A DNA stretch of 61,714 nucleotides, the filler included, from Hausera hauseri (taxonomy: Eukaryota): NCBI GenBank assembly GCA_046269625.1. It is 11 parts of 11 records of this genome, joined end to end, with 100 filler letters (N's around TTAATTAATTAA, not from the genome) between each part and the next. Parts side by side here need not be neighbours in the genome. Positions count along the whole stretch, not along the records: positions 27,944 to 33,576 come from JBJURY010216855.1; positions 33,677 to 40,544 come from JBJURY010056885.1; 9 more parts are not named here. The stretch is one strand, 5' to 3'. Positions within the stretch are counted from its first letter, which is position 1; each line of letters starts with the position of its first letter. This document shows, one piece after another, positions 1 through 61,714 of the stretch. The notes beneath the pieces were generated by a model. The model was not told the DNA's origin and searched no databases. It saw nothing but the letters and a program-made list of their open reading frames with translations. A program made the position numbers and the translations under genes.

Positions 1-77
1 ACGGAAAATACATGAAGTAAATATTAAGACAGAAGAAATCAACACGGCCAAGGAGTATCCAGGGATCGGTAGAAGAA
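1..77 (+). repeat. 77-bp terminal direct repeat of contig C1 (identical to 7015-7091)
   Basis: Bases 1-77 (acggaaaatacatg...cggtagaagaa) match 7015-7091 exactly; this is the usual k-mer overlap of a cyclic de Bruijn contig. Confidence 0.95.
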
Positions 78-760
78 ACTATCAAAAAGTGGCAGGACGA
101 AATATCAGGAAACCCGTTCTTAGAACCAACACGACGCCAACTAGACCACCAAATAGTGAATTAAATTGTTGTACATGTCAGAAGGAAGAACATACGAGCA
201 GAACGTACACCACACGGGGATAAATTAAATGCTTTGGATGCGGAAAAGAAAGATATATAAAAAGGTAGCACCCCGAAAGAAAACCAATAAGATGTTACGG
301 ATGTGGTCAGCAGGGGAACATTAGACGAAATTATATAAATCCTAGATGTGAAAGATGTCACCATAGGGGACATACCGAAAAGGAGTGCTACACCAGGCTG
401 GAGGGGAGAAGAGAATCAGGATGGGATACATTCAACGCCAAAAGAAGGTACGGGGATAATATAAACAGAAGACAGGGGGTGGAAAATCTCAAACGTAGAG
501 GAAAAAGAAACAGAATCGGAACAGGAGCCAGTTGCCCCAAAAGGCAAAGCCACAATAGAAGTGCAGCAAGTCGGGGCACTACAATAGATTTAGTCTCCCA
601 AAATATCGTTATGTATAATAGTAGTAGTATATCAAACACTATAGACGAATCAAGAAAGGGACACGGATATACAGTGACACAGGAAAAGTACGGAAATTTA
701 TGAAAACGGAAAATTTCGACGAAGTATACTGCAAAAAAGGACGATAGTGGGAACGATGCA
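1..760 (+). pseudogene. gag: Ty3/Gypsy gag, 3' half, with degenerate CCHC zinc knuckles
   Basis: Continues gag from 6555-7091 through the overlap; knuckle remnants NCCTCQKEEH, KCFGCGK, RCYGCGQQG and RCERCHHRGHTEKEC; stops and frameshifts present. Confidence 0.75.
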
Positions 761-789
761 CAGATCTTCATGATAGAAGAATTGTATGC

Positions 790-3619
790 CGAACACGTAT
801 CATACGGGAAGTTTAATGGACGACCAGGAATCAAGTTAAAAACTCAAGATACATAGGAAGATTGCCTATTTGACATGGCGGCCAAGGTAAGAAGACCGTG
901 GATAAACTGGCAAACACACGCAGAGATCGAATACCACACTACGATGTGCAAATAATAGTCCATTAGATTGCCTGGACACATTGAAAAAATATGTCAAAAT
1001 CAAGGGTCTAAGGAGCGCGTAATATTCCTAGTAGTGTCGGAATTACACACGGAAATAATAGGTGGTGTGGACCTGCAAAACGTATTCGGAATAGAACTGG
1101 GATGGAAACACAGGGAAAAGGAAACGTTACAACAATACATATGCAACCAGGAAGCCAAGTTCGGCAGTAAGGTGACTAACCAGAAAAGAGTCAACAGGAC
1201 AAAGGAAGCTCCTTAGGTAAGTGACAACAAGGAGCTACTCAACATTATACAGAAATACCCAGAAGTATTCATGGCTGGATAGTGGGACATAGGGTGTACA
1301 TCTCTCATCAAACACCGAATAAATATGATAGGAGCGCCGATTAATATCAAACCTCAAAGGCAGCCAGTAAATATAGAAAAAATCGACGAGACTATCCGAA
1401 GCCTGTGGGAAAACGACATTGTCAAGAAATGCAACTCAGCAGGCCTTCCCCATGCCTAACATGGTGGAAATATTGGGCAGGTTATACGGGACCAAGTTTT
1501 TCACGTCAATCGATATAGGTAATGCATAGTAGTAAGTCGAGCTAGAGGAAGACAACAAATTGAAGACGGTGTTTTCAACAAAATTATGGCAGTTCTGTTT
1601 CAACAGAATGCCATACTGTATAGCAGCAGCCATGGCACCTTCTAAATAATGCATAAAGTACTATGGGACATTGAACAAACTGTGGTATACTTACATGACA
1701 TACTAATCTTCTGTAAGACTCTAGAAGAACATTATAGGATAGAAGAAAAGATATTGGAGCGAATCAGGCAGGTCTCAGAATAAACCCAGAGAAGTATCAC
1801 ATCCTCAAGAAAGAAGTAAAATTTTTAGGTCATATAGTGAACGACAAGGGAATATGTTAGATCCATCAAAACTGGTAGCAATTAATTCCTTTGAGAAACC
1901 AAAATGTGTCAAGAATTTGAGAAGTTTCTTAATTACAGAATATTTTTCCAAGGTTTATCCAAGATTTATCCAAGATTTATTCAAGACATTGCAGCAACTA
2001 TGTTGACTGAATAACAAGAAACTAATATGGACCGAGCAATGTAACGAGGACTTCGAGTCCATGAAAAAGGCTCTAGCCACACCGTCAATACTAAGATTCC
2101 CTGATTTCAAAAGAAAATTTATCCTCGATAGGGACGCAAGCTTCGAAACGATTGGAACGGTACTGTCACAGAAGGATAGTTTGGCGAGCGAGAGTGATTG
2201 CGTACGGATCACACGCAATAAACATCCATGAAAAAGGATATTGTATAACTCAAAAGGAACTATTGGCCATGTATCATTTTTTTAACATTTCAACCATTAC
2301 ATATACGGGAAACGGTTCACGTTGAGAACCAACCACAATGCAATAACGTTCATGGTAAAGGCAAAAAACCGATAACAGCCCAATTTCAGACTTGGATCAA
2401 CCACCTATGCAGTCTACACATCAACCTGGAGTACAAAAAATGTACAGATCATGCGAACACAGATATGCTATCCCGCACGAGCTGCAAAACATGCAGTCAA
2501 TGTTTACAACAACATGACGACGCCAAAATGCAGAAAAGCAAGACTCGCAGGATAAACGTCGATGAAACAGCAGAAACACACCAATACCACAAGGACAGCA
2601 GGGAAATCAAAGAAATAAAAAAAAGTACTGTCCTAAAAAAACAAGGAAAATTTATACTAGAAGATGGAATAATTAAAACACGAACAGGTAAGATTTGGAT
2701 AACCACGAACAGACGGGTAAAAATGATGATGCATAACCATGTCATGCTGTCCCACGCAGGATCACAAAAGGTAATAAAATACATTGACAGTAATTACGAT
2801 ATGAAAAACCTACGAGACGCAGTCCAGACAATAGTTCGACATTGCAAATCTTGTCAGCGAAGCAAAACCTTGACAACGAGTACGAAGGAAGAAACAGTGA
2901 ACCTATCGGCAAACGAGCCATTCGAGAAAATATACACAGATATCTGTGGACCAATGAGGGAAACATGGAGAAAAAAATATTTTAGCAATGATAGATCAGT
3001 ACAGTAGCTACCTAACCGTAATTGCTATACCGAGGCAAGATGAAGCAACCATCAAAGCAGAGATAGGAAAGAAATGGATCCTCAAATACAGAGCACCTAA
3101 AGAAATGCATACAGACTGCGGGAAAGCATTTGAGTCGAAATTGATAAAAGATACGGCATAATCAATGAATATAAAAATGTGCTATTCGAGCCCATACAAC
3201 CACAACACAAACAGTATCATCGAGCGACAATTCCGAACAATCAAAAAATACATAAATGCCACGATAGCAGAAAAATCGAGAGTGGACTGGGAAGACATAC
3301 TACCAGAAATAGAATTTACGTTGAATGCGACAATCCATAAGACGACAAGCAAGAGCCCAGCAGAGATAATATTTGGCAGAACGATATATTGAGAAAAATG
3401 GTATGGACAAACGAGGAAACAGAAAGGAGAAACACAGAGGATCAGGAAGGAACCACGGTAAAAAGAACGTTTGAAGTAGGGGATCAAGTGCTGGTACGGA
3501 AGGAATCCGGGACAAAGAAGAAAGACAAATACGAATGCCCGTACACGATAGACGATACGTACTACGACATGAAGATGGCCAAACCCTGAAAAGAAATGTA
3601 TAGAAACTACGAAGATTCT
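790..3619 (+). pseudogene. pol: Ty3/Gypsy pol (PR-RT-RNaseH-IN), disrupted
   Basis: Protease-like GRPGI..CLFD; RT remnants (FNRMPY, YLHDILIF); RNase H FILDRDASFETIGTVLSQ; integrase HVMLSH..CKSCQ, PFEKIYTDICGP, PYNHNTNSIIERQFRTIK, FEVGDQVLVR; many stops and frameshifts. Confidence 0.9.
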
Positions 3620-3631
3620 AAAAAATGGGGA
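3620..3631 (+). promoter_or_regulatory. Polypurine tract
   Basis: aaaaaatgggga immediately before the 3' LTR. Confidence 0.75.
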
Positions 3632-3945
3632 TGTGAGGATATAATCGAGAAATGAATTTGTGAATTTAAATTAAAAGCAAATTTAAGTTAAAAAAAACCA
3701 AACACGAATTTAATTTAAAAATGTAATATTAAAAATTTGTTTCGAATTGAGAATTTCAAGAAATTTGTTTCGAAATCAGCTTTTTAAGATAATAATAAAA
3801 TTTTCAACAACTGGTGTTCACTTTTCAGTGAAAAATTACAAAAGGTCATATTCCGCTTTAGCAAACATACCAAGGAGCGAGGATTTTTCAACCTAATCTA
3901 AGCTGAGCAACGAGGTGGGCGGCGTGGATGCACTCCAAGCTAACA
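3632..3945 (+). mobile_element. 3' LTR (314 bp, TGT...ACA)
   Basis: Diverged direct repeat of 6231-6537; preceded by PPT and followed by GAAGT. Confidence 0.92.
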
Positions 3946-3950
3946 GAAGT
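3946..3950 (+). repeat. Target-site duplication GAAGT (partner at 6226-6230)
   Basis: The same 5 bp follow the 3' LTR and precede the 5' LTR. Confidence 0.85.
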
Positions 3951-6230
3951 ATTGAATAAATCGAGAAATCATTTCTTGAACCAAAACTTTGGATTTTTTG
4001 TAGTTCGATTTAGGTTTACAGTATTTTATGTTTTTGGGGAAATAACGTGCAAGTGCGGAGAAGTCAAATTTAAACAATCGAAAACTTATAAAAATCAATA
4101 AAAAGTAGACACAAATTTTTCTCTAAACTAAATTTCCTCATCAAAAATTTGTATTTCTAATACGAACCAAATCGAACTTAACGTTTATATCAAAAATATA
4201 GAAATGTTCCAAATAAACATTAATATTTTGTTGATGATGTATATTTTTATTATAAATAACACCATTAAAATCTATAAAAATGGTAACATCCAGTACTATT
4301 TATATAATTAATTATGAAACGCGTCTATAAACTTTGTTGGAAAAAAAGAACCTTTATATAAAATACATATGGCAGTTAAAATTTAAATGACAAGGTGTCA
4401 ATAAACTAAAATATAAATATAATTAAATAAATTAGATGTTTATTGGTTAAAACACTTCTTGAACTTACTGCTAGATTAATGGTTAACACAGTAATGTCGG
4501 TATGTCAGCCTTCACTATTTATACTTGTTAAAGTACTGGAAGTAGATGATTTTACACGTTTCCGAAATTTCCATCGGTAAGACAGGAAGGGTTGTCACTG
4601 ACCGTTACAATTCAAACATACATGCACAATAAAAAGCTGTTTTATATCTTGATTACAAAAGCAACTTTATTCTATTAAATAAATTCATTTTTCCACAAAT
4701 TTTTTTACGTTTAAACGTTTCAAATTTTACCTAAACGTTTAATTTTTTACGCGTAAAAGTTTAAACACTAAAATCTCTAGAAAAAATAACTTTGTGTATT
4801 CGCCATGCCTCCTATTTGTTTTTCAATTGATTCCATTTGGTTTTCCAGTGACTTGAAACGCATATTCATGTCATTGTTTCGATTGTCATGCTCTAAATAT
4901 GGAATTTAAAAAATGAAAGTAAACGAGAGAAAAAGCAAACAAATTTAAGTTTTTTGAATAAAATTAATATAGAAAATTATAAAATATAATTAATATGATT
5001 TTGTGTTTTTCGTATATGATTTTCATAGATGAAGCCGTTAACTTGGATCGATTTCTACAACAGGTGATACCAGTTGGTCTTCTAAGGATAAGCCCTTATC
5101 ATCCGACCGGATAAAAATGTTTAAGAATTACATTAACAAGGAACAACATCTTACTGCTTTATGTACCATCAAAAATACAAGTTAACAAATGCCGTTTTTG
5201 TTTTATTTTAAAATTGCAAGTTTAAACAATTCTGATATTTTATTTAACAAATTACAATTGAGAATCTAATCATCACTTAATGTAAACAAATCTATCAAGC
5301 GCTATAAAATAATAGAGTATTTACATTATGATCTAGTTACAGTATCGCGGATTACAAATGTTGAGTAAATAAGCTCCAAAGTTACGAAATGCAAATTCTA
5401 ACAAGTGTTTTCTTACTCCCGGATAGTGTAAATAAAATAGTTAATAAAATTTTACATATTAAAATGATGAACTGTTGTGACTTGCTGATTGACATTTGTA
5501 CATTTGTTAAGAAACACCTGAACATATGTGATCATTTAATGAAAAATGTTTATTTCAATTATTTTCTGACAATTTTTTGATTGATTTGTTTATTGACTAG
5601 ATATATATTCATAATGTAATATTGTTTTAGCTTCCAACGGCTATTATTTTTATTTCTGTCTATTTCCGTTACTGATCTTAGTGGGTATAAATACTTGCAC
5701 ATTTTTGGTAAAAAGCACTAGTCTTTCAAACTCGTATTCTCTTGGTATATGATAAATTGTGAGTTTATTCTAATAATATTATTATTTCTCTTGTATGTTG
5801 TAAACGTATCTGCTAAAATGGTTAAACTGTTAATTAATTGAACAATTAAGTAAAAATCATAAATAATCGATTAGGAGATCCGGCACACGGTAGAACCGCG
5901 TCCAGTATAACTTAAATAAAGATGCAGTGCCAACTAAACAACAAAAAGTAAAGATAATTGTTATGGATTGCCCCTTGTACATTACCTATAAGATTAGAAG
6001 GCGAGGTTTTGACAAACGCCATCTTTATACACCCTTCGACATCTAACATACCAATTTCTTCATCCGTTGATTTATTCACGATAATTCGCTTTATTAAAAT
6101 ACCCTCTCCCATATAAGTTAACGGGAACTGAACAGTAATTCCCGAAAACAGAACACCAATTTTAATCTAATACTAAAAATATTACTAAACTTAGCCGTAA
6201 ATCACATTCTCAAAAATTCAATTTTGAAGT

Positions 6231-6537
6231 TGTGAAGATATAACCGAGAACTGAAATTCTGAATTTAAATTAAAAGCAAATTTAAATAAAAAACTAACCA
6301 CGAATTTAATTTAAAAATGTAATATTAAAAATTTGTTTTGAATTAAGAATTTCAGGAAATTTGTTTCGAAATCAATATTCTAAGATATTAAGGTTTCCGA
6401 CAACTGGTGTTCACTTTTCAATGAGAAATTACAAAAGGTCATATTCCGCTTTAGCGGACATACCAGGGGGCGGGGATTTTTCAATCTAAACCAAGCTGGC
6501 GACGAGATGGGCGGCGTGGTCGTGCCCGCAGCTAACA
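6231..6537 (+). mobile_element. 5' LTR (307 bp, TGT...ACA)
   Basis: Direct repeat of 3632-3945; preceded by GAAGT; followed by TGG PBS and the gag ATG at 6555. Confidence 0.92.
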
Positions 6538-6550
6538 TGGCGACTTACTC
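6538..6550 (+). promoter_or_regulatory. Primer-binding site (TGGCGAC...)
   Basis: TGG directly after the LTR CA end; primer tRNA not determined. Confidence 0.7.
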
Positions 6551-6554
6551 CACA

Positions 6555-7091
6555 ATGGACATTTTCGCGAACCAATTGTTGCCCAGCAAATTCAGGAAAG
6601 CGACGATGTGAAGAAGTACATTAAAGAATGTAATAAATTCTTTAGATATATGAACACCTCAGTGGCGAAGCGGGAAATCATGGTTGAATGCCTCTTGGAG
6701 GAAGAAGCAAAAGAAAGATACGAATCAGTAGATGCGAAGATAACGGGATATCAAAACCGACTACGAAAGACATTCACCCAACCCTCAATTCTGTGCAAAG
6801 ATCTGAAAGAAGCGCTCGAATACAGAATGAATGGAGCGAAACCGGATGCCTACTTCGAGGCAATCGAGAAACTGTTGCAAAAAGTTATGAAATACGAATT
6901 TTCATGCTAGAATCTAAAAGAGGAAATATTGTTCCAATGCTGTAACAATAGAGAGATGAGAAGAGAGATATGCCTCAGCGACAAACGAGACGCAGAAACA
7001 ATAAAGGAGAAAATACGGAAAATACATGAAGTAAATATTAAGACAGAAGAAATCAACACGGCCAAGGAGTATCCAGGGATCGGTAGAAGAA
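6555..7091 (+). pseudogene. gag: Ty3/Gypsy gag, 5' half
   Basis: Begins just after the PBS; ORFs 6608-6910 and 6929 onward in one frame split by TAG; runs into base 1 via the overlap. Confidence 0.75.
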
Positions 7092-7191
7092 NNNNNNNNN
7101 NNNNNNNNNNNNNNNNNNNNNNNNNNNNNNNNNNNTTAATTAATTAANNNNNNNNNNNNNNNNNNNNNNNNNNNNNNNNNNNNNNNNNNNN
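7092..7191. other. Artificial contig linker (44N-TTAATTAATTAA-44N)
   Basis: Identical 100-bp linker with stops in all six frames. Confidence 0.99.
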
Positions 7192-7917
7192 TCCCATCAT
7201 GTTTGTTCAACAAATATCAAACGGAAATCATAATACAAGCTAAAGAATGAGGTCTGTATGTCTTGTGACAGCGAAATAACAACTAAAAGCCATGAATGTA
7301 AAATTATTTGGGAATATTGTTGTCTGTTCAGTAGTCAGGAACATGTGGATAATATTGAAAGGTATTGAGATGAAAAGAAATTATTTCATTTGGATAAGTG
7401 TTGGGCGGTTTTACATGAAACGAAATTGACGACGGTTAGGAAGAATGATAATGACAATATTAAAAGAATTTGGATGAATGACGTTATTGGTACTGTCAAA
7501 TCAAAAGTCGAAATGCCGAAATCAGTTTTGCTAACTCTTGTTCAAGAAATTAAGGCTTTGCAAGACGAAGCTAAAATAGAAAGGATTATATACGCTAATA
7601 TTAAATACCACTTAACAACTCAAGTCACTGAATCGTATTATACGAGTTTCGATGGAACCGTATTTACCGCAAATATTAGTAATGAAGAAATAAAGCCTAA
7701 TTGGTGCCGAGATTTAATTCTTCTTAAAAAGGGCACTCATTGTGGTGCCGTGAATACTGGAAAGCAGTCTGCAAAACCTGATTATAAAAATGGACGACTA
7801 GAAGCAGGCCACTACAAGACTTATCTGCATCTAAGTTGCAACGAGTACTGCAAAAGGTATTACGAAGTTATTCAAATATTAATGTTGTTTCTCGCTTTCA
7901 TTATTTTGGTTTATTGA
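7192..7917 (+). pseudogene. Orphan Cys-containing protein with C-terminal hydrophobic anchor
   Basis: ORF 7390-7917 ends VIQILMLFLAFIILVY; Cys-rich frame continues upstream through a stop; no family recognised. Confidence 0.3.
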
Positions 7918-8269
7918 ATGTCGATAGGGCTTATATAAGAAGAATGTATGATAAACTCAGTATGTATGGTATGACCTCATGGATTAAAGGTGGAGAAATT
8001 CCCCTGTGGAGGAGCACCGCGTTAACAATGGCTGAGTTTGATGAAAAAATTAAATTAGATGTTTTTTCCTATAAATATATATTGTGTAAAAAATTATATG
8101 GGCTTGAGGAGTTCGGTAAATTGGGTCTTATGGTATCTGGGATGGGTTTACAGGTATATGAGTTAGGGGGGAAATCATCAATGACACTTTAAGAATTGGT
8201 GGGAACAATGGTTTCAAGAAAAGTAAAAATTGTCCAACAGTAGATATCTCATCATATAACTTCTATAAA

Positions 8270-9200
8270 GATTCATCAGCCCAAGATACAATTTCAAGCT
8301 CTAGATCCGAATTTTGAATGGTAGATGCAAACTATGTTATCAGTATGTAGATTCGATGAGTAATATCTGCATTCTAAACAGCATTTATTTGCTTTGTTGT
8401 TAAATCTGTCGTGGTAGTAACATATGAATGACCGCGTTGGTGACGGTGTTCGGTTTCTGGAAGGAGAACGTGTTTGACGAGGCGAGAGAGCATTCCGTCG
8501 ATATAAAGAAAGGTCATTCAGTTTATTATTGGTAGTGTTGATTGTGTGTTGGAGTGCCGCATTTTCGGCACGTAATTGGTTCAGTTGGTGTTCGATGGAT
8601 GTATGACGTTGATTGTCATCGGTCGTGATAGCGGCTGATATGATGGGTTGTGATTGGATTTGTAAGACTTCGTGTGCTTTATCTGCCAATTCAGCTAGTT
8701 TATCTAAGGCTGTAGAATCTTCAACAACGGTAAGTAAAGCCCTAATTTGAATTGGTAAAGTATTAAGGAAATATCTTCGAAGTAGATCCGGATTGTGTTC
8801 CTTGGTGACGCCTAGAGTACGTAAGTGAGCCAATGAGGTGCGTAGGAGATCGCTAGGTTTTTGTGTCCCCATTGCATTTTCGTTAAAGAAGTGATGAATT
8901 AGAGTCAATTGGTGGTTCTGTCAGTTTTAACACAGCATCGAACAATTGGGTATAAGGGTCAGAGTGTTGAAAGATGTCCAGTAAGTTATGGATTGAGGCC
9001 TTTATAGAGTTTGGTAGAAAGTAGAGTAAATTATGGGCTTTGGATAACGAATCTGTGATACCGTTGGACTGTAACCAGAGTTGATAGAAGTGGAGCCAAA
9101 TTTTGCTAGACTTCTCATTGTCTATAAAATATTCGGAACAGTGTGGTGAAGTACTGATAGGATTTTAGTGAGAAGAATTTGTATCGGTTGAAGTAGGCGG
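8270..9200 (-). pseudogene. gag: Ty3/Gypsy gag (DUF7041-like type), frameshifted and 3'-truncated
   Basis: MGTQKPSDLL, FLNTLP..IR..L, LDKLAELADK, CYYHDRF...A.KC; homologous to the gag at 57139-58140. Confidence 0.8.
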
Positions 9201-9297
9201 ATTGATTGATTTGGGGTAGTAGAGAATGGATTTGGGTTTTTTGGTCACCTTATCGATGGTGTCACTGGTTGGTGGTGAAATCATACCGCCGCGGATT

Positions 9298-10080
9298 CTA
9301 GAATTGATATGTATAGTTATGTGAGGCCATGATGTGTGGGAAGTCGGTTAAAATGCAACCGTTTTGGGTCAGATAGAAATCGCTGAATACGGAGGTATTA
9401 TGAATGATAACGCATAGTTGTGATGTCTCGATACGTTGTCTGACATGTACTATTTGTATTAGCTTATTATTGACATAAAGATAGAGGGGACATGATGGTA
9501 ATGTACTGTAAACCGGGTTGTGTGATATATCGATGTGATCATTCGAAGTTAAGAAAGTTGCTTTGAACGTTTCTTTTGAAGAATATGTCCGATCTGTGGA
9601 CTCACTATGGTTAGTGGATCTATTGCTTTTATAAGTGATGCACGCTGAAAGTTGACAATAACTAAAATTATACGGATTCTGTTTACAGTCAGAAACTCTA
9701 GTCAGGTACTCGCTGTCATCAGAAGAAGAAATCAGGCTGACTTTGCGATAATGTGCCTTGATTCCACGCCGTCTCATTGCAGATATATTAATCTCTGTAG
9801 ATTCATCAGTGTCGGATATTGTAGGTTTGGCAAGGTATTCAGTGATTGCTGTCTCGTTTTTGCATTGTAATATGCAACATAGTATATGCGGCTATAGTAA
9901 TGAACGATAAGATAGCAAACTTTTATAAGGTGAATGGACAGGAAAGGTTTTTATGAAAAGAAAACTTTAAGTAAATGAATCTTAAGTAACGAAAGTAACA
10001 GTGGGCTGTGGGAAAGGGTGAAGTTGTGCCAACAGCGAACATGTTAAAAATAAAAACTTATGAGAAAAACGGAAAAAGGG
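9298..10080 (-). pseudogene. Unknown Cys-containing region after a hydrophobic stretch (possible ectodomain)
   Basis: Follows the module shared with 55060-55480; ORF 9298-9777. Confidence 0.25.
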
Positions 10081-10660
10081 AATGATTAACAAGAAAAATA
10101 AAAAATGATTGCTTGACGAATAGAGCTTAATAACAAATCCCACCTCGTCGTGTACTGGTCTCTACATGATTGGCAGTATCGTTTTCCGCTAGGGCACAGC
10201 AGATCGGCTTCTTTACGTCGTGTCGTTCTACGGGCGGTCTGTATGTACCACCACTCTTTGAACGAACCAACAAGTTCGTTATATATTGTCTGTTTGTCAT
10301 TGCATCTTGTACGCTTGCCGTAGTTTGACATAATCATTCTGCTTGTTCCACTCTGCAGTCTAGTAAGGATAACATCGCCAGTCGACAGCAGCTGTTGTTG
10401 ATGTTTTATATGTTGTTTCATCTGTGGTAATGCCAGCGGTCCCTTATTACATATTTTAATTGCAATTAAATCATTCAACGATTCTGCATTGTGACTTAGT
10501 CGATTCTGAAACGACGGATAGCTCTCAGATGGATCAAACTCCACGTAGGATTTAAATAAGGTCTGTGGGGAATAGTTTTTTAATGATGGTGACTTGTGTT
10601 TGGTATCGGTATGTTCTCTATGATTGTTAAGTGACTTAGTGATGTCCTTCAGTAGATCCT
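10060..10660 (-). pseudogene. Degenerate integrase C-terminal-like module shared with 54950-55480
   Basis: DPSESYPSFQNRLSH..YIQTARRTTRRKEADL matches DPSKRYPSFQNRLSH..YIQTAHKTT*RKEIDP; LLKDITKSLNN..T..KSP and LSTGDVILTR resemble IN core-end and SH3-region motifs. Confidence 0.5.
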
Positions 10661-10684
10661 TCGATTATTTCTGTAGTGTAATAG

Positions 10685-10900
10685 AAGGTATTTCCAACGG
10701 TGTCGTTCCAGTTGCGTCAGCAACATTTGTATCGGTGTCAGCAGTCAACACTAAATTGACAACTTGCTAATTCGGAAACTGATAAATGAGAAATCGAGCG
10801 GTCTGACCGATTTCTTTCGAACGAGTTAGATGAAGTAACGTTTGGCCGGTGTAACGTCGAGGATCAAGTTGGACTAATCGGAAAATCTGAATACGAAATC
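10685..10900 (-). pseudogene. fem1: FEM1-family C-terminal ankyrin fragment (within ORF 10767-11285)
   Basis: QIFRLVQLDPRRYTGQTLLHL...FPN*QVVNLVL..DTDTNVADATGTTPL fits the FEM1A/B/C C-terminus; no intron. Confidence 0.7.
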
Positions 10901-11481
10901 GGGAGTCCATTTCTTTAGAAAGCAGCGACAAAAGATTCAGTGACCCTCCGGTATAATGATCAATGAACATAGACATAAATGTTAGAGAGAGAGATGTTTG
11001 TTTGAATAACTTAAATGCGTCTTTGTCTGCATTGGTGTATGACCAGTACTGTTTGTTACGCCATCTATAATAACTGAATTCGATTCCTCTTTTAATATTC
11101 AATAATTCGTCAGATGTTGAAAGCTTGGTAACGTCGTCCAGTGCTTCTTTGGCACGTTTCAAAAGGAGTTCGTAATTTTCAAGTGGGAAATTTTTCCAAT
11201 TTGGATTACGGCGATAGAATGAATCGAAAGTGACTTCAAGATAGAAATTTAAAAGTTCTAATTCGTTTGTGTTTGAAACCTCCATTTTTGTATCAAAAGG
11301 GGATATCTACTTTGGTTTATCATCCAGATTATACGCTTTGTACGTATCACCATCACCAATCACATTCCGTTTCCACATTATGCAGTGAAACATCCGATGT
11401 ACTGAGGCATTTCAACAACGGCCTTTTTCAGTGGATATCTTTTGTACAATTCTAACGGGTATCGCTAGGATTCTTTAGTTT

Positions 11482-11581
11482 NNNNNNNNNNNNNNNNNNN
11501 NNNNNNNNNNNNNNNNNNNNNNNNNTTAATTAATTAANNNNNNNNNNNNNNNNNNNNNNNNNNNNNNNNNNNNNNNNNNNN
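11482..11581. other. Artificial contig linker
   Basis: 44N-TTAATTAATTAA-44N. Confidence 0.99.
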
Positions 11582-11879
11582 TATATTTTAGAAAGGAAAG
11601 CAATTAAAAGAGCCAAAATTGATAAAACAATAACTTTCCCCGATGTTTCTCTATTCAATAAAACAACAATATTTCACGGATATAAAATACATTTGTTAAA
11701 AAAGTAGTCTATACTAACTTTGACTAATGCGGACGTCCAAAAAAGAAAATATGAATTTTGCACCAAAATCCTAACTGATCAACAAATTAAAACTATAAAT
11801 TACGCTTCTGTCTCAGTTCATCCTAAGCTCAATTTGACCAAAGCATAAACAATATATCTAGATAATGGGCTGCATTGTT

Positions 11880-12400
11880 TACTTAGCTCAGAAAATGTAT
11901 TTGTGCAAAACTCTAAAATGCATTTAGGGGGAATCATTCACTCTGTGTAAAGCCTTGTTGACAATGGGGCGCTCGCTAAAGCAGTGGAAGTGTCATAACA
12001 ACATCATAGATCATTGCATCAATTGGAATAAGAGGATGTGTATTACTTGTAACAAACCAGTGGATTCCTCCAGTAGCAGCTTTGCCTCCCCCAGAATTTC
12101 TGCATCAACCTGCTTTGTTGGCTGTGGCAGTGGGTGTATTGTAGACGTCATTCAATGAGGGTAATTGGTTTGGGATTTGTGGGTAATATGAGCTTTTTAA
12201 TAGACAGTATAATTACCATCACAACGACGTGTTGATTGTTGACATATTCCAATTCAGTTCTACTGTTAATAAACTTCATTCTTTGCCAGTTTCAGTTTTT
12301 GTAAGTCATTTTGAAATATGTTCAGCTTATGCATTGGATGTTCTGTTGTCGAATTTATTTTTCACTTTTCCGCAAATGACTGACGGTTCCACAGTTTCAT
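11880..12400 (-). mobile_element. Possible highly decayed hAT transposase remnant
   Basis: Across frames: TSNA*AEHI (BED-finger tail-like), NPLVCYK, LSERP, IPPK, reminiscent of the hAT dimerisation domain. Confidence 0.3.
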
Positions 12401-12501
12401 AAACGTATGGAATTTTTTCGTAAAATGTTTAGTATTTATATTTTAGTTACTACTTGATATTAATAATATTTATTTTATTTATGTAAGTTAGGATATATAT
12501 A

Positions 12502-13200
12502 CAGGGGACCACTTAAACCTCGCCAGGCAGTGAAAAATTAAATAATTTACTGAACATGGAAGTAAGTGTCTTTATTTAAGCGTAGACAAATAGGAACTAA
12601 TATGTGAACAGTCAGAATCCGGTGTCAGATATTCGAGAACAACTGTACAAGTCGAATAATTACCGAGTCAAACTTGACAACTCGATGAACGGTATATTTT
12701 TCTGATAATTATAATTTGATGACTTCAATAGATTCCCCGTATGCCAAAACCTAGTGTGGCAGAACAATAGACTCGACTAAATCATCCAAATAAATGTAAT
12801 TGTTTTAAAAATGAAATAAAACATTAAAAATAAAATAAATTTTATGTATGTCCAGCATTGGAAATCTCAGGTGCTTTATGAGTAGTGGGAGCGGCTCTTG
12901 GCAACCCACAGGCGATCCTTTCAAGCGTTGGGGCTCACGTCTCATGGTCAACAAAGACCTCACCAGCACCGGCCTCTCGTGATCCTCGGTACTTGCCTGT
13001 TAGGATGTTTTTGTCACTGCAAGCGGTGTCTATTGGAAGTTTACACAACCGTCAAATTTCTGAACAATCGGAGATGAAGCAATCGTCTTGTTGAAAAAAA
13101 TACGTATATAGTACGAGTCCCATCATCACAGAGCTTCTCTCCGCCCGGGACGCAATGTTGGCTGCACAATCATCATCATGGTTCCACAACTGAAGGGGGC
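12502..13200 (-). mobile_element. Possible Tc1/mariner remnant
   Basis: TA|CAGGGG terminus at 12502 and a minus-strand FFQQD motif near 13080-13100; second TIR not seen. Confidence 0.3.
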
Positions 13201-13739
13201 TTTAGTCATAAATCAGCTGTTACCAGAATGCACTGCGAGAAAGTGAAGAGAGGTCTTAATCGGTGTGTTAATGTGAAAGACTACTATAATAATATATTCA
13301 AAGCACTAATTCCTTAACATATTTACTTAAAACTACAGTTTTAAAGATTGATCAAAACAAAATAAAAATATACCTTTCCATCTAAGCAGATTGACTATTT
13401 TATTTTCAAAAGATTATTCAATCAGTTCCATCAATTCTATTATATTTTCATGGATACATATGCACATACACGTACACATGCACACATACTTGCATATGAT
13501 TATACACATACATATTTTCTCCAAATTTTTCCGTCTCCACGAACGCTCACGAGGGTTGTGTTGTATTGGTTAAGCATAATATTAACTTTCATGTCTCACG
13601 TGCATTACATTTTCAATCGTGGTTCCCTTTTTAGGCAGACTTCACACAGACAAATTTGACATAATAAACAAAACATTATATGTACAATGTATCTATAAGA
13701 TGGTAGGTGTATGAGATAAGAGACTTAGGAGTTTGTATG

Positions 13740-16250
13740 GACCAAAATATTGAGGTCTAAAATCCGAAGACGATTGATCCTTCAGCCACACAAACTTGCC
13801 GAACTATAAATTGTTCGGAATGTACGATTTGTTATTGTTAACGAGACGGCAGAACGAGTCTGAGCTGACCTTGAAGACGTGAGAGTGTGCCGCACGATTG
13901 TTTTTGTGTGACGGATTGTCGTCGAGGTCGTAAAGTTAAATAGAATCCGTATTGAAGTCCCAAAAACGGCCTCGGATGGAGCACAACCGGTAGTGGTTGA
14001 GGGTGTGCGCGCCACCTTGGTAGATCAAATGGTAGAATGGACGTCCATTTACGATGATTGTCAGCCAAGATTTTTAAAGAAATTTTCTTTGTTCGATGGA
14101 ACCTTTCAAGGAGGTCATTCGCTTTAGGCCTGCAAGAAGCACGATCCATCATGGTAAGAATATGTTGATGCTCGTTGTCAGAAGGTAAGGGGCCAACGAG
14201 ATAAAGATGACTTATATGAAAACGTGATGTACATGGGAAATGGTAAAGTGGCGGTTTAAGTTGTTTACTGATTTTGTATTTCTGACAGGCTACGCATTTT
14301 TTAACCCATCCTTGTACATCCTTGCTCATTGATGGCCAAACTACATGAGGATGAAGCAGGCGACAGTTGCTTTTGAACTAGGATGATTGAGTGAATGTGT
14401 ATGAAGGAAAGCTGGCTTTTGTGAAGGTGGAGTTAGAATGATCTTTTTATTACCGAAGGTCGACGTATCATGCAATGCCATCAATGATATCAAAGGATTT
14501 GAAGGAGCTAAGGAGGTCGGCAGATGTTGATTGGGTTTTAAGACTTCTGATGAGAAAATTGACTCAACTGTAATGGAGCCAACCGACCTCGACAGAAAAT
14601 TTGGGACTAAATTATCTGTACCTGAAATGTATTCTAAAACAAAACTGAATGTAGATATGTATGATATATGTCATTCTTGCCTCGGTGATGGCTGTTTTGA
14701 CGAGATTATATGTAGGAGAGGCTTGTGGTCGGCTTGAATAACGAATGGACGAGAAAAGTAGGTGTTTGAATTGTTTTACTGCCAGAACTATGGCGAGTAA
14801 CTTACGTCCAAATGTAGAGTAACGGCTTTCGGGTTGTGAGTTTTCGGGAGTAAAATTCTAATGGTTCGTCGATGCCGTTAGAAATCTAGTGTAGAACCGC
14901 ACGGATGGCTGTGGTAGAGGCATCGGTGGTAAGTATAAAGTCTGCATTGGGCTTTGGATAGGCCAATATTTCGACCGTTTTTAGGCCTTCACCAAAGTGA
15001 TCAAATTTGGTAACTAAATCAGGAGTCCAGTGGATCAACTGCCTATTTTTTCCAGATGATAGATGTGCTAAAGGTGCTGTAAACTCAGAATAATGTCGTA
15101 CGTATTTGTGGATAAAGTGGAATGTGCCTAAGAAACTCCTCATATCCGTAGTAGTTGTTGGAAGTGTTGTCTTTCAATTGCTGTAATCGATCCGGTTGTG
15201 GAGTGGCCGTGGAGTGATGATGTGGCCTACGAAATTGACGTTTTTGAAAAAAATGATCCTTGGAGAAATTGGCTTGTAAATTTCTGTGATGTAGTCTTTG
15301 AAATGTAATACGGAGGTGTTCTTGATTTTGTTTAACCGAGGTGGAGGCAACTAATATGTCATCAACGTATGGATGAGCAAAGTCCAGGCTTGAGAGAACG
15401 GTATCAATGTGTCGTTGAAAAGTTTGGGAAGCGCTACGTAAGCCAAATGTCATAAAGATGTACTCATAGAGACCAAATGGAGTAATAACAGCAGTTTTTG
15501 GAATGCCATCAGGTGCAACCTGAATTTGATGGTAAGCTTTATGCAAATCAATTGTAGAATACGTATTAGTATTGGTTAGATTGTGCTGGATGTCCTTTAT
15601 GAGAGGTAAAGGGTAAGCATCTAGAGATACTAGGTTGTTGAACTGCCAGTAGTCACCACATGGTCTGTAAGTGCCATCTTTGCTACTACATGTAATGGTG
15701 AAACCCATGGTGATTTTGATCTTCCAATAATAGCGGACGTTTCGAGTTCATTGAACTCTAATTCAATGGCTTTTCGTCTACGAGGTGACAGTGGTCTGAA
15801 CTTTTGTCTGATAGGTCTTTGGTGTTCTGTGACTATGTGGTGATAAGTTGTAGAAGGCGGCTTGAAACTGACGCCCTTTTTGAGGTTGCGGAAGAAGGAT
15901 GTTGTGATATAAGATTTAAGACTGGAGTCCAGCGATAAGAAAGAAGGGGGCATATTATTGGAAGAGTCAGTGGCTGTAATTGACGTGGAATGATTGAACA
16001 CGCCATTAATAACATTCGGTTCAACCGATTGTTTAAAATTGACTTGCTCTCGCTTGATGTAATTGAAAATATGGATAAATTGTTGAACGTATTGTTATCG
16101 GCGGAAGAACAGCATGTTAAATTCACATGTGAATGAAAAGGAAGGCAAGAAAGTGTCCGACTGTTTGACTGTCGGGCCTTTATTGATATCTACAACGGGG
16201 TTTCTGCGCAAGAGACATCCGTGCTTACAGTCGACTAAGAAATCATGAGC
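13740..16250 (-). pseudogene. pol: Ty3/Gypsy pol (PR end-RT-RNaseH-IN), disrupted
   Basis: SPWVSPLHVV, YRPCGDY, YPLP, DLHKAYHQI, KTAVITPFGLYEY, FGLRSASQTFQR, YVDDILVAS, LTTDAS, CVACQ, LLERFHRT. Confidence 0.92.
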
Positions 16251-16451
16251 AATTCTCGTATTCCGCTCCATCACTTCATCTTCAGCGAACACCGACACGA
16301 TCCCATCCGCCAACAACCTGCGAAATTGGTTCCCAAGATTTGTCACCCGTTCCAATTCATCCGTATATATTTTCCGATCCTGCTCTATTCTATGCTGCGC
16401 CACCAAATTATAGAGCTCGAAAAGTTTCATGGCATACATTCGATTAGCCAT
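16251..16451 (-). CDS. Unassigned host-like exon joined in frame to the pol remnant
   Basis: Pyrimidine tract and AG acceptor at 16452-16453, then 67 codons unlike pol, then HDFLVD. Confidence 0.3.
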
Positions 16452-16700
16452 CTAAAATGAAACAAATATAATGTTACACAAACACACACACACAATGTTT
16501 TAAAGAAAAAAGAATGCCGTTACTCCGTGTTATAGAAATTATGTATTCAATATAAAAAGTGCTTAAAAAAAAGCTTTTAAAAGCAATCTTAAATACATCT
16601 TTAAAATCACAATTTATTGTCAAATTTTCATGCTAAAGAAACACATGCTCAAAAAAGACAGAGAAAAGAAAACTGACATATTCTGACTGTAAAATTTTGG

Positions 16701-16800
16701 NNNNNNNNNNNNNNNNNNNNNNNNNNNNNNNNNNNNNNNNNNNNTTAATTAATTAANNNNNNNNNNNNNNNNNNNNNNNNNNNNNNNNNNNNNNNNNNNN
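16701..16800. other. Artificial contig linker
   Basis: 44N-TTAATTAATTAA-44N. Confidence 0.99.
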
Positions 16801-16830
16801 TACATGTGATTTATAACAGTAACTCGATTT

Positions 16831-17493
16831 TCAATTAACGTGTATATGTTTTTCTGATTCCATCGAAGTTGAGACGATGATTTCATTCATCCCAGCACCG
16901 CCACCGATTACCATTTCGAAAAGGCTTTCAAATGGGCCCGAGCTAAGAAATTCCCGAAATACAGCATTTGGGTCTTTATCGACTATTGGCAAAGCACTTC
17001 GCACCAATAACTTCTGACGATGTTTTCTTCCATTGCAATGCTGCTTTGGGATTTCGGCATTGTTGAACACGGATCCACATAAATAACATCGATCATCGTC
17101 CATTTTGTCTGATTCATTTACCACAAGCCTTCCACCAATGCGAGCAATTCGATTGTAAATGTTACAGTACAGATTGTCCAATTTTTTAAGTGATCTGGTC
17201 GCAATTTTGGATCAAAATACCAAACATCTTCATCACCGAAAAATCCCATCCGTCGTTTGTTTCTTACCACTGTAATGAGCAATACAGATATTCAATGAAT
17301 TTAGCGATGTCAAGCAATATGCAAAATATGACTGTCGATGCAACACTCGTAAATTTGAAGGAATTCGAACGTAATCATCTAATTCTTCAATAATGCCATC
17401 AAAAGAGGCTTTAGATTTACGACTAAAACTCATAATTGTTAAAGCGAAATCTGTAAAAAAATGTAACAAAGCAGAATTTTCAAGTTTGTCCAA
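16831..17493 (-). pseudogene. Matrin/U1-type C2H2 zinc-finger protein (ZMAT/ZNF385-like), disrupted
   Basis: CYLCGSVFNNAEIPKQHCNGRKH plus a damaged finger YCLTSLNSLNICIAHYSGKK; frameshifts between them. Confidence 0.65.
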
Positions 17494-17793
17494 AATTTAT
17501 TGTTTATTAAAACTGTTTATTTTTTGATAACATAAGACGCCTATATTTAAGTGCGCAAGTACCACAAATACAACGACGAGAAATAGAAATTACTAATATT
17601 ATGTATAAATGTGAGTATAAAGTAACATGGAAAACATACGCAATGAAGAAACAATACTGAACTAAATATGACAACAACGACAAAGTGCATCAGTCCAATA
17701 GAATAAACGTGCATTTGTTTTCTAAGAGGAAATTTTCTTTTCAATCGTTACAGATTATCAAATGAGATCGCAGTGTCCACAAAAATCCCATTT

Positions 17794-18688
17794 CTAGTGA
17801 CGCTTGCGATTGGACATTTCTTCAGCTTGGTGTTCATCATCATTACAAATCTTGTCATCGTCCATTTTACAATGTTCCGAACATTCATCAGTATCGTGAT
17901 TATTCCCAGTCCCATCTGCGTCCTTTGATTTATCGGTGGATCTACCCAATCCATTGGGTTTACGACTCTTCGACATTTCAAATTAGATCTTCAAAAGGAA
18001 TGAATGGGTCTCTGATACCGTCAAGCAATACCGATACTCTAAAATATGTTAGAAAAGCAGAGCTGCTAAAAACAATTGACTCGATCCAATAGGGATCTTT
18101 TGCAATTTTTCCATTAAAAGCATGATTGCGACTGCCAAACTTCCTTTAACGTTATAGCTGGGTGAAGGTAGAAAATTGTTAACACTCGTCACAACACCCA
18201 TACACGCTTGTGAGAATGGAATCATTGCATCTTCTACGGTACCTTTCGCCAGGCCAATTAATAACCAAACAAGAGTTGAGTTGGAGTATTTTTCTTTTTT
18301 ATTGTCACCCTGAATCCGATATGCACATTTCTTGCCCGATAAAGTTCTTTCACCAAACTCAAACAAATCATTCGCAAAAAGGATACAATTTTGAATACAA
18401 TGTCAAAAGGAAAATAATTGACTAGGTACCAAGAAAATGTCGCATGGATGACATTTTGATGACAAGTGCTTCACCGACCAACAAATTTAATGACACCAAA
18501 CCTGCAAAACACGACAATATCGTTGCAAACCAACTAGCAAGAGGATGTTGTCAGGAAAATGCTTTATTCCCCGGAGCAATCTGTCATACGTTGTAACTTA
18601 TTAACAAATAATGGCATACATTTATATAAGGGCATAATTCGATTGTGTCTGAAATTAACGCTAAAGTTGTTAGAAATTTTCCATCCAT
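17794..18688 (-). pseudogene. TMEM38: TRIC cation channel (TMEM38) pseudogene, no introns seen
   Basis: AFS*QHPLASWFATILSCFAG..LLVGE, WYLVNYFPFDIVFKI, KELYRAR, IGLAKG, PSYNVK, DPFIPFE; two TGA stops at Arg positions plus frameshifts. Confidence 0.85.
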
Positions 18689-18948
18689 TTTTGCATTAAG
18701 ATCTAACTATATTGTTGTAAATCGCTAATCGAGTGTGCAAAATGTGTTAAAAGTACGGCGTACGTAGCAGTACACGTATTCAGTCACTTGTTCACACGAC
18801 GACTTTGAATGTTTCACTGATTGCAGAACAGTCCGAATTTGATAATTGCGTCAGGAAAAAACAAATTAATCTGAACAGATTCATACGAGAAAATTTAGAT
18901 AGCAAAGTCCATTTTAATGAAGATTTAACAATTGTCTAAACTTTAGCA

Positions 18949-19103
18949 TGTTGCATTCGGAGGTAGAGAAAATAATGACGAGTGAGTGAGGTGAAACAGG
19001 TGTAAGTTGGAAAGCACGCTTATGGGCCCAACGCTGCGGAAACAAACGCCCGGCCGTCCCCGACCAAATGGGCCAATGGGAACCGGCCGCTGTGGGCACC
19101 ACA
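18949..19103 (-). mobile_element. Probable short 3' LTR of the C4 Gypsy element
   Basis: TGTGG...GCAACA on the minus strand just after the PPT; only one copy visible. Confidence 0.5.
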
Positions 19104-19107
19104 TCAA

Positions 19108-19120
19108 CCCTCGCCTCCCC
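19108..19120 (-). promoter_or_regulatory. Polypurine tract
   Basis: ggggaggcgaggg on the minus strand after the integrase tail; equivalent to 51829-51841. Confidence 0.65.
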
Positions 19121-19194
19121 GCGTGGGAAAGCGAAAACCATAAAGATCAAAATGCACGGAAAGAAAAAATCGCTAAATGAAAAGTGTCTGTGTA

Positions 19195-22100
19195 AGTTGG
19201 TCTTAGTGTGAACAAGACGTTGGGTGCTTTCTACTGATTTTTCCCTGCCATACTTGCTAAATGTGACTCTGCGCGTTTTGTCTTTATTCGATGTTTGCTT
19301 GCAGAGTATGAATTTGGGAAAACAAGTTGTCGGATTTTTTTGAGTGTTGTGTCGTGCGAAGATGAGTCAAAATAAGTAGAGGAAGGTGAAGGAGGAAGAG
19401 AGATTGTCAAAGACGGATGGTTAAAGGTATTCAAGAGAGTGTTAGAAGACGAAGAAATGATAAAAGGTGTAGTGGCGAGTGAAAGAGGAGACGAAAAGTA
19501 GCGCAGAAATTGAAATTGTATTATGTGAAAAGGTAGAAGTAGAGGATGAAACAGAGGTAGTGGTAGAAAGAGGAAGAGATAGGGATAGGAGTGGAGAGAG
19601 AAGGAAGTTGCGATGCGGAAACGAAAGCGGTAAAGACGATGTGTGATGAGAGAAGTAAGCGAGCGCGGAAGATGAGGAAGGTGTGGAAAAAGAGAAAGAC
19701 GGTCAAGAGGAATAAAGCGCAAAACAGCAAGAGAATGAAGAAGGCGAAGGAAAGTAGTTGGAAGGTGGTATGCAAGAGGTTAGAATGATGAAAGCGGTAG
19801 ATAGAGATTGGTGAAGTTGAAGTGGTGTTTGGCGGAGGAGGTCTTGCAATGCGAGAAAGCAGGTTGTCACAAGGGGATCAAAGAGATGTGAAAATGCTTG
19901 AAGGTGCAAAATCGGATGAGGAAAGAGGCTGAACTGTCAGAAAAATTGAAGCAGAAGTCTGTGAGAAAATGTAGGGGAAAGTAGGTTAAAAAATTGAGTA
20001 GAGATGGAAGGTGAATTGTTGGATTGTTGCGCGTCGAGTAAAGATGTTGGTGCAGAAGTGGTTTCGATGGGAGACGTATCGTCAATGAAAAAAGCCGACT
20101 TAGCGTTGTTGATGTGGACTGTTACTTCTTTGTCGTCTTTGAGAATGATGTTGTGAGAGTGTAAGCGAATTACTTTGTAAGTGCCGACATATTGAGGTTG
20201 AAAACCGCACGGCGTCTGATTCTTTAGCCATACGAACTTGGCAGTGTATAAATCGTCGGGTATGCAAGGCTTGTTTCCTTGTAGTAAAATACAAAATGAG
20301 TCTTTGCTGATCTCAACGAAGTGTGTCTGGGCCGCTTGCATGGTTTCGTCTGTAGAAATATTATCCAGCTCAATCAGCTCGAATAATGGTCTGATAAAAG
20401 TACCAAATAATGCTTCTGCAGTTGAACAGCCTGTAGACGTAGATGGTGTGTTCCGCGAGCCAAGCAGAACGTACAAAAGCGTGGTCCAACTGCCATTGGA
20501 CTCAGCAACAATTTTAAGAGACGCTTTCATTGTTCGGTGAAAGCGTTAGAGAAAGCCATTCGATTGAGTATATGGTGACGTGTGAATGTGGTTATTTCCA
20601 AATCGATTGACAAGAGCTTTAAACAGGTTGGATTAGAACTGTGGACCTTAATCCGAAATGATGTGGCGAGGTGATCCAAACCTACTGATCCAAGTGCGGA
20701 TGAAAACGTCTGCGATTGTTTCTGTGTTGGTGCTCCGAAGCGGGACAGCTTCTGGCCATCGCAAGGAACGGTCCATCATTGTGAGGATGAACTGATGACC
20801 ATTTTCTAAGGGTAGTGCGCTTACAAGGTCAAAGTGCACAGATTCAAAACGAGACGTGCAGGGAAAATGATATAGTGATGGCTTTAAATACTTAGTAACT
20901 TTGTATTTTTGGCATGCCGCACACTACCTAACCCATGCCTGCAAGTCAAAGCGCATCGACGGCCATACTACTTGGCGTTGTAAGAGTCAAAAAGTAACCT
21001 GGGCACTAGGGTAATGCAACGAATGGATGTTGTTGAACGCTACCTTTTGAAGCGATTCAGAAAGGATGACTTTAGCATTATTAGGTTTGGAGGTGTCAAA
21101 GGACACACCGTCGATGGTTTTGCAAGATTTAAGAGATTTAAGGACGTCAGAAGGTGGCTGGTTTTGTTAAAATTGGGATAGAGGGAAAAGTGCTGTAAAA
21201 TCAATCAAGCTAACCGATCGGGACAAAAAGTCAGAGGATAAATTGTCGACTTCTTTTAGGTGCTTAATTTCCCAATTAAATGTGGACAAATACGATATTT
21301 GCCTCTCATGACGTGGAGCAGGCGATTCCATGGTGAGAATTAAAAGGAAGGGCTTCTGTTCCGCTTGTATTGTAAATATTCGTGCGATTAGCAGATGCTT
21401 AAAATGTTTTACAGCAAGGACCATTGCAAGCAACTCTCTGTTAAAGGTGGAATATCTTATCTCTTGTGCCGTGAATTTACGAGAGAAGAATTCTAATGGC
21501 TCATGGGATCCATTTTTGACTTGATAAAGGACAACACCTGCAGTTGTTGTGGATGCGTTGGTGGTTAAGAAAAGTTCTGCATGGCAGTTTGGATAGGCCA
21601 GGATTTCCACAGTTTTCAAATTGTCTTTGAGACGATCGAAAGCACTGACTAGCTTGGCGGTCCAACAAATAGGCTGCTTTTTCTTTCCAGAGCTTAGTAA
21701 TGCAAATGGAGCGGTTAGAGTTGAATAGTGTGATATATACTTATGAATAAAGTACAAGATTCCGAGGAAAGAACTCATCTCTGTTGATGTACGTGGTAGC
21801 TGTATGTTTTTGAGCTGTGTAATGCGCTCTGGATGAGGTGAATATCCGGAAGAGCTAATTACATGTCCTAGGAAGTTGACCTTATGTTGAAGAAAGAGCA
21901 TTTGGAGAAATTAATTTGCAAATATTTTAGTGAAAGCGCTGGAAGATTAAACATAAGTGCTCGGAGTGTTGTTTCGAGGAAGATTATGCAATTAGGATAT
22001 CATTGAGATAGGGATAATCAAATTCTAAACCTGAGAGAACTGTATCAATATGTCTTTGGAAGGTCTGGGAAGCGCTACGTAGTCCAAAAGGCATGAAAAG

Positions 22101-23008
22101 GTATTCGAAAAAAAACGAAAGATGTAATGACAGCCGTTTTCGGAATGTCTGCTGGGGCCAACGGAATTTGGTGGTATGCTTTGTGCAAATCAATGCACGA
22201 AAAAATGGTCGAACCATGGAGCCTGTCAAGGATATCGTTGATTAATGGTAGAGGCTAGGTATCCATTGTTGTTATGATGTTGAGTTGGCGGTAATCACCG
22301 CATGGGCGAAAAGTACCATCTTTTTGGAACCACATGCAGTGGTAAAGACCATGGAGATTTTTCAAGGTCGAGAAACTCAACCTCCACTGCCTGCCTGCGG
22401 CGAGGCGATAGCGGGCGGACTTTTCGACGTTTTGGTCTTTGATGTGCTGTTACTATGTGATGGAAGGTAGCTTTAGGTGGTACGAATGATTTGTCCTTCT
22501 GCAACAGACGTGTGCAGAAAAACGAAATATATTGCTGTAAGTCAGAGAGCAACGATGAAAAGTTTTCACATGGTGTTGATTCATCGTGACTGGATGCAGT
22601 TGAGGTAGGAACTGTAGACGAGGTGTTGTGACAAGGTGGTATTAGGTACAAAATGTTTGTGTTGAAGATGATGTTGGCAGCTGTACTATCAGTAATGGGT
22701 GCTAATTTGATTAAAAATTTTTCCGCTCTTTAAGGACCATCGTTTGCAGTCAACAGGTAAATTATAGTGAGACAGAAAGCCTGAACCCAATATAGGTGTG
22801 CGTACATTGGCTACTGTAAATTTCAAAGTGAATGTGTTTGGGAAATTTGGAAGTGTAAAAGTTAATTTAGTAGCACCAAAAGTTTGTAAAGGTTCACCGG
22901 ACGCAGTGAACAGTTGCTTTTTTGAAGTGAAATTGTTTTGAATATGATGTGTTGGTGGTAGTAAAAAGATTGCTGCGCAAGTGTCTATGAAAAAATTAAT
23001 GTTTTGCT
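19195..23008 (-). pseudogene. pol: Ty3/Gypsy pol (PR-RT-RNaseH-IN plus long S/P/T-rich tail), disrupted
   Basis: FFIDTCA protease, MPFGLRSASQTFQR, YLNDILIA, FLGH, TNAS, YSTFNRELLA, WPEAVPL, WISRFGSP; close relative of 50561-51726 and 13740-16250. Confidence 0.92.
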
Positions 23009-23108
23009 NNNNNNNNNNNNNNNNNNNNNNNNNNNNNNNNNNNNNNNNNNNNTTAATTAATTAANNNNNNNNNNNNNNNNNNNNNNNNNNNNNNNNNNNN
23101 NNNNNNNN
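23009..23108. other. Artificial contig linker
   Basis: 44N-TTAATTAATTAA-44N. Confidence 0.99.
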
Positions 23109-23126
23109 CAACGAAATAAAAACAAC

Positions 23127-23579
<453 letters not shown>

Positions 23580-23682
23580 TCATAAAATAAACATTGGGTT
23601 AATGTAAAGTTCTATGGAATAAATTCTTCAGGGATTTAATTTAAGCAATAAATCACAAAAGATTGTACAAAAATGCCTATTT

Positions 23683-25262
23683 AAATTTACCAGGTCAAAC
23701 CCATGGTGCCCTATTTCCACTTCAGACACAAAATACAACTGCAAAGTTTTAGGTTTCTACCTCATCATTTAGAGGTCGCTCCAGTTTGTACCTTTTTGCA
23801 CCATGAATATTTCATTTTGATGATTCACATTTATTTTGACTAATACAACAGATATAATTATCGACATTATAGTGTAGTAATAACATATGTATTAGAAACA
23901 ACAGCGTTTAGTATCCCACATAAATGATATTCGGTGAAAGCGTCCTTTGAACCGCAAGTAATGTCCTTCTGATGTTGTCGCACAACAGTCAGAATATACT
24001 GCTTCTGTTTCTCGTACTGTGGTAAGATCGAGTTCAATTATGTTCCGAGAGAGATTGCTTTTTTGGCACAATCATTGATGACTGTCATCCTATCACAGAA
24101 TGTCTTGAACCGTATGTAGGTAGGGTCTTCATTCCAGTCTTCAGGTTTCTTGTGCAAAAACGATCAGCCAGCACTACACCATCTGGGAAAAGCGGTGCAA
24201 AAATTCTCATGGTCTTTGATGTTACAAATTCATTTGGTGACCGCCGAGAACAAAAATTCTTTCCATCGAGTCTCTTAATACCTTTTTTCTTTGGAGGTTT
24301 CTGCAGGTTCTGTACCATGGCATTTTTCAATGTGACATCGATCCTTTCATCGAAAAAAGCTAAACCGACTAACTCCTCTGACATGTACCACAGGTGCCGC
24401 TTCCAAGCTGTTAATGTTGTCTCTTTAAGGCTTCGCTCCGATAAACCGTTCTGAAGACGGCACATAAAGAAGCATATTTAACTATCATAGCTTCATTCCA
24501 CTACCTAACATAGACGAGAGCCACAAACAGGCCGCCACTGCGCATTGTATGCTTCTCTATGACAGTCATTTGAAACTGATCCTTGAAGAGATATATCTTT
24601 AGAGCATAGATTGCTTTGGTCATCCATATGGCTTGATGGAACTCATTAGGCGTTCGGGTCATGACAGAACCATCTGAAACTTCTGCCAATGATAGGAAAG
24701 CTAGTTGAAGTTCGGTGTGATCTTTTCTGGGATGGGGTTTCTGTTGCAACGCGGACTTCAGATAGTTGACTGCTGATGTATTCATCTCTGCTAGGTCACC
24801 ATTTTCCAAGAATCGTTGCGCAAGATCTTCATCCTCAGTGACGCCAGACCATTGGGATTTGTCATTTAGTTTTTAGCTCTCGTGAAAGCGAACAGTGAGC
24901 TGAACATTTGATCCTGTACATGTACCATAAGCCTCAGCGAAAGCGTTACTCAAGGCGATTTCATAAACATGATACTATAAATAGACTGGGTGTGAGTGGC
25001 TAATGTTTGCTGCAGCAGCAGCAGCAGTGAGCAATGTAGTGACGCGTGCTTGGTGGCCTGCATAGTGCAACAGTACAATAGGACACATTACATGTTATTT
25101 CAGTACGACTTGCAATTGTTTACAAAGGCTGAAATTTGGAGCGACCTCTAAATATTATCCAATGGTCTTCAAATTTTTAGTGTTTGCTTACTTTGTTAAT
25201 TGTAATAAGGGCATCATGTGTCTAATTCAGTGAAATTTTATTAGTAACTGTGGACCACCCTA
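23683..25262 (-). mobile_element. hATm-like DNA transposon, internally deleted, probably inside a SELENOO intron
   Basis: Transposase motifs HQAIWMTKAIYALK, HLWYMSEELVGLAFFD, NDCAK; imperfect ~100-bp TIRs with core tttagaggtcgctcca (23768 and 25137); right end ...GGACCACCCTA. Confidence 0.75.
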
Positions 25263-25273
25263 ATATTATATAT

Positions 25274-27843
25274 TAGGGTGGTCCTTGACCATATGCTGAA
25301 TCTCAAAGTTTGCATTATCAATGTTTTCACCTCTCAATATTTTGCATATATATGCAAGTGATTAGCGTGCAAAATTATTTAGTGAAATCTTCATATTTAG
25401 AGGTGGCTCAAGACGTCTGAGTTTTGCATTAGTATGGAATTGAACAACATGCATTTGTTACAGCGTATTTATTTATTACAAACGTTGCAGCATACAGTCA
25501 TCTTACTTTCTAGATAGATATAGGTCACGTTTAGAATAGGTTAGTCAGCATCGTCCATTTCACACTGAACTAGTGCCTGTTTTCGACAATCCGGAAACAA
25601 TTTTCTGTTCCTGGACAACCTGAAGCAAGTACTGTTTCTGGCTTTCTTGGTCATGAGGCTGTTGCATTCATCAATAAGGGCTACAGCTCTCTCTACGATT
25701 TCATTCACTACTTCGAGTCTTTCAATATCCTTAGTCCATATTGATAATCACTTCTTTGATGCCACATAGCAGGATCAGACTAAACAAAATCCATTGAAAT
25801 GTTTAAGTACTGGAAAAACGTCTGCGTGTTTTTAGTGACAAAGTTCGCAATTGTCAATTTATGGTTGCTCCTTTATATGCAATTTACGCCGTTTTGGATT
25901 TGAATCTGACCCTTCGGTCTGAAGCAGTGCTTTTACCATTTCACTCTGTTCACTGGGATGTCTGCATCAAAGAATGATATCCCAACGAGTTTTTCACTAA
26001 GATACCATAGATGCTTACAAAACTTGTTGACAGCTGCTGCAGCTACGACTGCATTTTGTTTGTGGTAATCATCAAGAGACTACAAGATGATCGAATTATT
26101 AATAGGAGCAGAAATTATAACTGGAGCTGTAAACCAGGCTCTAACATATTCGGAAGAAGAAGATGCAAATGTTGTATAATGCACTTTTTCCATGAACGGT
26201 CAACTTGAACCGTTCCTTGAACACCCATATTTTAAATGCATATAGCGCTTTTCCTATCCATCTCGCATGATGAACAGCACCAGGACATGAAAAACGAACA
26301 CCTGTGGGTGGCACATCACCAGCAAAAATGATAGTTAATTCTAGTAGCTCTCTAGTAGACTCTAACCTGACGAAATTCTAGCTGACGTTTAGCGGAAGTT
26401 ATTATGGCATCTCTGCAGTCTCACTGATTCAGCGTCACAACTGTCATATTTAGTCTTGTCGAAAGACCTCTGTTTTCTAAATCGCTTAAAATTGCAATAT
26501 CTGTATCACTTGATGGTTCCACAAACTTGCAGCTTTGGATAACAGATGTTAACATAATTTCTATAATGTGGTGGCGTCAAGGCAAATACAACAGCTGCCT
26601 GTTTAACTTTTGCTCCAACAAAACACATGCCCCACCATACTTACTAGTATTAACTGGCTGTTGTATCGAAGGACATCGCCCAGACTTTGTCAGTTGAATT
26701 CTATTCCTGTAAAAGATGTGCAACTGCCTCAGCTTGGGCTTCACTGATACCAGCTTTTAAATTCGGAGCACCAATTAACTTATGAACATCTGCATCTGGA
26801 ATTATTACTGGAAGACGCTCAACCTTGTCATATCCAGCTATATCGCTTAGTAGCTTTCCATTTTAGTGCACAGGTAGGGGAACTGATGGCTGAAACTGAT
26901 TTTTCAATGAGTTCGCTACTAGAGTACAAATTTGCTCTCGAGCACGTTTGATAGTCGAGCGATTGATGAAATATTTTGCTGCGCCATGATCCAGTGTTTT
27001 AGCAGCTGCAGTCAAAATAAAAAGTGCTTGGCGATCAGAGACTTTTGATCTATCAAGGGCTGCTGCCAAGCCAGAAGTGATAACAGCTTTAATTGCTCTT
27101 CTTTTCCTTCGCTTTACTGCATTCGATTCTGTAATGCTGTTATCACTGTCAGCGGTATCAGCACTAGACTTCTCAGTACTTATTTCACTGTCTGATGCAC
27201 CGCCAAATTGGAATCATGACTTAGCTAAACTTGTTGACACTCTCTTTTATCGTAGTTCCTTTTCAGATCTAATTGACGTTTCTTAAGATTTTCAGCTCTC
27301 TTTTCTTTAACAGCCAGTATATTGTCAACCTTACCAATGCAGGTTCGTCGGCCTGTCTCTCTTTGAGCATTTAGAAATTCCTTATCTTCTTGAATCTTTA
27401 GCATATTCATATCGTCCATATGTGCTATATCAAACAAATTATCTAGATTTTTCATGAAACGAGCTTCTTTACTCTCTGGTTATCAGTTCTTCTTTTTGCA
27501 TTCTTCTTCTTTAAAAGTTTCCATCGCTGGTACAAATTTTCTAGCTGTTGAACGCAATGATGTTTGGGACGAATCGGAATTCTTGCTTTTCCCGAAATTC
27601 TATTACTTCTTGTACAACAATCCTTGCACTTTCATGAACTGTCTGATGGACAGTATTATGTTAATACATGAAGCGAGAAAATGTTTGTCTGATTGAAGGT
27701 AACCTGCACCCTACAAGTTCATTCTCTTCTTGGCCTACCAAGCATGACAGTTCAACTCCTTGTACATTTTGATGTTTTGGCCATTGCTAATCTGATAAAC
27801 TCATAAAATGTATTCACTTCACTGTGTGTAAGCAACAGAAAGG
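25274..27843 (-). mobile_element. Second hATm-like transposon, truncated by the contig end
   Basis: TAGGGTGGTCC terminus; NLDNLFDIAH, EDKEFL..QR, AAALDRSKVSDR, SFDTT, RHHI, HHARW, HLWYLSE, NEIVERAV motifs across frames. Confidence 0.8.
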
Positions 27844-27943
27844 NNNNNNNNNNNNNNNNNNNNNNNNNNNNNNNNNNNNNNNNNNNNTTAATTAATTAAN
27901 NNNNNNNNNNNNNNNNNNNNNNNNNNNNNNNNNNNNNNNNNNN
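27844..27943. other. Artificial contig linker
   Basis: 44N-TTAATTAATTAA-44N. Confidence 0.99.
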
Positions 27944-28495
27944 AGCCTTCGATCGTTTTCTAATGGTATCAGCGTTATAATTTCAATACAACTTCTCCCA
28001 CTCTTGAATCCCATTGACCTCACAATCAGCTGGTTGAGTATTATTTAATCTAATAACGTCTCATTCATTTGTTGTCTAGTAGGGATCACTATTGATCTAT
28101 AAAATTTGGTTTTCTGGCATTTGTAATAATCTCCTTGTCTCTTTATGAGTGTAAGGTATATGTAATGGACACCTGAACCTTGTACCCTACACTGTGCTTG
28201 ATTGGTATCTGAGTGAAACAAGCAGTTATATTGTCACTCGTTGGGTTCTTTTTTATTATCATACCACGGTATTATTTGTATCCCCATTATATATGGTGGG
28301 GGCATCCGTTCCGACATGCTCCAGTTCATCACTTTCTGACCTTTTTCTGAGTATGTTGGAGATTTTTCATTAACGGGTCTTCTGTTATGGTCATTGCGTG
28401 TCGTATTTTTGCTCTTTCGATCTCTTGCTTCTCCATTTGTCCAATTACTCTAGGGAGTCAAAAGATGATGCTTAATAATAGGCACTGCATTAACC
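27944..28495 (-). pseudogene. Signal-peptide-led ectodomain after integrase, homologous to the C7 FN3-like protein
   Basis: WLMQCLLLSIIF*LPRVIG, then WSMSERMPPPYIMGIQIIPWYDNKK..YNCLFHSDTNQAQC..HYIY, aligning with WIKDWRPHPDFGRFQIVLYDVATKK..NCDFEPGDDTQFC..HVYI. Confidence 0.6.
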
Positions 28496-31400
28496 AATGA
28501 GATCTGTTGGTTGGATCTACCTTGTTTACTTTTTCATTTATACTTAGTAATACTTCTTTTTCACCTTTTCTTAACTCAGTTTGCTTGGCTGCCGGCTTAC
28601 ATCTATTAACGTAAACCTTCAGGGATTTATCATTTTTCTTTAGACAAATATTTGGTAGATCCACTTTTTCTACTTTGTAAGTCCCTTTATATGGCCTGTC
28701 TAACTTAGATGTTTTGCCCTTTTTAATTGCCGGTGAGTACAACATTACTAGGTCACCTATTTTAATTTTTGGCTGTTTAGTTTTTTGGTCGTAGTATCTT
28801 TTATATTTCAGTTCGTAGTCTTTCTGGTTATCACCAATTGTTTTATATGCCAACTAGAGGCGTTCCTGCATTAACTGTTTATAATCTTTTACCTCCATTA
28901 TGTGTCAAACTGGCTTCACATTAAAATCTAGATCAATTGGTAATCATGCATCCCGTAAATACATTAAATAGAAGGGTGTCTCCTTGGTAACCTCATGGAC
29001 CGATGTCCGATTTACGAAAACACATGCATTTATATATCCGTCCCAATCGTCTTGTCTAGTGTTTACTACCGTTTGTAATTTCCCTTTTAAATCTCAAATA
29101 TATCTCTCGACCATTTAATTATTTTCTGGGTGCCCCTGCGTGGATCGTAGTTGTAATATCTTCAAAATATCATATACGGACTACATTACCGTTCCCGTTA
29201 AATTTGACGCTTGATCCGTCAAGAGGATTCTCGGGGCTCCATAATTAAATACTATATTTTCCACAAATTTTTTGGCGATTGTGTCGGCCACGACTCATCT
29301 AGTAAAGCAGTCAATAAAGACTAGGATGTATCGGTTTACATTGCAGGTTAATGGTAGTGGCCCCGTTATGTCCATTGCAGTAAACTCAAATGGTGCTGGG
29401 GGTTATCCCATACTTTGAGAGGTGCTTTGTATTTCGTTCCCGTGTTCTTCCGGGTAGCACATCATTTGCAGCTATCGCACCATTCCTGCACATCTCTCGT
29501 TATGCTTGGCCAAAAGTATTTCCGTTTTAACTTATTAAACGTTTTATTTGCTGATTGGTGTCTACCAAATAATCCGTCATGGTACCAGACCAGGTCCGTT
29601 TTGATGAACGAAGTATAAGAATCCTTCTTTTTCTTCATACGTTTCACTGAATCGGGCCAAATGACGAGCTAGCTCCTTATCAGCTGGTACAGCTTTGTCC
29701 TTTGTGTATTTTCTAATAGTGCTTATTTCAACATCCTCGTTTTGGTTTGCCTTAATTTTCTCTACAGATCCATCCATGCTCCATATGGCTGCAACTACTG
29801 CTTTTTCTGTATTTGATTTACTAGGTATTCTGGATAGGTAATTCGCATTGGCGTTTCGTGATCCTGGTTTATATTGGAAATTCAATGTATAGGGCTGTAG
29901 CTTTAGAGCCCATCGTAGTAGTCTACTGTTGGGATTTTCATGCTGTTTTAACCATTGAAGCGGTCTATGATCTGTATAGATTACCACAGGTTTATTTTCA
30001 CTAATGTAGGGCGAGAATACCTCCAAGGCAAATATTACGGCCAATAATTCTTTTTTAATTACTGCGTACTTCTTCTGATGCTTATTGAGTTTTCGAAAAG
30101 CGTAAGCTACTGGGTGCTCCTTACCATCTTCACCCTTTTGTGACAACACTGCTCCTATTCCATAATAGCTTGCGTCTGTTGCCAAAATGAATGGATTGGT
30201 CATATCAGGATAGATTAGAATAGGGGCAGTTAACAATCTGTTCTTCAAATATTCGAAAGCTTTTTGACATTCGTTTGTCCAAATGACTTTGCCTAGATTT
30301 TCCCGTAATAGTTCGTACAAAGGTTTTGCGATCTTACTAAAATCCTTTATAAATCTGCGGTAATAATTTGCTAGACCTAGAAATTGGCGTAGTTCTTTGA
30401 CTGTACCTGGCTTTGGAAAGTCTCTTATTTTTCCTAAAAGTTTATCTTGAGGTTTTACGCCATATCTATCTACTCGATGTCCTAGGAAATCTACTTCCGC
30501 TTGGGCAAACGAACATTTCTTTGGGTTTATCTTTAGACCTATTACTTCGCATCTATCAGAGGTCTTGCAGATCCCTTAGATGTTGTTGAAAATTTGATTA
30601 TGCTATTAATACATCATCAATATATGCCATGGCATGTGGTGCATCTAGCAGCAGAAGTTCTGTTCCTCTCTGAAACGATGGCGGACCGTTTTTAATCCAA
30701 ATGGCATCCTATTAAATTCCCATAAACCTTCTCCAATTGAGAAGGCTGTCTTTGGTTTATCCTCTTTTACCTCCACTTGCCAATAACCTTTTTGTAGGTC
30801 TATCTTTGAAAATATTTTCGATCCATGTAATTTATCTAATATCTCATCAATCCTTGGTAACGGATATGTATCCGTTTCTGTTATTTCGTTTAAAGCTCTA
30901 TAATCTATACAAAATCCCATGGTCCAATCTTTCTTCTTGACCATTACTACTGGAGCCGTCCATGGTGAACAACTTGGCCGAATTATCTTATTTTCCTTCA
31001 GTTCTTTTATTATTTTTCGTGCTTGTTTTTTATCGTATGCCAATCGATACGGTCTTTTCTTGATTGGTTTGTTTTGTCCATCATTTAACTTGATGGTATG
31101 TTGTATTATCATCATTATACCCAAGTCATAATCATTTAGTGCAAATCGACTGTTATTCTTTTCCAGCAATTCGATTAGTACCTTCTTTTCCTCCGTTAAA
31201 ATTTTACACTTTTGTAGCTTCTCATCCCAATTGATACTTGTAATTTTATTTCTTTTTTTATCTTCATTTAGTTCCTTCTTTAATTTCCTTAACATTAATT
31301 TTTCTATTTTATCTACGTCCGAAATTGTGGAACATACCTCTTGTCTTATTACTTCCTTACTAGTCGTTACTTCTCCCAATCTCATTCTTTCGTAATGTTT

Positions 31401-31990
31401 TTTCTTTACTTGCCGTATTACGAATCCGCAAATGGATCTTTCCATCCCTTACTTTATCTATGTGAGGGGCGATTAAAATATCATACTTCTCCATCACTTG
31501 TGGGAATGGTTCAAAGTAAATGACCTTCGATAATGCTTGACTTTCTATTTTTCCGGGTACTATTACCTCGGATCGCGGTGGAATTGTAATATCTTTCATT
31601 AATGAAACCACTCTTCTGTCTTCTCCGAAAGTCTTCAGTTGACATGTTCTCAAATTTATATAAACATTTTTTAATTGGTTCACTACATCACATCCAATTA
31701 AGATCTCGTTAGTCAGATTATCGGCTATCCTTATAGTGTGTTCTACAATCTGTTCACCAATCTTAATTTTGGCATCTAAGACCATCTTAATTTCTTCTGT
31801 ACCGAATGCTCTTACGTTCACTAAGGTAGTTATCGGTTTTCGTAATTTCCTCTTTAACTCTTTCGGCAATTGGCTCCTTTCCATTATCGTTGTTGTAGAT
31901 TTAGTGTCTAGTAAAGCCGTCATTGGGTATCCATTAATCTCTATCTCTATTTCTGGCCTTATAGATGATTGTTGTTCATTTTTATCATCA
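28496..31990 (-). pseudogene. pol: Ty3/Gypsy pol (PR-RT-RNaseH-IN), disrupted
   Basis: ALLDTKS protease, SPWTAPVVMV, FCIDYRALN, DLQKGYWQV, FNRMPFGL, YIDD, TDASYYGIGAVLSQ, YTDHRPL, MDITGPLP, IKIGDLVML..YKGTYKV. Confidence 0.93.
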
Positions 31991-33576
31991 GCTTTGCACG
32001 TAGACTCGTTTATTGGGCATTACATTTTCGTCAAGATTTCGTTGCATCTGTTGTATTTGATGCGGTGGGTATAATCCTGTATGCACTAAATATTGTGGAG
32101 CGGAGGGGTTCATTAATGGTTGTTCGTTATACAACTGTCCATGGTATTCATCTGCTGGATCTAGGTGAGGTAAGTCAGTTATTAACTTGTGTCTATACTT
32201 TGGCTTTCGTGTCTTAAGCACTAGTTGTTTAATACCAGTTACTCGACTGTATTTTGTTTTTGGATTTACTTGATTATATTTAGTATCATTATCATCAGGT
32301 ATACTATACGGGGATTCTTTTATGTCTTTGCTTTGTAATATTTTCCTCTTCCATCGTGCATCATGATTTGCTAGAAAACAACTTGCTACTGCTGGTATCA
32401 CAGCTATTAGGATTTTCCATGAGCACCCTACTGCTGCATGTATTCCATATGCCTTACCTAGTGCCGTAAATACTGTCCGTATGGCGTTGATAATGAAATA
32501 TAGCTAGAAAACCGGAAGCTGCTTGGCCGAAATATAAAATCTTTTCCATAACGTTCTTCGTTACTTTCTTCAAATAGTCCTTACCCATTAAGTTTATCCA
32601 TTGTGGTGATACTTCACCATTCCACATTACTCTCCTAGTTAATTCTGTTATAACTCTGTCTTTGGGGAAACAACAACATCCGTCGATAATCCTCTAGATT
32701 TTGTTGCGTATAGATTTCTCCCTGAGATATTCCTGTTAATGTTTCGAATTTTTGATTCCTCTGCAAATTGATCAAACTTAATGTCTCCGGTTTGGGCACT
32801 GGCTGTCTCTTTGGCATTCTAATCCATTTGCCATTATCGGTTTTAAACATTGGTGACATATTAAATGTATAATTGTATAGAGGAGTAGGTTTCACGTTAA
32901 TATCTAATAGTATTCTGGTTACTGGAATCATATTTCTTGCTTCTGTATAGTAAATTACCGGTAATTCCATGGTACATTCGTCCGTTGGCCTAATTGACAC
33001 TTCTACCTTCTTGCATTCTATCGTTATTAATATCTCGCCCATCACTCTTCCGATAATTCCGTCACCGAAGGGTATCACTGGCGCTACCATGTCTCGATTT
33101 GTTATTACCAGTGCCATTTTATTACGCATTATTCCGTAGTTCAACTTACATTGGTTCATTACAATTTCTCTATACAGACTTATAATCTCTTTCCTTACAT
33201 AGTTAATCAGAAAATCGATCTTATTGTCGAAATATTGTGTTAGCTTGATATCTTTCTTATCTATCTTAGTTTTCGCCCGGGGTATTTCTTTTCTTGATAA
33301 GAAAATACCCTTATAATTAGTTTTTGATATTTCTTTGCTACACTTATTTGTTACTCCAGTGATTTTAAATCTCATCATTTCTTCTGGATTTTCCGAATAT
33401 ACAGTTGTAGCTACTTCAGTCTACTTGACTTCCTTTCTTCCTTCTTTGTATGTCGCTGTTTCTTTTTCGGCCGTTTTTCCTACTGTTTTTTTTTCCTACC
33501 GTTTTTCCTTCTTTTAACAGTGTCAACTGACATTTGCTTGCCGATGTTTCCCATGTAATCTTCGACTCTCCAGTAT
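31988..33576 (-). pseudogene. env: Envelope glycoprotein of chuvirus-G / herpes gB-like (class III) type, C-terminal part
   Basis: YFDNKIDF..LYREIVMNQCKL, GEILITIECKKVEV, CTMELPV, PVTRIL, EIYTQQNLEDYRRMLLFP; membrane region FGQAASGFLAIF..YGIHAAVGCSWKILIA; two frameshifts. Confidence 0.8.
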
Positions 33577-33676
33577 NNNNNNNNNNNNNNNNNNNNNNNN
33601 NNNNNNNNNNNNNNNNNNNNTTAATTAATTAANNNNNNNNNNNNNNNNNNNNNNNNNNNNNNNNNNNNNNNNNNNN
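33577..33676. other. Artificial contig linker
   Basis: 44N-TTAATTAATTAA-44N. Confidence 0.99.
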
Positions 33677-33762
33677 GTATGGCACCTTGAGGTGCGTTCT
33701 CTTGATTTTATTCATAAAACATTTTACCCTATTGAGGAGATTGGCTGTGAATCTGGAAGAAC

Positions 33763-34437
33763 TCAACACACTGGGTATGTGGTTTTCCCATTGTCCAGCG
33801 TCCATTTCTCTAGACAATCCCGGCAATATTTGTGTCTACAATCTGGATTATCCAATACTACATATTTTTGTTTGAAGTCCGCTTCACATACTGGACATTC
33901 GTTTTCTTCTTTCTCCCATTTTTCGTCATCCAGGTCAACTTGTATTGTAAGTTCGATGTGCCCGAACACGTGGCCATCTTCGTCTTTATACATATATCCG
34001 TATATCATCTATTTAGTGTTTATGGAACTTTTCTTAGGGTCGCAACCCACGGGTACTAAGGTCCAATCGCTGATAGTGTCTCGATCTAAGTCGGGAATCT
34101 GAGCAGCTGATTGATATTTGTGGTATTGCCTTTTCAAGAGTGTCTTCACAAATTTATCTACGGGTACTATTAGTCCACCGTTCCCTTTCGATTGGAAAAT
34201 CGACGCAATGTATTTTCCTATCTTGGGATTTTCCCAAATATAAGTATTTTCGTAAACTTCCCTCTCAGGTATTATCTTAACGAAAAACATAGCCTCTTTA
34301 ATCTTTTGTTGGCTATAATATTCTGTAGTTACCAACATTTTTGGGTAGTCGTCGGCTGTGGCGAAATGTACGTTATCATTGGGATTTTTCTTCCGTAAGA
34401 TGTTTATTTCAGTTATTTGTCCCTTCGGTTCATTCAC
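33763..34437 (-). pseudogene. C3HC4 RING-finger-containing accessory ORF of the C7 element
   Basis: CPVC..CRHKYCRDCLEKW..YPVC (one Cys lost); 34009-34437 and 33763-34008 are in the same frame, split by TAG. Confidence 0.8.
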
Positions 34438-34685
34438 TATGCTTCCGAATTCTCTGGTTTGGGTCGATGTTTGGTTATTGGAGGATATCGGTTTCTCTTC
34501 TCTGACTAGCAGTTCTTTGTTTGTCTTAAGCGTTGAATTCTCTTTCGCTTGTCTTAGATTCGCTTCTCGGTCTATTTTCCCGCTCTTATTCTTTTTCTTA
34601 AACAGGTAGGCAATAAGAGAGATTTTCCTCTTATTTGTATATTTCGTAGGTTCGATTCCGGTTTCCTTTGACCAACTTCCCTTTT

Positions 34686-36080
34686 TCAGATATTTTTCGG
34701 AATTTCTCGTATTCTGAAATTATTGTGCGAATCGGCGGTTTTTGTTGGCTTCTTATGACTATAACTCGTACTGGGCTTATTTTCCATTTTTGGTTTCTTA
34801 TTAAGGCTCTCCGATTTGAGTCCTTGTATGACTATTCGATAATTTAATTTTTCTGCGGTTTTGACATTTCTAGGAGGAGAGTAGGGACGAAAATGTCTTC
34901 TGTGTCGGGTACTTAATTCGTCTGGTTTAGTGGAATGACGTAAATTTTGGTTTGGGTTATCCGGAATCCATTCGTGTTCCCATCTTAATCCGGCACTTAT
35001 GTCTCGTAAATACTGGAAACGTTGACTAGCGGTTAATAATCGGCTTATTTTAATATGTTCTCCGCTCATCGATTCAATCATCAATTTAAGTCGGGCTTCT
35101 ACAGTCGGTGGTAGATACCCCTTCTTTTCCTTAAGGTTTTGTTCCATCCGTTCCATCACTATAGGCTGGGTTTCTATTTCTCTTACTCCGGCTACGTGCA
35201 TCATAGGTAGTCTCAGTTTTCCCATGATCATTTCTACTTGATAACCAACTACGATACATCCATAGAAGCAGTGTATCAATTCTCCTCGGGCTCATTCTAT
35301 GTCTTTTCCATGAATCAATTGTTCTTTTTTTACTCCGGTTACTTCTGCATAGGTTTTCCTCACCATTTTCCTCGGACTGATCGTTTTTGAGTAAATTTCA
35401 ATACCGTCAGCTTCTCCTATCGATACTTCGATAGGAATATAATTCCCATCGTCTCCTTCTCCATGGTTTAATGCTATGATTCTGAGATTTCTCGCACCTT
35501 GCACTAGCACGAAGGAATGTAAATGTTCATCTCGGTCTCTTTCTGTTGGCTCTTGGTTAAATTTTAGAGGAGGCAATTAAATATACGATGCTTCCTCATA
35601 GGTCACTTCGATCATCACTTTAAGTGGAAACGCAGCCACCCTAAATTCTAACTGGCATTTGTAATGGTAGAAATCTCCACTATTGAGTTTGAAGGTACTA
35701 TATCGGTTTTGTCTTCCTTGAGAGGAATCCCAGGCTTGATCTTTAAGCCGATAGTAAATTTCTTCATCTGCCAGATGGATAAATATATTCTGATGATAAA
35801 CAGGTTCATATTGAATCAGCTGTCGCAACGCGTAAGCTTTCGCGTCCTTGTCGTTCCTCATGGCATATAGACGGACTACTCTGTTCTCTTCGTTGATGCC
35901 TTTTAGATTGTTGGGAATTTCACTAGTTCTTTTATATTCTACTATAATTTTTCCTTGGAGTTCATTATTGATCTGCCTGAACATCGATTTGGATTGGGGA
36001 ATCAGTACGGTGACATACCGTTGTATAAAATCGTCGACGCTACGTCAATTATTACTTCCTCTGGTCGCCATTTGTATACT
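34686..36080 (-). pseudogene. Accessory ORF with degenerate DEDDh (REX4/ISG20-like) exonuclease domain(s)
   Basis: IIALNH..EVSIGEADGIEIYSKTISPRKMVRKTYAEVTGVKKEQL..GCIVVGY..LRL parallels VALDCE..RVSIV..G..Y..VKP..V..T.VSGI..L..G.ILVGH..L.L; three ORFs in one frame. Confidence 0.6.
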
Positions 36081-36185
36081 TACCAATCTAGCAAACAACA
36101 AATAAAGGTTAATCCTAAAACAAAGTATAGTTTCAAACCAAAACCAGTTCTTTGTTTGATGACAGAATAACCTGATCTGTAATTC

Positions 36186-37600
36186 TCAGGTTATTTTATC
36201 ATAAAGATACTCTTGGGGTTCCAGTTTCCATAACTCCCATTCTGTAGTTTTAGAACGCTTAGAGTGACAATTTTTGGAAACTGATCGAAAAATTACAATT
36301 AATATAATGAGAACAAACGTTGATAGTACAACAATGGATACGATCGGTAAAGTGGTTAATCTCATTGGTGCTTGTGTGGTGACTGAAGTTGTGATTTCAT
36401 CGTCTATATTTTCATATACGTGCGATTCTGCACGAATTTCGTCTAAGGTACGCAATGTAATTGTTTGGTTTTGTTTATTCACTCCATATATTTGTACTAT
36501 ATAATAGGATTGTGGTTTTAGCAAATTGCATTCTGTGTGATAAGTGTTTTTAAGTAATGTTACAATTTGATTATTATACGTTGTTCGGCAGCTTATGTGT
36601 ATATCGTAATTTAGTTTTTCTTCTACAAAGAACACAATCTTAGATCGATGCGCCAAATATTTGATAGGTATAATTTCTAATTCTCCTTTAGGCACACTGC
36701 TTAATGTAACGAATCTCTCAGTGGTACTAACTCGAGTAGTCAGCTTCTCGATTGTCGTTTCTACTGGAATCCGCCATATTCTATTCTCCGGGTAATAGGT
36801 TCGCAAATGTTTGCTCGGTTTATTCGTTTGTACTTCATATAGGTCAAATTTTATTTTGAATTCTTGGTTTCCTGGTAGTTTGCAATATGGATGTTGCACA
36901 CCGGCATGAACAGAGCAGTATTTTATGTTCGGAGTTTTCCGTTTACTGCTACGAAAACGATGCTAATTTTCTGACTAAGAGTTAATCCTGTTCGAGCATC
37001 TACTTTGATGCATTGTTTCTCCTTATTTATTAAGACCTCTTTCATGTTTTCATCTAATAGCCTTATATTCGGGTCGGTAGATTGTAGCATTTCGTCGGGC
37101 TTCCTTCCGAATCTCCCGGGCCAATGGGGAATAACCAGCTGAAGTTGTGGGTTTACTTCGATATAGACTTCTGACGAGTCTGGTAAGTATAGTCGATAAG
37201 TAAGGATGTAAACATGTCTAAAATCTATGTCGCAGAACTGGGTATCATCTCCAGGTTCAAAATCACAATTTTCCGTCTTTTTTGTTGCTACATCATACAG
37301 GACAATTTGAAATCTTCCAAAATCGGGATGCGGTCTCCAATCTTTAATCCAACACATACAGAGTCTGGCGAAAAACAATGAATCGTCATTTATTTTAACA
37401 ATTTAGTGTCGTCTTGCTTTTGGATCTCTTCAGCCGTTGGTTTCTTTTCCGCTATGGTATTTTTCGCTTTTAGTCCGCTTTTCCGTATTCCGTATACGTC
37501 TCCTAGTGTAGATTTATCGTCCCACCACTGAGTTTGTGTTTCTGGAATGTAAGAAGCAATTAGTGATAGTGCTAAGACTATCTGAACGTATGATATCGGT
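36186..37600 (-). pseudogene. Type I membrane protein with FN3-like repeats, starting in frame with the integrase C-terminus
   Basis: Signal-like ISYVQIVLALSLIASYI; repeated C-x9/10-C units; FN3 motif NLLKPQSYYIVQIYGVN; Thr-rich stalk; TM IVSIVVLSTFVLIILIVIF; short cytoplasmic tail. Confidence 0.65.
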
Positions 37601-40544
37601 CTAGTAATTATTGAAGAAGTTTTTGTCTCGTGTTGGCGTAAATTGTAACGTTTATTGGGCCGCATCTCCGTCTTAACAACTCTTTGTACTAACACGACTT
37701 CTTCTTTTCTATTTTTGTTAATGTACACCGTAACTGGCGTAACTATGGTAACTTCATACGGTCCTCTACCTGTACGAGTCAGTTTTAATGGGGTGCATTT
37801 CTTGGCTACTGGATAATGTACATAAAGCCAATTTCCTTGTTCTAAATCATGCAGTTTCGCTTTTTTATCATACTGCTTTTTAAACTGTTCTTGATATCCT
37901 TGGGATAACTCCTTATCAATTTCGCAACGATTTTGTAGTCGCATTTGTAATACTTCTGCAAAGTTTTGTTCTAAATCTTCGGGATTGACAGTATATGGCG
38001 TCATTCCTAAGTCTGTGGATAACACAGCTTCACGTCCATACATCATGGAAAATGGCGTAAATCCTGTTGCCAGATGTGGGGTGGTATTAATCGCGAATTG
38101 AGTTCCTTCTAAAAATTTGTCTCAATCCTTTTGATCCTTAGCTACTACTGTTGATAGTATGCGTATGACAGTTGCATTCATTCGTTTAACCATTCCATTA
38201 CACTGAGGGTGATACGCGGTAGTAATTAACCGTTCGATTTCGAATGTCTTGGTAATCTTCTCGAAGAGTTCACTGGTGAAATTTCTTCCTCGGTTTGTTA
38301 ATATTTGGTTTGGTGGTCCATATCGGCAGATGATTCTTCTTACTACAGCTTCGGCCAAGGTTTCTGCCTTTTGATAAATTTGCGCTATCAACTCGACAAA
38401 ATAAGTCAATCGATCGATACAAGTCAAAAAATACTTATTGTTTTTATGAGTTGTAGGTAACGGTCCTACAATGTCCATTGACATGGCTTGCATAGGTCTG
38501 TCTGTTACGGCAATTGTTCTTAGCTCTGCCATGTAATTCTTTGTCTTTTTTGTTTAGTTGCACATACTTCACAAGCATTTACCCAATTCTTTACATCGAT
38601 ATAGATACTGGGCCAGAAGTATTTATTCAATATTCTTTCCAACGTCTTTTTCCATGATTGTGCCCGCTAAATAAAAATCATGTTCTGCCATTAAAACTTC
38701 GGTCCGTAAACCTTTAGGAATAACTATTAATTTTCTCCCTTTCCGTTCGTAATACAAAATGTCTTCACTACTCTTGTTATTCAAGATACAGTAGTTGTGC
38801 CCATGTCTGTGTAAGTGTTTCTTTAGTTGTCGTCCTGTCGGCATAATATTCTTTTTAGCAAATTCTATAATCTGATGGATAACTTTATCTTTTCTTTGTT
38901 CGACCGTGATTTTAATGGTTTGTCTGTTGTCAATGGACTTTGACGGTCTATTAATTCCTCAAGCTGAGCTTTCTTTATTACAGTGATTGCACTTGTCTTA
39001 GTTCTTAACCTGGATAGCGCGTTGGCATCAACATGTTTGTTTCCTGGCTTATAGCGAAATTCAATATTGTATCTAAAGATTTCTTCGATCCATCGGTTAA
39101 CCCTGCATGTCAGGTTATTTGCTTGACGTTTTAGAGTCGTGACGGCTTTGTGACCAGTGACAATTATAATTTTCTGCCCGTACACGTAAATGTTGAAGTG
39201 TCGAAGCGCTTCTTTTACGGCTAGAGTTTCTAATTCACTAACGGAAAAGTTTTTCTCGGCCTTTTTCAGAGAACGCCCTCCATAAGCAATTGGGTATTCT
39301 AATTCGTCGTCTTCTCTTTTCTGTGCTAATCCATATCCAATACCTTCCTGACTGGCATCTGTCTTAATTATAAAGGGCAATTAAAGTCTGGGTATCGTAA
39401 AACAGGTTCATTTGTTAATATCTTCTTCATTTCGGCAAACGCTTTCTGTTCGACATCTGTCCACTTCAATTTAATTCCTTTATTAAGCAAACAATATAAG
39501 GGTGCATTTATTTTCGAGTTGTCTAGCACATAAGTGGCATAATATCCACAGAGACCTAGCCAATTCCTTAACTCTTTCTGATTTTGTGGCTCCATGCAAT
39601 CTGATATTTTGTTCAATAGTGAATTATCTGGTCTTGATCCTCCTTCTCCAACTATATGGCCAAGGTAGGATACTGCATTTTTAGCTCATTTACATTTCTT
39701 TGGATTTAATTTTAATCCGGCTTGTTCTAGTCGCATTAATGTGTGCCCAATAACCTTCAGATGTTCCTCATCCGTTCTTGACGCTATAATTACATCATCT
39801 AAAGACGCAAAAGCATGATCTAGTACCATCAACATTATGTTCATCATTCTACTAAAAACAGCTGGTCCAGTGGTAATATCAAACGGCATTTACATTAAAT
39901 TCTTAGATACCATCGTGTGTTTTGAACGCTGTTTTATATCGGTTTTCATCTTCAATTTCTACTTGCCAATATCCGGACTGTAAATCCATTGTGGTAAACC
40001 GTTTTGCTCCTGAGAGCCTGTCTAGAGCCTCTTTTACTGATGGCAGTGGAAAAGAATCTTTCATTACGAGATTGTTTAATGCTTTGTAGTCAGTGCAGCA
40101 TCGATGTTTCGTAGTACCCTTCTTTTTGACCATAAGGATCGGTGAGTACCAAGATATATAACTGGGCCTAATTATATCGGCCTTAAGCATTCGCTCGACT
40201 TCCTTTGTTATCTCGGGCCTTAGTGAATGCGGCGGAGAATACCATTTCAACATCTTTTGGTCTTCAAGATCTATTTCTTCATTCGAACCAGGCTTTTTCT
40301 TAAGTGGAATAGTCAACTTGAATGCTTTTGCCCTGCCAATATTTTCGTCGTCCTTAGCAATAATCGACTTAGAGACATAATAATTCATAGAATTCACAAT
40401 AAGATTCGGGGGAAAACTTAGTTTCAACAAGCGGTGGTAATTCAGGATACTTCTAAGGTTTTTCTTTAATAGTTATAGCTGACACTCTATATGTATCTCC
40501 CAATGTTGTATAAGCATGAAGCTTCACGGGGGTCGGTGCACTAT
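37601..40544 (-). pseudogene. pol: Ty3/Gypsy pol (RT-RNaseH-IN), disrupted
   Basis: SPILMVKKK, DYKALN, DLQSGYWQV, SLDDVII, TDASQEGIG, ELETLAV, MDIVGPLP, TAYHPQCNGMVKR, GRGPYEV. Confidence 0.93.
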
Positions 40545-40644
40545 NNNNNNNNNNNNNNNNNNNNNNNNNNNNNNNNNNNNNNNNNNNNTTAATTAATTAA
40601 NNNNNNNNNNNNNNNNNNNNNNNNNNNNNNNNNNNNNNNNNNNN
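40545..40644. other. Artificial contig linker
   Basis: 44N-TTAATTAATTAA-44N. Confidence 0.99.
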
Positions 40645-41857
40645 TTTTGGAAACCCCATATCTCTCATGATGTTCCATAGCTTTTTATGCTGTACACAGT
40701 CAAAAGCTTTGGTGTAATCAATGAAACAAGTATGAAGGTCTACGTTGCACTCCCTGCGCTTCTCGAAGATGTTTCTCATATTGAAAATATGGTCTCTAGT
40801 GCCCCAACCTTGTCGGAAACCAGCTTGCACTTGATGTATTTCTTTTTCTTCTTTATTTTTCATTCGTTTCGTGATGATGTGTAAGAGGATTTTGCTGGAA
40901 TAGCTTACTAGAGTGACGGTGCGGTAATTGGTGGACAGTTTCAGATTACCTTTCTATGATATAGGAACATATACTTCCATGCTTTGGGCCATTCAGTACC
41001 GTTCCAGATCTTTACATACAGTGCGTTATAGATTCGAGCGCTAGCTTCTTCTCCGGCTTGAATTAGTTCGGCTGGTATGTCATCACAACCTGGTAATTTT
41101 CCTTTTTTTTAAGACTACTGATTGCCCAAATTGCTTTATCTAAAATAGGTTCTGGGTCTTTATCTTCGTCTTTAATTACTGTTTCTGCACCGCTTTTGGC
41201 GTCTCTATACATTTCCTAGCAGTATTATTTTCATCATGCTAGAATGTCTTTGTTTTCTGATAGTGTGTTTCTTTCTTTGTTATCTATTACTTGTAGTTTT
41301 GTTTTAAATTCCCTAGTTAGTGCTTTAATTCCTCTGAACATATCTCCATCTTTTCCTTGTTTTTGAAGATCTTCTATTTTGTTGCATGTATTTGTTATAT
41401 ACCGTTTTTTGTCTTTCATGATTTCTCTTATGATTTTTCTGATTCAGTTTTTGTAGTTGTCCCTTTTTCGTTTTGCCCTTTCTCGTTTTAATTGTCTTCT
41501 TTCTTCTATGAGTCTCCGTCTTTCGTTTGTGGTGTAGTTCTGTGTCTTTTGGATTTTTTTCGGTACATGTTTTGTGCTGTTGAAATGAGGACATCTATTG
41601 CGTACATGGCTAACTCGTCAAGTATCATGGAGTCTTGTATTGTCATTAGAATTTCGAATTTATTTTGTACTTCGATGTTGTATTCTGGTGGTATGATCTT
41701 CAAATCATATCAAACTGGATGACTTCCTTTGTGATTCTTTTAATCTTTACTTTAACATTTGCTATCAGCAACTCATGATATGAGTCGCAATCTGCTCCTG
41801 GCAATACATTTGTGGCTGTTATGCTTGACCTTTCTTTTGTTGCACTAAGATGTAGTC
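40645..41857 (-). mobile_element. RTE-clade (BovB-like) non-LTR retrotransposon fragment (EN end to RT)
   Basis: DYILV..PGADCDSYHELLIA, PGCDDIPAEL, NYRTVTL, QAGFR..GTRDHIFN..CFIDYTKAFDCV.H.KLW. Confidence 0.9.
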
Positions 41858-41878
41858 TGTTATGTGATTGTTATTATC

Positions 41879-44793
41879 AGTAGTATTATAAGGCAATCAG
41901 TGATTTGGCGCGGACAATTGGTTGCGCAATAGGTGGATTTAACAAAAAACTTCGATGGCGTAGCCAGTCGGGGTAAGGGGGAGATAACGTTTTTTGGAAA
42001 TGTTTTAAGGGGGAGACAAATATTGTATATTTTTGTTTTTAATTAGGTAATTAATTAGGTAATTATGTGTTTTAACTAAATAATGTGTGTAATTTTATTT
42101 AAATAATAGTTATGTATAATTATAGTTGATAAAGTTGTTTTCCGAGAGTGCTGGGGTCACCCTAGGTGCTGCGGTCGGCCGCGTCGTCTGGGCGTTCGCC
42201 GGTAATTAAGTAATTGTTTTTAATTAGGTAACTAGGTAATTATAGTATAATTATGGTATAATTATGTTTTGTAATCCTTGATAAGAGCGGGGCAGACATA
42301 CTGTCAGGGTAAGGGGAGTGACAAAGTCTGACTCAGCGGGTTTTTTATTTTTTCATCATCATCATTCTTTTTTATTTTTCATCATCATCATTCTTTTTGG
42401 TAACGTAATTTCTTTTTCTTTAGTTAGACGTGAGACGCATTATGGGGTAATGACGTGTTATGTCTTTGTAGTAAGTTAGGTACTAGATGCTGTATATACC
42501 AGCATTCTGTTTGATGACGTCAGCATCTTGATGTCGTAATTTCTTTTTTTTCTTTAGTTACGTGCAGTAAGGGGTGAAGGGGCTGTGGTGGTAATGTGTC
42601 TTTGTCTCGGGACTAATAGTGTTAGGTCTATGTAGCGTCAGGTGCTGTGTCGTATATGGGTAGTGGGTCAAAGAAGGGTCATATTTTGATGTTAATGTCG
42701 CGGTTCTCAAGGGCGATGATGGAGATTTAAGTCGTCTTCTTCGTGTTTAGGCCATGTCGATCATTAAAGGGGTACATTTTTTCTGTTAAGGGCGTGTTTC
42801 TCAAGTGTGCTGGTAGTGATTTAGGTCGTCTTCATCGTGTTTAGGACAGGTCGGAGCATTAAAGGGGCACATTTTTTCTGTTAAGGTCGGGTATCTCAAG
42901 GATGCGGGCGGTGGTTTAGGTCGGATTCTTCGTGTTTAGGGCCATAGAAGGGTGATATTTTCTGTTAAGGGCGTGTTTCTCAAGGGTGTGGGCGGTGGTT
43001 TAGGTCGGCTTCATCGTGTTTAGGGACATGGAAGGGTCATATTTTCTGTTAATGTCACGGTTCTCACAGGCGATGATGGAGATTTAAGTCGTCTTTTTCG
43101 TGTTTAGGGCCATGTCGATCATTAAAGGGAAACTTTTTTCTGTTAAGGGCGTGTTTCTCAAGGGTGCGGGCGTGGTTTAAGTCGTCTTCTTCGTGTTTAG
43201 GGACATGTAAGTGGGGTATTTTCTGTTAAGGTCACGTTTCTCAAGTGTGATGGTGCTTTAGGTCGGTTTCTTCGTGTTTAGGGATAAGTCGGAACATTAA
43301 AGGAAAACTTTTTTCCTGCTAAGGTCCTGTTTCTCAAGGATGCGGGCGATGGTTTAAGTCGTCTTCATCAAATGTTTAACACACAAATTTAGACGGTTAG
43401 ACGAATGGCTTTATTCACGTTGGTCGTACAGGTGTGTTTTGCTTGAGCGATAGCAAAACAATGGATGGCTTTACCCCTTTGTACGAGGACGAACACTGGA
43501 ATGTTCCACTCGTTGCCGGATAAGTTTGGTAAGAATAATATTTCTGTGTTTTGTTTCGTCTTTCTAAGGAGCGGGCCGATAAATTATTCGTACAGTGAAA
43601 ATTGTTGTTTGAATGTTGGTAGATTTTCACAGTTTTACTTAGGAAAGATAACAACGGTCGGTTCGTCTTTATTAAGGGCGACCGGATAAAAGAAATGTGA
43701 AAATTGTTATTGGAATGTTGGGATGTTGGTAGATTTCAAAGTTTTACTTCAGAAAAATACAACGTTAAGATACCCGTTAGAACTAAAAAATTGTGTGCAG
43801 ATTGACTGGAAGATCAGCCAAATATCAACTGTTTGAAGATGGCCGACTTGACAAAACTGTAAGTAACAAAAATTTCTCATGTTGTAAGTAACAAAAAATG
43901 TAAATTTCTCAGGACACTACACATATTGTATAGTTTGTACTTTCTCGAATGACTAAAACATGTAGTATTTGCCTTATGTTAATAAAATGAACTTACCAGT
44001 GTTATAATAATAAAATGTGTGTGATAAACGTTACAAGATTCAGCCGCCATTTTTGCTTCCACAAAACTCTGTCCTCTGACTTTACCTTCTGCTGTCACAT
44101 GACCCCGCTTCCTGTTCTGCCCGTTCCGCTTGACTTTGTCCTTGCGGCCGCTTCCTACGCCTGACTTCACCCATCTTTCGTGTACACACATACGGCACTC
44201 TGCGCCTCCTGTACTAGCCTGCAACGTCACCTGACTCTGCCCCCTACGCCTTCACCCGCCATCTTGCCTTTGCCGACCCTCGACGCCTGCGACGACTAAC
44301 TCTGCCCCCTTGCGCCTCCACATGACGACACCTGTCTCCCCCTACATCCGCCATCTTCCACTGTCTTTGTCCTCGCCTATCCCCGCCTCTCGACAAGTGT
44401 GTGACATTCCCCCGACCTCTAAATAATTTGCTATATTTCTTATACATTACAACCTCTGCAAAGGAACATGATGATGAAAAACACTAAGTGGGCCGAAACA
44501 AGGTAGACATTAGGAAAACTATATTGGAGTATAGAGCCCCACAAGGAGAGAGGACACCGAGCCCTGTCACTCCTAACTGGTCATAAAAAGAATGATGATG
44601 ACGAAAAACCTGCTACTGGAAGGTCTTGGTCACTAAAAAAACAATAACGCCTTATAAAATGACACTACTACACACGTCCCTCGCTCCATCACCCCAACTA
44701 ACTAGCCATCAAAAGAATGATAATTAAGATCTATAAACATTGTGCTATTTGTTCCAGGCGCAGAACGACTTTTCGCTCATCTTATAACATGGT
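41879..44793. mobile_element. Non-coding element bounded by long degenerate inverted repeats (possible non-autonomous Polinton-like or foldback element)
   Basis: Inverted similarity between 41879-41990 and 44675-44793, and between 42316-42372 and 44585-44640; left end AGTAGT; internal tandem array. Confidence 0.4.
42681..43380 (+). repeat. Minisatellite, about 8 units of about 83-96 bp
   Basis: Core ttttctgttaagg..ttctcaag..ggtttaggtcg..cttcgtgtttagg repeated; long and short variants. Confidence 0.9.
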
Positions 44794-44869
44794 CATCTCA
44801 TATTCTGCTAAGAATATGAAACATGAAACAATATATGAAAAATGTGCACCATATAAATTTTTTTTCCAG

Positions 44870-45082
44870 AAATATAGGAATGGGCGTGGCTTCTATGTCT
44901 GCAAGAATTGGTGGAATTTTTGCACCTTTTGTTCTTGAGCTGAAAGATATCTGGGGTTCCTTTCCGCTTCTGGTTTTCGGGGCACTGAGCATTCTCGCTG
45001 GATTGCTGGCACTTTTTCTACCCGAGACATCAAGGAAACCACTGCCACAAACCATGGAGGATGTGAAAGACAGGGGACACGG
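44870..45082 (+). CDS. SLC22 / organic cation transporter family exon (TM11-12)
   Basis: (R)NIGMGVASMSARIGGIFAPF..PLLVFG..AGLLALFLPET..PLPQTMED; ttccag acceptor and gtgag donor. Confidence 0.9.
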
Positions 45083-45735
45083 GTGAGCTATAATTAAATG
45101 GTCTGTGGAGATTTGCGATAAGACTAGACGAAAGAATACAGATCTGGTGTGGTCGTATTTCTGACTCAGTATATTTGTTCTGCGTTTTTTTTCCTCATTA
45201 AAGGCATTATACATTGTGTTGATAGCATTGAACTTCAAGATACTGAACAGTAATTTCAAAGTAAAATCTCTAGTTTGCCTCTAGTTATCAATACACGCAA
45301 GCCTACATTAAGTTAGAGCTAAATTTTGAAGCCGCCTTTTTCAAGACAGAGCACTGCAGGACGTTTGTGCCCACTACTACTTTATTATTTTTTTTTAACT
45401 AAGTGAACACTTGTACGTGTTGATCTAAAGAGGGCCTGTATGAAGATGCGTAACTTCACGTCAGGCAGGACATGTTGGCAAGACAACAGTTACTAATAGA
45501 TACAGAATTATACATGTCCGTGTCTACAAGACGGTCTGTCACTGATATTTCTAAATGCTGTAATCAGAGTGTTAGCTGCTACTCATGCCAGGTTTGAGTA
45601 CTCGTTTCGTCAAAACAACAAAGATCTCACCACAGTGTACGAAACTCATAGCACCAGAGAGGATCGATGTTGTAGTTGATACGAATGTTCTCCAGTTACC
45701 AGCTTTCAATCTTATTCTTTTCCAATATTCAACTG

Positions 45736-45835
45736 NNNNNNNNNNNNNNNNNNNNNNNNNNNNNNNNNNNNNNNNNNNNTTAATTAATTAANNNNNNNNN
45801 NNNNNNNNNNNNNNNNNNNNNNNNNNNNNNNNNNN
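45736..45835. other. Artificial contig linker
   Basis: 44N-TTAATTAATTAA-44N. Confidence 0.99.
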
Positions 45836-47465
45836 TATGCCAAAGAAGACATATTTATCATGGAAAACTTATATAAAATAAAAACAACATTCCAGACATT
45901 AGACAATCCGGAAGAAGTGCAGTTGACAATCCAAATTTGAAAACATTGACTTTCCGCTTTGTGATTACCTGTTGATTATTTTTTATTGACCTTGTATATT
46001 TATTATTAAAGTTGGCATTAACTATGATCCTACTTGACTTTGCACTTGATCATTTGTTCTTATTTGACAATATGCACTTCTCACTATAATAACTTTCATC
46101 ATGTACATTTTTCTTTTTTTATATCTTTTCGTAGAGTCTAGTTTCATGATGAAAATTTTCCTAGAGAAAATTTTGTTAACGAGGGTAAGATGTTACGAAT
46201 TGAGATATTAAAATATTAAAAAATTGTCTATTGTTTATTAAAAAGCAAAAGAAAATAGCAATTGATTTTAATAATTTTGGCTACAATGTTAAGCATGTCA
46301 AGCAATAGAACAATGTAAAATAATTGATTTTTACTGTGGCAAATTAAGAAGGCACTGCTACAAACCAACAATTGACCACAGAAGAATGTAACTAATAATT
46401 GATTGTTACAACAGACAGCAGCTCAGCACTCTTGATATAGCACTATGAGCAATTAGCAATTCATACACTGCTATAGAAAGCAGTACTTGATTAGACACCC
46501 ACAGACCATTAAATTTCACCCACCTGAGATCAAGAAAAACACCCCCAGTATTCTGAAAATCATCCCCAACAATTACAAAACCAACCATAAGCTTTACAAA
46601 ACTCCTTCAGTAATTTAAATTAATATAAATAGAAAAAAATGAAATAAAAACAGAACAACAAAGAAAGAAAATATTTTTCTAACGCAACAAAAGGTTGTGA
46701 TATTGTGAAACTGAATTCTCCGGAATAATTTCTTGTGGTTTACTTCTCAACTTTGTGTTCGCTTTTGGTTTGATTCCAAAAATACAATTTATTATCGAGT
46801 TTTCAGTCACTCATTACCATAAACCATTACGGTTTGTTATTTATTTATTATTTCGTAAAATAATTCGTGTTGTTCACCCTTCTTCGTGATAAAACAAATT
46901 TTTCCCATTTAATAATAGCGGCAGCGGTCAAAAACACAGTAGACCAACGCTGAACACCAATTTACTAAATTCAAACCTTAAGGTTAATTAATCTTCTTCT
47001 TTAATATTGAATATATAGGAAATTCTAAAATCTTTATATACAAAGTTTAAACAATGGAAAGCACCTACTAAATATTATCTCATACCAATTTTTCGATTTG
47101 AACCACATTACCAATTTTATTTTTACTTGGGATTTAAAATACAGAAGGATTATAACCACTATCTTAATAGATTTCCTAAAACTAACCAAGAAAATATACG
47201 TCTCTTAACACAACATAGAGTTTGTCATAGATCGGAACTGATCATTTGGATAGAAATTCCTAAACACATTGCAAAACAAAATTCCTCAAAATTTGGATAA
47301 ATATCGAAATTGTTTGGAACACAGAACCAACACTTGTAAATGCATAAGTTATGTCTATACTTTCAGTTTTATTTTACATTCTAAATGAAGGATGACCGTT
47401 ACTATATATTGGTATCATGTATAACTTTTGTCACATATTGGTATGTTTTAGATGTTTCTTTGCAC

Positions 47466-49383
47466 ATGTTCTTGTGCCACCAGATTTCCAAGTGTCTGAT
47501 ATCGGTTCGTATAGTGAAGATGAAGAAAACATTATTAGAAATAATGATGATGTTTCCTCAGATAAAACAGAGGCTTATTCCATTCATGAGGACTCAACAC
47601 CATCAGATGATGACTCGTCCAGTAGATAAAGCACTTACAGGTGGACAAAGGGTAGGTTTCGATCAAGCCAAACAGTGCACGATGATGTCACTTTCTGCAA
47701 GCAGATAAACTATCATCAAAGTCAGACTACTTTCTGAAATTATTTACACGACAGCTGATTACAGAAACTACTGAGCATACAAATTTTTATTCAATTCAAG
47801 TATCACAAAGTTGCATAAATGTGTCAGATGCAGAAATAAGTGTTTGTGGATATACAGTTGATGATGGGGAATGTTGCCGTGCCATCTGTGACAGACTATT
47901 GGAACACATTGTCGGTATGATAACATCAAGGATTCTATGTCACTAAAACGTTTTCACAAGACAAAGAGGTACATCCACATTAGGGGCAATACTGGCTCAT
48001 CTGATGATGCACTTCTAAAAATGCTCACTGTGCTTGAAAGCATCAGAGCTCAGTACAATATCATTGAAAATGAAACCAGTATGTCAGATGATGAAATGAT
48101 GATACCATACAAAGGACAAAAAGCTGTTGCTTTGCGGCAGAATATTCCTAGCAAACCCGTGAAGTGGGGTTTTAAAATATTTGTACGTTCTGGTGCTTCA
48201 GGGAATGTGTATGATATGTTGGTGTATACTGGAACAACAACATTTAATGGTATTCAGTTCGGCCCAGCAGCAACCAATCTCGGAGTGGGTGTTTTTGGGC
48301 AACTTTTTCTGCTCATTTGACCTTACTCGTCATCTAAAGTAAGCAGTACACATTGACAATTTGGGTACCTTGCGCAGTATTAGCATTCGCAACTGTCCAA
48401 TTGAAGATGAAAAAACACTACAGAAGCGTGGACGAGGAATTTTTGATTGTGCTGTGGATATACGATGGGTTGACGATAAAACTGTAACTCTTGCCAGCTC
48501 ATTTGTTGCAGTGGAACCTGTTGGGATAATGAAACGTTACAGTAAGGAAACCAAAATCAAAGCAGATGTACCATGTCCGGCGACTGTAACTCAATATATC
48601 AAACAAATGGATGGAGTCGATTTGTCGGATATGCTTATTGCACTATATCGAACTCCAATAAAGTCAAAAAGGTGGTATCTTGGGATTTTTGCTCAGTTGT
48701 TGGACATTAGTGTAGTCAATGCCTGGCTACTGTACAAATGAGATTATGCTGGCTTATTTGAAAACGAAGAAGCTACCAGCAACATCCCTCGTATGTTGTC
48801 TTTGAAGGACTTTAGGTTACAAATTTCATCTACCTTCATTAATGCAACTAAAGTTGATCAGCGTGGACAAAATAGTTTCGCAACTACGCATGTTCCAAAA
48901 GAGACGATTTTCAAAGCAGCCAACACCAGTGGGAGATGATGCAAGATTTGATGGTGTGGTCATGACATTGTAAAGACTGTGAAGGGTAGATGCCGAAATT
49001 GTACGAAAGGACAAACCAGGATGAAGTGCTCGAAATGTGGGGTACGGTTGTGCGTTGCACAGAGCTGTAATTGCTTTGTTGATTACCACTATAAAAAGTG
49101 ATCGACAAGTAGTATGCGACCGCTGTGAATGTGTCTGTATATCGTACAATAGTGGACTAGTTGTGTGGTATTTGTGTTACACGATGACTATTTTGAAATT
49201 TATGATTACTGCGTTGCTATTATTCGTAATTTAGGCAATGTATCCAAATGGATGCTCGCTGTAAAATCCATGTTCTTGTGATACAAAAGAATTGAATCAG
49301 AGATATTTTTATTTTAATATGTTCAAAACAAAAATGTGTTAAAAATGTTCGTGCATATGTAAGTCTCTTTGCCACGTTAAGGG
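47466..49383 (+). mobile_element. piggyBac (PGBD3-like) transposon, disrupted
   Basis: DEMMIPYKG, KPVKWGFKIF, GTLR, WVDDK, MDGVDLSD, NAWLLY, RFDGVGH plus C-terminal Cys cluster; right end AAGGG followed by TTAA at 49384-49387. Confidence 0.9.
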
Positions 49384-49877
49384 TTAATTTATTACGTTTC
49401 CAAGTATTACCAAATAATTATAGTTATTAATTTTTACAGCTAGCAAGAGTATGCTCAAAGAAATATATTTTCTGAAGCTAGTGGCTTAAATACGTTGTGA
49501 TAAGTTTATAGTCTAAGGTTTATTGGTCTTACGACCTTAAATTTATGCGCTTTACTCAGAAGCTTGAGTTCTCTCTTTGCCTCAAGCTTAACTTACTTTA
49601 ACAGTAATCAGCAACCTGTGGGTTTGCCGATATCCATATACTACTTTATTTAATTAGTCTTAGTGAGTGAGCTTCGTCAGGAGGTACACCGACGTTACTC
49701 CCCCTTAAGTAGTAGATTTTAAACAACCGTCCTGAAGGGACGGTATACCAAACAGGGCCCTTAAGTTGAATTCTATTTGACCTATTCAATACTGTATTAT
49801 GATCTATTTAAATCCGTTAAAAAAATAAAAATTAATCGAATATAAATCGTTTAATTGGTAATAAATGTATAACTCAA

Positions 49878-49977
49878 NNNNNNNNNNNNNNNNNNNNNNN
49901 NNNNNNNNNNNNNNNNNNNNNTTAATTAATTAANNNNNNNNNNNNNNNNNNNNNNNNNNNNNNNNNNNNNNNNNNNN
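49878..49977. other. Artificial contig linker
   Basis: 44N-TTAATTAATTAA-44N. Confidence 0.99.
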
Positions 49978-50009
49978 TTTTTAATTAGTTTTTGATTTGA
50001 ATTTGGACT

Positions 50010-50126
50010 AAAGAAATAAATCGTTAAATTTTGGTTTAACTCTGTTTTGCCGTTTTTCTTATATTACTCTCCTATGGAATTATTAGAAATTGTCATATAT
50101 TCAAGCGAATTACAATGGTGTCAGAA
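50010..50126 (+). repeat. LTR-end-like direct repeat plus tRNA-Leu-type PBS (second copy 50457-50570)
   Basis: About 93 bp nearly identical to 50457-50549; followed by ..TACAA TGGTGTCAGAA (50116-50126). Confidence 0.65.
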
Positions 50127-50169
50127 TAAAACTTCTGAGAATGTATTCGCCCATTATCGAATAGCTGAG

Positions 50170-50400
50170 AATTTATTCAACAATTTGGCTGTTCTTTATG
50201 GAAAACAGAAAAAGTTTCAAGAAGCTGAAACACTTTGCAAAAGATCTCTTGATCCGTGAGCAACTTTTGGGACCTGATCACCCAGATGTTGCCAAACAAC
50301 TGAATAACTTGGTTTTTCCTTGTCAGAATCAGTGTAAATACTCAGAAGTGAAGAACTATTATCATCGGGCGATCGAAATTTATTCTAATTCGTTTGGTAA
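50170..50400 (+). pseudogene. KLC: Kinesin light chain TPR fragment
   Basis: NNLAVLYGK..EAETLCKRSL / IREQLLGPDHPDVAKQLNNL..CQNQ.KY.EV..YY.RAIEIY; one frameshift; no intron. Confidence 0.88.
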
Positions 50401-50560
50401 AGAATCAGATAATCAGTTTTCTTTTGATTTTAATCATTACAAAACAATCCATTTAAAAAGAAATAAATCGTTAAATTTTGGTTTAACTCTGTTTTGTCTT
50501 ATTCTTATATTACTCTCCTATGGAATTATTAGAAATTGTCATATATTCACATGAACAACA

Positions 50561-51726
50561 ATGGATGTAGGCTTCGAATCCATACATACAGATATCGTCG
50601 GTCCTCTTCCTCTTGACAACGGTCATCACTTCATTTTGACCATGATGGATCGCGCCTCACATTGGCCAGAAGCTGTCCCTTTACGAAGCACTAACACGGA
50701 TACTATAGCCGAAGTTTTCATCCGCATTTGGATCAGCAGGTTCGGATCTCCTAGATTTATCATGTCGGACCAAGGCCACCAATTCCAGTCCAATCTATTC
50801 AAATCACTTGTTAGCAAATTAGGAATCCATCATATACACACTACGCCTTATCATCCACAATCAAATGGTCTTATTGAGAGGTTCCACAGAACACTGAATA
50901 CTTCGCTAAAGATCCTCGCTAAATCCAACAGTAGTTGGACTGTTCTTCTTCCTTTGGTTTTGCTTGGTTGGCGGAACACTCCATCTACTTCCACAGGATG
51001 CTCACCTACCCAAGCATTATTTGGAACACCTGTTCGCTCCTTGTTCGAGTTAACCGCACTAGATAATACGCCTACAGATGAAAAGATTAAAGTAGCACAG
51101 GACCATTTCATTGAAGTCAGTAAAGACTCATTTTGTAGAATACTACACAATTATAAAACATATTTACCTGACGACTTGTATTCTGCACAGTTCGTTTGGC
51201 TGCGTAATCAAACACCGTGTGGCTTTCAACCGCAGTATCTCGGGCCTTATAAGCTAGTTCAACTATTTTCTCACAACGCTATAATCCTTAAAGATGGAAA
51301 AGAACTAACAGTCCATATAAATAATGTGAAACCTGCCTTTTTGTGGATGACACCTCTCCAACTGAAACTTCGACGAATTTTCTGACTCCTAGATTTCCTT
51401 CTGTTTCTACTCCTGACTCTACTCCTACTACATTTTCTCCGGTTCCTGATTCTGTTCACACATTCACTCCACCTACTATTCCTACCCCTACCACTCCTTC
51501 ATTTTCTCCTCCCACCTTCTTACCAACAACTACTTTTCCTTCTCCGAGTTTGTTTCAGCAAGACACCACATTTAACGCGACAGATTGTAATATCTTCCCT
51601 TCCAAAGAATTTCAGCAAACGGAGACTAAAGAAAAGAGATTGCACAAAACTGTCACTTTCAGCAAGTACAGTAAGGAGAGAAACATCGAAGGCATACAAC
51701 GCCTGGTAAACACCAAAACCGAATAG
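50561..51726 (+). pseudogene. pol: Ty3/Gypsy integrase core with S/P/T-rich tail
   Basis: DIVGPLP, WPEAVPL, SDQG, TTPYHPQSNGLIERFHRT, YLGPY; frameshift into the tail; homologous to 19195-20840. Confidence 0.92.
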
Positions 51727-51828
51727 TAAAACCACAAATCTGTCACATAAGACCACATAGTCAGTTCAAACTATTTCATTCTACGTTCGCTTACTATCTC
51801 TTTTATCTTTACAGTCACACCTCGCCAC

Positions 51829-51841
51829 GGGGGAGGGGGGG
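51829..51841 (+). promoter_or_regulatory. Polypurine tract
   Basis: gggggaggggggg downstream of the integrase tail. Confidence 0.7.
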
Positions 51842-52009
51842 TAATTTTATGATCAACGAAATTATGGTTCCGTTTTTATTTCATTTTTTGTGTTAAGTGT
51901 AATTACAATTTTATCGTGACTTCTTTTCCATCTGCTGACGAATTGTTGTGTTTTGGTGTTTTATTTTGTCGTGCAGTGCTCCTCGTCGGGACTACAATCA
52001 TTTAAAACG

Positions 52010-52185
52010 AATCAACATTTTACCGAAAAGAAAATATTTATTGAATTTTACCAAAGTAAAAATTTTAGGAATTTTCCTCAGTGTTCTACCAAAACAGATA
52101 TATACATCGAACTTTGATGTCGACATGAATCAACGTTCTACCGAAAAGAAAATATTTATCGAATTTTACCAAAGAAAAATTTTCT
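52010..52185 (+). repeat. Short direct duplication (about 56 bp, period about 118 bp)
   Basis: atcaac..taccgaaaagaaaatatttat.gaattttaccaaag at about 52011 and 52129. Confidence 0.75.
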
Positions 52186-52342
52186 AAACTGTACAGAAAT
52201 ATATATCGTGTATATGGAGTAATGATTTTATGGACAATTGATTTTTGTTATGATATTTGAATTTGTAGTGTTTAGAAGATATTAAATCTCGTTATCCCAT
52301 CTTTTGTTGTACATTTTGGATATAATAACCAAAAAACTACAT

Positions 52343-52352
52343 TGGTGTCAGA
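52343..52352 (+). promoter_or_regulatory. PBS-like TGGTGTCAGA after an ...ACTACA LTR-like end
   Basis: Complementary to the tRNA-Leu(CAA) 3' end; ATG follows at 52382. Confidence 0.55.
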
Positions 52353-52539
52353 GAATTTCCTACAATTTTGTCAGAACCAACATGCTTAACAGAAGTTGCA
52401 GTAAAGAAACCACAGTAGCTCCATTTAATAGATATCAGTTTTTAAAGATCATGTCAAAAATTAATTTTATTTCTGATGTTGAAAATATAAATATTCGTTT
52501 TAAAGCCATGCTTCCTAATAGAATACTCTTATTGACAGA

Positions 52540-53514
52540 CACTGAATTTAACGAATTACGACAAATTATTACTAATCCGGATACAAATAAACCGAAAAAA
52601 TTTGGGGATATTGAAAATTCCTAAATTAGCAGAAACACTGGAGATTTTGGCAAACGAACCGTATGCAATAAAAATGGATCTTTGATTCAAACGGTCGTCG
52701 ATGAAATCCGTAATGCCAGTGGTATCTTAACAGTAGGAGACTTTGAAAAGTATGAAACAATTTGGCGAAAACCTGCGGAAGTTGGATTAATAGATAATGA
52801 TGTTTTATATACTTTGCCACCTCCATCAAGTGGAATTTTAGTTGGGCTGATACTCAATATTTTAGCAGAATATTCATTTGATTCTAGTTTCGTCCATGAT
52901 TGTAAAAAAGCCGGTTTATTTTACCATCGTTTGGTTGAAATTCGTTTACGGACAAAGATCAGCTCTAGGAGATATGGATTGCGTAAACATCACTAAAATA
53001 ATGGCAGATCTCACATCGGACAAATTTGCCCAGTGGATAAAATCTAAAATATCAGACGATAAAGTCCATCCAGTGAAATACTATGATCCACAGTTTGAGG
53101 TGAAGAAGATCAGGGAACCTCTCACTTCAGTCTTATTTCTCCTGACTGTGATGCAGTCTCCGCAACATCTTCAATTAACTACTTATTTGGTTCATTGGTA
53201 ATGGGATCGAAAACCGGAATTTTGTACAATGATAAAATGGATGATTTTTCTACACCGAACGTATCCCATGTTTACAAATTACCCCCATCGTCAGCTAATT
53301 TTATCCGACCGTATAAACGTCCAATGTCACCGATGAGTCCTAGAATTATCGCGGATAAGAATGGAGATGTAAAAGTCGTTGTTGGTGCCGCTGGAGGTAG
53401 CAAAATACTATCGAGTACAGCACAGGTTGCGGCCTTGTCTACTGTATTAAATTTATCAATTAAACAGTCCATTGATTCACCCAGAATAAGTCATCAATTA
53501 CTTCCCAATGTTGT
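52540..53514 (+). pseudogene. GGT: Gamma-glutamyl transpeptidase fragment (large subunit end plus small subunit)
   Basis: LRQIITNPDT..GD, LAETLEILA, PPPSSG, YHRLVE, GILYNDKMDDFS, NFIRPYKRPMS, GAAGGSKI, PRISHQLLPN; frameshifts; no intron. Confidence 0.92.
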
Positions 53515-53516
53515 CA

Positions 53517-54425
53517 TACTTCCCAATGAATCGGGAGTGGTTTTGTCCCTCGAAAGTGATTCCGATGACTATCTAATATTAGAAATGGCGGGCAGATTAC
53601 TCCGCAGTATGTACAATTGGGGAAGTTGTTACAAGAGAAAAGTTTCCGAAGGTAGTTTCATAAACGACGGATGGTGGCATTTCGTTTCTGTCGTTCGGCA
53701 ATTATCGGATTCACATTCATTTGCGTTTCGAGTCGATGGTCATCCCGACGGATCAAGAGCTCATTTACCTGTAGACATTGGAGGTGTGAATTTCAATTAT
53801 TTTGGAAATATGTATCTAGGTGAATACAAAGAAAATGAAACGATTATGACTCTTGACAAAGAAAAACCAAAATCAGTTGAAGGTTTTGATGAATGCATAT
53901 CATCATTTTTGGTAACCAATATTCTCACTGAAAATGAATCAGTGGAATACAAAGATTTTCTCAAACTAGTCACTGCAAAATATTATATATATTGCTCTGA
54001 AGATATGTACAATCAAGAAAATCAGTGCAGCAATGAAGACTGCTATTTTCAAGGAACTAGTATTCAACAGTGGAAAAAAATGCAATTCGATTGTTCAATG
54101 ACGTCTTTTACCGGTAACCGATGTCAAGATGTGTCTTCAACTGTACAGTTTATGAAATATCCCAGTTATTTTATCTTGAAGTACACATACAACATTAGTT
54201 ATTCAATTATTAAAATTGTATAGGGATTTCAAACAAACTCAGTGAAAATATCTAAACTAATCGTTCTCAACGACGAAGCAGCAAAAGAATTTCTCGAAAT
54301 TGGGATATACATTCAAATTAGAGCCAGTTTCATTCAACTGAACCGTAACACGGCGGATAAAACATATTATTTGTTAAAAAATCGAATAAATGTCGTCGAT
54401 GGATTTTACCATATTGCGAGATGTT
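53517..54425 (+). pseudogene. NRXN: Neurexin fragment (LNS-EGF-LNS)
   Basis: DYLILE, INDGWWHFVSVVR, MYLG; EGF C..QG..IQQW....DCSMTSFTG..C.D; GFQT, DGFYHIAR. Confidence 0.85.
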
Positions 54426-54640
54426 ACAGAAAGAAGAGTGTTATTGTTCTTTATCTGAGTAATGGGACGTTACAAATAAACACTTTCAACGATCACACAA
54501 AACTTGTATTATGTCCATGTTTGTCCGCCATTACATACATTGACGGTACCAAAACTTTTAGGACAATCCGAACGGATTATCTGCGAATTTCGGGAAAAAC
54601 TTTCGAAATGCATCAGAGATTGGAGTATTGCTTGAAGATT
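54422..54640 (+). pseudogene. PLK1: Polo-like kinase polo box 2 fragment
   Basis: SVIVLYLSNGTLQINTFNDHTKLVLCP..SAITYID..FRT..RLEY. Confidence 0.88.
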
Positions 54641-54649
54641 ATCTCACTC

Positions 54650-56029
54650 ACAATTCAAAAGGAATATCTATCTCATCTAAAAATTGATGGTGGTGCCAAA
54701 CAAAGTATGTGGAAAAATGAAACTAAAATTGATGAGTTACGTATAGAAATATTGAATATATACTCTTGGGTATACATTAAACATGATAGTTATCGTTGTC
54801 GGTTTAGTGAAATAGTGCATGAAATGAATAGTGATTGTATTATCCCAAAGTACTGGTTGTCACTCAAAATAGAAACCACCCCGTATATCGAAGAACGATT
54901 AACCGACTCACTTTTTACCGATTATCAATTTTCTGACAATCACATTACTGCCAACAGTTCTTTTAACGATAGAATTGAACCAGCTGGTAGATAGATACGA
55001 AGCCTCAAAGATAAGACTTATTATGTCTGTGCTAATTGTGTAGAGTTCCGAAAAATCGATTTGGACCCATCAAAGAGATACCCATCGTTTCAGAATCGAC
55101 TCAGTCATCACGCGGAAACGTCAAATCATTTAATTGCAACCAAAATGTTCGATTATAGACGTCTGTCAAACGGCGCCAAGCTGACAAGTTCCGATGAGAA
55201 TCAGACAACATATTACAAACTGACGGGTTCGTCCCCAAAGTCGTTGTATATTCAGACCGCTCACAAGACAACTTGACGCAAAGAAATCGATCCGCAGTCT
55301 CCATAACGCAACATGATACCACCGATCAGGGAGAAACCTGTAAACGATGAGGTTAGATTCACCATTATACATTGTTCAGTCAGCGAATATTTTTATACAT
55401 TTTTTATTCATGATATTTACCCATTTTTCTCCTACTTTGTCCATTATATAGGTAACACAACATCGCCTTCCTTTGGTTTTGTAAGTAGGGAAATATCTGA
55501 ATCTTGCTTACATAGTCGCAACAACAGTTTTTGACTTGATGTATATTCATATATGCGTTTAGCCCATACCATTCGTTGTAAGATATTCAACTACGTGTTC
55601 ACGACTTTTCTTAGATCATTTTTTAAAACTATATTCCAGTCTCTAGATTTCGTTGAAAATAAAACGATTAACGATTACAGTACACCTATAACAATGTATC
55701 TACTGTTGGCCATTTGTAAAGATCAAGGCGTCAGTGAAAAACTATATTTTCTATGTGGATTCACATCCAAATCTCCATCTACCATTGGTAATATTCGAAT
55801 GCTAACGGAACAGACTATAAACTTCTTTAACTATCCCGTAAAAGCCAGAAATTCAGTTGTAATAAATAGTCACATACAAATTATACTTGATAATAGTAAT
55901 CACTTGAATAGTACGCAATTTATGGAAATATTCATTTATTCTTTACGAGATTTTGTGGATAATAGGATAAACATTATGTCATGGGGAAAATTGGATTATG
56001 CTGAGATGGTATTCATCATTTTATATTGA
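54650..56029 (+). pseudogene. Degenerate integrase-like module plus hydrophobic segment and unknown downstream protein
   Basis: SFNDRIEPAGR*IRSLK weakly resembles NGxxERxNRxIK; 55060-55480 is homologous to 10060-10545; same frame as the upstream mosaic. Confidence 0.45.
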
Positions 56030-56669
56030 CTACGTGGCATTTCTGTTCTATGTGGCCGTAGATGTAAAATTAGTACAGGATCACACATCATGCGCAGACG
56101 TCATGTGCATCTACCTTGCCTATAAACGAGGGATTTAGTAAGATCGAACATTATTGCAGTGTTGAGAAGAATAGTCCGTTTGAAGTACGGAATGCTTTAC
56201 TCTATCCGATGCCCGATCATACTCCATTGTACAATACGACCATACATATAAACCTTTTTTCTGCATGATGATCAATTGGAAGGAAATATTCTACATTTCT
56301 AGCATCGGTAAAAACAATTTGCGAGCTTGTATGTTTAATAGTAAAGTTACAAACGGACGAAAATAATCAACCAGAAATTATCGTCTTTTCTCGTTGATTG
56401 TCAAACCCAGTATGACGGATATAAACGAGGTTTTGTTGGAGTAGTGAATAATAGAACTGTTTCGATTATAAATCTCCATGTGACGCTGTTAAGTATCAAA
56501 CACGAATTTCCGAATTGGCGATTTATGACCATTCAAACTTTTCTGCGTTTTTCCCACAAGGAATTACCTGAAACACAAAACTTACGGTGCGCCGTTATTT
56601 ATTTGATAATTTTCCAACTTATGCCCTTTTCGAATCATAATTTAACAACATTGGTCGTTTTCTGTCAGG

Positions 56670-56769
56670 NNNNNNNNNNNNNNNNNNNNNNNNNNNNNNN
56701 NNNNNNNNNNNNNTTAATTAATTAANNNNNNNNNNNNNNNNNNNNNNNNNNNNNNNNNNNNNNNNNNNN
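56670..56769. other. Artificial contig linker
   Basis: 44N-TTAATTAATTAA-44N. Confidence 0.99.
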
Positions 56770-57138
56770 ATAGATCATGTGCCTCAAGAAAATCTGAGCC
56801 TATTATGGGAGATTTAATATTTGCCACATGGAACTTTTAGACGAGCTTATCTGGCAAGTTGTCGAATATAAAAGTAAGTTCCGTAGTTCCTGCAACGTGA
56901 AACGGTTGCCCACTGGCAGTGAAGAGTGGTGGGCAAGAAATTATAGTGGATGTAGGAATGAAGAACAAGAGAAGAATCGAAAAGGCAGCTCTTGAATCTA
57001 TAAGGAAGTCGATATGCGAGATGTCTCTGCATAACAGTTCAGCTTTCAACAGAAAGACTGCAAAGACGGTGTTAAAACGGCCAGAAGATTAAGCGATATT
57101 GCCTGCGGCAGAATGTGCCGTAAAATCTGGCTGCATTA
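56770..57138 (-). pseudogene. pol: Ty3/Gypsy aspartic protease (pol start)
   Basis: FLIDSRAAFSIL, LFTASG, PIIGSDFL. Confidence 0.85.
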
Positions 57139-58140
57139 CTAGTTTTTTGAAGGATTTGGAGAAAGGAAAGAAGAGGAAGAAAAAGGAGGAGATTTATCTT
57201 TGTAGTATTTACAACCAGGCACACATGACCTGGCCTGTGACTGATATTTGTTGTAGTATATGAAAATATGGTTGTTCACAGCGTATCGCTTGCTACAGAA
57301 TCGACAGCCCAAGAAGCATTTCCTTGCATTCTTTCGAAATCGCGTGTGATAGAAGTACGTCATACGTCCACCAGATGAAATGGATCGAGTAGCGTGTCTT
57401 GAAATGCTTCGCTCCCTTGGAAGTCTGGTGTTACTTTGTCGAGGCCCATCTAGATTGTTTAGTTGGGTGGTAATTGCTGAAACTGACTGCTGTAACGTGT
57501 CAAATTGTTGTTGCATCATTTTCAGTTGTTGAGCGAAAGACGTGGCGTCTATATTTTTCGTATGTGTGGTTGCAGCTGCAATTTGGAGAGAATTATTGGT
57601 GTGGAGAATCTCAAAGGATCTGTCAGTCATTATGGCCAGTTTTTTGATAGCAGTGGACTCGTCGACAACGGTGAGAAAGGTTTTGATTGAGATAGGCAAA
57701 GAAGACAAAAAATAACGGCGAATTAAATCCGCGTTATTTGTAGGGGTTACTCCTAAAGCACTAAGCTGCAGAATGGCCGTTTGGAGGAAATAGGATGGCT
57801 TTTGGTTTCCTATCACATGATCGTTAAAGTATTTTCGTATGATGTGATCTATCGAGGGATCTATGATATGGAGTACAGCCTCACAGAGTGTTTCGTAGGG
57901 TGTCGATGATTGGAGCAATTCGGAGATGTTACTGATTTGCTGTTGACGTTGGCAGGCAGAAGAATCGAAAGACTATTGGCTCGCGCAAAAGAGTCGGTGA
58001 TGTTGTTGGATTTAAGCAACTGTTGGTGGAATTGGAGTCACAGTTTGCTGGAATTGTTTTTATCTAGAAAAAATCCATATAGGGTAGATTTAGCAAAGCT
58101 CGTGTTTGTTGACAATTTGGTAGACGATAAATATTGTATG
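57139..58140 (-). pseudogene. gag: Ty3/Gypsy gag (DUF7041-like type)
   Basis: GNQKPS, FLSSLP, two YH..F/Y...A..C..GC motifs; homologous to 8270-9200. Confidence 0.82.
57142..57148 (-). promoter_or_regulatory. -1 ribosomal frameshift slippery site A AAA AAC
   Basis: In gag phase directly before TAG; the -1 frame is the protease frame; downstream stem-loop possible. Confidence 0.7.
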
Positions 58141-58539
58141 TAATCGTGGATTTATAATCCTAGAAAAACGGATTTGAGTCCGATCCACCCCTAAGGCGAA
58201 AATAAAGCATGAGATGGGTGACTGGACATTCGTGGCTTGCGAAAGACAAAAGGGTGTCGACAGGATGTACAGTGATACCTCAATGTGTGAAATAAAAGTC
58301 AGAAGTGTCGAGTGAGGAGGATAACGAGTCGTATAAGGATTGGGCTGTGCCGTTGAGTAGGGCTCTTAATGTTATCATGTGTTGAGTGTTGCTGAAGACC
58401 AGGAAGGAGAGTTGCAGCGAAGCAATCCCAGGAGAACGGTAAAATGCATGGGGAGCTTGGGCGGTTTCCTTCTGGGTTACTTAGTGTCGGACATGCATCC
58501 GGGGAAGTAGTAGCAAATGATGATTCTGATAAAGGAATA

Positions 58540-61500
58540 TCCAAAGTTATTGGACTTGAAAACCCTTTAATATGAAAATAAATGTTGGCTATGAAAGATT
58601 TATATATGCGCAAACAGTGGTCGCACTGGTGAGTGAAAATCAGCAAAAAGAATTTCACCAACCTGTTTCCGAATGTGATGTTGCCGTTATCTCGCGGTAT
58701 CTCCAATGAATCGTCAATGTGGCCTGGTCTAGACAATTCGTAATTGACGAGTCTTGATTGGACGGACAAATACACGCTCGGAGAATGCCACCAGATACTG
58801 TTGGAATACTCTAACAAACTTGTTCAAAACGGAATCCGACGCTATGGACAGGTATTTTAACGCAATTGTATAAAATGTCCGCTGAACGAATAATATCGAC
58901 TTATTCGGCAGCAGTTGAGTTCCGTCGGCGTAGTGCTGTTTCTCTAACGCAAGAGTCATACAAAATCGGAACATACCGAATGTAACTTGCAAAATCGCCG
59001 TCGGCAATTTGTTCAAGATTGTGCACAATTGATAACAGTTTATTCGTTATTCCATCGTGAAGCATTCAGGAACAAAAATATAAAAAGAGGATCGTTTGTC
59101 AGACTGTCGATGTGGGTTAGGACAGCGTTTTCTAGAACGGACAAAGGAGATTTGTTGACAATCGACGAATACGTCTGTGAAATAACAGATCGAAATTCAT
59201 GGTGTTTAAAATGGTCGAGTATGTCAAATGAAATTTGAAAAGGTTCTGTTGATTGTCTCAATATCCGCAGATCCAATTGTTGAACATAACAGCAACGTTA
59301 TTACGATTTGATTGAATCCATTCGAATGATGATAAATTGACAATAATTCATCGAGTAGTGTTCGTTTCAATCTACAATAATAACAATAATGAAAAAGGGT
59401 AACAGAAATTCGAATATTTAGCACACACACACACACACATACAGCCAAGCCAACTCTGTACCTAATTCCACAAGTTTTATCCAATTTACATATTGCAATG
59501 CAAACATTTTCAATAACTTCTCTGTCCAATTCAATCAAATTGCCAATTATTCGATGGAAAAAATCGGAAAATCCATCAAAATCACCATGGGAATATTTAT
59601 CAACGATATCAATCAATACCGATGATGCAATTTTGTTAACGTCACTATTCAACAAATGCTTATCAATTATGGCGAGGACATTACGAATATTCGATTGAGG
59701 AAAACAACTCAATAATTTGATGGAGATTTGCTGCAGAACGAATGGGATATTCGAGTCATTACAATTGGTGAATAGAAATCCAAATAAGTCATTTCGTGAA
59801 CACAATTCATCACTAGACCGAAATAAAGATGGGGCGAATTCGAACAATGCCAATTCGAGTTCGGTAATTGATTCCGTAATTAATTTGTCGATAGTAAGTT
59901 TGATAATCGTTATTCGAAATTCAATGACGGCATTGACATCGGTAACGTAATTAACAGTCGTATTACATTCCGGTGGGCAAATATCAAATAACGTATACTC
60001 CATCAATAAACGGAATAACACAACCAAATAGGCGATTTCGTCATTCGATTTGACAACATTTACGATTTTGTTTTTGAATAAAAAGAAAATTTTGATAAAG
60101 AAACATCGAATATCGTTGTTATCCATAATACCTATCACCGAATAACAAATAATAAACAACGGAATCACAAAAATACCAACCCTTGTATTTCGAATGGTTT
60201 GAATTCGCGTTTAGAATTCTCGCTACCGTTTGCAAACGTTCGATATCCTAACAACGAAATTCGTATAACAGAAAAGACAATCGCCAATGAAAATACTCGC
60301 AATTCATCTTTCTGACAAAATCCGATAATTATCGGCATTAAACTCGCACAAACCGCACACCAAATTGGTGACGTATTCTCAATAGAACGCAACAGAAAAT
60401 CGACAGCTTTCGATTCGGTACCGGCTGCAACGGGAATGAATCCTAATCATAGAATTGTATCATTCATCACAACGACAACAACAACAAAACAAACATACGG
60501 TCACATAACGATTTTGCAAAATCCAACAATTGAATTTCATTGGCCTGAAAATAACACATCGAACTGCGATTCAAATTTTCCAAATAAAAATGAACATTTC
60601 TCACTTTTTCCTCAAAACATTTGGACATTTCATCCAAACAACGTTCAACGAGACGATCGGTTTGGCGATCATTATTTCTAAACAAATTGTACAGACAATC
60701 CAAAATCGACATGTAATAGGCGAACAAATCGCCGAAGTTCATTTTCCAAATACCATCCGCCAGAATATCCAACGAATCCAATTGGGCGGAAACAACATCG
60801 CTGCTGAACTTTTCAATGAGCATCGGAAACAATTGAGTTCCGTAAAATAGCGATGCAATAATGCTCAATTTGTTGGCTTCGATCAGTGTCTCCTTGGTGA
60901 ATGTTTCGTGAATCGATGGTTTAAATTGAACGGAAAAGTGAGCTGTGATGGTATGAAAGAAATCTTCATAGCAACGACTCAAATCCAAATTTTCTGCAAT
61001 GACCTTATTTAATCTCATAACCAATAAAACAGTTTGGGGAATTTTCACCATCGATAGCAATATGATAATTTTCAATAAAATGAATTCCGAGACTCATTTT
61101 AACCGGGGAAAAATTTGAAAACGTCAGCGTTCAATAAAATTAGTGCGTCAATAATTCTCAGAGCATGGCTAACGGTAAAATTAATTTTATCCATCAATGC
61201 TGTGATTCCATTTAATATACCGGGTAAAAGCTTATAATGAACAGTAAGTATACTTTCATAAAGTATGTTGCTGAAGCATTTTCGTTCTTCTTTAAGGAGA
61301 TCGGGTTAGAAAAAATTTGTTGCAAACTGAGCGGCATGAGAAACGAATTGTTTTAGCAATTGAGCATCGCCAAGAAGCCATTCGGATAAATGGGGTTTCA
61401 ATGAAATAACGAGAACAACGGCCAATTGAACTTTAAGAATGTTTTCACTCATTTTTTGAAAAATCCCATTTATCCAAAATATCATAAAGTAACTCAATAA

Positions 61501-61714
61501 TTGAAATTCGGTTAGACACTAACTGAATCAGATTCTAAAGACCCAGCAACAATTGTCTGGAACGACACCAATATCTCATCAGTCAATTTTTTTCTTTCAA
61601 ATTATTATTAAATAAAAATATTTGTCGAAACGTTTCTTTCAAACACAACTATTGGGTCAATATTCAGCAAAACAGAGTAACCGACAACATTGAAGCAAGG
61701 AAAAATTCGTAACG
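58540..61714 (-). pseudogene. Large unassigned helical (ARM/HEAT-like) host gene, fragmented
   Basis: Successive Leu/Ile/Phe-rich ORFs (60467-61075, 60165-60392, 59224-60168, 59040-59276, 58729-59028); probable in-frame intron with a (CA)n tract near 59372-59460; family not recognised. Confidence 0.45.

Follow-up and report, generated by a model that had tools for sequence, protein, structure and literature searches.

A Ty3/gypsy family in the genome of Hausera hauseri seems, and here our confidence is modest, to carry a long chimeric extra ORF between its PBS and gag, with swappable 5' cargo from host genes and an older shared core. The window analyzed here is a stretch of 61,714 nucleotides made up of 11 contigs of 4 to 7 kb with N-linkers between them, and the family lies in parts on contigs 2, 3, 4, 10, and 11. 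Neurexin, Fem1, and PLK1 mark the window as animal DNA. On contigs 3, 4, and 10, RT, RNase H, and integrase followed one another collinearly (matches to RVT_1, RT_RNaseH, Integrase_H2C2, and rve). A polypurine tract (PPT) was located after pol (51826 and 19125), and a PBS motif after the LTR end (50116 and 52343). Two genes, at 8279-9284 on contig 2 and 57214-58073 on contig 11, shared 40% identity and are likely gag-like; the label was given from position, without Pfam support, since the gene on contig 11 runs into the start of pol as seen on contig 4, to which the end of contig 11 is similar. The layout that we infer, LTR-PBS-chimeric ORF-gag-pol-PPT-LTR in units that stand head to tail and have an LTR in common, joins the views offered by contigs 10 and 2. 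No single contig holds PBS, cargo, and gag, as contig 10 ends before gag and contig 2 before the PBS. Partial host coding sequence on the sense strand, flanked by LTR-element sequence, was present; no LTR pair enclosing cargo was aligned, and the contigs are shorter than the element.

The remainder of the window held further mobile sequences. Frames at 47892-48741 and 24026-27213 resembled what we take to be decayed DNA transposases, the one on contig 9 presumably piggyBac-like. Bases 1-77 of contig 1 were identical to 7015-7091, indicating another gypsy element assembled in tandem or as a circle, and a tandem array with copies about 75 to 79% alike occupied 42665-43369 of contig 8. On contig 3, a 118-codon frame (16095-16451, minus strand) was joined to the start of the family's pol remnant and is possibly another captured piece; its best PDB match had an E value of only 0.94. 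Several long extra ORFs were found 3' of the integrase of another gypsy element on contig 7 (34009-37402, minus strand), one of them with a weak fibronectin-III-like match and a hydrophobic C-terminal stretch. Contig 6 carried a Monjiviricetes-type fusion glycoprotein (31988-33420, minus strand; PF24664, E 4e-36) 5' of a gypsy protease/RT region; according to PMC6431247, planarian Burro elements have an env-like region in front of the protease.

Contig 10 gives the view from the 5' side. Its features, all on the plus strand, were as follows.

50010..50126, plus strand: LTR-end-like sequence with the PBS motif at 50116; 109 nt are repeated at 50457-50564, 93% identical
50143..50400, plus strand: captured TPR fragment directly 3' of the PBS, presumably from kinesin light chain
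50555..51385, plus strand: Ty3/gypsy integrase with a GPY/F-type motif, the element's real integrase
51826..51841, plus strand: PPT, in a region homologous to the post-integrase region of contig 4 (19106-19125, minus strand)
51845..52341, plus strand: inferred LTR of about 500 nt with internal direct repeats, between PPT and PBS
52343..52352, plus strand: PBS motif of 10 bases, as in the tRNA-Leu PBS of Steamer-type gypsy elements
52382..53527, plus strand: ATG at 52382, then a GGT fragment (Pfam positions 179-461), truncated and with internal frameshifts
53528..54181, plus strand: neurexin-1-alpha LamG and EGF fragment, in frame with GGT
54413..54655, plus strand: PLK1 Polo box 2, in frame
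54656..55052, plus strand: coding segment Y, common to several diverged copies in the run X1
55053..55470, plus strand: copy B of the shared block (blastn, tblastx)
55471..56668, plus strand: open segments Z (to 56029) and E (56345 to the contig end), in which the same frame continues

The order is thus integrase, PPT, about 500 nt, LTR end and PBS, ATG, cargo, and block, with the ATG of the chain 39 nt after the start of the PBS. The 10-base motif, which PMC8905726 gives as the tRNA-Leu PBS of Steamer elements, occurred twice in the window (at 50116 and 52343) against 0.08 occurrences expected, and both times it was preceded by ACA plus one base and followed directly by cargo. A single frame runs from the ATG through GGT, neurexin, the Polo box, Y, the block, Z, and E, and contained 13 stops in 1190 codons, compared to 65 and 100 in the other two frames and 83.5 expected; Z by itself is a stop-free run with P 6e-5. 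The first-pass annotation had placed the block in frame with a GGT-neurexin-Polo box fusion. The frame and all three host identities held, but about 130 codons separate the Polo box from the block, and the fusion has stops of its own. The neurexin piece corresponds to residues 871-1071 of neurexin-1-alpha. The GGT piece makes an internal excursion into another frame; its Pfam coordinates are continuous, and no gap of intron size interrupts it. Such gaps were also absent from the neurexin, Polo, and Fem1 pieces. The GGT piece is unlikely to be an active enzyme: it is truncated, and 7 of the 32 positions that do not vary among five bacterial GGTs are changed in it. It differed at 8 to 12 conserved sites; when each bacterial GGT was set aside and scored in the same way, four differed at 3 to 5 sites and the fifth at 13. 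It also differed at about 31 of 75 residues shared by E. coli and Pseudomonas (scored by eye), where human GGT1 differed at 27 of 75. Since this is close to the figure for human GGT1, the low number of stops may simply mean that capture was recent.

The view from the gag side comes from contig 2, where the same block stands beside different cargo.

10540..11306, minus strand: Fem1 fragment, C-terminal half, with two stops, cut about 44 residues before the end of Fem1
10010..10553, minus strand: copy A of the shared block (tblastx and frame comparison)
9298..9891, minus strand: stop-free frame W of 197 codons, ending 13 nt before the likely gag ATG
8279..9284, minus strand: gag-like gene, homologous to 57214-58073, with no Pfam match

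Here Fem1 is followed by the block, W, a stop, 13 nt, and an ATG in frame with the gag homology, one stop lying between this likely gag ATG and the homology itself. The earlier claim that the block is in frame with a FEM1 ankyrin fragment was confirmed over the frame 11306-10086, and both of its internal stops fall in the Fem1 part. An altered genetic code was rejected: TAA, TAG, and TGA are all present, and where the Fem1 ankyrin repeat has its stop, a relative has leucine. The Fem1 piece had weak PDB matches to human FEM1B/C and 57 to 62% identity to two Fem1-type proteins. Residues 22-71 and 70-200 of the frame matched residues 222-271 and 381-511 of one of these, an in-frame internal deletion of about 110 residues, and the match to the other ended at residue 201 of 245, where the block begins. 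W, for which nothing was found in the atlas, is unlikely to be open by chance over its 197 codons (P 6e-6) and occupies the place where a 5' LTR would be expected; the interval from block to gag contained no significant or recognizable PPT, LTR, or PBS. In the present copy the join between block and W is out of frame. Beyond the truncated gag, two overlapping open frames on the opposite strand (7369-8192, plus) had low depth in X1 and gave nothing above the cut-off in Pfam.

The presence of one block in both contigs, already proposed in the first-pass annotation, was borne out by blastn and tblastx, with a longer extent than first given (about 10010-10553 and 55053-55470). Two blastn alignments paired 10453-10541 with 55058-55146 (79% identity, E 9e-14) and 10136-10330 with 55164-55359 (71% identity, E 8e-21), and tblastx between the copies gave a combined E of 2e-24. 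In copy A, 105 nt are inserted in frame at about 10347-10451, and its last third has two frameshifts relative to copy B. The dN/dS values of the three ungapped parts were 0.18, 0.60, and 0.23. The pooled value, a check suggested earlier and made here on two copies and 110 codons, was 0.34 (pS 0.52, pN 0.25; Fisher P 2e-5). This substitution pattern indicates that the block evolved as protein-coding sequence, and the protein-level constraint together with a dS of about 0.9 between the copies makes it old. Other parts of the first description have to be given up. Because copy A is frameshifted twice relative to copy B, the supposed hydrophobic segment in the frame 11285-10086 is a non-homologous reading of a tail stretch that is 45 to 52% T. 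The block is also not a constant 3' module, since what follows it differs between the copies: the open frames at 9298-9891 (W) and 55535-56029 (in Z) are unrelated to each other, so that the block is internal rather than terminal.

A retroelement context with variable captured host cassettes stands as first proposed, with Fem1 in one contig and GGT-neurexin-Polo in the other beside one block, and the frames of the junctions in the window exceeded the one-third expected by chance. Where both sides were fixed by homology (GGT-neurexin, neurexin-Polo, the Fem1 deletion, and Fem1-block), 4 of 4 junctions were in frame (P 0.012), and adding the junctions fixed by stop depletion gave 9 of 11 (P 0.0014), in a set that is small and was partly noticed for being in frame. 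The two out-of-frame cases were block-W on contig 2 and the join of MMS19 to the pre-gag frame on contig 11. A TRIC-zinc finger junction was left out of the count, although in frame, because the zinc-finger identity is weak.

Further copies were sought in X1, a public run in which 45% of the words sampled from contig 2 were present; it may be the source sample. GGT-neurexin (52521-54254) lay on one 1735-nt contig with 10 differences and the block on many diverged contigs, so the block is repeated and the contig 10 cargo is not, in line with the first-pass annotation. X1 contigs bridged the Fem1-block junction (10326-10658, 0 differences) and the Polo-Y junction (54225-54743), and a diverged copy bridged Y-block (54854-55145, 40 differences). 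Summed depth, which is no copy number, along contig 10 was 8.5 to 13 from 52605 to 54723, 54 to 65 in Y, 123 to 166 in the block, and 44 to 258 beyond it; along contig 2 it was about 40 to 85 in Fem1, 108 to 148 in most of the block, 170 to 830 in W, and in the thousands in gag. This gradient was matched by the number of contigs at the listed variant sites, which on contig 2 was 2 to 6 per site in Fem1, 6 to 9 in the block, 4 to 23 in W, and 39 to 72 in gag; among the sites listed for contig 10, those in the block were carried by 5 to 20 contigs. Two X1 contigs matched the block and then ran 5' into sequence resembling the contig 2 junction. These patterns would fit a cargo replaced stepwise from the PBS side. 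Among the variants listed (40 of 181 and 40 of 640), other copies differed at three of the stop codons of the two chains, and indels occurred at both frameshifts of copy A, so that these particular breaks look private to the present two copies.

Contigs 4 and 11 add two further cases.

16831..19125, minus strand: chain on contig 4 of PPT, about 400 nt, TRIC channel, and further stop-depleted segments, without the shared block
58730-61714, minus strand: MMS19 copy on contig 11 (PF14500, E 5e-14) with frameshifts

On contig 4, TRIC coding sequence begins from its N-terminus about 410 nt after the PPT, and the frame of the chain had 16 stops compared to 24 and 44 in the other frames. The PPT regions of contigs 4 and 10 were homologous (0 of 300 shuffles), and on both contigs host coding sequence lies within 400 to 550 nt of the PPT on the element's strand. 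A candidate PBS on contig 4 had 4 mismatches, which is chance level (about 10 such matches expected), and an 8-base PBS-like match at 18498 was rejected because it sits inside the TRIC coding sequence. The inferred LTR pieces of contigs 10 and 4 aligned neither to each other nor upstream of gag, and the LTR limits are therefore based on motifs only. On contig 11, MMS19 showed two apparent short GT-AG introns, one of them open in frame, and ended about 450 to 650 nt upstream of gag with an out-of-frame join; for these two reasons an ordinary insertion beside a gene fits this case better.

As to the identity of the block, we think it most likely that it is either an early captured fragment or the original accessory ORF of the gypsy family. 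It had no match in Pfam or the PDB, no homologue in a 5.8-billion word search covering lengths 105-336, no real relative in a HMMER search of 1.84 billion protein representatives, and no counterpart in metagenome and viral contig scans; its AlphaFold model had a pLDDT of 37. The sole HMMER match, to a bacterial-type repeat protein, was rejected since its score was summed from six weak stretches. DUF8422 (PF28514) is a weak lead: the ORF 10089-10664 reached an atlas feature score of 0.97 for it with a recognition of 1462, below the 2300 mark, Pfam found no DUF8422 match in this ORF, and no paper naming DUF8422 was found. The end of contig 10 was considered as a second copy of the last third of the block and rejected, as the protein similarity (0 of 500 shuffles) was in a non-homologous frame and the DNA similarity (19 of 300) was not significant. 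The first-pass annotation had read the block as the heavily diverged C-terminus of an integrase with a hydrophobic segment after it; to this reading, with the segment taken as transmembrane or signal, we now give hardly any credence. In one of 14 comparisons, copy B did align weakly (3 of 300 shuffles) with an integrase-end/signal-like stretch of contig 7, but copy A failed the same comparison (179 of 300). The block had no rve, GPY/F, or SH3 match, the five integrase C-termini in the window have a GPY/F-type motif and gave an hhalign probability of 0.1% against it, the T-rich hydrophobic tail is read in different frames in the two copies, and the real integrase of contig 10 lies 3.7 kb upstream.

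The layout itself could be read in another way, which we regard as rather unlikely: separate non-autonomous LTR elements, each of PBS, cargo, block, and its own PPT and LTR, would have been mobilized in trans and would stand in tandem with gag-pol copies, the block being the conserved end of their internal region. Such elements are described in PMC5131818, and the unit 50116-51841 is itself an element with cargo that has undergone deletion. Inside the block, at 10152, there is a purine-rich, PPT-like run, and weak LTR-end/PBS-like text occurs about 200 nt upstream of the gag homology on contigs 2 and 11, on contig 2 near a 3.4-fold rise in summed X1 depth. However, the PPT-like site of the block was not homologous to the real PPT regions (29 to 80 of 300 shuffles, compared to 0 of 300 between those regions), the stretches that would have to serve as LTRs are open frames (W, P 6e-6; Z, P 6e-5), and a scan allowing 4 mismatches found no PBS before gag. 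It is possible that a highly diverged PPT lies 3' of the block.

That the chimeric frames are independent of gypsy, as host chimeric retrogenes or Helitron or Pack-type cargo merely nested among gypsy copies, is improbable. The apparent introns in the contig 11 MMS19 would agree with it, as would the abundance of nested elements in short contigs of the kind found in this window, but in two places cargo starts no more than about 40 nt from an LTR-end/PBS motif, the host pieces are on the element's sense strand in all 4 contigs with named pieces (2, 4, 10, and 11), and contigs 2, 4, and 10 showed no convincing terminal inverted repeat, only short weak ones. Assembly chimeras, or two ordinary host paralogues, appear more improbable still. 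In their favor, the assembly is fragmented, and X1 has only 45% of the sampled contig 2 words and is perhaps the source sample; against this, four junctions are bridged by X1 contigs (Fem1-block, GGT-neurexin, Polo-Y, and Y-block, the last in a diverged copy), and no relative of the block beyond the one spurious repeat match was found in the 1.84 billion representatives.

In the extra ORF ahead of gag, pieces of host mRNA would have been added or exchanged when reverse transcription changed templates; PMC5131818 proposes such switches, between the RNA of the element and mRNA packaged with it, for LTR-mediated retrocopies. New cargo would enter near the 5' end, and older gag-proximal pieces would be common to more copies. 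Gag would then be reached by reinitiation at the ATG 13 nt after the stop of the chimeric ORF, and PMC10275272 reports reinitiation after an upstream ORF in the non-LTR element SART1. A capture that breaks the frame would bring an early stop, by which gag translation would be lost in cis and the RNA would be expected to undergo nonsense-mediated decay. In-frame captures would be favored because ribosomes must cross the whole ORF and then reinitiate at the gag ATG. We favor selection on the element RNA as the cause of the in-frame excess, which needs selection of some kind, and the constraint on the block reveals some selection at the protein level too. The captured pieces would lose their host functions, and both copies are now decaying. 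In a wider form, which we consider possible but doubtful, the ORF between PBS and gag is a standing cargo slot that keeps swapping host mRNA pieces, its frame held by translational coupling to gag, and gives rise to thousand-residue multi-gene fusions genome-wide with the old constrained core kept.

LTR gene capture, multi-gene chimeras such as maize Bs1, extra ORFs, and tandems with a shared LTR are known already, and what is seen here is likely capture of a familiar sort, though unusually extensive and orderly. As in the LTR-mediated retroposition and chimeric retrocopies of Tan et al. 2016 (PMC5131818), partial host coding pieces in sense orientation, from more than one parent gene, lie in an LTR element and spread with it. 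Those retrocopies, as described there, replace part of gag-pol and involve one or two genes, whereas here at least three named genes plus unnamed pieces share one frame of about 1200 codons or more, which starts just after the PBS and has an old shared core with changing 5' cargo. Maize Bs1 is likewise an LTR element with a hybrid ORF made from segments of three host genes (PMC13317346, PMC7264820); in these accounts it is one chimera in a plant, in contrast to an animal family whose related copies have different chains around a core and a gag-like gene after it. Extra coding capacity up- or downstream of gag-pol is also reported for other gypsy elements (PMC7264820, PMC5408684), with host-like domains including ankyrin repeats in Burro elements (PMC6431247). 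As described in these sources, such additional ORFs are mostly constant within a family and lie between pol and the 3' LTR or in the polyprotein, unlike the variable mosaic of broken fragments found here. Two internal regions with one LTR between them, as on contigs 10 and 4, resemble the complex elements of Sabot and Schulman 2007 (PMC1950507), which are described there from cereals and without host cargo. The literature searched, with subscription journals and supplements outside its scope, reported no variable multi-gene ORF between PBS and gag.

Most known cases of LTR-mediated capture are single accidents in which gag-pol is replaced. Should the layout with separate non-autonomous elements be right, the present case would be one more, rather rich, example of a known process. 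If the cargo ORF does stand ahead of gag, the family would offer a repeatable natural system in which selection on element RNA filters exon shuffling, and would supply fusion proteins ready-made; annotation of the H. hauseri genome would then be expected to contain false multi-domain gene models (GGT-LamG-Polo, Fem1-like).

Follow-up and report, generated by a model that had tools for sequence, protein, structure and literature searches.

Two decayed Ty3/gypsy elements of Hausera hauseri, one with a gB-type glycoprotein gene before pol and one with predicted FN3 membrane protein and pseudo-exonuclease-RING genes after it

The window analysed here, a stretch of 61,714 nucleotides from Hausera hauseri, is made up of 11 contigs joined by N44-TTAATTAATTAA-N44 spacers. 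Two of these contigs, C6 (27944-33576) and C7 (33677-40544), carry minus-strand retroelements whose reading frames are interrupted by stops and frameshifts. Our analysis identifies them as decayed copies of two different Ty3/gypsy families. The original prediction had described separate contigs with distinct pol sequences, and this description is confirmed: a spacer separates them, the pol sequences give no blastn match, and the Pol proteins are 42-43% identical (42.2% over 325 RT/RH columns). The remaining contigs hold eukaryotic gene pieces and transposons; C1, C3, C4 and C10 carry gypsy-type pol, and C2 and C11 are related to each other. The host of the C6 and C7 elements, we infer, is an animal. 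The features of C6 and of the adjoining spacer are as follows, in the order of the genes.

33577..33676, no strand: artificial spacer between C6 and C7 (N44-TTAATTAATTAA-N44)
32638..33420, minus: middle part of a gB/chuvirus-type (class III) glycoprotein ectodomain (PF24664, E 3.7e-36, profile positions 256-497 of 653)
31991..32693, minus: C-terminal glycoprotein sequence split between two other frames, with a predicted transmembrane helix and tail (PF24664)
31363..32019, minus: retropepsin protease (PF00077, E 4.1e-9)
29580..31448, minus: reverse transcriptase and RNase H, broken (PF00078, E 2.5e-10; PF17917, E 5.4e-38)
28461..29668, minus: integrase in several fragments (PF17921, E 8.3e-14; fragments matched to other integrases)
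28440..28496, minus: hydrophobic, signal-peptide-like stretch of 19 residues with an internal stop, in frame with the integrase end (hydropathy 1.69)
27945..28329, minus: stop-containing stretch, probably what is left of the first FN3-type domain of a membrane ORF (weak similarity via the homolog P0005)

In C6 the glycoprotein gene lies directly upstream of the protease, and the order PR-RT-RH-IN follows. The glycoprotein matches PF24664, the Monjiviricetes fusion glycoprotein, in agreement with the gB/chuvirus-like fusogen that had been predicted upstream of pol; the N-terminal ~250 profile positions (1-255), to which the fusion loops and cysteine bridges of gB domains I-II would belong, fall outside the contig. 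The two C-terminal frames cover profile positions 519-569 (E 0.086) and 558-627 (E 6.8e-4), and hydropathy predicts a transmembrane helix at about 32369-32425 (1.92). A PDB sequence search with the glycoprotein returned nothing meaningful. At the other end, the post-integrase ORF is cut by the contig end before any second domain or transmembrane anchor. The pol gene is of Ty3/gypsy (Metaviridae) type: it comprises PR, RT, RH and IN, its RT and RH are gypsy-like, and it nests among gypsy Pols. Among the C6 pieces we found none, at E 0.1, of the Pfam families that we take to be specific to BEL/Pao.

Published elements are compared here as they appear in the parts of the cited papers that were consulted. 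Among Nematoda, Bryozoa and Platyhelminthes, elements of several clades have been reported with the GAG-ENV-POL order and a gB-type env (Chary and Hayashi, PMC13524379), with just three ORFs annotated; the words 'accessory', 'fibronectin' and 'RING' do not occur in the main text of that paper. C6 resembles these HSV/gB-type errantiviruses in its Ty3/gypsy pol and its gB-type glycoprotein upstream of pol, and is set apart from them, as they are described there, by a likely further membrane ORF after the integrase. It also shares a chuvirus-like class III glycoprotein with the Anakin elements (named in PMC12440569 and PMC13524379), but these are BEL/Pao elements whereas C6 has a Ty3/gypsy-type pol. 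Troyka, also considered as a relative, was rejected as it has no env in the description given in PMC12440569.

The C7 contig begins just before the RT and contains a pol gene followed by two further genes:

38868..40472, minus: reverse transcriptase and RNase H in four frame pieces (PF00078, E 2.7e-9; PF17917, E 1e-26)
37650..38666, minus: integrase, broken (PF00665, E 1.1e-11)
36189..37608, minus: signal peptide, three predicted FN3-type domains, transmembrane helix and short tail, in three frames (P0005, hydropathy)
34791..36038, minus: first half of an accessory ORF, with an unnamed N-terminal domain, an ISG20/REXO4-like DEDDh domain and internal stops (38% identical to P0002, E 2.3e-94)
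33766..34500, minus: second half of the same accessory ORF, ending in a C3HC4 RING (40% identical to P0002, E 3.5e-53)

The order on C7 is thus RT, RH, IN, the FN3-type membrane ORF and the exonuclease-RING ORF. As in C6, the pol gene (RT, RH and IN, with PR outside the contig) is of Ty3/gypsy type and nests among gypsy Pols, and both elements are errantivirus-like Metaviridae.

Both additional genes of C7 have intact homologs. A phmmer search of 1.84 billion representatives with a single C7 frame (34689-36962, with X at four stops) gave eight matches. The intact homolog P0005 (479 aa) spans C7 37608-36189 across three frames (E 7.9e-68), and hydropathy indicates a signal-like N-terminus and a single anchor; in C7 itself the transmembrane helix is predicted at about 36288-36344. 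The structural model of P0005, of middling confidence (pLDDT 53, pTM 0.27, 4 sequences), contains three beta domains, and the PDB entries at the top of its Foldseek results are FN3 proteins. Domain 2 aligns with fibronectin at a VIA Z of 8.7 (rmsd 2.2 over 84 residues) and domain 1 with FN3 domains at VIA Z 6.4-6.7, while domain 3 was barely compared; other Ig-like folds score close behind FN3 for these domains in VIA. The C7/P0005 product is predicted, from this model and from hydropathy, to be a type I membrane protein with a signal peptide, three FN3 domains and one anchor, in agreement with the FN3 membrane protein that had been proposed after pol. In C7 its signal-like stretch continues the frame of the integrase end with no gap, and P0005 itself is called as a stand-alone ORF; the C7 protein may be made separately or fused to Pol.

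Other searches with this region contributed little. An Atlas search returned an FN3 lead at 0.90 (recognition 2040), which is weak, and one with 34012-34719 gave no useful match. In word-based searches of proteins, the C7 FN3 piece found no match among those of 453-2000 aa, which counts as weak evidence, and alignment A4 returned P0005 alone. PDB sequence searches with single C7 pieces and with profile A5 gave nothing meaningful; SUMO entries among the results were rejected at E 0.2 or worse.

The accessory ORF downstream had been predicted as a pseudo-exonuclease and a RING, and both domains are present, but they are not separate modules. The intact homolog P0002 (870 aa) covers both C7 halves and ends in a complete C3HC4 RING (PF00097, E 2.6e-7), so the exonuclease-like region and the RING belong to one gene. 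In C7 the DEDDh domain lies at about 35490-35040 and the RING at about 33900-33766 (PF13639, E 5.5e-8), where one zinc ligand is missing in this copy. A profile of the accessory family (A1, eight members) matches ISG20L2 (7yw5, E 1.5e-13) and, at E 2.7e-8 each, PolC exonuclease and ISG20 (1wlj), while one member, P0009, matches RNase_T at E 3.1e-4, below the curated cut-off. The N-terminal domain is left unnamed because the single-sequence fold prediction of the ORF failed (pLDDT 33).

The five DEDDh catalytic positions are kept in three of the eight family members and lost in the other five. P0007, P0009 and P0010, which form two clusters, keep D, E, E, H and D, with E at the third position; all five are gone from C7, P0002, P0006 and P0008, and P0003 covers just two of the columns, both of them lost. 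Since the intact P0002 has also lost all five, catalytic loss is a trait of the family and not a result of the decay of C7. The family is therefore like the ISG20/ISG20L2/REXO4 DEDDh exonucleases, although C7 and P0002 differ from these enzymes in the replacement of every catalytic position.

Parts of this arrangement are known from other LTR elements, as far as the consulted parts of the sources describe them. DnaQ-like exonucleases are known accessory domains according to the review PMC6338049, and the Juno/Vesta elements of bdelloid rotifers have, in place of env, an ORF3 that encodes an RNase D-like DEDDy exonuclease with intact catalytic residues (PMC5408684). In C7, as in Juno/Vesta, a gypsy-like element has a gene for a DnaQ-like exonuclease behind pol, but the C7 domain is ISG20/REXO4-like DEDDh, catalytically empty, joined to an N-terminal domain and a RING, and placed after the FN3 membrane gene. 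The giant planarian gypsy element Burro/GYPSM1 has an env between gag and pol that resembles gypsy Env/F proteins, together with accessory domains, some ubiquitin-related and some containing a RING; RING, BIR, BCL2 and MATH domains lie upstream of the protease in a polyprotein of ~4,900 aa (PMC6431247). C7 likewise has a RING-containing accessory domain in a gypsy element; in C7, however, the RING follows the integrase in a distinct ORF, where it is joined to a dead exonuclease, and C7 has a predicted FN3 protein where none is named for Burro/GYPSM1 in the text consulted. In view of these reports of gB upstream of pol (PMC13524379), DEDD exonucleases (PMC5408684) and RING (PMC6431247) in LTR elements, the proposal of a new class was overstated. 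What is new is the cassette in C7-type elements that combines FN3 with pseudo-exonuclease-RING, and this cassette is real. Neither an FN3 membrane gene nor a pseudo-DEDDh-RING gene in a gypsy element was found in the literature searched, which was mostly without subscription papers and Repbase, and a prior description is possible.

Whether the two additional genes belong to the C7 element was addressed with Logan contigs of two runs, aligned to C7 only (at 80% likeness for X1). Contigs of run X1, which may be the source sample and thus not independent, cover all 30 bins of C7, with identical records at depth 8-12. The FN3 gene has 34-59 diverged contigs at the variant places listed, and the RING half has 23-47. 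Run X2, which has another organism label and comes from another study, covers 29 of the 30 bins thinly, with diverged contigs over the FN3 gene. The presence of dozens of diverged contigs over both genes means that these genes are repeated DNA, and they are contiguous with pol. No match to them was found on C1, C2, C3, C4, C10 or C11 of the window.

Neither contig contains a long direct repeat that could represent LTRs, and both end inside or next to ORFs; a Pfam scan of the two contigs found no gag, whose place would be past their ends. The extra genes of C7 are probably enclosed in the LTR element. Of the nine flatworm rows consulted in the supplement of PMC13524379, eight have no recorded LTR. 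The post-integrase genes could instead lie outside the element, as part of a different repeat, of an insertion nested there or of an adjoining host gene cluster that has expanded. This would be in keeping with the lack of a bounding LTR, with the lower summed X1 depth (which is not copy number) of 34364-35966, 17-450 compared with 840-5,500 in the FN3 gene, and with the database homologs, where no pol is tied to the contigs of P0002-P0005 and the contigs of the distant homologs P0006-P0010 (1.6-3.0 kb) are without context. However, the integrase frame leads without a gap into the FN3 gene, all genes share one strand and align colinearly with intact ORFs, and depth is unbroken across pol and the FN3 gene. 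Diverged contigs also cover the low-depth part, with three such X1 records (records 2, 4 and 6) in the thin stretch 34364-35966. Moreover, P0002 and P0004, the latter corresponding to the FN3-anchor half, are each encoded on a single ENA contig of identical size, 16,242 bp; this is probably one and the same contig, which would place both genes together in a second family. (P0003 comes from an ENA contig of 12,445 bp.) A location outside the element is, on these grounds, improbable. Still far less probable, in our view, is that repeats of different families were wrongly joined into C7 during assembly. The repeat content of the region is high and, among the records listed, none spans all of C7, but P0005 is colinear with 37608-36189 and P0002 with 36038-33766, and overlapping records, identical and at depth 8-12, run across 34569-36082.

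The link between C6 and C7 depends in part on the stretch after the integrase. A shared post-integrase ectodomain had been claimed, and the direct comparison does not bear this out: the C6-C7 score of 25 is reached by 1719 of 3000 shuffles. A connection does emerge weakly through the intact homolog P0005 (1-14 of 1500 shuffles, depending on the scorer). In a frameshift-aware alignment, P0005 scores 54 against C6 28520-27944, a score reached by none of 300 and later one of 1500 shuffles, and by none of 176 tiles of the same length; the alignment extends to five bases from the contig end. A second scorer, which averages P0005 and C7 in one matrix, puts 14 of 1500 shuffles and three of 176 tiles at or above the C6 stretch. 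A two-sequence HMM gives the C6 frame 7.0 bits (9 of 5000 shuffles), with E 1.3 and the third non-self rank in a search of the whole window. In addition, C6, C7 and P0005 all have two cysteines in C-x10-C spacing with an IP further on, at 33-34 residues, and the C6 stretch is placed as in C7, after the integrase and with a signal-like stretch in the integrase frame. The C6 stretch is probably homologous to the FN3 ORF of C7 and P0005.

Phylogenetic analysis of the RT region, which had been proposed as a check, gives a divided answer. Among proteins of 1045-3325 aa, a word-based search with the C7 RT/RH retrieved 98 Pols, all of them distant, with at most about 48% identity over RT/RH; the best database Pols for C6 reach 47-48% in this region. 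In a FastTree tree of 102 rows C6 and C7 are not joined. They are sisters in an IQ-TREE tree of 26 rows (SH-aLRT 86) and are joined at 89/93 in a second one of 34 rows and 405 RT/RH/IN columns, where the bootstrap had not settled. The node is thus present in two of three runs and starred in none, and the IQ-TREE runs took in 24 and 32 of the 98 Pols, with C1 left out of all trees, models without mixture and close relatives missing. Shared decay or host composition could have pulled C6 and C7 together.

These data bear on an account in which the two elements are unrelated solutions, C6 being an ordinary GAG-ENV(gB)-POL errantivirus followed by unrelated decayed sequence and C7 a gB-less gypsy element whose sole membrane protein is the FN3 protein, followed by the exonuclease-RING gene. 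It would explain the negative direct test, the weak and scorer-dependent link through P0005, the separation in FastTree and the greater identity of C6 to database Pols (47-48%) than to C7 (42-43%), and the GAG-ENV-POL order has arisen in several clades according to the consulted part of PMC13524379. On the other hand, three scorers rank the C6 stretch above at least 98% of nulls at a place named in advance, the signal-like stretch follows the integrase in frame in both elements, and two IQ-TREE runs join them. We regard separate origins as rather unlikely, though as a more serious contender than the alternatives for C7 alone. On balance we favour the view that a single lineage of complex, envelope-bearing elements includes both the C6 and the C7 family, and that C6 likely has an FN3-type membrane gene after its integrase.

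The combined layout goes a step further. It supposes that one invertebrate Metaviridae lineage has the form of a complex enveloped virus, with gag, a gB-type fusogen, pol, a three-FN3 attachment or receptor-mimic glycoprotein and a pseudo-exonuclease-RING protein, and we hold it to be possible but tentative. It requires a gB gene upstream in C7-type elements or an exonuclease-RING gene downstream in C6-type elements, neither of which was seen. The original prediction had noted that no single contig carries all the modules, and this is still the case: no sequence with both gB and exonuclease-RING was found among C6, C7, their homologs and the Pol relatives. None of the 98 long Pol relatives lists PF24664 or is on the 16,242- or 12,445-bp contig, and 20 of them that were rescanned showed no glycoprotein. 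Scans for related loci, with seven queries in viral contigs and two in metagenome contigs, found no relative.

The Pol of Metaviridae reverse-transcribes and integrates the element, and the Pol of this lineage would copy and integrate it as in any other member. The gB-type protein would fuse the membrane of the particle with the target cell and could permit cell-to-cell spread. Herpesvirus gB depends on separate binding proteins, and the FN3 protein, on the surface of the particle or of the producer cell, may be the binding partner that such a fusogen needs and attach to a partner on the target cell; alternatively, it may mimic a host adhesion or cytokine receptor. The dead nuclease fold of the exonuclease-RING protein may attach to RNA ends or to a complex of RNA silencing; whatever it binds would then be ubiquitinated by the RING, which would make the protein a counter-defence factor. 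If this is true, entry of the retroelement would be shared, as in herpesviruses, by a class III fusogen and a second protein for binding, and host silencing would be countered by an RNA-guided E3 ligase.

Envelope-bearing Ty3/gypsy elements have been described as three-gene elements; in those with a gB-type envelope, a second surface protein of the predicted FN3 type would be a direct candidate for the choice of target cell. Similarly, the dead ISG20-like nuclease joined to a RING is a candidate counter-defence protein with an architecture that was not found for retroelements in the literature searched. Active and dead members exist side by side in this family, so that the switch between them is open to study. 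With the intact homologs as queries, both C7 genes can be looked for after pol in the GAG-ENV-POL elements already published.

Every member of the exonuclease-RING family (database proteins P0002-P0010, which are homologous to window 35500-36038) has the same N-terminal domain with an invariant PN-L motif. This domain has no name, and searches of Pfam and PDB gave no match for it. Three distant members (P0007, P0009 and P0010), encoded on contigs of 1.8-3.0 kb, keep the D-E-E-H-D active site, so predicted active and dead versions exist side by side in this family.

The exonuclease-RING gene is separated from the FN3 membrane protein gene on contig C7 by the following bin:

35967-36195, minus strand: pyrimidine-rich run with AG at its end, and GTAAGT four bases further

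The summed depth here, that is, read contigs of run X1 placed on C7 and summed per bin, which gives no copy number, is 10,887 and greatly exceeds that of adjacent bins. Judging from the motifs, the bin may contain splice signals for a subgenomic message. Similar residues are encoded 5' of the conserved start in P0002 and P0003.

The gypsy Pols P0042-P0044 extend 750-1,000 residues beyond the integrase core, and these residues gave no match in a Pfam search, nor did blastp match P0042-P0044 to the C7 accessory families. In supplementary file 1 of Chary and Hayashi (PMC13524379), rows 1445-1453, the LTR is unrecorded in eight of the nine flatworm GAG-ENV-POL elements; the LTR rule behind these rows combined a 3-kb extension with 99% identity. 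Long 3' regions are possibly one reason for the unrecorded LTRs.

On C6, the part of the glycoprotein predicted to form its cytoplasmic tail carries a PSAP motif (32096-32107, minus strand), with LYPP after it. P(T/S)AP is a late domain that recruits ESCRT, and the motif here would be a candidate.

Other gypsy-type sequences in the window are:

1-7091: gypsy-type element (contig C1)
11582-23008 and 50555-51400: third gypsy group (contigs C3, C4 and C10)

In C1, 77 bases at the start are identical to 77 bases at the end, and 3632-3945 matches 6231-6537 at 85%; these repeats could represent an LTR pair or a circular assembly. The third group is mutually related (C4-C10 integrase, 69%), lies far from C6/C7, and has fragments of host genes nearby, such as TRIC at 18052-18402. 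On C10, closely spaced matches to gamma-glutamyltranspeptidase, laminin G and POLO-box, with no visible introns (52625-54991, plus strand), follow an upstream gypsy integrase and TPR fragment, and the series resembles a mosaic of host mRNA fragments that were retrocopied or captured.

Further contigs contribute the following places, listed jointly:

42665-43370 (C8)
40645-40953
47892-48738 (C9)
23109-23420 (C5)
60470-61093 (C11)

Among them are a C8 tandem repeat with a period of about 170 bp, an RT fragment of non-LTR type, a piggyBac-like DDE_Tnp_1_7 transposase, and pieces of the host genes SelO and MMS19.

Follow-up and report, generated by a model that had tools for sequence, protein, structure and literature searches.

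The stretch of DNA analysed here (hereafter, the window; 61,714 nt from Hausera hauseri, assembly GCA_046269625.1) is made up of 11 contigs; each of the ten junctions between them is filled by the same artificial 100-nt spacer, of the form N/TTAATTAATTAA/N. The element under study lies on the minus strand of a single 5.6-kb contig (27944-33576, JBJURY010216855.1), where the C-terminal part of an envelope (env) gene is followed by protease (PR), reverse transcriptase (RT), RNase H (RH) and integrase (IN) (Table 1). The contig end at 33576 cuts the env ectodomain, with the env N-terminus and any gag lying off the contig. All genes of this contig are broken by stops and frame changes (at least seven of the latter between 33576 and 28500, plus many stops), and the copy is dead.

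Table 1. Features of the env-pol contig and its immediate surroundings (positions along the window; H2 and H3 refer to the polyprotein layout given in the text)
Feature	Position	Strand	Basis
Artificial contig spacer, 100 nt	33577..33676	.	Sequence inspection
Second artificial spacer	27844..27943		Sequence inspection
Env ectodomain, C-terminal part, predicted chuvirus/gB class III type	32538..33576	-	PF24664 and tblastn; truncated by contig end
Env membrane anchor (H2), then a second, weaker hydrophobic helix	32369..32551	-	Anchor motif, PF24664 558-627
Open tail/linker, env anchor to protease	31988..32368	-	Open frame, 171-aa tail
Aspartic protease (~31959-31669) and ~100-aa spacer domain	31360..32019	-	RVP E 4.1e-9; 219-aa PR frame
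Reverse transcriptase (YxDD at 30624) and RNase H	29826..31448	-	RVT_1 E 2.5e-10, RT_RNaseH E 5.4e-38
Integrase: zinc finger, core, C-terminal part	28512..29593	-	tblastn with P0007 1845-2218, 40-41%
Signal-like hydrophobic stretch (~28496-28461), probable broken start of second membrane protein	27944..28496	-	Position of H3 in relatives
Another decayed gypsy element, with RT-RH-IN, a signal-like stretch, an FN3-like ectodomain with membrane helix, accessory ORFs and a RING finger	33763..40544	-	Separate contig 33677-40544

Since the other contigs carry remnants of a DDE transposase, a non-LTR RT and gypsy-like elements alongside animal-type gene fragments, the window is most likely repeat-rich animal DNA. 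In the region 1-7091 the first 77 bases recur exactly at the contig end, and direct repeats 87-90% identical (3632-3905 and 6231-6498) lie close to the zinc finger of a gypsy-like integrase. Either an LTR element, circularised or in tandem, or an overlap in the assembly would fit this picture. Degenerate tandem repeats with a unit length of 84-95 nt occupy 42665-43378, and a broken DDE_Tnp_1_7 transposase, of piggyBac type, is found at 47892-48741 (+). On the plus strand of 49978-56669, pieces of a TPR protein, of a gypsy-like integrase, of a gamma-glutamyltranspeptidase in frame with laminin G, and of a Polo box stand side by side without clear introns, possibly as a chimeric retrocopy. An N-terminal fragment of MMS19 is present at 60467-61093 (-).

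The preliminary description of this locus had called the glycoprotein a chuvirus/gB-like envelope of class III, and both the window itself and the modelled fold of a relative agree with that assignment. A 261-aa segment (32635-33420, minus strand) matches positions 256-497 of 653 in the Pfam profile PF24664 (Monjiviricetes_fusion) with an E-value of 3.7e-36, and 31988-32503 (minus strand) matches positions 558-627 (E 6.8e-4), corresponding to the membrane end, after which the tail is open. In tblastn, the relatives P0001, P0002, P0008 and P0154 cover env from 33574, two bases short of the contig end, to 32538 in three frames. The ectodomain is interrupted by frame changes at ~33500 and ~32660 and by a stop at ~33422, and the membrane anchor H2 is split by another frame change at ~32503. 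The anchor motif (32528) and the second hydrophobic helix (32419) form a pattern common to all 13 relatives examined. Identity to the window fragment is 72% for P0002, 38% for P0003 and 36-41% for the polyproteins P0004-P0009. A profile built from 87 env relatives and compared with the PDB gave 37 matches (E up to 1), every one of them a herpesvirus gB (best E 0.0014). The AlphaFold model of P0003 (748 aa, pLDDT 83.3) matched gB structures (Foldseek E 3e-13, TM about 0.3-0.4) and chuvirus-type G (E 2.5e-43). On the PF24664 match and the modelled fold of P0003, to which it is 38% identical, the window env is assigned to the class III (gB-like) type as a predicted fold. In the env tree the window sequence groups with envelopes of polyproteins, at a support of only 82/97. 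Relatives of the window env were found neither in the viral contigs nor in the metagenome contigs searched, and the phage records searched gave no match.

The pol region shows the Ty3/gypsy order PR-RT-RH-IN (Pfam, tblastn), in a decayed state throughout. The active-site motif of the protease is altered, and the ~100-aa spacer that follows it aligns with the relatives (tblastn). The frame of RT and RNase H, which are 47-50% identical to those of env-pol polyproteins, is interrupted by frame changes and stops, as is the integrase, where the P0154 HSP (29417-28521) alone contains 8 stops. No dUTPase match was obtained in the contig with Pfam at E 0.1. The RT-RH tree has no starred branch and holds no named gypsy, BEL/Pao or retrovirus references; the RT-RH query found no relatives in the viral contigs searched.

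The adjacency of env and pol, the central claim of the preliminary description, is present on the contig as described: the PF24664-type env runs directly into PR-RT-RH-IN and lies upstream of pol within about 2 kb, an arrangement shared with GAG-ENV-POL errantiviruses. The frame of the env tail overlaps by 32 nt that of the protease, which opens at 32019; frame -2 holds both the body of env and the protease, and frames -3 and -1 hold the anchor and the tail (tblastn). The frame changes between env body and protease are most likely a result of decay. The distance from anchor to protease amounts to 206 codons, compared with 123-383 residues in 13 relatives, two pairs of which share a cluster. 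Because a blastn comparison of the contig with the whole window returned the self match alone (no repeat within the contig or shared with the rest), the gap between env and protease can be taken as free of any LTR-like repeat, again in agreement with the earlier account.

A homologue search with the env fragment among 1.84 billion representatives produced 565 hits, 150 of which were listed. In eight of the 13 best hits (P0002-P0014, E <= 3.2e-32) env is followed by a protease within one ORF; P0011 ends just after a protease-like motif, and the remaining four end inside env or its membrane region. Among the 150 of 565 hits listed, a pol domain follows env in ten and precedes it in none, a count obtained from a protein search that is blind to gag-pol-env layouts; most of the listed hits are either fragments or glycoproteins of ~600-750 aa that stand alone, and their genomic context is not given by the protein. 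Gag features or a CCHC knuckle come before env within one ORF in P0001, P0006, P0007, P0011, P0012 and P0071. The most complete arrangement is illustrated by P0007 (2,627 aa), which runs in a single frame from a zinc knuckle through env-PR-RT-RH-IN and further, while P0008, P0025, P0151 (4,844 aa) and P0154 maintain a single frame from env through IN and beyond. The contig is collinear with P0007, P0008, P0151 and P0154 from env to IN (tblastn), and the same relatives match both the window env (27-42%) and the window pol (47-50%). The ORF of these relatives can be summarised as [gag with CCHC knuckle]-H1-env ectodomain-H2-tail-PR (1 to 6 motifs per polyprotein)-RT-RH-IN-H3-second ectodomain-H4-short tail, where H1 to H4 are hydrophobic segments. 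A search for longer proteins with the env tail found no homologue, which is a weak negative.

Several features of the relatives deserve separate mention. Two to six aspartic-protease motifs are present in P0004, P0005, P0006, P0008, P0009, P0012, P0151 and P0154, and in P0008 and P0151 such motifs also occur after the integrase; P0151 additionally has ankyrin and C2H2 matches. A Bcl-2-like helical region directly precedes the env signal in P0003 (residues 9-70, Pfam E 0.00096, below cutoff), and similar helices just before env were judged by eye in P0001 and P0009. P0007 is filed at NCBI as a hypothetical protein of a Flavobacteriaceae MAG although it is an animal-type polyprotein, probably owing to binning contamination.

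Further copies of the element were assessed by aligning two public runs, X1 and X2 (the latter with a word share of only 0.05), to the contig. X1 yielded 17,455 contig pieces distributed over all 30 bins, mostly 80-95% alike (629 at 99% or above, 2,203 at 95-99%, 6,764 at 90-95% and 7,859 under 90%), and the env-pol family is thus high-copy. One of the 16 listed among these 17,455 pieces (record 7) bridges 31852-32182 over 330 nt with 61 differences and 5 gaps. It is a different copy with the same join of env tail and protease, even if X1 includes the source organism, and it documents the join at the level of nucleotides. Conservation of the env-PR adjacency, which the preliminary description had proposed to examine in other copies, is therefore evident from this diverged copy and from the eight single-ORF relatives among the best 13.

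Taken together, these observations make it very probable that the contig holds the remains of one copy of a repeated Ty3/gypsy element in which env stands immediately before PR-RT-RH-IN, and which, when intact, likely encoded one polyprotein. The same env-pol order could in principle be native with pol reached by a programmed frameshift or a splice at the 32-nt overlap, giving a lower Pol:Env ratio. Many gypsy elements do use gag-pol frameshifts; here the 171-aa tail frame and the 219-aa PR frame are both open up to the overlap, and no intact protein of the same family was found across the junction, the closest relative (P0002, 72%) stopping at the anchor. Against this stand a scan of 31940-32080, in which neither a slippery heptamer nor a Ty-type +1 site was found, and the presence of pol within the env ORF in all ten pol-containing hits among the 150 listed. 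Moreover, the overlap is likely a frame break by decay: six or more further frame changes, along with numerous stops, are spread over the contig, so that one more is to be expected. We regard recoding or splicing at this site as unlikely, though it retains a small share of the probability. The question of splicing or frameshifting raised by the preliminary description finds a likely answer here: the intact relatives carry gag-env-PR-RT-RH-IN as one polyprotein, and pol would need neither.

The case for each of the two other readings that we considered is slight. A single deletion event that joined two gag-pol-env elements standing in tandem, or else a chimera made in assembly, could be suspected in a short contig of a repeat-rich assembly, the more so as a high copy number invites chimeric assembly; but the diverged X1 copy bridges the junction, order and spacing agree with relatives from several clusters, and single proteins match the env and pol parts of the window alike, which together leave this reading with very little probability, and the refuting case named in the preliminary description is largely excluded. 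A chance insertion of an endogenous chuvirus G fragment just upstream of a gypsy pol, outside the element, appears equally improbable. Such fragments are common beside gypsy pieces in arthropods (PMC10084718), and the fold of the P0003 model is closest to chuvirus G; however, the closest relatives of the window env are retroelement polyproteins (31-41%), stand-alone G proteins mostly reaching 20-31%, and many copies in X1 cover the env and pol parts alike.

A second membrane protein in the position after the integrase, also claimed for this locus, is clear in the relatives, whereas the contig itself retains a signal-like stretch only: this stretch (~28496-28461) coincides with the end of the integrase frame, and ~500 nt remain before the contig ends. 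X1 record 1 spans this part (28328-28778). In all five relatives that run past the integrase, the same frame goes on to encode a second protein with signal, ectodomain and membrane segment; each has H3 and a later hydrophobic segment (H4), H4 being weakest in P0025 (Kyte-Doolittle). The post-integrase regions of four of the five share a C-x2-L-x-P-x-T motif and a YxPP tail motif. The ectodomain appears FN3-like in four of five, at weak support: FN3 atlas scores of 0.87 and 0.89 serve as leads only, the Pfam NDNF FN3 family matches one of the five segments (E 0.0028), and a five-sequence profile gave 21 PDB matches (E 0.02-8), 19 of which come from proteins with FN3 domains. The window post-IN piece had neither a Pfam match nor a match to the FN3-like profile, and its comparison with pieces of the neighbouring contig and with the five relatives gave no score above shuffles (against 36926-37402, 760 of 1000 shuffles reached the score). 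A likeness in cysteine spacing that had been noticed by eye in this piece was rejected, the alignment scores being not above shuffles. A homologue search with the P0154 post-IN region among shorter proteins found none, a weak negative. In P0007, P0008, P0151 and P0154 (four of four) YxPP lies in the C-terminal tail shortly past the last membrane helix; a role in sorting or budding is conjecture.

The neighbouring contig shows, in broken pieces, a layout of signal, ectodomain, membrane helix and tail; the FN3-like ectodomain with its helix lies at 36186-37402, and the protein shares the cysteine and L-x-P pattern of the relatives. Its RING finger (33763-34008, minus strand) matches zf-RING_2 with E 5.5e-8, and several ORFs on the same strand have no assigned family. 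A single-sequence fold of 36189-36962 reached a pLDDT of only 41.5, and the structure search with it (best Z 5.2) was uninformative. As a whole, 33677-40544 (-) is reminiscent of giant elements, whose 3' ends are rich in cargo.

The layout of the relatives suggests how such a polyprotein might be processed. From Kyte-Doolittle hydropathy alone, H1 and H3 would serve as internal signal sequences, while H2 and H4 would stop transfer and anchor the chain. The polyprotein would then span the ER membrane four times, with Gag, Pol and the last tail on the cytosolic side and both env and the second ectodomain facing the lumen. Cleavage by signal peptidase after H1 and H3 would release Env and the second protein, and the protease(s) of the element would free the enzymes. 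The second helix after H2 (hydropathy 1.0-1.7) would have to be amphipathic or re-entrant, as a crossing would put Pol on the wrong side of the membrane. Pol would then be a cytoplasmic extension of Env, produced with it in a 1:1 ratio, and in this membrane-tethered form could enter budding particles with no need for splicing or a programmed frameshift. We tentatively propose, as a possibility well short of an even chance, that the family is built as a flavivirus-style four-span membrane polyprotein, with a gB-like fusogen before Pol, an FN3-like type I attachment or regulatory partner after the integrase, and Pol packaged as the tail of Env.

As for known systems, the order was presented as atypical in the preliminary description, but it is already in print (PMC6431247; PMC13524379), and the finding as written is ordinary. 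The planarian giant gypsy element Burro/GYPSM1 (Jurka 2007; Grohme 2018; Arkhipova and Yushenova 2019, PMC6431247) has an env that matches fusion proteins of mononegaviruses and lies in frame, with gag/BCL2 before it and PR after it; it is called the first case of an in-frame env between gag and pol (PMC6431247). Its internal region reaches up to 25 kb (>30 kb in all), with a dUTPase-like domain between PR and RT and accessory BIR, MATH, ankyrin and RING domains, and decayed copies with stops and frameshifts occur in Dugesia japonica (PMC6431247). Our element shares with Burro the env-before-PR order; env is in frame in the relatives and broken in the window, where its body and PR have the same frame. 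The weak Bcl-2 match before env in P0003 and the ankyrin in P0151 are further likenesses, while the RING finger of the neighbouring contig belongs to a different element. On the other hand, the post-integrase membrane protein and the repeated proteases of the relatives are not mentioned in the Burro section of PMC6431247. The comparison is by description rather than by sequence, with 5.6 kb of the window element visible. By analogy, we take the contig element to work like the Burro-type gag-env-pol polyprotein elements.

GAG-ENV-POL errantiviruses with an HSV/gB-type ENV are known from Nematoda, Bryozoa and Platyhelminthes (Chary and Hayashi, eLife 2026, PMC13524379), with up to 215 copies in Schmidtea, and are reported as non-monophyletic (PMC13524379). 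They have the same gene order, env class and Ty3/gypsy pol as the element described here, and the end of the Schmidtea C1a domain I-II row resembles by eye the window env at 33400-33290 and P0001/P0007 (a TNYKGI.LS-like motif), a likeness that makes a flatworm host plausible; the nematode env rows of the eLife supplement look, by eye, unlike it (PMC13524379). The portions of PMC13524379 considered contain no treatment of env-pol frames and no second surface protein. The nematode non-canonical ERVs of Sacco et al. (2022, J Gen Virol 103:1739), cited in PMC13524379, have env and pol flipped. The Anakin BEL/Pao elements of mosquitoes carry a chuvirus glycoprotein (Dezordi 2020, PMC7642597) and are similar to our element in having a chuvirus-like G within an LTR element, but with a Pao backbone instead of a gypsy-type pol; PMC11410931 served as background only. 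For the post-integrase membrane protein, the repeated proteases and the four-span topology, no description was found in the literature searched; Grohme 2018, Sacco 2022, supplements and Repbase may hold one. A continuous gag-env-pro-pol ORF is reportedly present in the nematode ERVs.

The value of this locus lies in the anatomy of its family. The single ORF explains how pol is produced and predicts that Gag, Env and Pol are made in equal amounts; in the relatives it ends in the second membrane protein. In herpes- and paramyxoviruses, attachment and fusion proteins are separate. If the second protein is indeed a partner of the fusogen, cell entry in this family would be more similar to that of herpes- or paramyxoviruses than to that of retroviruses. 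Planarians would lend themselves to a test of this idea, as knock-down of smedwi-2 raises the level of BURRO1 RNA in them (PMC8532177). Should the four-span reading with two surface proteins prove true, the family would represent an LTR retroelement that uses a two-component machine for entry and is processed by signal peptidase.

Follow-up and report, generated by a model that had tools for sequence, protein, structure and literature searches.

What does a Ty3/gypsy element encode when its integrase frame runs on into a signal-like segment and a further membrane protein, and what might that protein do? The question is raised by contig C7 of Hausera hauseri, part of a window of 61,714 nucleotides (the whole stretch of joined contigs analysed here). 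C7 carries, on its minus strand, a Ty3/gypsy pol remnant plus an extra surface-protein gene (the FN3 gene) directly after integrase.

A surface-protein gene directly behind integrase

The pol remnant and the three pieces of the FN3 gene are arranged as follows.

39903–40472, minus strand: reverse transcriptase (RT), N-terminal piece (PF00078, E = 2.7e-9)
38865–39380, minus strand: RNase H of pol (PF17917, E = 1e-26)
38122–38700, minus strand: integrase core (PF00665, E = 2.4e-11), with in-frame stops at 38625, 38571, 38556 and 38124
37756–37764, minus strand: GPY motif of the Ty3/gypsy integrase C-terminal module (sequence motif)
37390–38121, minus strand: piece A, integrase C-terminus, then signal segment, then the first ~45 cargo residues (open frame; 55% identity to residues 10–65 of the relative P0002 at 37608–37435)
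37528–37590, minus strand: signal-peptide-like segment (hydropathy; conserved at the P0002 N-terminus)
36923–37402, minus strand: piece B, FN3-like domain 1 (~37354–37135), linker and start of domain 2 (28% identity to P0002 89–227; model strands)
36186–36962, minus strand: piece C, remainder of domain 2 (to ~36773), then a Thr-rich linker, domain 3 (~36662–36450), stalk, transmembrane (TM) helix and tail (P0001/P0002 similarity)

The GPY motif is given as a gypsy hallmark in PMC12440569. The Metaviridae pol order of protease, RT, RNase H and integrase is present with all four members in C6, a second element of the window, and as RT, RNase H and integrase in C7, where protease lies off the contig; C7 stops at 40544, inside RT, and gag, protease and any upstream env fall outside it. 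The minus-strand frame 38121–37393 is stop-free between 38124 and 37392 and leads from integrase into the signal-like segment (Kyte-Doolittle 11-residue peak 2.55), a junction common to C6 and C7. An earlier note on this DNA had integrase running in frame into the cargo, which is borne out for the signal segment and ~45 residues beyond, but the remainder lies in two other frames, the first change falling between 37435 and 37351 and the second near 36959–36935. Because the rest of the FN3 gene is spread over two further frames, the C7 copy is dead. Pieces A, B and C can be joined as one gene because P0002, an unbroken natural relative 479 aa long, aligns collinearly with each of them (0/3,000 shuffles as high in each case). 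Programmed or intronic frame changes were considered and rejected, P0002 being continuous across both.

The FN3 gene is borne by the element: it adjoins integrase in frame, and diverged contigs of sequencing run X1 cover C7. This run, possibly the window's own source, yields 12,440 contigs on C7, 10,229 of them <95% alike, with 24–80 of its contigs present at six of the seven variant sites listed in the FN3 gene. Summed X1 depth, which does not equal copy number, is 638–4,064 at 36196–37569 (FN3 gene) compared with 15–272 at 34135–35966, where two further cargo open reading frames (ORFs) lie. The depth rise just past the FN3 stop was rejected as an LTR, since an ATG-led ORF starts from 36071 and a second copy was not found. 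No LTR-like repeat pair was detected within C6 or C7, both of which end within the element; there are purine runs of 13–19 nt, none tied to an LTR. The best reading is that the FN3 gene comes first among the cargo genes of a multicopy family of Ty3/gypsy elements, represented here by a dead copy. Elsewhere in the assembly, contig C10 contains mosaics of host gene fragments.

The two ORFs behind the FN3 gene are:

34686–36071, minus strand: cargo ORF D, beginning with an ATG of its own, interrupted in frame by stops at 36047, 35579 and 35294, and without a Pfam match
33741–34719, minus strand: cargo ORF E, with a C-terminal RING finger starting at 33897 (PF13639, E = 6.6e-7, above the curated cut-off) and stops at 34011 and 33765

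ORF D appears to hold a degenerate DEDDh-like exonuclease domain (~35489–34998), a weak assignment: all three matches to PDB sequences are DEDDh exonucleases (PolC exonuclease, ISG20L2 and ISG20) at weak E values of 0.057–0.36, and the first catalytic motif has, by eye, no canonical Asp. Its single-sequence model has a pLDDT of 33, and fold searches with that model were uninformative. ORFs D and E may not travel with the FN3 gene, because X1 cover over them is far lower. Together, a DEDDh-like and a RING neighbour are no less consistent with host modulation than with attachment.

A predicted type I membrane protein with FN3-like domains

In its unbroken form the gene very probably encodes a type I membrane protein of ~480 aa. 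A signal segment and a charged N-terminal helix precede three FN3-like domains with Thr-rich linkers, and a single TM helix leads into a tail of ~30 residues that ends in Y-x-x-I-T. The following features lie within piece C.

36720–36758, minus strand: Thr-rich linker between domains 2 and 3 (sequence; unstructured in the model)
36477–36521, minus strand: FN3 motif LxPxxxYxVxIxxxN (L-x-P-x-x-x-Y) in domain 3 (motif scan)
36372–36395, minus strand: Thr-rich juxtamembrane stalk (sequence)
36288–36344, minus strand: single TM helix, with a conserved Cys and a basic patch after it (19-residue hydropathy 3.3; alignment)
36192–36203, minus strand: C-terminal Y-x-x-I (YDKI), one residue before the end, kept in all three tail-bearing proteins

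Six of the seven points made in the earlier note hold, the exception being a direct alignment of C6 with C7. The FN3 motif (36521–36477), the TM helix (36344–36288) and the tyrosine of the tail (YDKI, 36203–36192) were found as it described; its Thr-rich stalk corresponds to two stretches, 36758–36720 and 36395–36372, and its Cys-paired repeats prove to be a pair of homologous domains (in P0002, domain 1 scores 71 against domain 2; shuffle mean 25.8, 0/3,000 as high).

A model of P0002 predicts seven strands in each of three domains arranged as beads on a string, at low-to-medium confidence (alignment of four rows, mean pLDDT 55.8, pTM 0.27). In a Foldseek search of PDB the best E value was 4e-9, identity to FN3 structures was 7–14%, and all 43 matches listed are, by title or as we take them to be, fibronectin or FN3-array receptors. 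Structural comparison of the model with an FN3 domain gave Z = 8.4 (rmsd 2.6, 75 residues aligned); in this comparison generic Ig-like sandwiches tie with FN3. The motif L-x-x-[PG]-x-x-Y occurs in all three domains, and Pfam matches to FN3 families are below cut-off (PF00041, E = 0.12 in P0001; PF10179, an FN3 domain, E = 0.042 in piece C). FN3 membrane proteins are at or near the top of ESM Atlas matches (0.85–0.90), a recognition below the Atlas threshold that serves as a lead only. N-glycosylation sequons number zero in piece B, one in piece C and four in P0002.

The protein was said earlier not to resemble a fusogen, and this agrees with its features, including three predicted β-sandwiches that match FN3. 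No gB- or F-type fusogen Pfam match was obtained in pieces A, B or C or in P0001 or P0002, by the same scan that found the C6 env; the furin site R-x-[KR]-R is absent from all four sequences scanned; and each sequence has one 19-residue hydropathy peak, the TM helix, with no second hydrophobic peak or fusion peptide. No fusogen fold is among the PDB matches listed, and two weak viral glycoprotein matches appear in BFVD.

Relatives are few. Among 1.84 billion representatives just two proteins matched, P0001 and P0002, both singleton clusters without names, taken here as protein sequences that may or may not be element-borne. Piece C is 35% identical to P0002 (E = 1e-34) and 48% to P0001 (E = 2e-36), and at this 35–48% identity the Cys residues, the TM helix, the juxtamembrane Cys and an E-P-x-E-x-x-Y-x-x-I-T tail are kept. 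The earlier argument that retention implies function thus stands for the family, which has an unbroken 479-aa member with Cys, TM helix and tail kept, but not for the broken C7 copy. P0002 had no match among PDB sequences, and a word-based search near its own length returned only itself of 3,340. Word-based searches against longer proteins gave 0/884 candidates for piece C and 0/1,208 for piece A, and say little about Pol-fused forms because both missed P0002, which is within their length range. Locus scans confirmed no pattern matches in viral contigs (0/2 and 0/134) or JGI metagenomes (0/93 and 0/158), PHROGs returned no families for five proteins, and NCBIfam gave sub-threshold matches only.

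A related element with a gB-type envelope

Among the window's contigs, C6 is the closest RT and RNase H relative of C7 (50% and 42%), and carries the following features.

33577–33676, no strand: artificial spacer between C6 and C7, 44 N + 12 nt + 44 N (sequence)
31988–33420, minus strand: gB/chuvirus-type env in two frames (33420–32635 and 32503–31988), directly upstream of protease (PF24664, E = 3.7e-36 and 6.8e-4)
28458–32019, minus strand: pol, with protease, RT, RNase H and integrase (Pfam); the integrase frame enters a hydrophobic segment that begins with Met, and a stop lies at 28460
27946–28449, minus strand: segment with stops at 28236 and 28047, probably remotely homologous to domain 1 and the first part of domain 2, and truncated by the contig end

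C6 and C7 were rejected as a single locus, the artificial spacer separating two contigs that need not be neighbours. There is no space for an LTR or gag between env and pol in C6, because the last env ORF runs to 31988 and so past 32019, where the protease ORF starts. The same order, a gB-type env (PF24664) directly before protease, RT, RNase H and integrase, is found in GAG-ENV-POL errantiviruses with HSV/gB-type env, which are known in Nematoda, Bryozoa and Platyhelminthes (Chary and Hayashi, PMC13524379). In contrast to those elements, a second membrane protein follows integrase here, and the C7 contig does not reach the env region. The text of PMC13524379 does not mention fibronectin, FN3, exonuclease, RING, immunoglobulin or accessory ORFs.

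The earlier note also took the segment behind integrase in C6 to align with that of C7. Compared directly, the two do not align significantly (score 22, shuffle mean 27.8; 9,740/10,000 shuffles as high), nor do they with BLOSUM45 (620/5,000). Through P0002 or profiles, homology finds support, at p of about 0.0002–0.04 via P0002, with 40/3,000, 9 and 13/3,000, 130/20,000 and 1/5,000 shuffles as high and 0, 1 and 0 of 1,194 real-sequence decoy windows as high. It is weak by hhalign (P = 0.041, probability 1.3%) and in a window-wide profile search (E = 3.3). These comparisons moderately support the C6 piece as a probable homolog of the C7 FN3 protein, at the same position in the element.

Candidate roles of the FN3 protein

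By analogy, the FN3 protein may be an accessory surface glycoprotein for attachment or adhesion beside gB, a reading to which we give slightly less than an even chance. Either a start at the 3′ end of pol, its own or subgenomic, or signal-peptidase cleavage of a Pol fusion would bring it into the secretory pathway; it would then be displayed on producer cells and particles, sorted or recycled by its tail tyrosine, and bind a partner on the surface of neighbouring cells or germline cells. Membrane fusion would be left to an Env of gB type whose gene precedes pol, the arrangement seen in C6. Herpesviruses require further glycoproteins besides gB, and a similar division of labour would pair gB with separate glycoproteins here. 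The wider proposal of a gB-type errantivirus lineage with two-glycoprotein entry, in which gB precedes pol and an FN3 attachment protein follows integrase, then exonuclease-like and RING accessory genes, is somewhat unlikely.

Known elements offer partial parallels. In Oikopleura Tor elements a TM glycoprotein follows pol and can be expressed from an internal promoter in or after pol, which offers a model of how the FN3 gene might be expressed. Unlike the FN3 protein, which has no furin site, Tor Env is cleaved by furin and carries a putative fusion tripeptide (PMC4402516). Atlas virus, a belpaovirus, encodes a single Gag-Pol-Env polyprotein and so gives precedent for a glycoprotein in frame after pol, but it belongs to Belpaoviridae and has a class II phlebovirus-like fusogen, whereas C7 is Ty3/gypsy with FN3 domains (PMC9094657). 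The bdelloid rotifer elements Vesta, Juno and TelKA, in the accessible part of PMC5408684, are likewise Ty3/gypsy-like with post-pol non-env cargo, including DEDD exonucleases and small TM proteins. According to that part, their cargo differs in comprising GDSL, DEDDy, F-type env or 210–230-aa TM ORFs, all three carry dUTPase, and neither an FN3 array nor RING is described in it; the C7 exonuclease is DEDDh-like, and up to three cargo ORFs stand in a row. Cellular FN3 type I proteins (FNDC5/FNDC9, class I/II cytokine receptors, contactin and RPTP arrays) are alike in topology and fold but differ in lacking sequence kinship (7–14%) and WSxWS, and in the very short tail and retrotransposon location of the C7 protein. 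No FN3 ORF or cargo of LTR retrotransposons was found in the literature searched, a scope outside which most subscription papers and Repbase/GyDB entries lie; PMC2717909 was rejected as such a report, fibronectin there being a tissue stain.

The likeness to cellular receptors bears on a rather unlikely alternative, a host-modulating decoy or signalling mimic whose FN3 ectodomain would trap a host ligand or whose tail tyrosine would recruit an adaptor or an SH2 protein; on this view the FN3 gene and the exonuclease-like and RING ORFs would together make up an anti-defence cassette that plays no part in entry. The fold matches include ectodomains of cytokine receptors (gp130, IFNAR and IL-20R/IL-22R), P0002 domain 1 has a C-x-W motif, acidic residues precede the tail tyrosine in all three proteins, and the RING and DEDDh-like ORFs lie directly downstream. 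Class I cytokine receptors are marked by WSxWS and a Pro-rich Box1 motif in the tail. However, WSxWS is absent from the membrane-proximal domain in all four sequences scanned, no Box1-like motif occurs in the short tail (the three tails together hold a single Pro), and cytokine receptors rank no higher than fibronectin or contactins. The exonuclease assignment is weak, its first catalytic motif looking degenerate, and ORFs D and E may not accompany the FN3 gene. Nor was a host homolog or cellular donor detected among 1.84 billion representatives or PDB sequences, which, with the 7–14% identity to FN3 structures and missing WSxWS, leaves the earlier suggestion of a captured cell-surface receptor a conjecture.

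Also conceivable, but decidedly unlikely, is a stand-alone env substitute: a C7 lineage without gB, in which FN3 cell–cell contacts would pass capsids as in the Env-independent Drosophila MDG1 route. Its position after integrase is the canonical one for env (PMC7879559), elements without Env are able to spread by means of a transmembrane accessory protein (PMC11952523), and no env lies on the C7 contig. That contig simply stops inside RT, however; the probable C6 homolog coexists with a gB-type env, and sORF2 is short with fusogen hallmarks, as opposed to a 480-aa FN3 array.

A transduced host FN3 gene fragment, copied along without benefit, is slightly less probable still. The C7 copy is broken by two frame changes, the C6 piece has stops, and C10 shows that host-gene-fragment mosaics occur in the assembly; but C7 pol is broken just as often, no host source gene was detected among 1.84 billion representatives, and P0002 is unbroken and keeps every topological element at only 28–55% identity, which neutral drift would not do. 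A new kind of fusogen, or a degenerate class II fusogen with FN3-mimicking Ig-like domains, is very improbable: viral envelope glycoproteins are named in 2 of the 50 BFVD matches listed (ranks 25 and 43; E = 3.5e-5 and 7.1e-5), but both have a TM-score of 0.13 and rank among phage FN3/Ig proteins, and the beads-on-a-string model comes without a second hydrophobic peak, furin site or fusogen Pfam match.

The attachment reading bears on how gB-only elements enter cells, a mechanism their authors call unknown (PMC13524379). According to that paper the gB type makes up about half of envelope-carrying Ty3/gypsy elements, both env types being equally abundant. Two-glycoprotein entry, if true, would provide gB-only retrotransposons with their missing receptor-binding partner and would suggest a reason why env moved ahead of pol. 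Even if the function differs, an FN3-array membrane protein with nuclease-like and RING ORFs behind it would be a type of cargo that the literature searched did not describe for LTR retrotransposons, and a signal-plus-TM ORF behind integrase need not be an env. With an FN3 surface protein encoded by an element alongside a gB env, there is a concrete candidate for the partner, and the entry question becomes testable.

Anatomy and relatives of the FN3 gene

Contig C7 encodes RT, RNase H and an integrase core on its minus strand (Pfam scan). The integrase frame, without a stop from 38121 to 37393 (-), enters a hydrophobic signal-like segment and ends ~45 residues beyond it, followed by two other frames of a cargo gene, the FN3 gene (pieces A to C), and by two further ORFs.

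37764-37756 (-), GPY motif in the integrase frame
37590-37528 (-), hydrophobic signal-like segment entered by the integrase frame
37402-36923 (-), piece B, second frame of the FN3 gene
36962-36186 (-), piece C, third frame, with FN3 motif, two Thr-rich stretches, TM helix and YDKI tail
33741-36071 (-), ORFs D and E, degenerate DEDDh-like exonuclease and RING-finger protein behind the FN3 gene

An earlier note had the integrase C-terminus run in frame into a signal-like segment, then Cys-paired repeats, an FN3 motif, a Thr-rich stalk, a TM helix and a Tyr-containing tail. The passage from integrase into the signal-like segment stands, and the FN3 motif, both Thr-rich stretches, TM helix and YDKI tail were found in piece C where it had placed them; the segments from the Cys repeats to the tail occupy the two other frames. 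A full HMMER search of 1.84 billion representatives with piece C returned two matches, P0001 (189 aa, 48% identity) and P0002 (479 aa, 35%), both nameless singletons from ENA assemblies. P0002, itself unbroken, follows the order of the three pieces: it aligns with the end of piece A at 55% over 58 residues, with piece B at 28% and with piece C at 34% (pairwise), and 0/3000 shuffles were as high in each case. Because of this, the frame changes (one between 37435 and 37351, the other near 36959-36935) point to decay, and pieces A, B and C are, by this comparison, one decayed gene of ~480 codons. The C7 copy of the element is dead, its integrase having four in-frame stops.

C7 was found in one public sequencing run, X1 (share of words 0.66), which may be the window's own source. 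Of 12,440 X1 contigs placed on C7, 10,229 were <95% alike, and transitions predominated. Depth was 6.5-12 for contigs that match the window exactly; summed depth over the FN3 gene, which does not equal copy number, was 638-4064 per bin, falling to 15-272 over 34135-35966 and rising to 740-1128 in the last two bins (RING). Seven variant sites were listed within the FN3 gene, six in 24-80 contigs each and the seventh in 4. The gene is plainly common to many diverged element copies. It is a real cargo gene of a Ty3/gypsy family, apparently undescribed, as no such cargo was found in the open-access literature on these elements.

ORF D is ATG-led and begins 115 bases past the FN3 gene stop; DEDDh exonucleases make up 3/3 matches, all weak, of its central domain and 2/3 of those of the entire ORF. 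ORF E has a C-terminal RING finger above the Pfam cut-off. Both are candidate cargo of the C7 element. Cargo other than env is of a known kind, since bdelloid elements carry ORF3s other than env, including a DEDDy exonuclease (PMC5408684).

In P0002 a Met lies shortly ahead of the signal segment, and the N-terminal residues show no resemblance to the integrase end, so the gene may start independently at that locus. The corresponding hydrophobic segment on contig C6 is also led by Met. On C7, a single ATG (37665-37663) lies in frame on the way from the integrase core to the signal, and a position it overlaps has another letter in 4149/4170 depth units of X1. Pol fusion and separate initiation are both conceivable; precedents are the single Gag-Pol-Env polyprotein of Atlas virus (PMC9094657) and the internal env promoter of Tor elements (PMC4402516), respectively.

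Predicted fold and fusogen marks

The AlphaFold2 model of P0002 (4-row alignment; mean pLDDT 55.8, pTM 0.27) begins with two helices, one the signal and the other long and charged, and continues with three domains and a TM helix; its Thr-rich linkers are disordered.

Residues 87-161, seven-stranded domain 1 of P0002 (AlphaFold2 model)
Residues 191-282, seven-stranded domain 2
Residues 328-398, seven-stranded domain 3

Domains 1 and 2 are mutual repeats (0/3000 shuffles as high), domain 3 is more remote from them (58/3000 and 1833/3000, respectively), and the L-x-x-[PG]-x-x-Y motif is present in all three. Foldseek gave 283 PDB matches with E up to 0.001 (best 4e-9); all 43 listed, at 7-14% identity and low whole-chain TM-scores, are fibronectin or FN3-array receptors. 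In VIA-align, fibronectin repeats 4-7 reached Z 9.3 (rmsd 11.9, 142 aligned), a designed Ig domain 9.1, an FN3 domain 8.4 (rmsd 2.6, 75 aligned) and IFNAR2 D2 8.3, and generic Ig-like sandwiches scored equally well. The best 50 BFVD matches listed are mainly FN3/Ig proteins or nameless; two weak ones are named viral envelope glycoproteins. The Pfam scan and the marks looked for agree with the earlier view that the protein is not a fusogen: pieces A, B and C and P0001/P0002 have no fusogen Pfam match, and no furin site, second hydrophobic peak or WSxWS was found in the FN3 protein sequences. Three features of the tail recur in 3/3 proteins, namely a juxtamembrane Cys, a basic patch and the motif E-P-x-E-x-x-Y-x-x-I-T; we take the Cys to be a putative lipidation site and the Tyr a putative tyrosine sorting or phosphorylation motif.

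Contig C6 and the rest of the window

C6 (27944-33576) and C7 (33677-40544) are two of the window's eleven contigs, not known neighbours. They are reciprocal best RT and RNase H matches within the window's contigs (50% and 42-46%), a level that does not prove one clade, and the C6 integrase frame likewise enters a hydrophobic segment. Similarity between the C6 and C7 versions, as previously proposed, was not significant on direct alignment of the C6 post-integrase piece with piece B. Against P0002 or profiles, the C6 piece is collinear over ~160 residues; 40/3000, 9/3000, 13/3000, 130/20000 and 1/5000 shuffles were as high, as were 0/1194, 1/1194 and 0/1194 decoy windows of real sequence. Several scoring schemes were used, so the best p-value exaggerates support. 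hhalign gave P 0.041 (probability 1.3%); in a profile search across the window the piece had E 3.3 and stood below two chance matches. Taken together, these comparisons make homology of the C6 piece to the FN3 gene probable.

31988-33420 (-), gB/chuvirus-type envelope gene of C6 (PF24664, E 3.7e-36)

The final ORF of this env overlaps the protease ORF start, placing env directly upstream of protease; a GAG-ENV-POL layout with gB-type env is known from nematodes, bryozoans and flatworms (PMC13524379). If the homology holds, C6 would bear a fusogen, as gB-type env is also present, and, apart from it, an FN3-type protein. From PMC13524379 coordinates, under its rule that regions reach 3000 bases past ORFs, we computed a gap of at least 1 kb from last ORF to 3' LTR in 11/13 gB-type elements of bryozoans and nematodes whose LTR coordinates are given and in 6/18 annelid F-type controls. 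Left out were two rows truncated by contig ends, all rows lacking LTRs and 19 of the 45 annelid rows listed; the nematode input was 11/36 rows. Because controls also show long 3' gaps, these are a pointer to where to look.

Elsewhere, C10 (49978-56669, +) has fragments matching TPR repeats (presumably kinesin-light-chain-like), gypsy integrase, gamma-glutamyltranspeptidase, Laminin G and Polo box (Pfam), several adjoining in one reading direction, and may be a mosaic of retrocopies or a transposon that captures genes. Laminin-G fragments, presumably neurexin-like, and other gene pieces, along with the types of transposon present, suggest that the host is an animal. A second gypsy group occurs on C2, C3, C4, C10 and C11 (13800-22700, 50555-51385, 8294-8920, 57139-57972), with C3/C4 and C4/C10 ~70% alike at the DNA level. 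C1 (1-7091) has the same 77 bases at both ends, which would fit an assembly path that is circular or collapsed; within it lie a gypsy element and a pair of 314-base repeats (3632-3945 and 6231-6537, 85%). C8 contains a degenerate tandem array (42665-43370, units 84-95 bases). Decayed, putatively DNA-transposase-like ORFs lie at 47892-48741 (+), which we take to be piggyBac-like, and 24085-24872 (-), and highly diverged MMS19-like host gene pieces at 59224-61093 (-) (PF14500, E 5e-14). Repeats spanning the ten 100-base linkers between contigs (44 N + 12 bases + 44 N; for example, 27844-27943 and 40545-40644) were rejected as artefacts, the linkers being identical and artificial.

Possible roles of the FN3 protein

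Architecture, position, multicopy cover and the lack of known fusogen marks are established for the FN3 gene. Its protein would be displayed at the cell surface, its tail may drive sorting, and it could bind a partner cell. We tentatively favour an attachment or adhesion factor beside gB, because an FN3 array borne on a Thr-rich stalk is a module for binding, the tail is too short to house an enzyme and the probable C6 homolog occurs together with gB. According to PMC13524379, HSV requires gD, gH and gL in addition to gB, and how errantiviruses with gB enter cells has no explanation so far. A decoy or anti-defence factor is an unlikely but serious reading; an env substitute, set beside the gB-type env of C6, is less likely again, and a passenger slightly less so still. 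A new fusogen, to which two weak BFVD names might point, is very improbable given the missing marks.

Follow-up and report, generated by a model that had tools for sequence, protein, structure and literature searches.

How coding pieces of three unrelated host genes came to lie in one reading frame behind a retrotransposon primer site is the question raised by a locus of Hausera hauseri (Eukaryota; NCBI GenBank assembly GCA_046269625.1). The locus is on contig 10 (JBJURY010074549.1), which occupies positions 49,978 to 56,669 of the window, that is, of the whole stretch of 61,714 nucleotides, filler included, in which 11 parts of this genome are joined end to end. The mosaic of three unrelated host genes in a decayed retrotransposon is real, and its best reading is that an LTR retroelement captured spliced host mRNAs.

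Element parts and captured host pieces

Upstream of the mosaic, contig 10 (all of its features given here are on the plus strand) contains a gypsy integrase core with its C-terminal part (50555..51385; Pfam rve, E 4.6e-13). Its counterpart in contig 4 shares 69% identity with it, and the nearest relatives found outside, in loci L001 and L002, share 34%. The integrase is the last domain of pol and is followed by a polypurine tract (PPT, 51829..51841), read from the sequence, and by an LTR-like stretch of approximately 500 bases (51842..52341), which is the arrangement of a Ty3/gypsy element; the order of tract then LTR also occurs in L001, L002 and L011. Directly after ACA and one further base, a primer-binding site (PBS) motif, putatively of tRNA-Leu type, is present at 52343..52352. 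The motif matches twice in the window against 0.10 expected, and 1 of 100 shuffles reaches two matches, the pattern for this count having been built from the two counted sites themselves. The other copy, an LTR end with the motif at 50116 (50112..50125), heads a separate captured piece, an intron-less kinesin light chain (KLC) TPR piece (50160..50420) with a single frameshift near 50245 and no in-frame ATG. The stretch leading up to this first PBS (50010-50118) recurs as a 93% duplicate at 50457..50564.

The primer motif claimed in a preliminary description of this DNA is thus confirmed, while the LTR-like end is placed between PPT and PBS by position alone, and no second copy of it, including the 3' LTR that was looked for, was found in the window. 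Comparisons among 49978-50114, 51845-52341 and 56134-56648, and of these with contigs 2, 3, 4 and 11, gave similarities within the shuffle range, and neither an LTR pair nor a target-site duplication was found around the unit, the contig stopping at 56669, 640 bases past the frame. No gag or pol was found 3' of the PBS before the contig end, and no env-like family was matched in contig 10 by Pfam. The identical motif follows an LTR in gypsy locus L011, the sole new gypsy-like locus among 123 examined by tblastx. Scanning viral contigs with the PBS pattern yielded 120 stretches, mostly due to chance; no tRNA gene overlapped the motif in the scanned loci, and a literature search on its letters returned nothing evidently related. 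Scans with the integrase found three distant gypsy loci in metagenome contigs and no related locus in viral contigs. Since the PBS of L001 and L002 differs from the motif at 52343, the gypsy pol of contig 10 and the mosaic may belong to separate, nested elements.

Behind the PBS, an ATG-led leader of 58 codons (52382..52555), of no matched origin, has 0 stops against 5.0 expected and matched no family in Pfam and further family and structure searches. It is followed by a continuous, intron-less GGT piece (52556..53527) covering approximately residues 199-520 of about 575 (Pfam E 8e-47; human GGT1 light chain E 2e-37); the protein search returned eight homologues, all at 46-53% and thus none of them a near parent. 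An alpha-neurexin piece (53528..54430) comes next, comprising partial LNS5, EGF3 and partial LNS6, aligned to residues 873-1152 of neurexin-1-alpha (E 6e-21) and interrupted by a stop at 54221. The third piece is a PLK1-type polo box 2 (54413..54655; E 6e-19), which ends close to the natural C-terminus but lacks the stop. The identities, sense orientation and intron-less structure previously proposed for these pieces were all borne out by the alignments: about 2.1 kb are aligned without an intron-sized insertion, including approximately 975 bases of GGT and 900 bases of neurexin that are intron-free as judged against homologues. The pieces are cut inside domains at both ends, with no poly(A) tail. 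Elsewhere in the window, a GT-AG intron of 42 bases interrupts SelO (contig 5) and is visible as an alignment gap, and three candidate introns of 56-90 bases, recognized by motif only, lie in an MMS19 copy of contig 11. Capture from mRNA is preferred because the pieces are intron-less, sense, end-truncated and directly behind the PBS, and because host genes have short introns.

The joins are marked by short similarities. A 12-base direct repeat with copies 18 bases apart (53499..53528) lies at the GGT/neurexin join, one of four such repeats in 59,798 window positions, and the neurexin and polo alignments overlap by six codons; both were seen in the mosaic itself. Public contig X1 covers 52521-54254, where it differs at 10 letters and by 1 gap, and 54225-54743, where it is identical to the window; X2, from a different study, covers 52495-52784. 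The leader/GGT join and both host-host joins are each bridged by single public contigs at a depth equal to that of neighbouring sequence, whereas none of the 16 matches listed, out of a set with 3266 more, bridges the passage from polo to the repeated sequence past 54743. X1 and X2 each carry one base more than the window does, within or close to the neurexin piece, which would break the frame in those copies. The depth of the cargo is flat (8.5-12) and that of the flanks is higher, in summed depth and not copy number, so that the mosaic cargo looks unamplified. Parental exons gave no visible extra depth at 80% likeness in record-filtered data, unused as evidence, which could mean an old capture. 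The polo segment had no match among longer proteins, the neurexin-polo stretch none among shorter proteins, and the GGT-neurexin frame no related locus in viral contigs; no parent gene of the cargo came out of these searches.

The reading frame and its shared module

A single frame was described from 53195 to 56029; it is in fact open already from 53099 and ends at 56026, with 5 stops in 976 codons against a shuffle mean of 69.2, while the remaining five frames over 53099-56026 have 50-88 stops each. An altered genetic code is ruled out, as TAA, TAG and TGA each appear among the breaks. The leader, the three host pieces and 458 codons of no matched family sit in this one frame. The ATG at 52382 shares its frame with the first GGT residues, and the claimed in-frame entry into GGT is correct only for the first ~17 codons, after which the large-subunit part is interrupted by a stop in the ATG frame at 52622 and by two frameshift pairs, at ~52608-52670 and ~52945-53110. 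Five stops lie between the members of the second pair; because the frame is regained across them, it can be restored by chance at this locus. All four visible frameshifts lie early in the cargo, in the initial 26% of the part that was checked by homology (P 0.005 under a uniform distribution). With missense assumed at 10-15%, the stop deficit has P 0.02-0.20 in the host pieces and P 0.04-0.56 over the whole frame, and is weak as support for past translation. Among GGT residues invariant in the eight homologues, 7 of 39 are altered here, compared with 0-6 of 39-45 in the homologues, and GGT enzyme function is therefore not maintained.

Downstream of polo, the frame continues through an open segment of no matched family (54653..55054), a genomic repeat from about 54700-54750 on, then through a coding module (55055..55460), and ends in a partly hydrophobic segment without a family match (55460..56029), which closes at a stop at 56027; 55310-56026 has 1 stop in 239 codons against 17.2 expected. 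The module, earlier called integrase-like, matches no integrase. It has no Pfam match in six frames, the main frame has no match in NCBIfam, PHROGs or PDB, and a phmmer comparison with 343 ORFs of the window and three gypsy loci gave nothing convincing, leaving an off-frame integrase, RNase H or gag N-terminus unsupported. One match among 1.84 billion representatives, to a repetitive protein of 1740 residues, was judged spurious, and no related locus was found in viral or metagenome contigs. Atlas gave a weak lead for the contig 2 copy of the module (DUF8422, 0.97, with a recognition of 1462, which is under the reliability mark) and, for the hydrophobic segment, an unnamed match at 0.92 and DDE transposase families at 0.86-0.89, which are leads only. 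Single-sequence structure predictions (pLDDT 37.9 and 43.1) were too low for use.

A sister copy of the module is present in contig 2, on the minus strand (10040..10544), with 71-79% DNA identity and a 105-base insertion relative to contig 10. There the frame enters it from another host piece, related to FEM1 (10665..11306, minus strand; FEM1B/C E 2e-5 to 3e-5), and about 0.9 kb upstream of a gag-like gene (8297..9164, minus strand; DUF7041 E 0.002, below the cut-off), which is homologous to the gag-like frame of contig 11. Between the two copies, dN/dS is 0.36 in the main frame compared with 0.99 and 0.66 in the other two frames, and mismatches favour third positions (48/113 versus 52/225; P 0.0004). 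This recurrence suggests a cargo slot that may be filtered for frame.

The post hoc chance of the in-frame joins is 0.11 for the two host-host joins, 0.012 for all four, and 0.004 when the contig 2 join is added. The contention that such a frame is unlikely without selection for translation thus draws support from the four joins and the module dN/dS, and is weakened by the weak stop test, by microhomology, which could bias joins into frame, and by the KLC piece without an in-frame ATG. The need to translate the module is an assumption, because the module cannot be named. We infer template switching in the particle, selection on the frame only, and later decay. Spliced host mRNAs would be co-packaged into the particle of a gypsy-type element, where reverse transcription with repeated template switching would join the GGT, neurexin and polo kinase pieces; translation would start at the ATG downstream of the PBS and continue as far as the conserved element module; selection would act on this frame and not on the function of the captured enzymes, with stops and frameshifts accumulating later. 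We give roughly even odds to a decayed gypsy-type unit that gained host mRNA pieces in this way and whose frame was kept by the need for translation. Of the serial template switching into a once-translated polyprotein first proposed, mRNA capture stands as the best reading, and selection for translation is moderately supported. The captured pieces are probably passengers rather than functional domains. More tentatively, and with the odds against it, the two loci may represent a gypsy family with a standing cargo slot before gag, whose frame has to remain translatable into the conserved module; it would go on gathering spliced host mRNA pieces, of which only in-frame mosaics survive, and so be a frame-filtered exon-shuffling engine. 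The proposed contents of such a slot are GGT-neurexin-polo, FEM1, and perhaps a CTU2-zinc finger combination in a third copy.

Competing explanations

A neutral capture mediated by the LTR element, with the joins in frame by chance and microhomology and the chimera never selected as a protein, is unlikely. The joins between host pieces that are verified on either side number just two, the overlap of the neurexin and polo alignments lies at one of them, the stop deficit is weak, the flat depth looks unamplified, and multi-gene LTR retrocopies with premature stops are reported in the parts of PMC5131818 considered here. This explanation has to face the single frame shared by the leader, the three pieces and 458 codons, the second capture, FEM1, whose frame runs into that module as well, the low dN/dS of the module and the concentration of frameshifts at the 5' end.

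It is distinctly improbable that the mosaic is contained in one very long LTR, from 51842 to ~56650, in which the PBS at 52343 was captured from another element. An ACA-T-TGG motif at 56648, just before the contig end, where depth rises, would fit such an LTR, as would the host pieces that follow a PPT in contig 4 without the PBS motif of 52343 and the host piece before gag in contig 2. The contig 10 tail, however, shows no similarity to the sequence ahead of gag in contigs 2 and 11 or to that after the PPT in contig 4; the CA-TGG motif was not found before gag in contig 2; and ACA-N-TGG occurs eight times on the plus strand of contig 10, so that another one is weak evidence.

It is very unlikely that a non-LTR reverse transcriptase, or break repair templated by cDNA, joined the pieces and that their position behind an LTR is secondary. 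In favour of this, contig 4 contains a decayed TRIC copy that lacks introns, has a 3' trailer and is apparently of full length, and no LTR pair was found; yet poly(A) runs in 52343-56669 do not exceed 7, the 3' ends are missing from the pieces, and two captures begin directly behind the PBS motif.

Still less probable is capture at the DNA level, Helitron or Pack-type, from intron-poor genes or older retrocopies. The intron-bearing, apparently damaged MMS19 copy upstream of the gag-like gene in contig 11 indicates that genomic host DNA also adjoins these elements, and the transposase leads for the last segment point the same way, as leads only. Against this, the long GGT and neurexin spans are intron-free, and every piece is sense and purely coding, the retained introns or non-coding DNA typical of Helitron and Pack-type captures being absent. 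An assembly chimera can be practically dismissed, since, although the contig is short, lies in a concatenated bin, and X1 possibly comes from the source sample, single public contigs bridge three joins at neighbour depth and X2, from a different study, bridges the leader/GGT join.

Relation to known captures and implications

The mechanism of capture is already known in invertebrates and for multi-gene chimeras, and the mosaic is a variant of LTR-mediated retroposition, not a separate element type. In acutely transforming retroviruses such as E26, host coding pieces are fused in frame behind the primer site. Contig 10 differs from these in that no env, sign of infectivity, selection by host effect or retained domain function is apparent from its sequence, retained function being contradicted by the stops, the frameshifts and the altered GGT residues. 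There is no sign of an envelope, cargo spread or host effect to justify the label of an invertebrate analogue of a transducing retrovirus. The name E26 gag-myb-ets is cited in PMC2193544.

That label also overstates the novelty: Tan et al. 2016 (PMC5131818, here and below in part) report such chimeras in fly and mosquito. They describe partial intron-less mRNA pieces within animal LTR elements, with switches at short similarities, and chimeras such as fly CG4799_CG11924 (two genes) and mouse 'Super' (four genes), in which stops arise later. Intron-less partial coding pieces with LTR-element sequence on the 5' side are common to those retrocopies and the contig 10 mosaic. In contrast to them, at least four successive joins hold one frame here, and a second element joins other cargo, again in frame, to the module found downstream here; a shared in-frame slot is not reported in that portion of the paper, supplement file 1 being outside its scope. 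Maize Bs1 is an LTR element with three host genes captured into one hybrid frame, described in the portions of PMC13317346 and PMC5131818 considered as transcribed and translated, whereas the contig 10 frame is broken and its host is an animal. According to part of PMC6431247, the planarian giant gypsy elements Burro / GYPSM1 encode domains resembling those of host proteins (MATH, BIR, ankyrin, BCL2), either within a single polyprotein or in an accessory ORF upstream, and the Burro cargo is fixed and present in thousands of copies; here the cargo varies from copy to copy, is truncated within domains and looks unamplified. Bdelloid LTR elements with an extra ORF3 (PMC5408684, in part) and Drosophila telomeric elements that capture piRNA genes (PMC13534243, in part) are likewise invertebrate retroelements that acquire host sequence, but what they take up is an entire functional ORF or, in non-LTR captures, is directed at silencing genes, and GGT, neurexin, polo, FEM1 and KLC have no common silencing theme, unlike the Drosophila telomeric captures.

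LTR-mediated retroposition is a known source of chimeric genes, whose products are mostly regarded as accidents, and the single copy in contig 10, broken and apparently unamplified, shows no function by itself. In practice, such mosaic loci yield false multi-domain gene models. If a frame-filtered family exists, the in-frame bias could be divided between element selection and microhomology by direct count, and the family would give the genome ready-made multi-domain frames at a high rate.

A decayed mosaic of three host genes in one frame

Contig 10 (49978-56669) carries a real, decayed mosaic of three genes. The GGT piece begins near 52556 and, with no intron, represents approximately residues 199-520 of 575; it was identified by Pfam in three pieces and by the human GGT1 light chain. 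It is followed by neurexin-1-alpha residues 873-1152 (part of LNS5, EGF3 and part of LNS6) and by PLK1 polo box 2. Judging by the neurexin, PLK1, FEM1 and kinesin light chain (KLC) genes, the host is an animal. A single open frame had been proposed in the preliminary description, and this was borne out from 53099 onward, with 5 stops in the 976 codons of 53099-56026 versus 69.2 in shuffled sequences and 50-88 stops in the other five frames. The GGT small subunit and polo segments contain no stops (8.4 and 5.7 expected, respectively), the neurexin segment one (22.7 expected), and the 458 codons past the polo piece, unassigned to any family, four (32.8 expected). The proposed ATG-led entry into GGT holds only at its start: the ATG at 52382 is in frame with the first GGT residues, but read-through fails because two frameshift pairs (about 52608-52670 and 52945-53110) break the GGT large-subunit part, with one stop in the ATG frame at the first pair and five at the second.

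The mosaic stretch is present in two sequencing runs (shares 0.68 and 0.09), neither recorded as RNA. Contigs of the public data set X1, which may be the sample behind the assembly itself, cover 52521-54254 (10 other letters, one gap), 54225-54743 (0 differences) and 52142-52422 (2 differences), and a contig of X2, from another study, covers 52495-52784 (1 difference). These contigs bridge the joins between primer-binding site (PBS) and ATG, between the ATG-led leader and GGT, and between the host genes; both host-host joins are thus confirmed in X1, and the leader/GGT join also in X2. No piece bridging the join into the repeated part past 54743 was found among the matches listed. Compared with the window, both the long X1 contig and one from X2 (54041-54282) contain a single additional base each, so the frame would shift in those copies. 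Summed X1 depth runs at 8.5-12 across the cargo. It is higher to either side, at 14-78 in the LTR-like stretch and leader and 53-279 in 54682-56669, and reaches as much as 40,000 in the integrase. Such sums do not count copies; the profile is that of unique cargo between shared flanks.

Retroelement surroundings and probable route of capture

Most of the window's 11 contigs, which N spacers separate, carry decayed gypsy-type pol or gag pieces. Upstream of the mosaic lie a gypsy integrase (50555-51385) and a polypurine tract (PPT, 51829-51841), followed by an LTR-like stretch of about 500 AT-rich bases, whose usual TG start is absent in the contig 10 copy, and by ACA-T and then the motif TGGTGTCAGA (52343). 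The ACA-led motif occurs twice in the window versus 0.10 times expected, the pattern having been picked after both sites were known. It is regarded as the primer site because L011, a gypsy locus outside the window, has it behind its LTR, in the order pol, env-like ORF, PPT, LTR (an IMG/VR contig from a viral collection). We take the motif to be of the tRNA-Leu type. Culex Mag and Mdg3 elements are listed with Leu primers (PMC3286476). Within about 45 bases of the second motif (50116) begins a KLC piece with no in-frame ATG; in this region (49978-50564 (+)), the intron-less KLC TPR piece is followed by a 93% copy of the pre-PBS stretch, abutting the integrase. The LTR pair supposed to bound the mosaic was not recovered, repeat comparisons within the window yielding no second LTR copy. 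In the outside gypsy loci L001 and L002, the integrase is 34% identical and the PBS differs, so the integrase and the mosaic may belong to two nested elements.

No intron-sized gaps occur across about 2.1 kb of the three aligned host genes. In the same window, SelO exons in contig 5 (23109-23612 (-)) contain a 42-base GT-AG insertion at a 14-residue alignment gap, and in MMS19 of contig 11 motifs point to three candidate introns, 56-90 bases long. The host pieces break off within domains, and A runs in 52343-56669 reach 7 at most. The GGT/neurexin join has a 12-base direct repeat whose copies are spaced by 18 bases; counting it, 59,798 window positions contain 4 such repeats. The neurexin and polo alignments share six codons (54413-54430). 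Intron-less, domain-cut pieces and join repeats would fit template switching onto spliced mRNA, which we infer rather than demonstrate, since viral contig scans and protein searches with cargo segments found no parent genes. That an LTR element captured RNA in one way or another is very likely.

The mosaic resembles LTR-mediated retroposition in its working and shares with it coding pieces that lack introns, are cut at both ends and have LTR-element sequence on their 5' side; no second LTR copy was recovered, and the putative switch points show the 12-base repeat and the six-codon overlap. LTR-flanked partial retrocopies are described in fly, mosquito, fish, chicken and mouse; of 29 fly junctions, 25 show microsimilarity, and the cases include a fly chimera of two genes and a mouse chimera of four, two parts of which have premature stops (Tan et al. 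2016, PMC5131818). Related cases include maize Bs1, with three genes fused in one translated frame (review PMC13317346), planarian Burro, a gypsy polyprotein with host-like domains (PMC6431247), bdelloid LTR elements with extra ORFs (PMC5408684), and Drosophila telomeric elements that take up piRNA-pathway genes (PMC13534243). In contrast, the suggested analogy with a transducing retrovirus fails because family searches of contig 10 gave no envelope match and the captured function was not kept. Keyword searches of mostly open literature turned up no animal gypsy family described as having a variable cargo slot kept in frame upstream of gag, which is weak evidence that none exists.

Other loci in the window

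In contig 4, the region behind pol and a polypurine tract (16834-18690 (-)) contains a TRIC channel copy that is decayed, has no introns and carries a 3' trailer. Next comes an ATG-led frame in which CTU2 (weak match, E 0.005-0.012) and a zf-met zinc finger (E 5e-4) overlap at a CxxC common to both; the last part may look DnaJB-like, and the frame is a possible third mosaic. The MMS19 copy of contig 11 (59000-61714 (-)) combines its short candidate introns with apparent damage, an in-frame stop and a frameshift, and a gag-like gene follows about 1 kb downstream of it. Transposase-like frames were seen by eye farther along contig 5, and contig 9 has a remnant of a piggyBac-like transposase (47892-48741 (+), Pfam DDE_Tnp_1_7). 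An MFS transporter end piece (44820-45086 (+), SLC22-like by eye) lies near a tandem array of 84-95-base units (42665-43378). In contig 2, a 182-codon open frame (7369-7917 (+)) faces the gag-like gene from the opposite strand, and family searches gave it no reliable match. The ends of contig 1 (1-77 and 7015-7091) are identical over 77 bases, reflecting an assembly overlap or a circle, and the contig has an internal 314-base repeat pair.

The downstream module and possible past translation

The module at 55055-55460 had been called integrase-like, a label we drop: searches of Pfam (six frames), NCBIfam, PHROGs and PDB gave it no match, nor did it match the local pol proteins. A sister copy does exist, in contig 2 (DNA identity 71-79%), preceded by a FEM1-like piece in a shared frame and followed about 0.9 kb downstream by a gag-like gene; on either side, the module flanks show no homology between the two contigs. 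With the FEM1-like piece in contig 2 versus GGT-neurexin-polo in contig 10, one module therefore receives two cargos in frame. The contig 2 region (9298-11481 (-)) runs from the FEM1-like piece through the module and a 197-codon open stretch (9301-9891, no family match) up to the gag-like gene. The module's 2 stops versus 4.4 expected are not significant by themselves. Its mismatches at codon positions 1, 2 and 3 (24/113, 28/112 and 48/113; P 0.0004), together with a dN/dS of 0.36 over 108 codons in the mosaic frame (0.99 and 0.66 in the other frames), indicate that it is coding in that frame.

Past translation is favored by this constraint, by the in-frame joins and by the clustering of frameshifts early in the cargo. 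All four joins fall in one frame (chance 0.012, or 0.004 counting contig 2; 0.11 for the two host-host joins alone), and of the checked cargo, the first 26% contains every one of the 4 visible frameshifts (P 0.005). The stop deficit is suggestive at best: at 10-15% missense, 3-6 stops are expected in the 514 host codons and 1 was observed (P 0.02-0.20), and 5-11 are expected in the whole frame and 5 were observed (P 0.04-0.56). Against translation, the second GGT frameshift pair shows that frame can be regained by chance, the KLC piece is without an in-frame start, and microhomology among similar motifs would by itself raise the number of in-frame joins. GGT function itself was lost: among 39 residues that do not vary across 8 homologues, 7 are altered, one exactly at the join, versus 0-6 of 39-45 in leave-one-out controls with GGT homologues. 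Past translation with a frame filter is finely balanced. The mosaic is best read as a probable product of LTR-mediated capture of spliced mRNAs, and a gypsy family with a frame-filtered cargo slot is a tentative and rather doubtful prospect.
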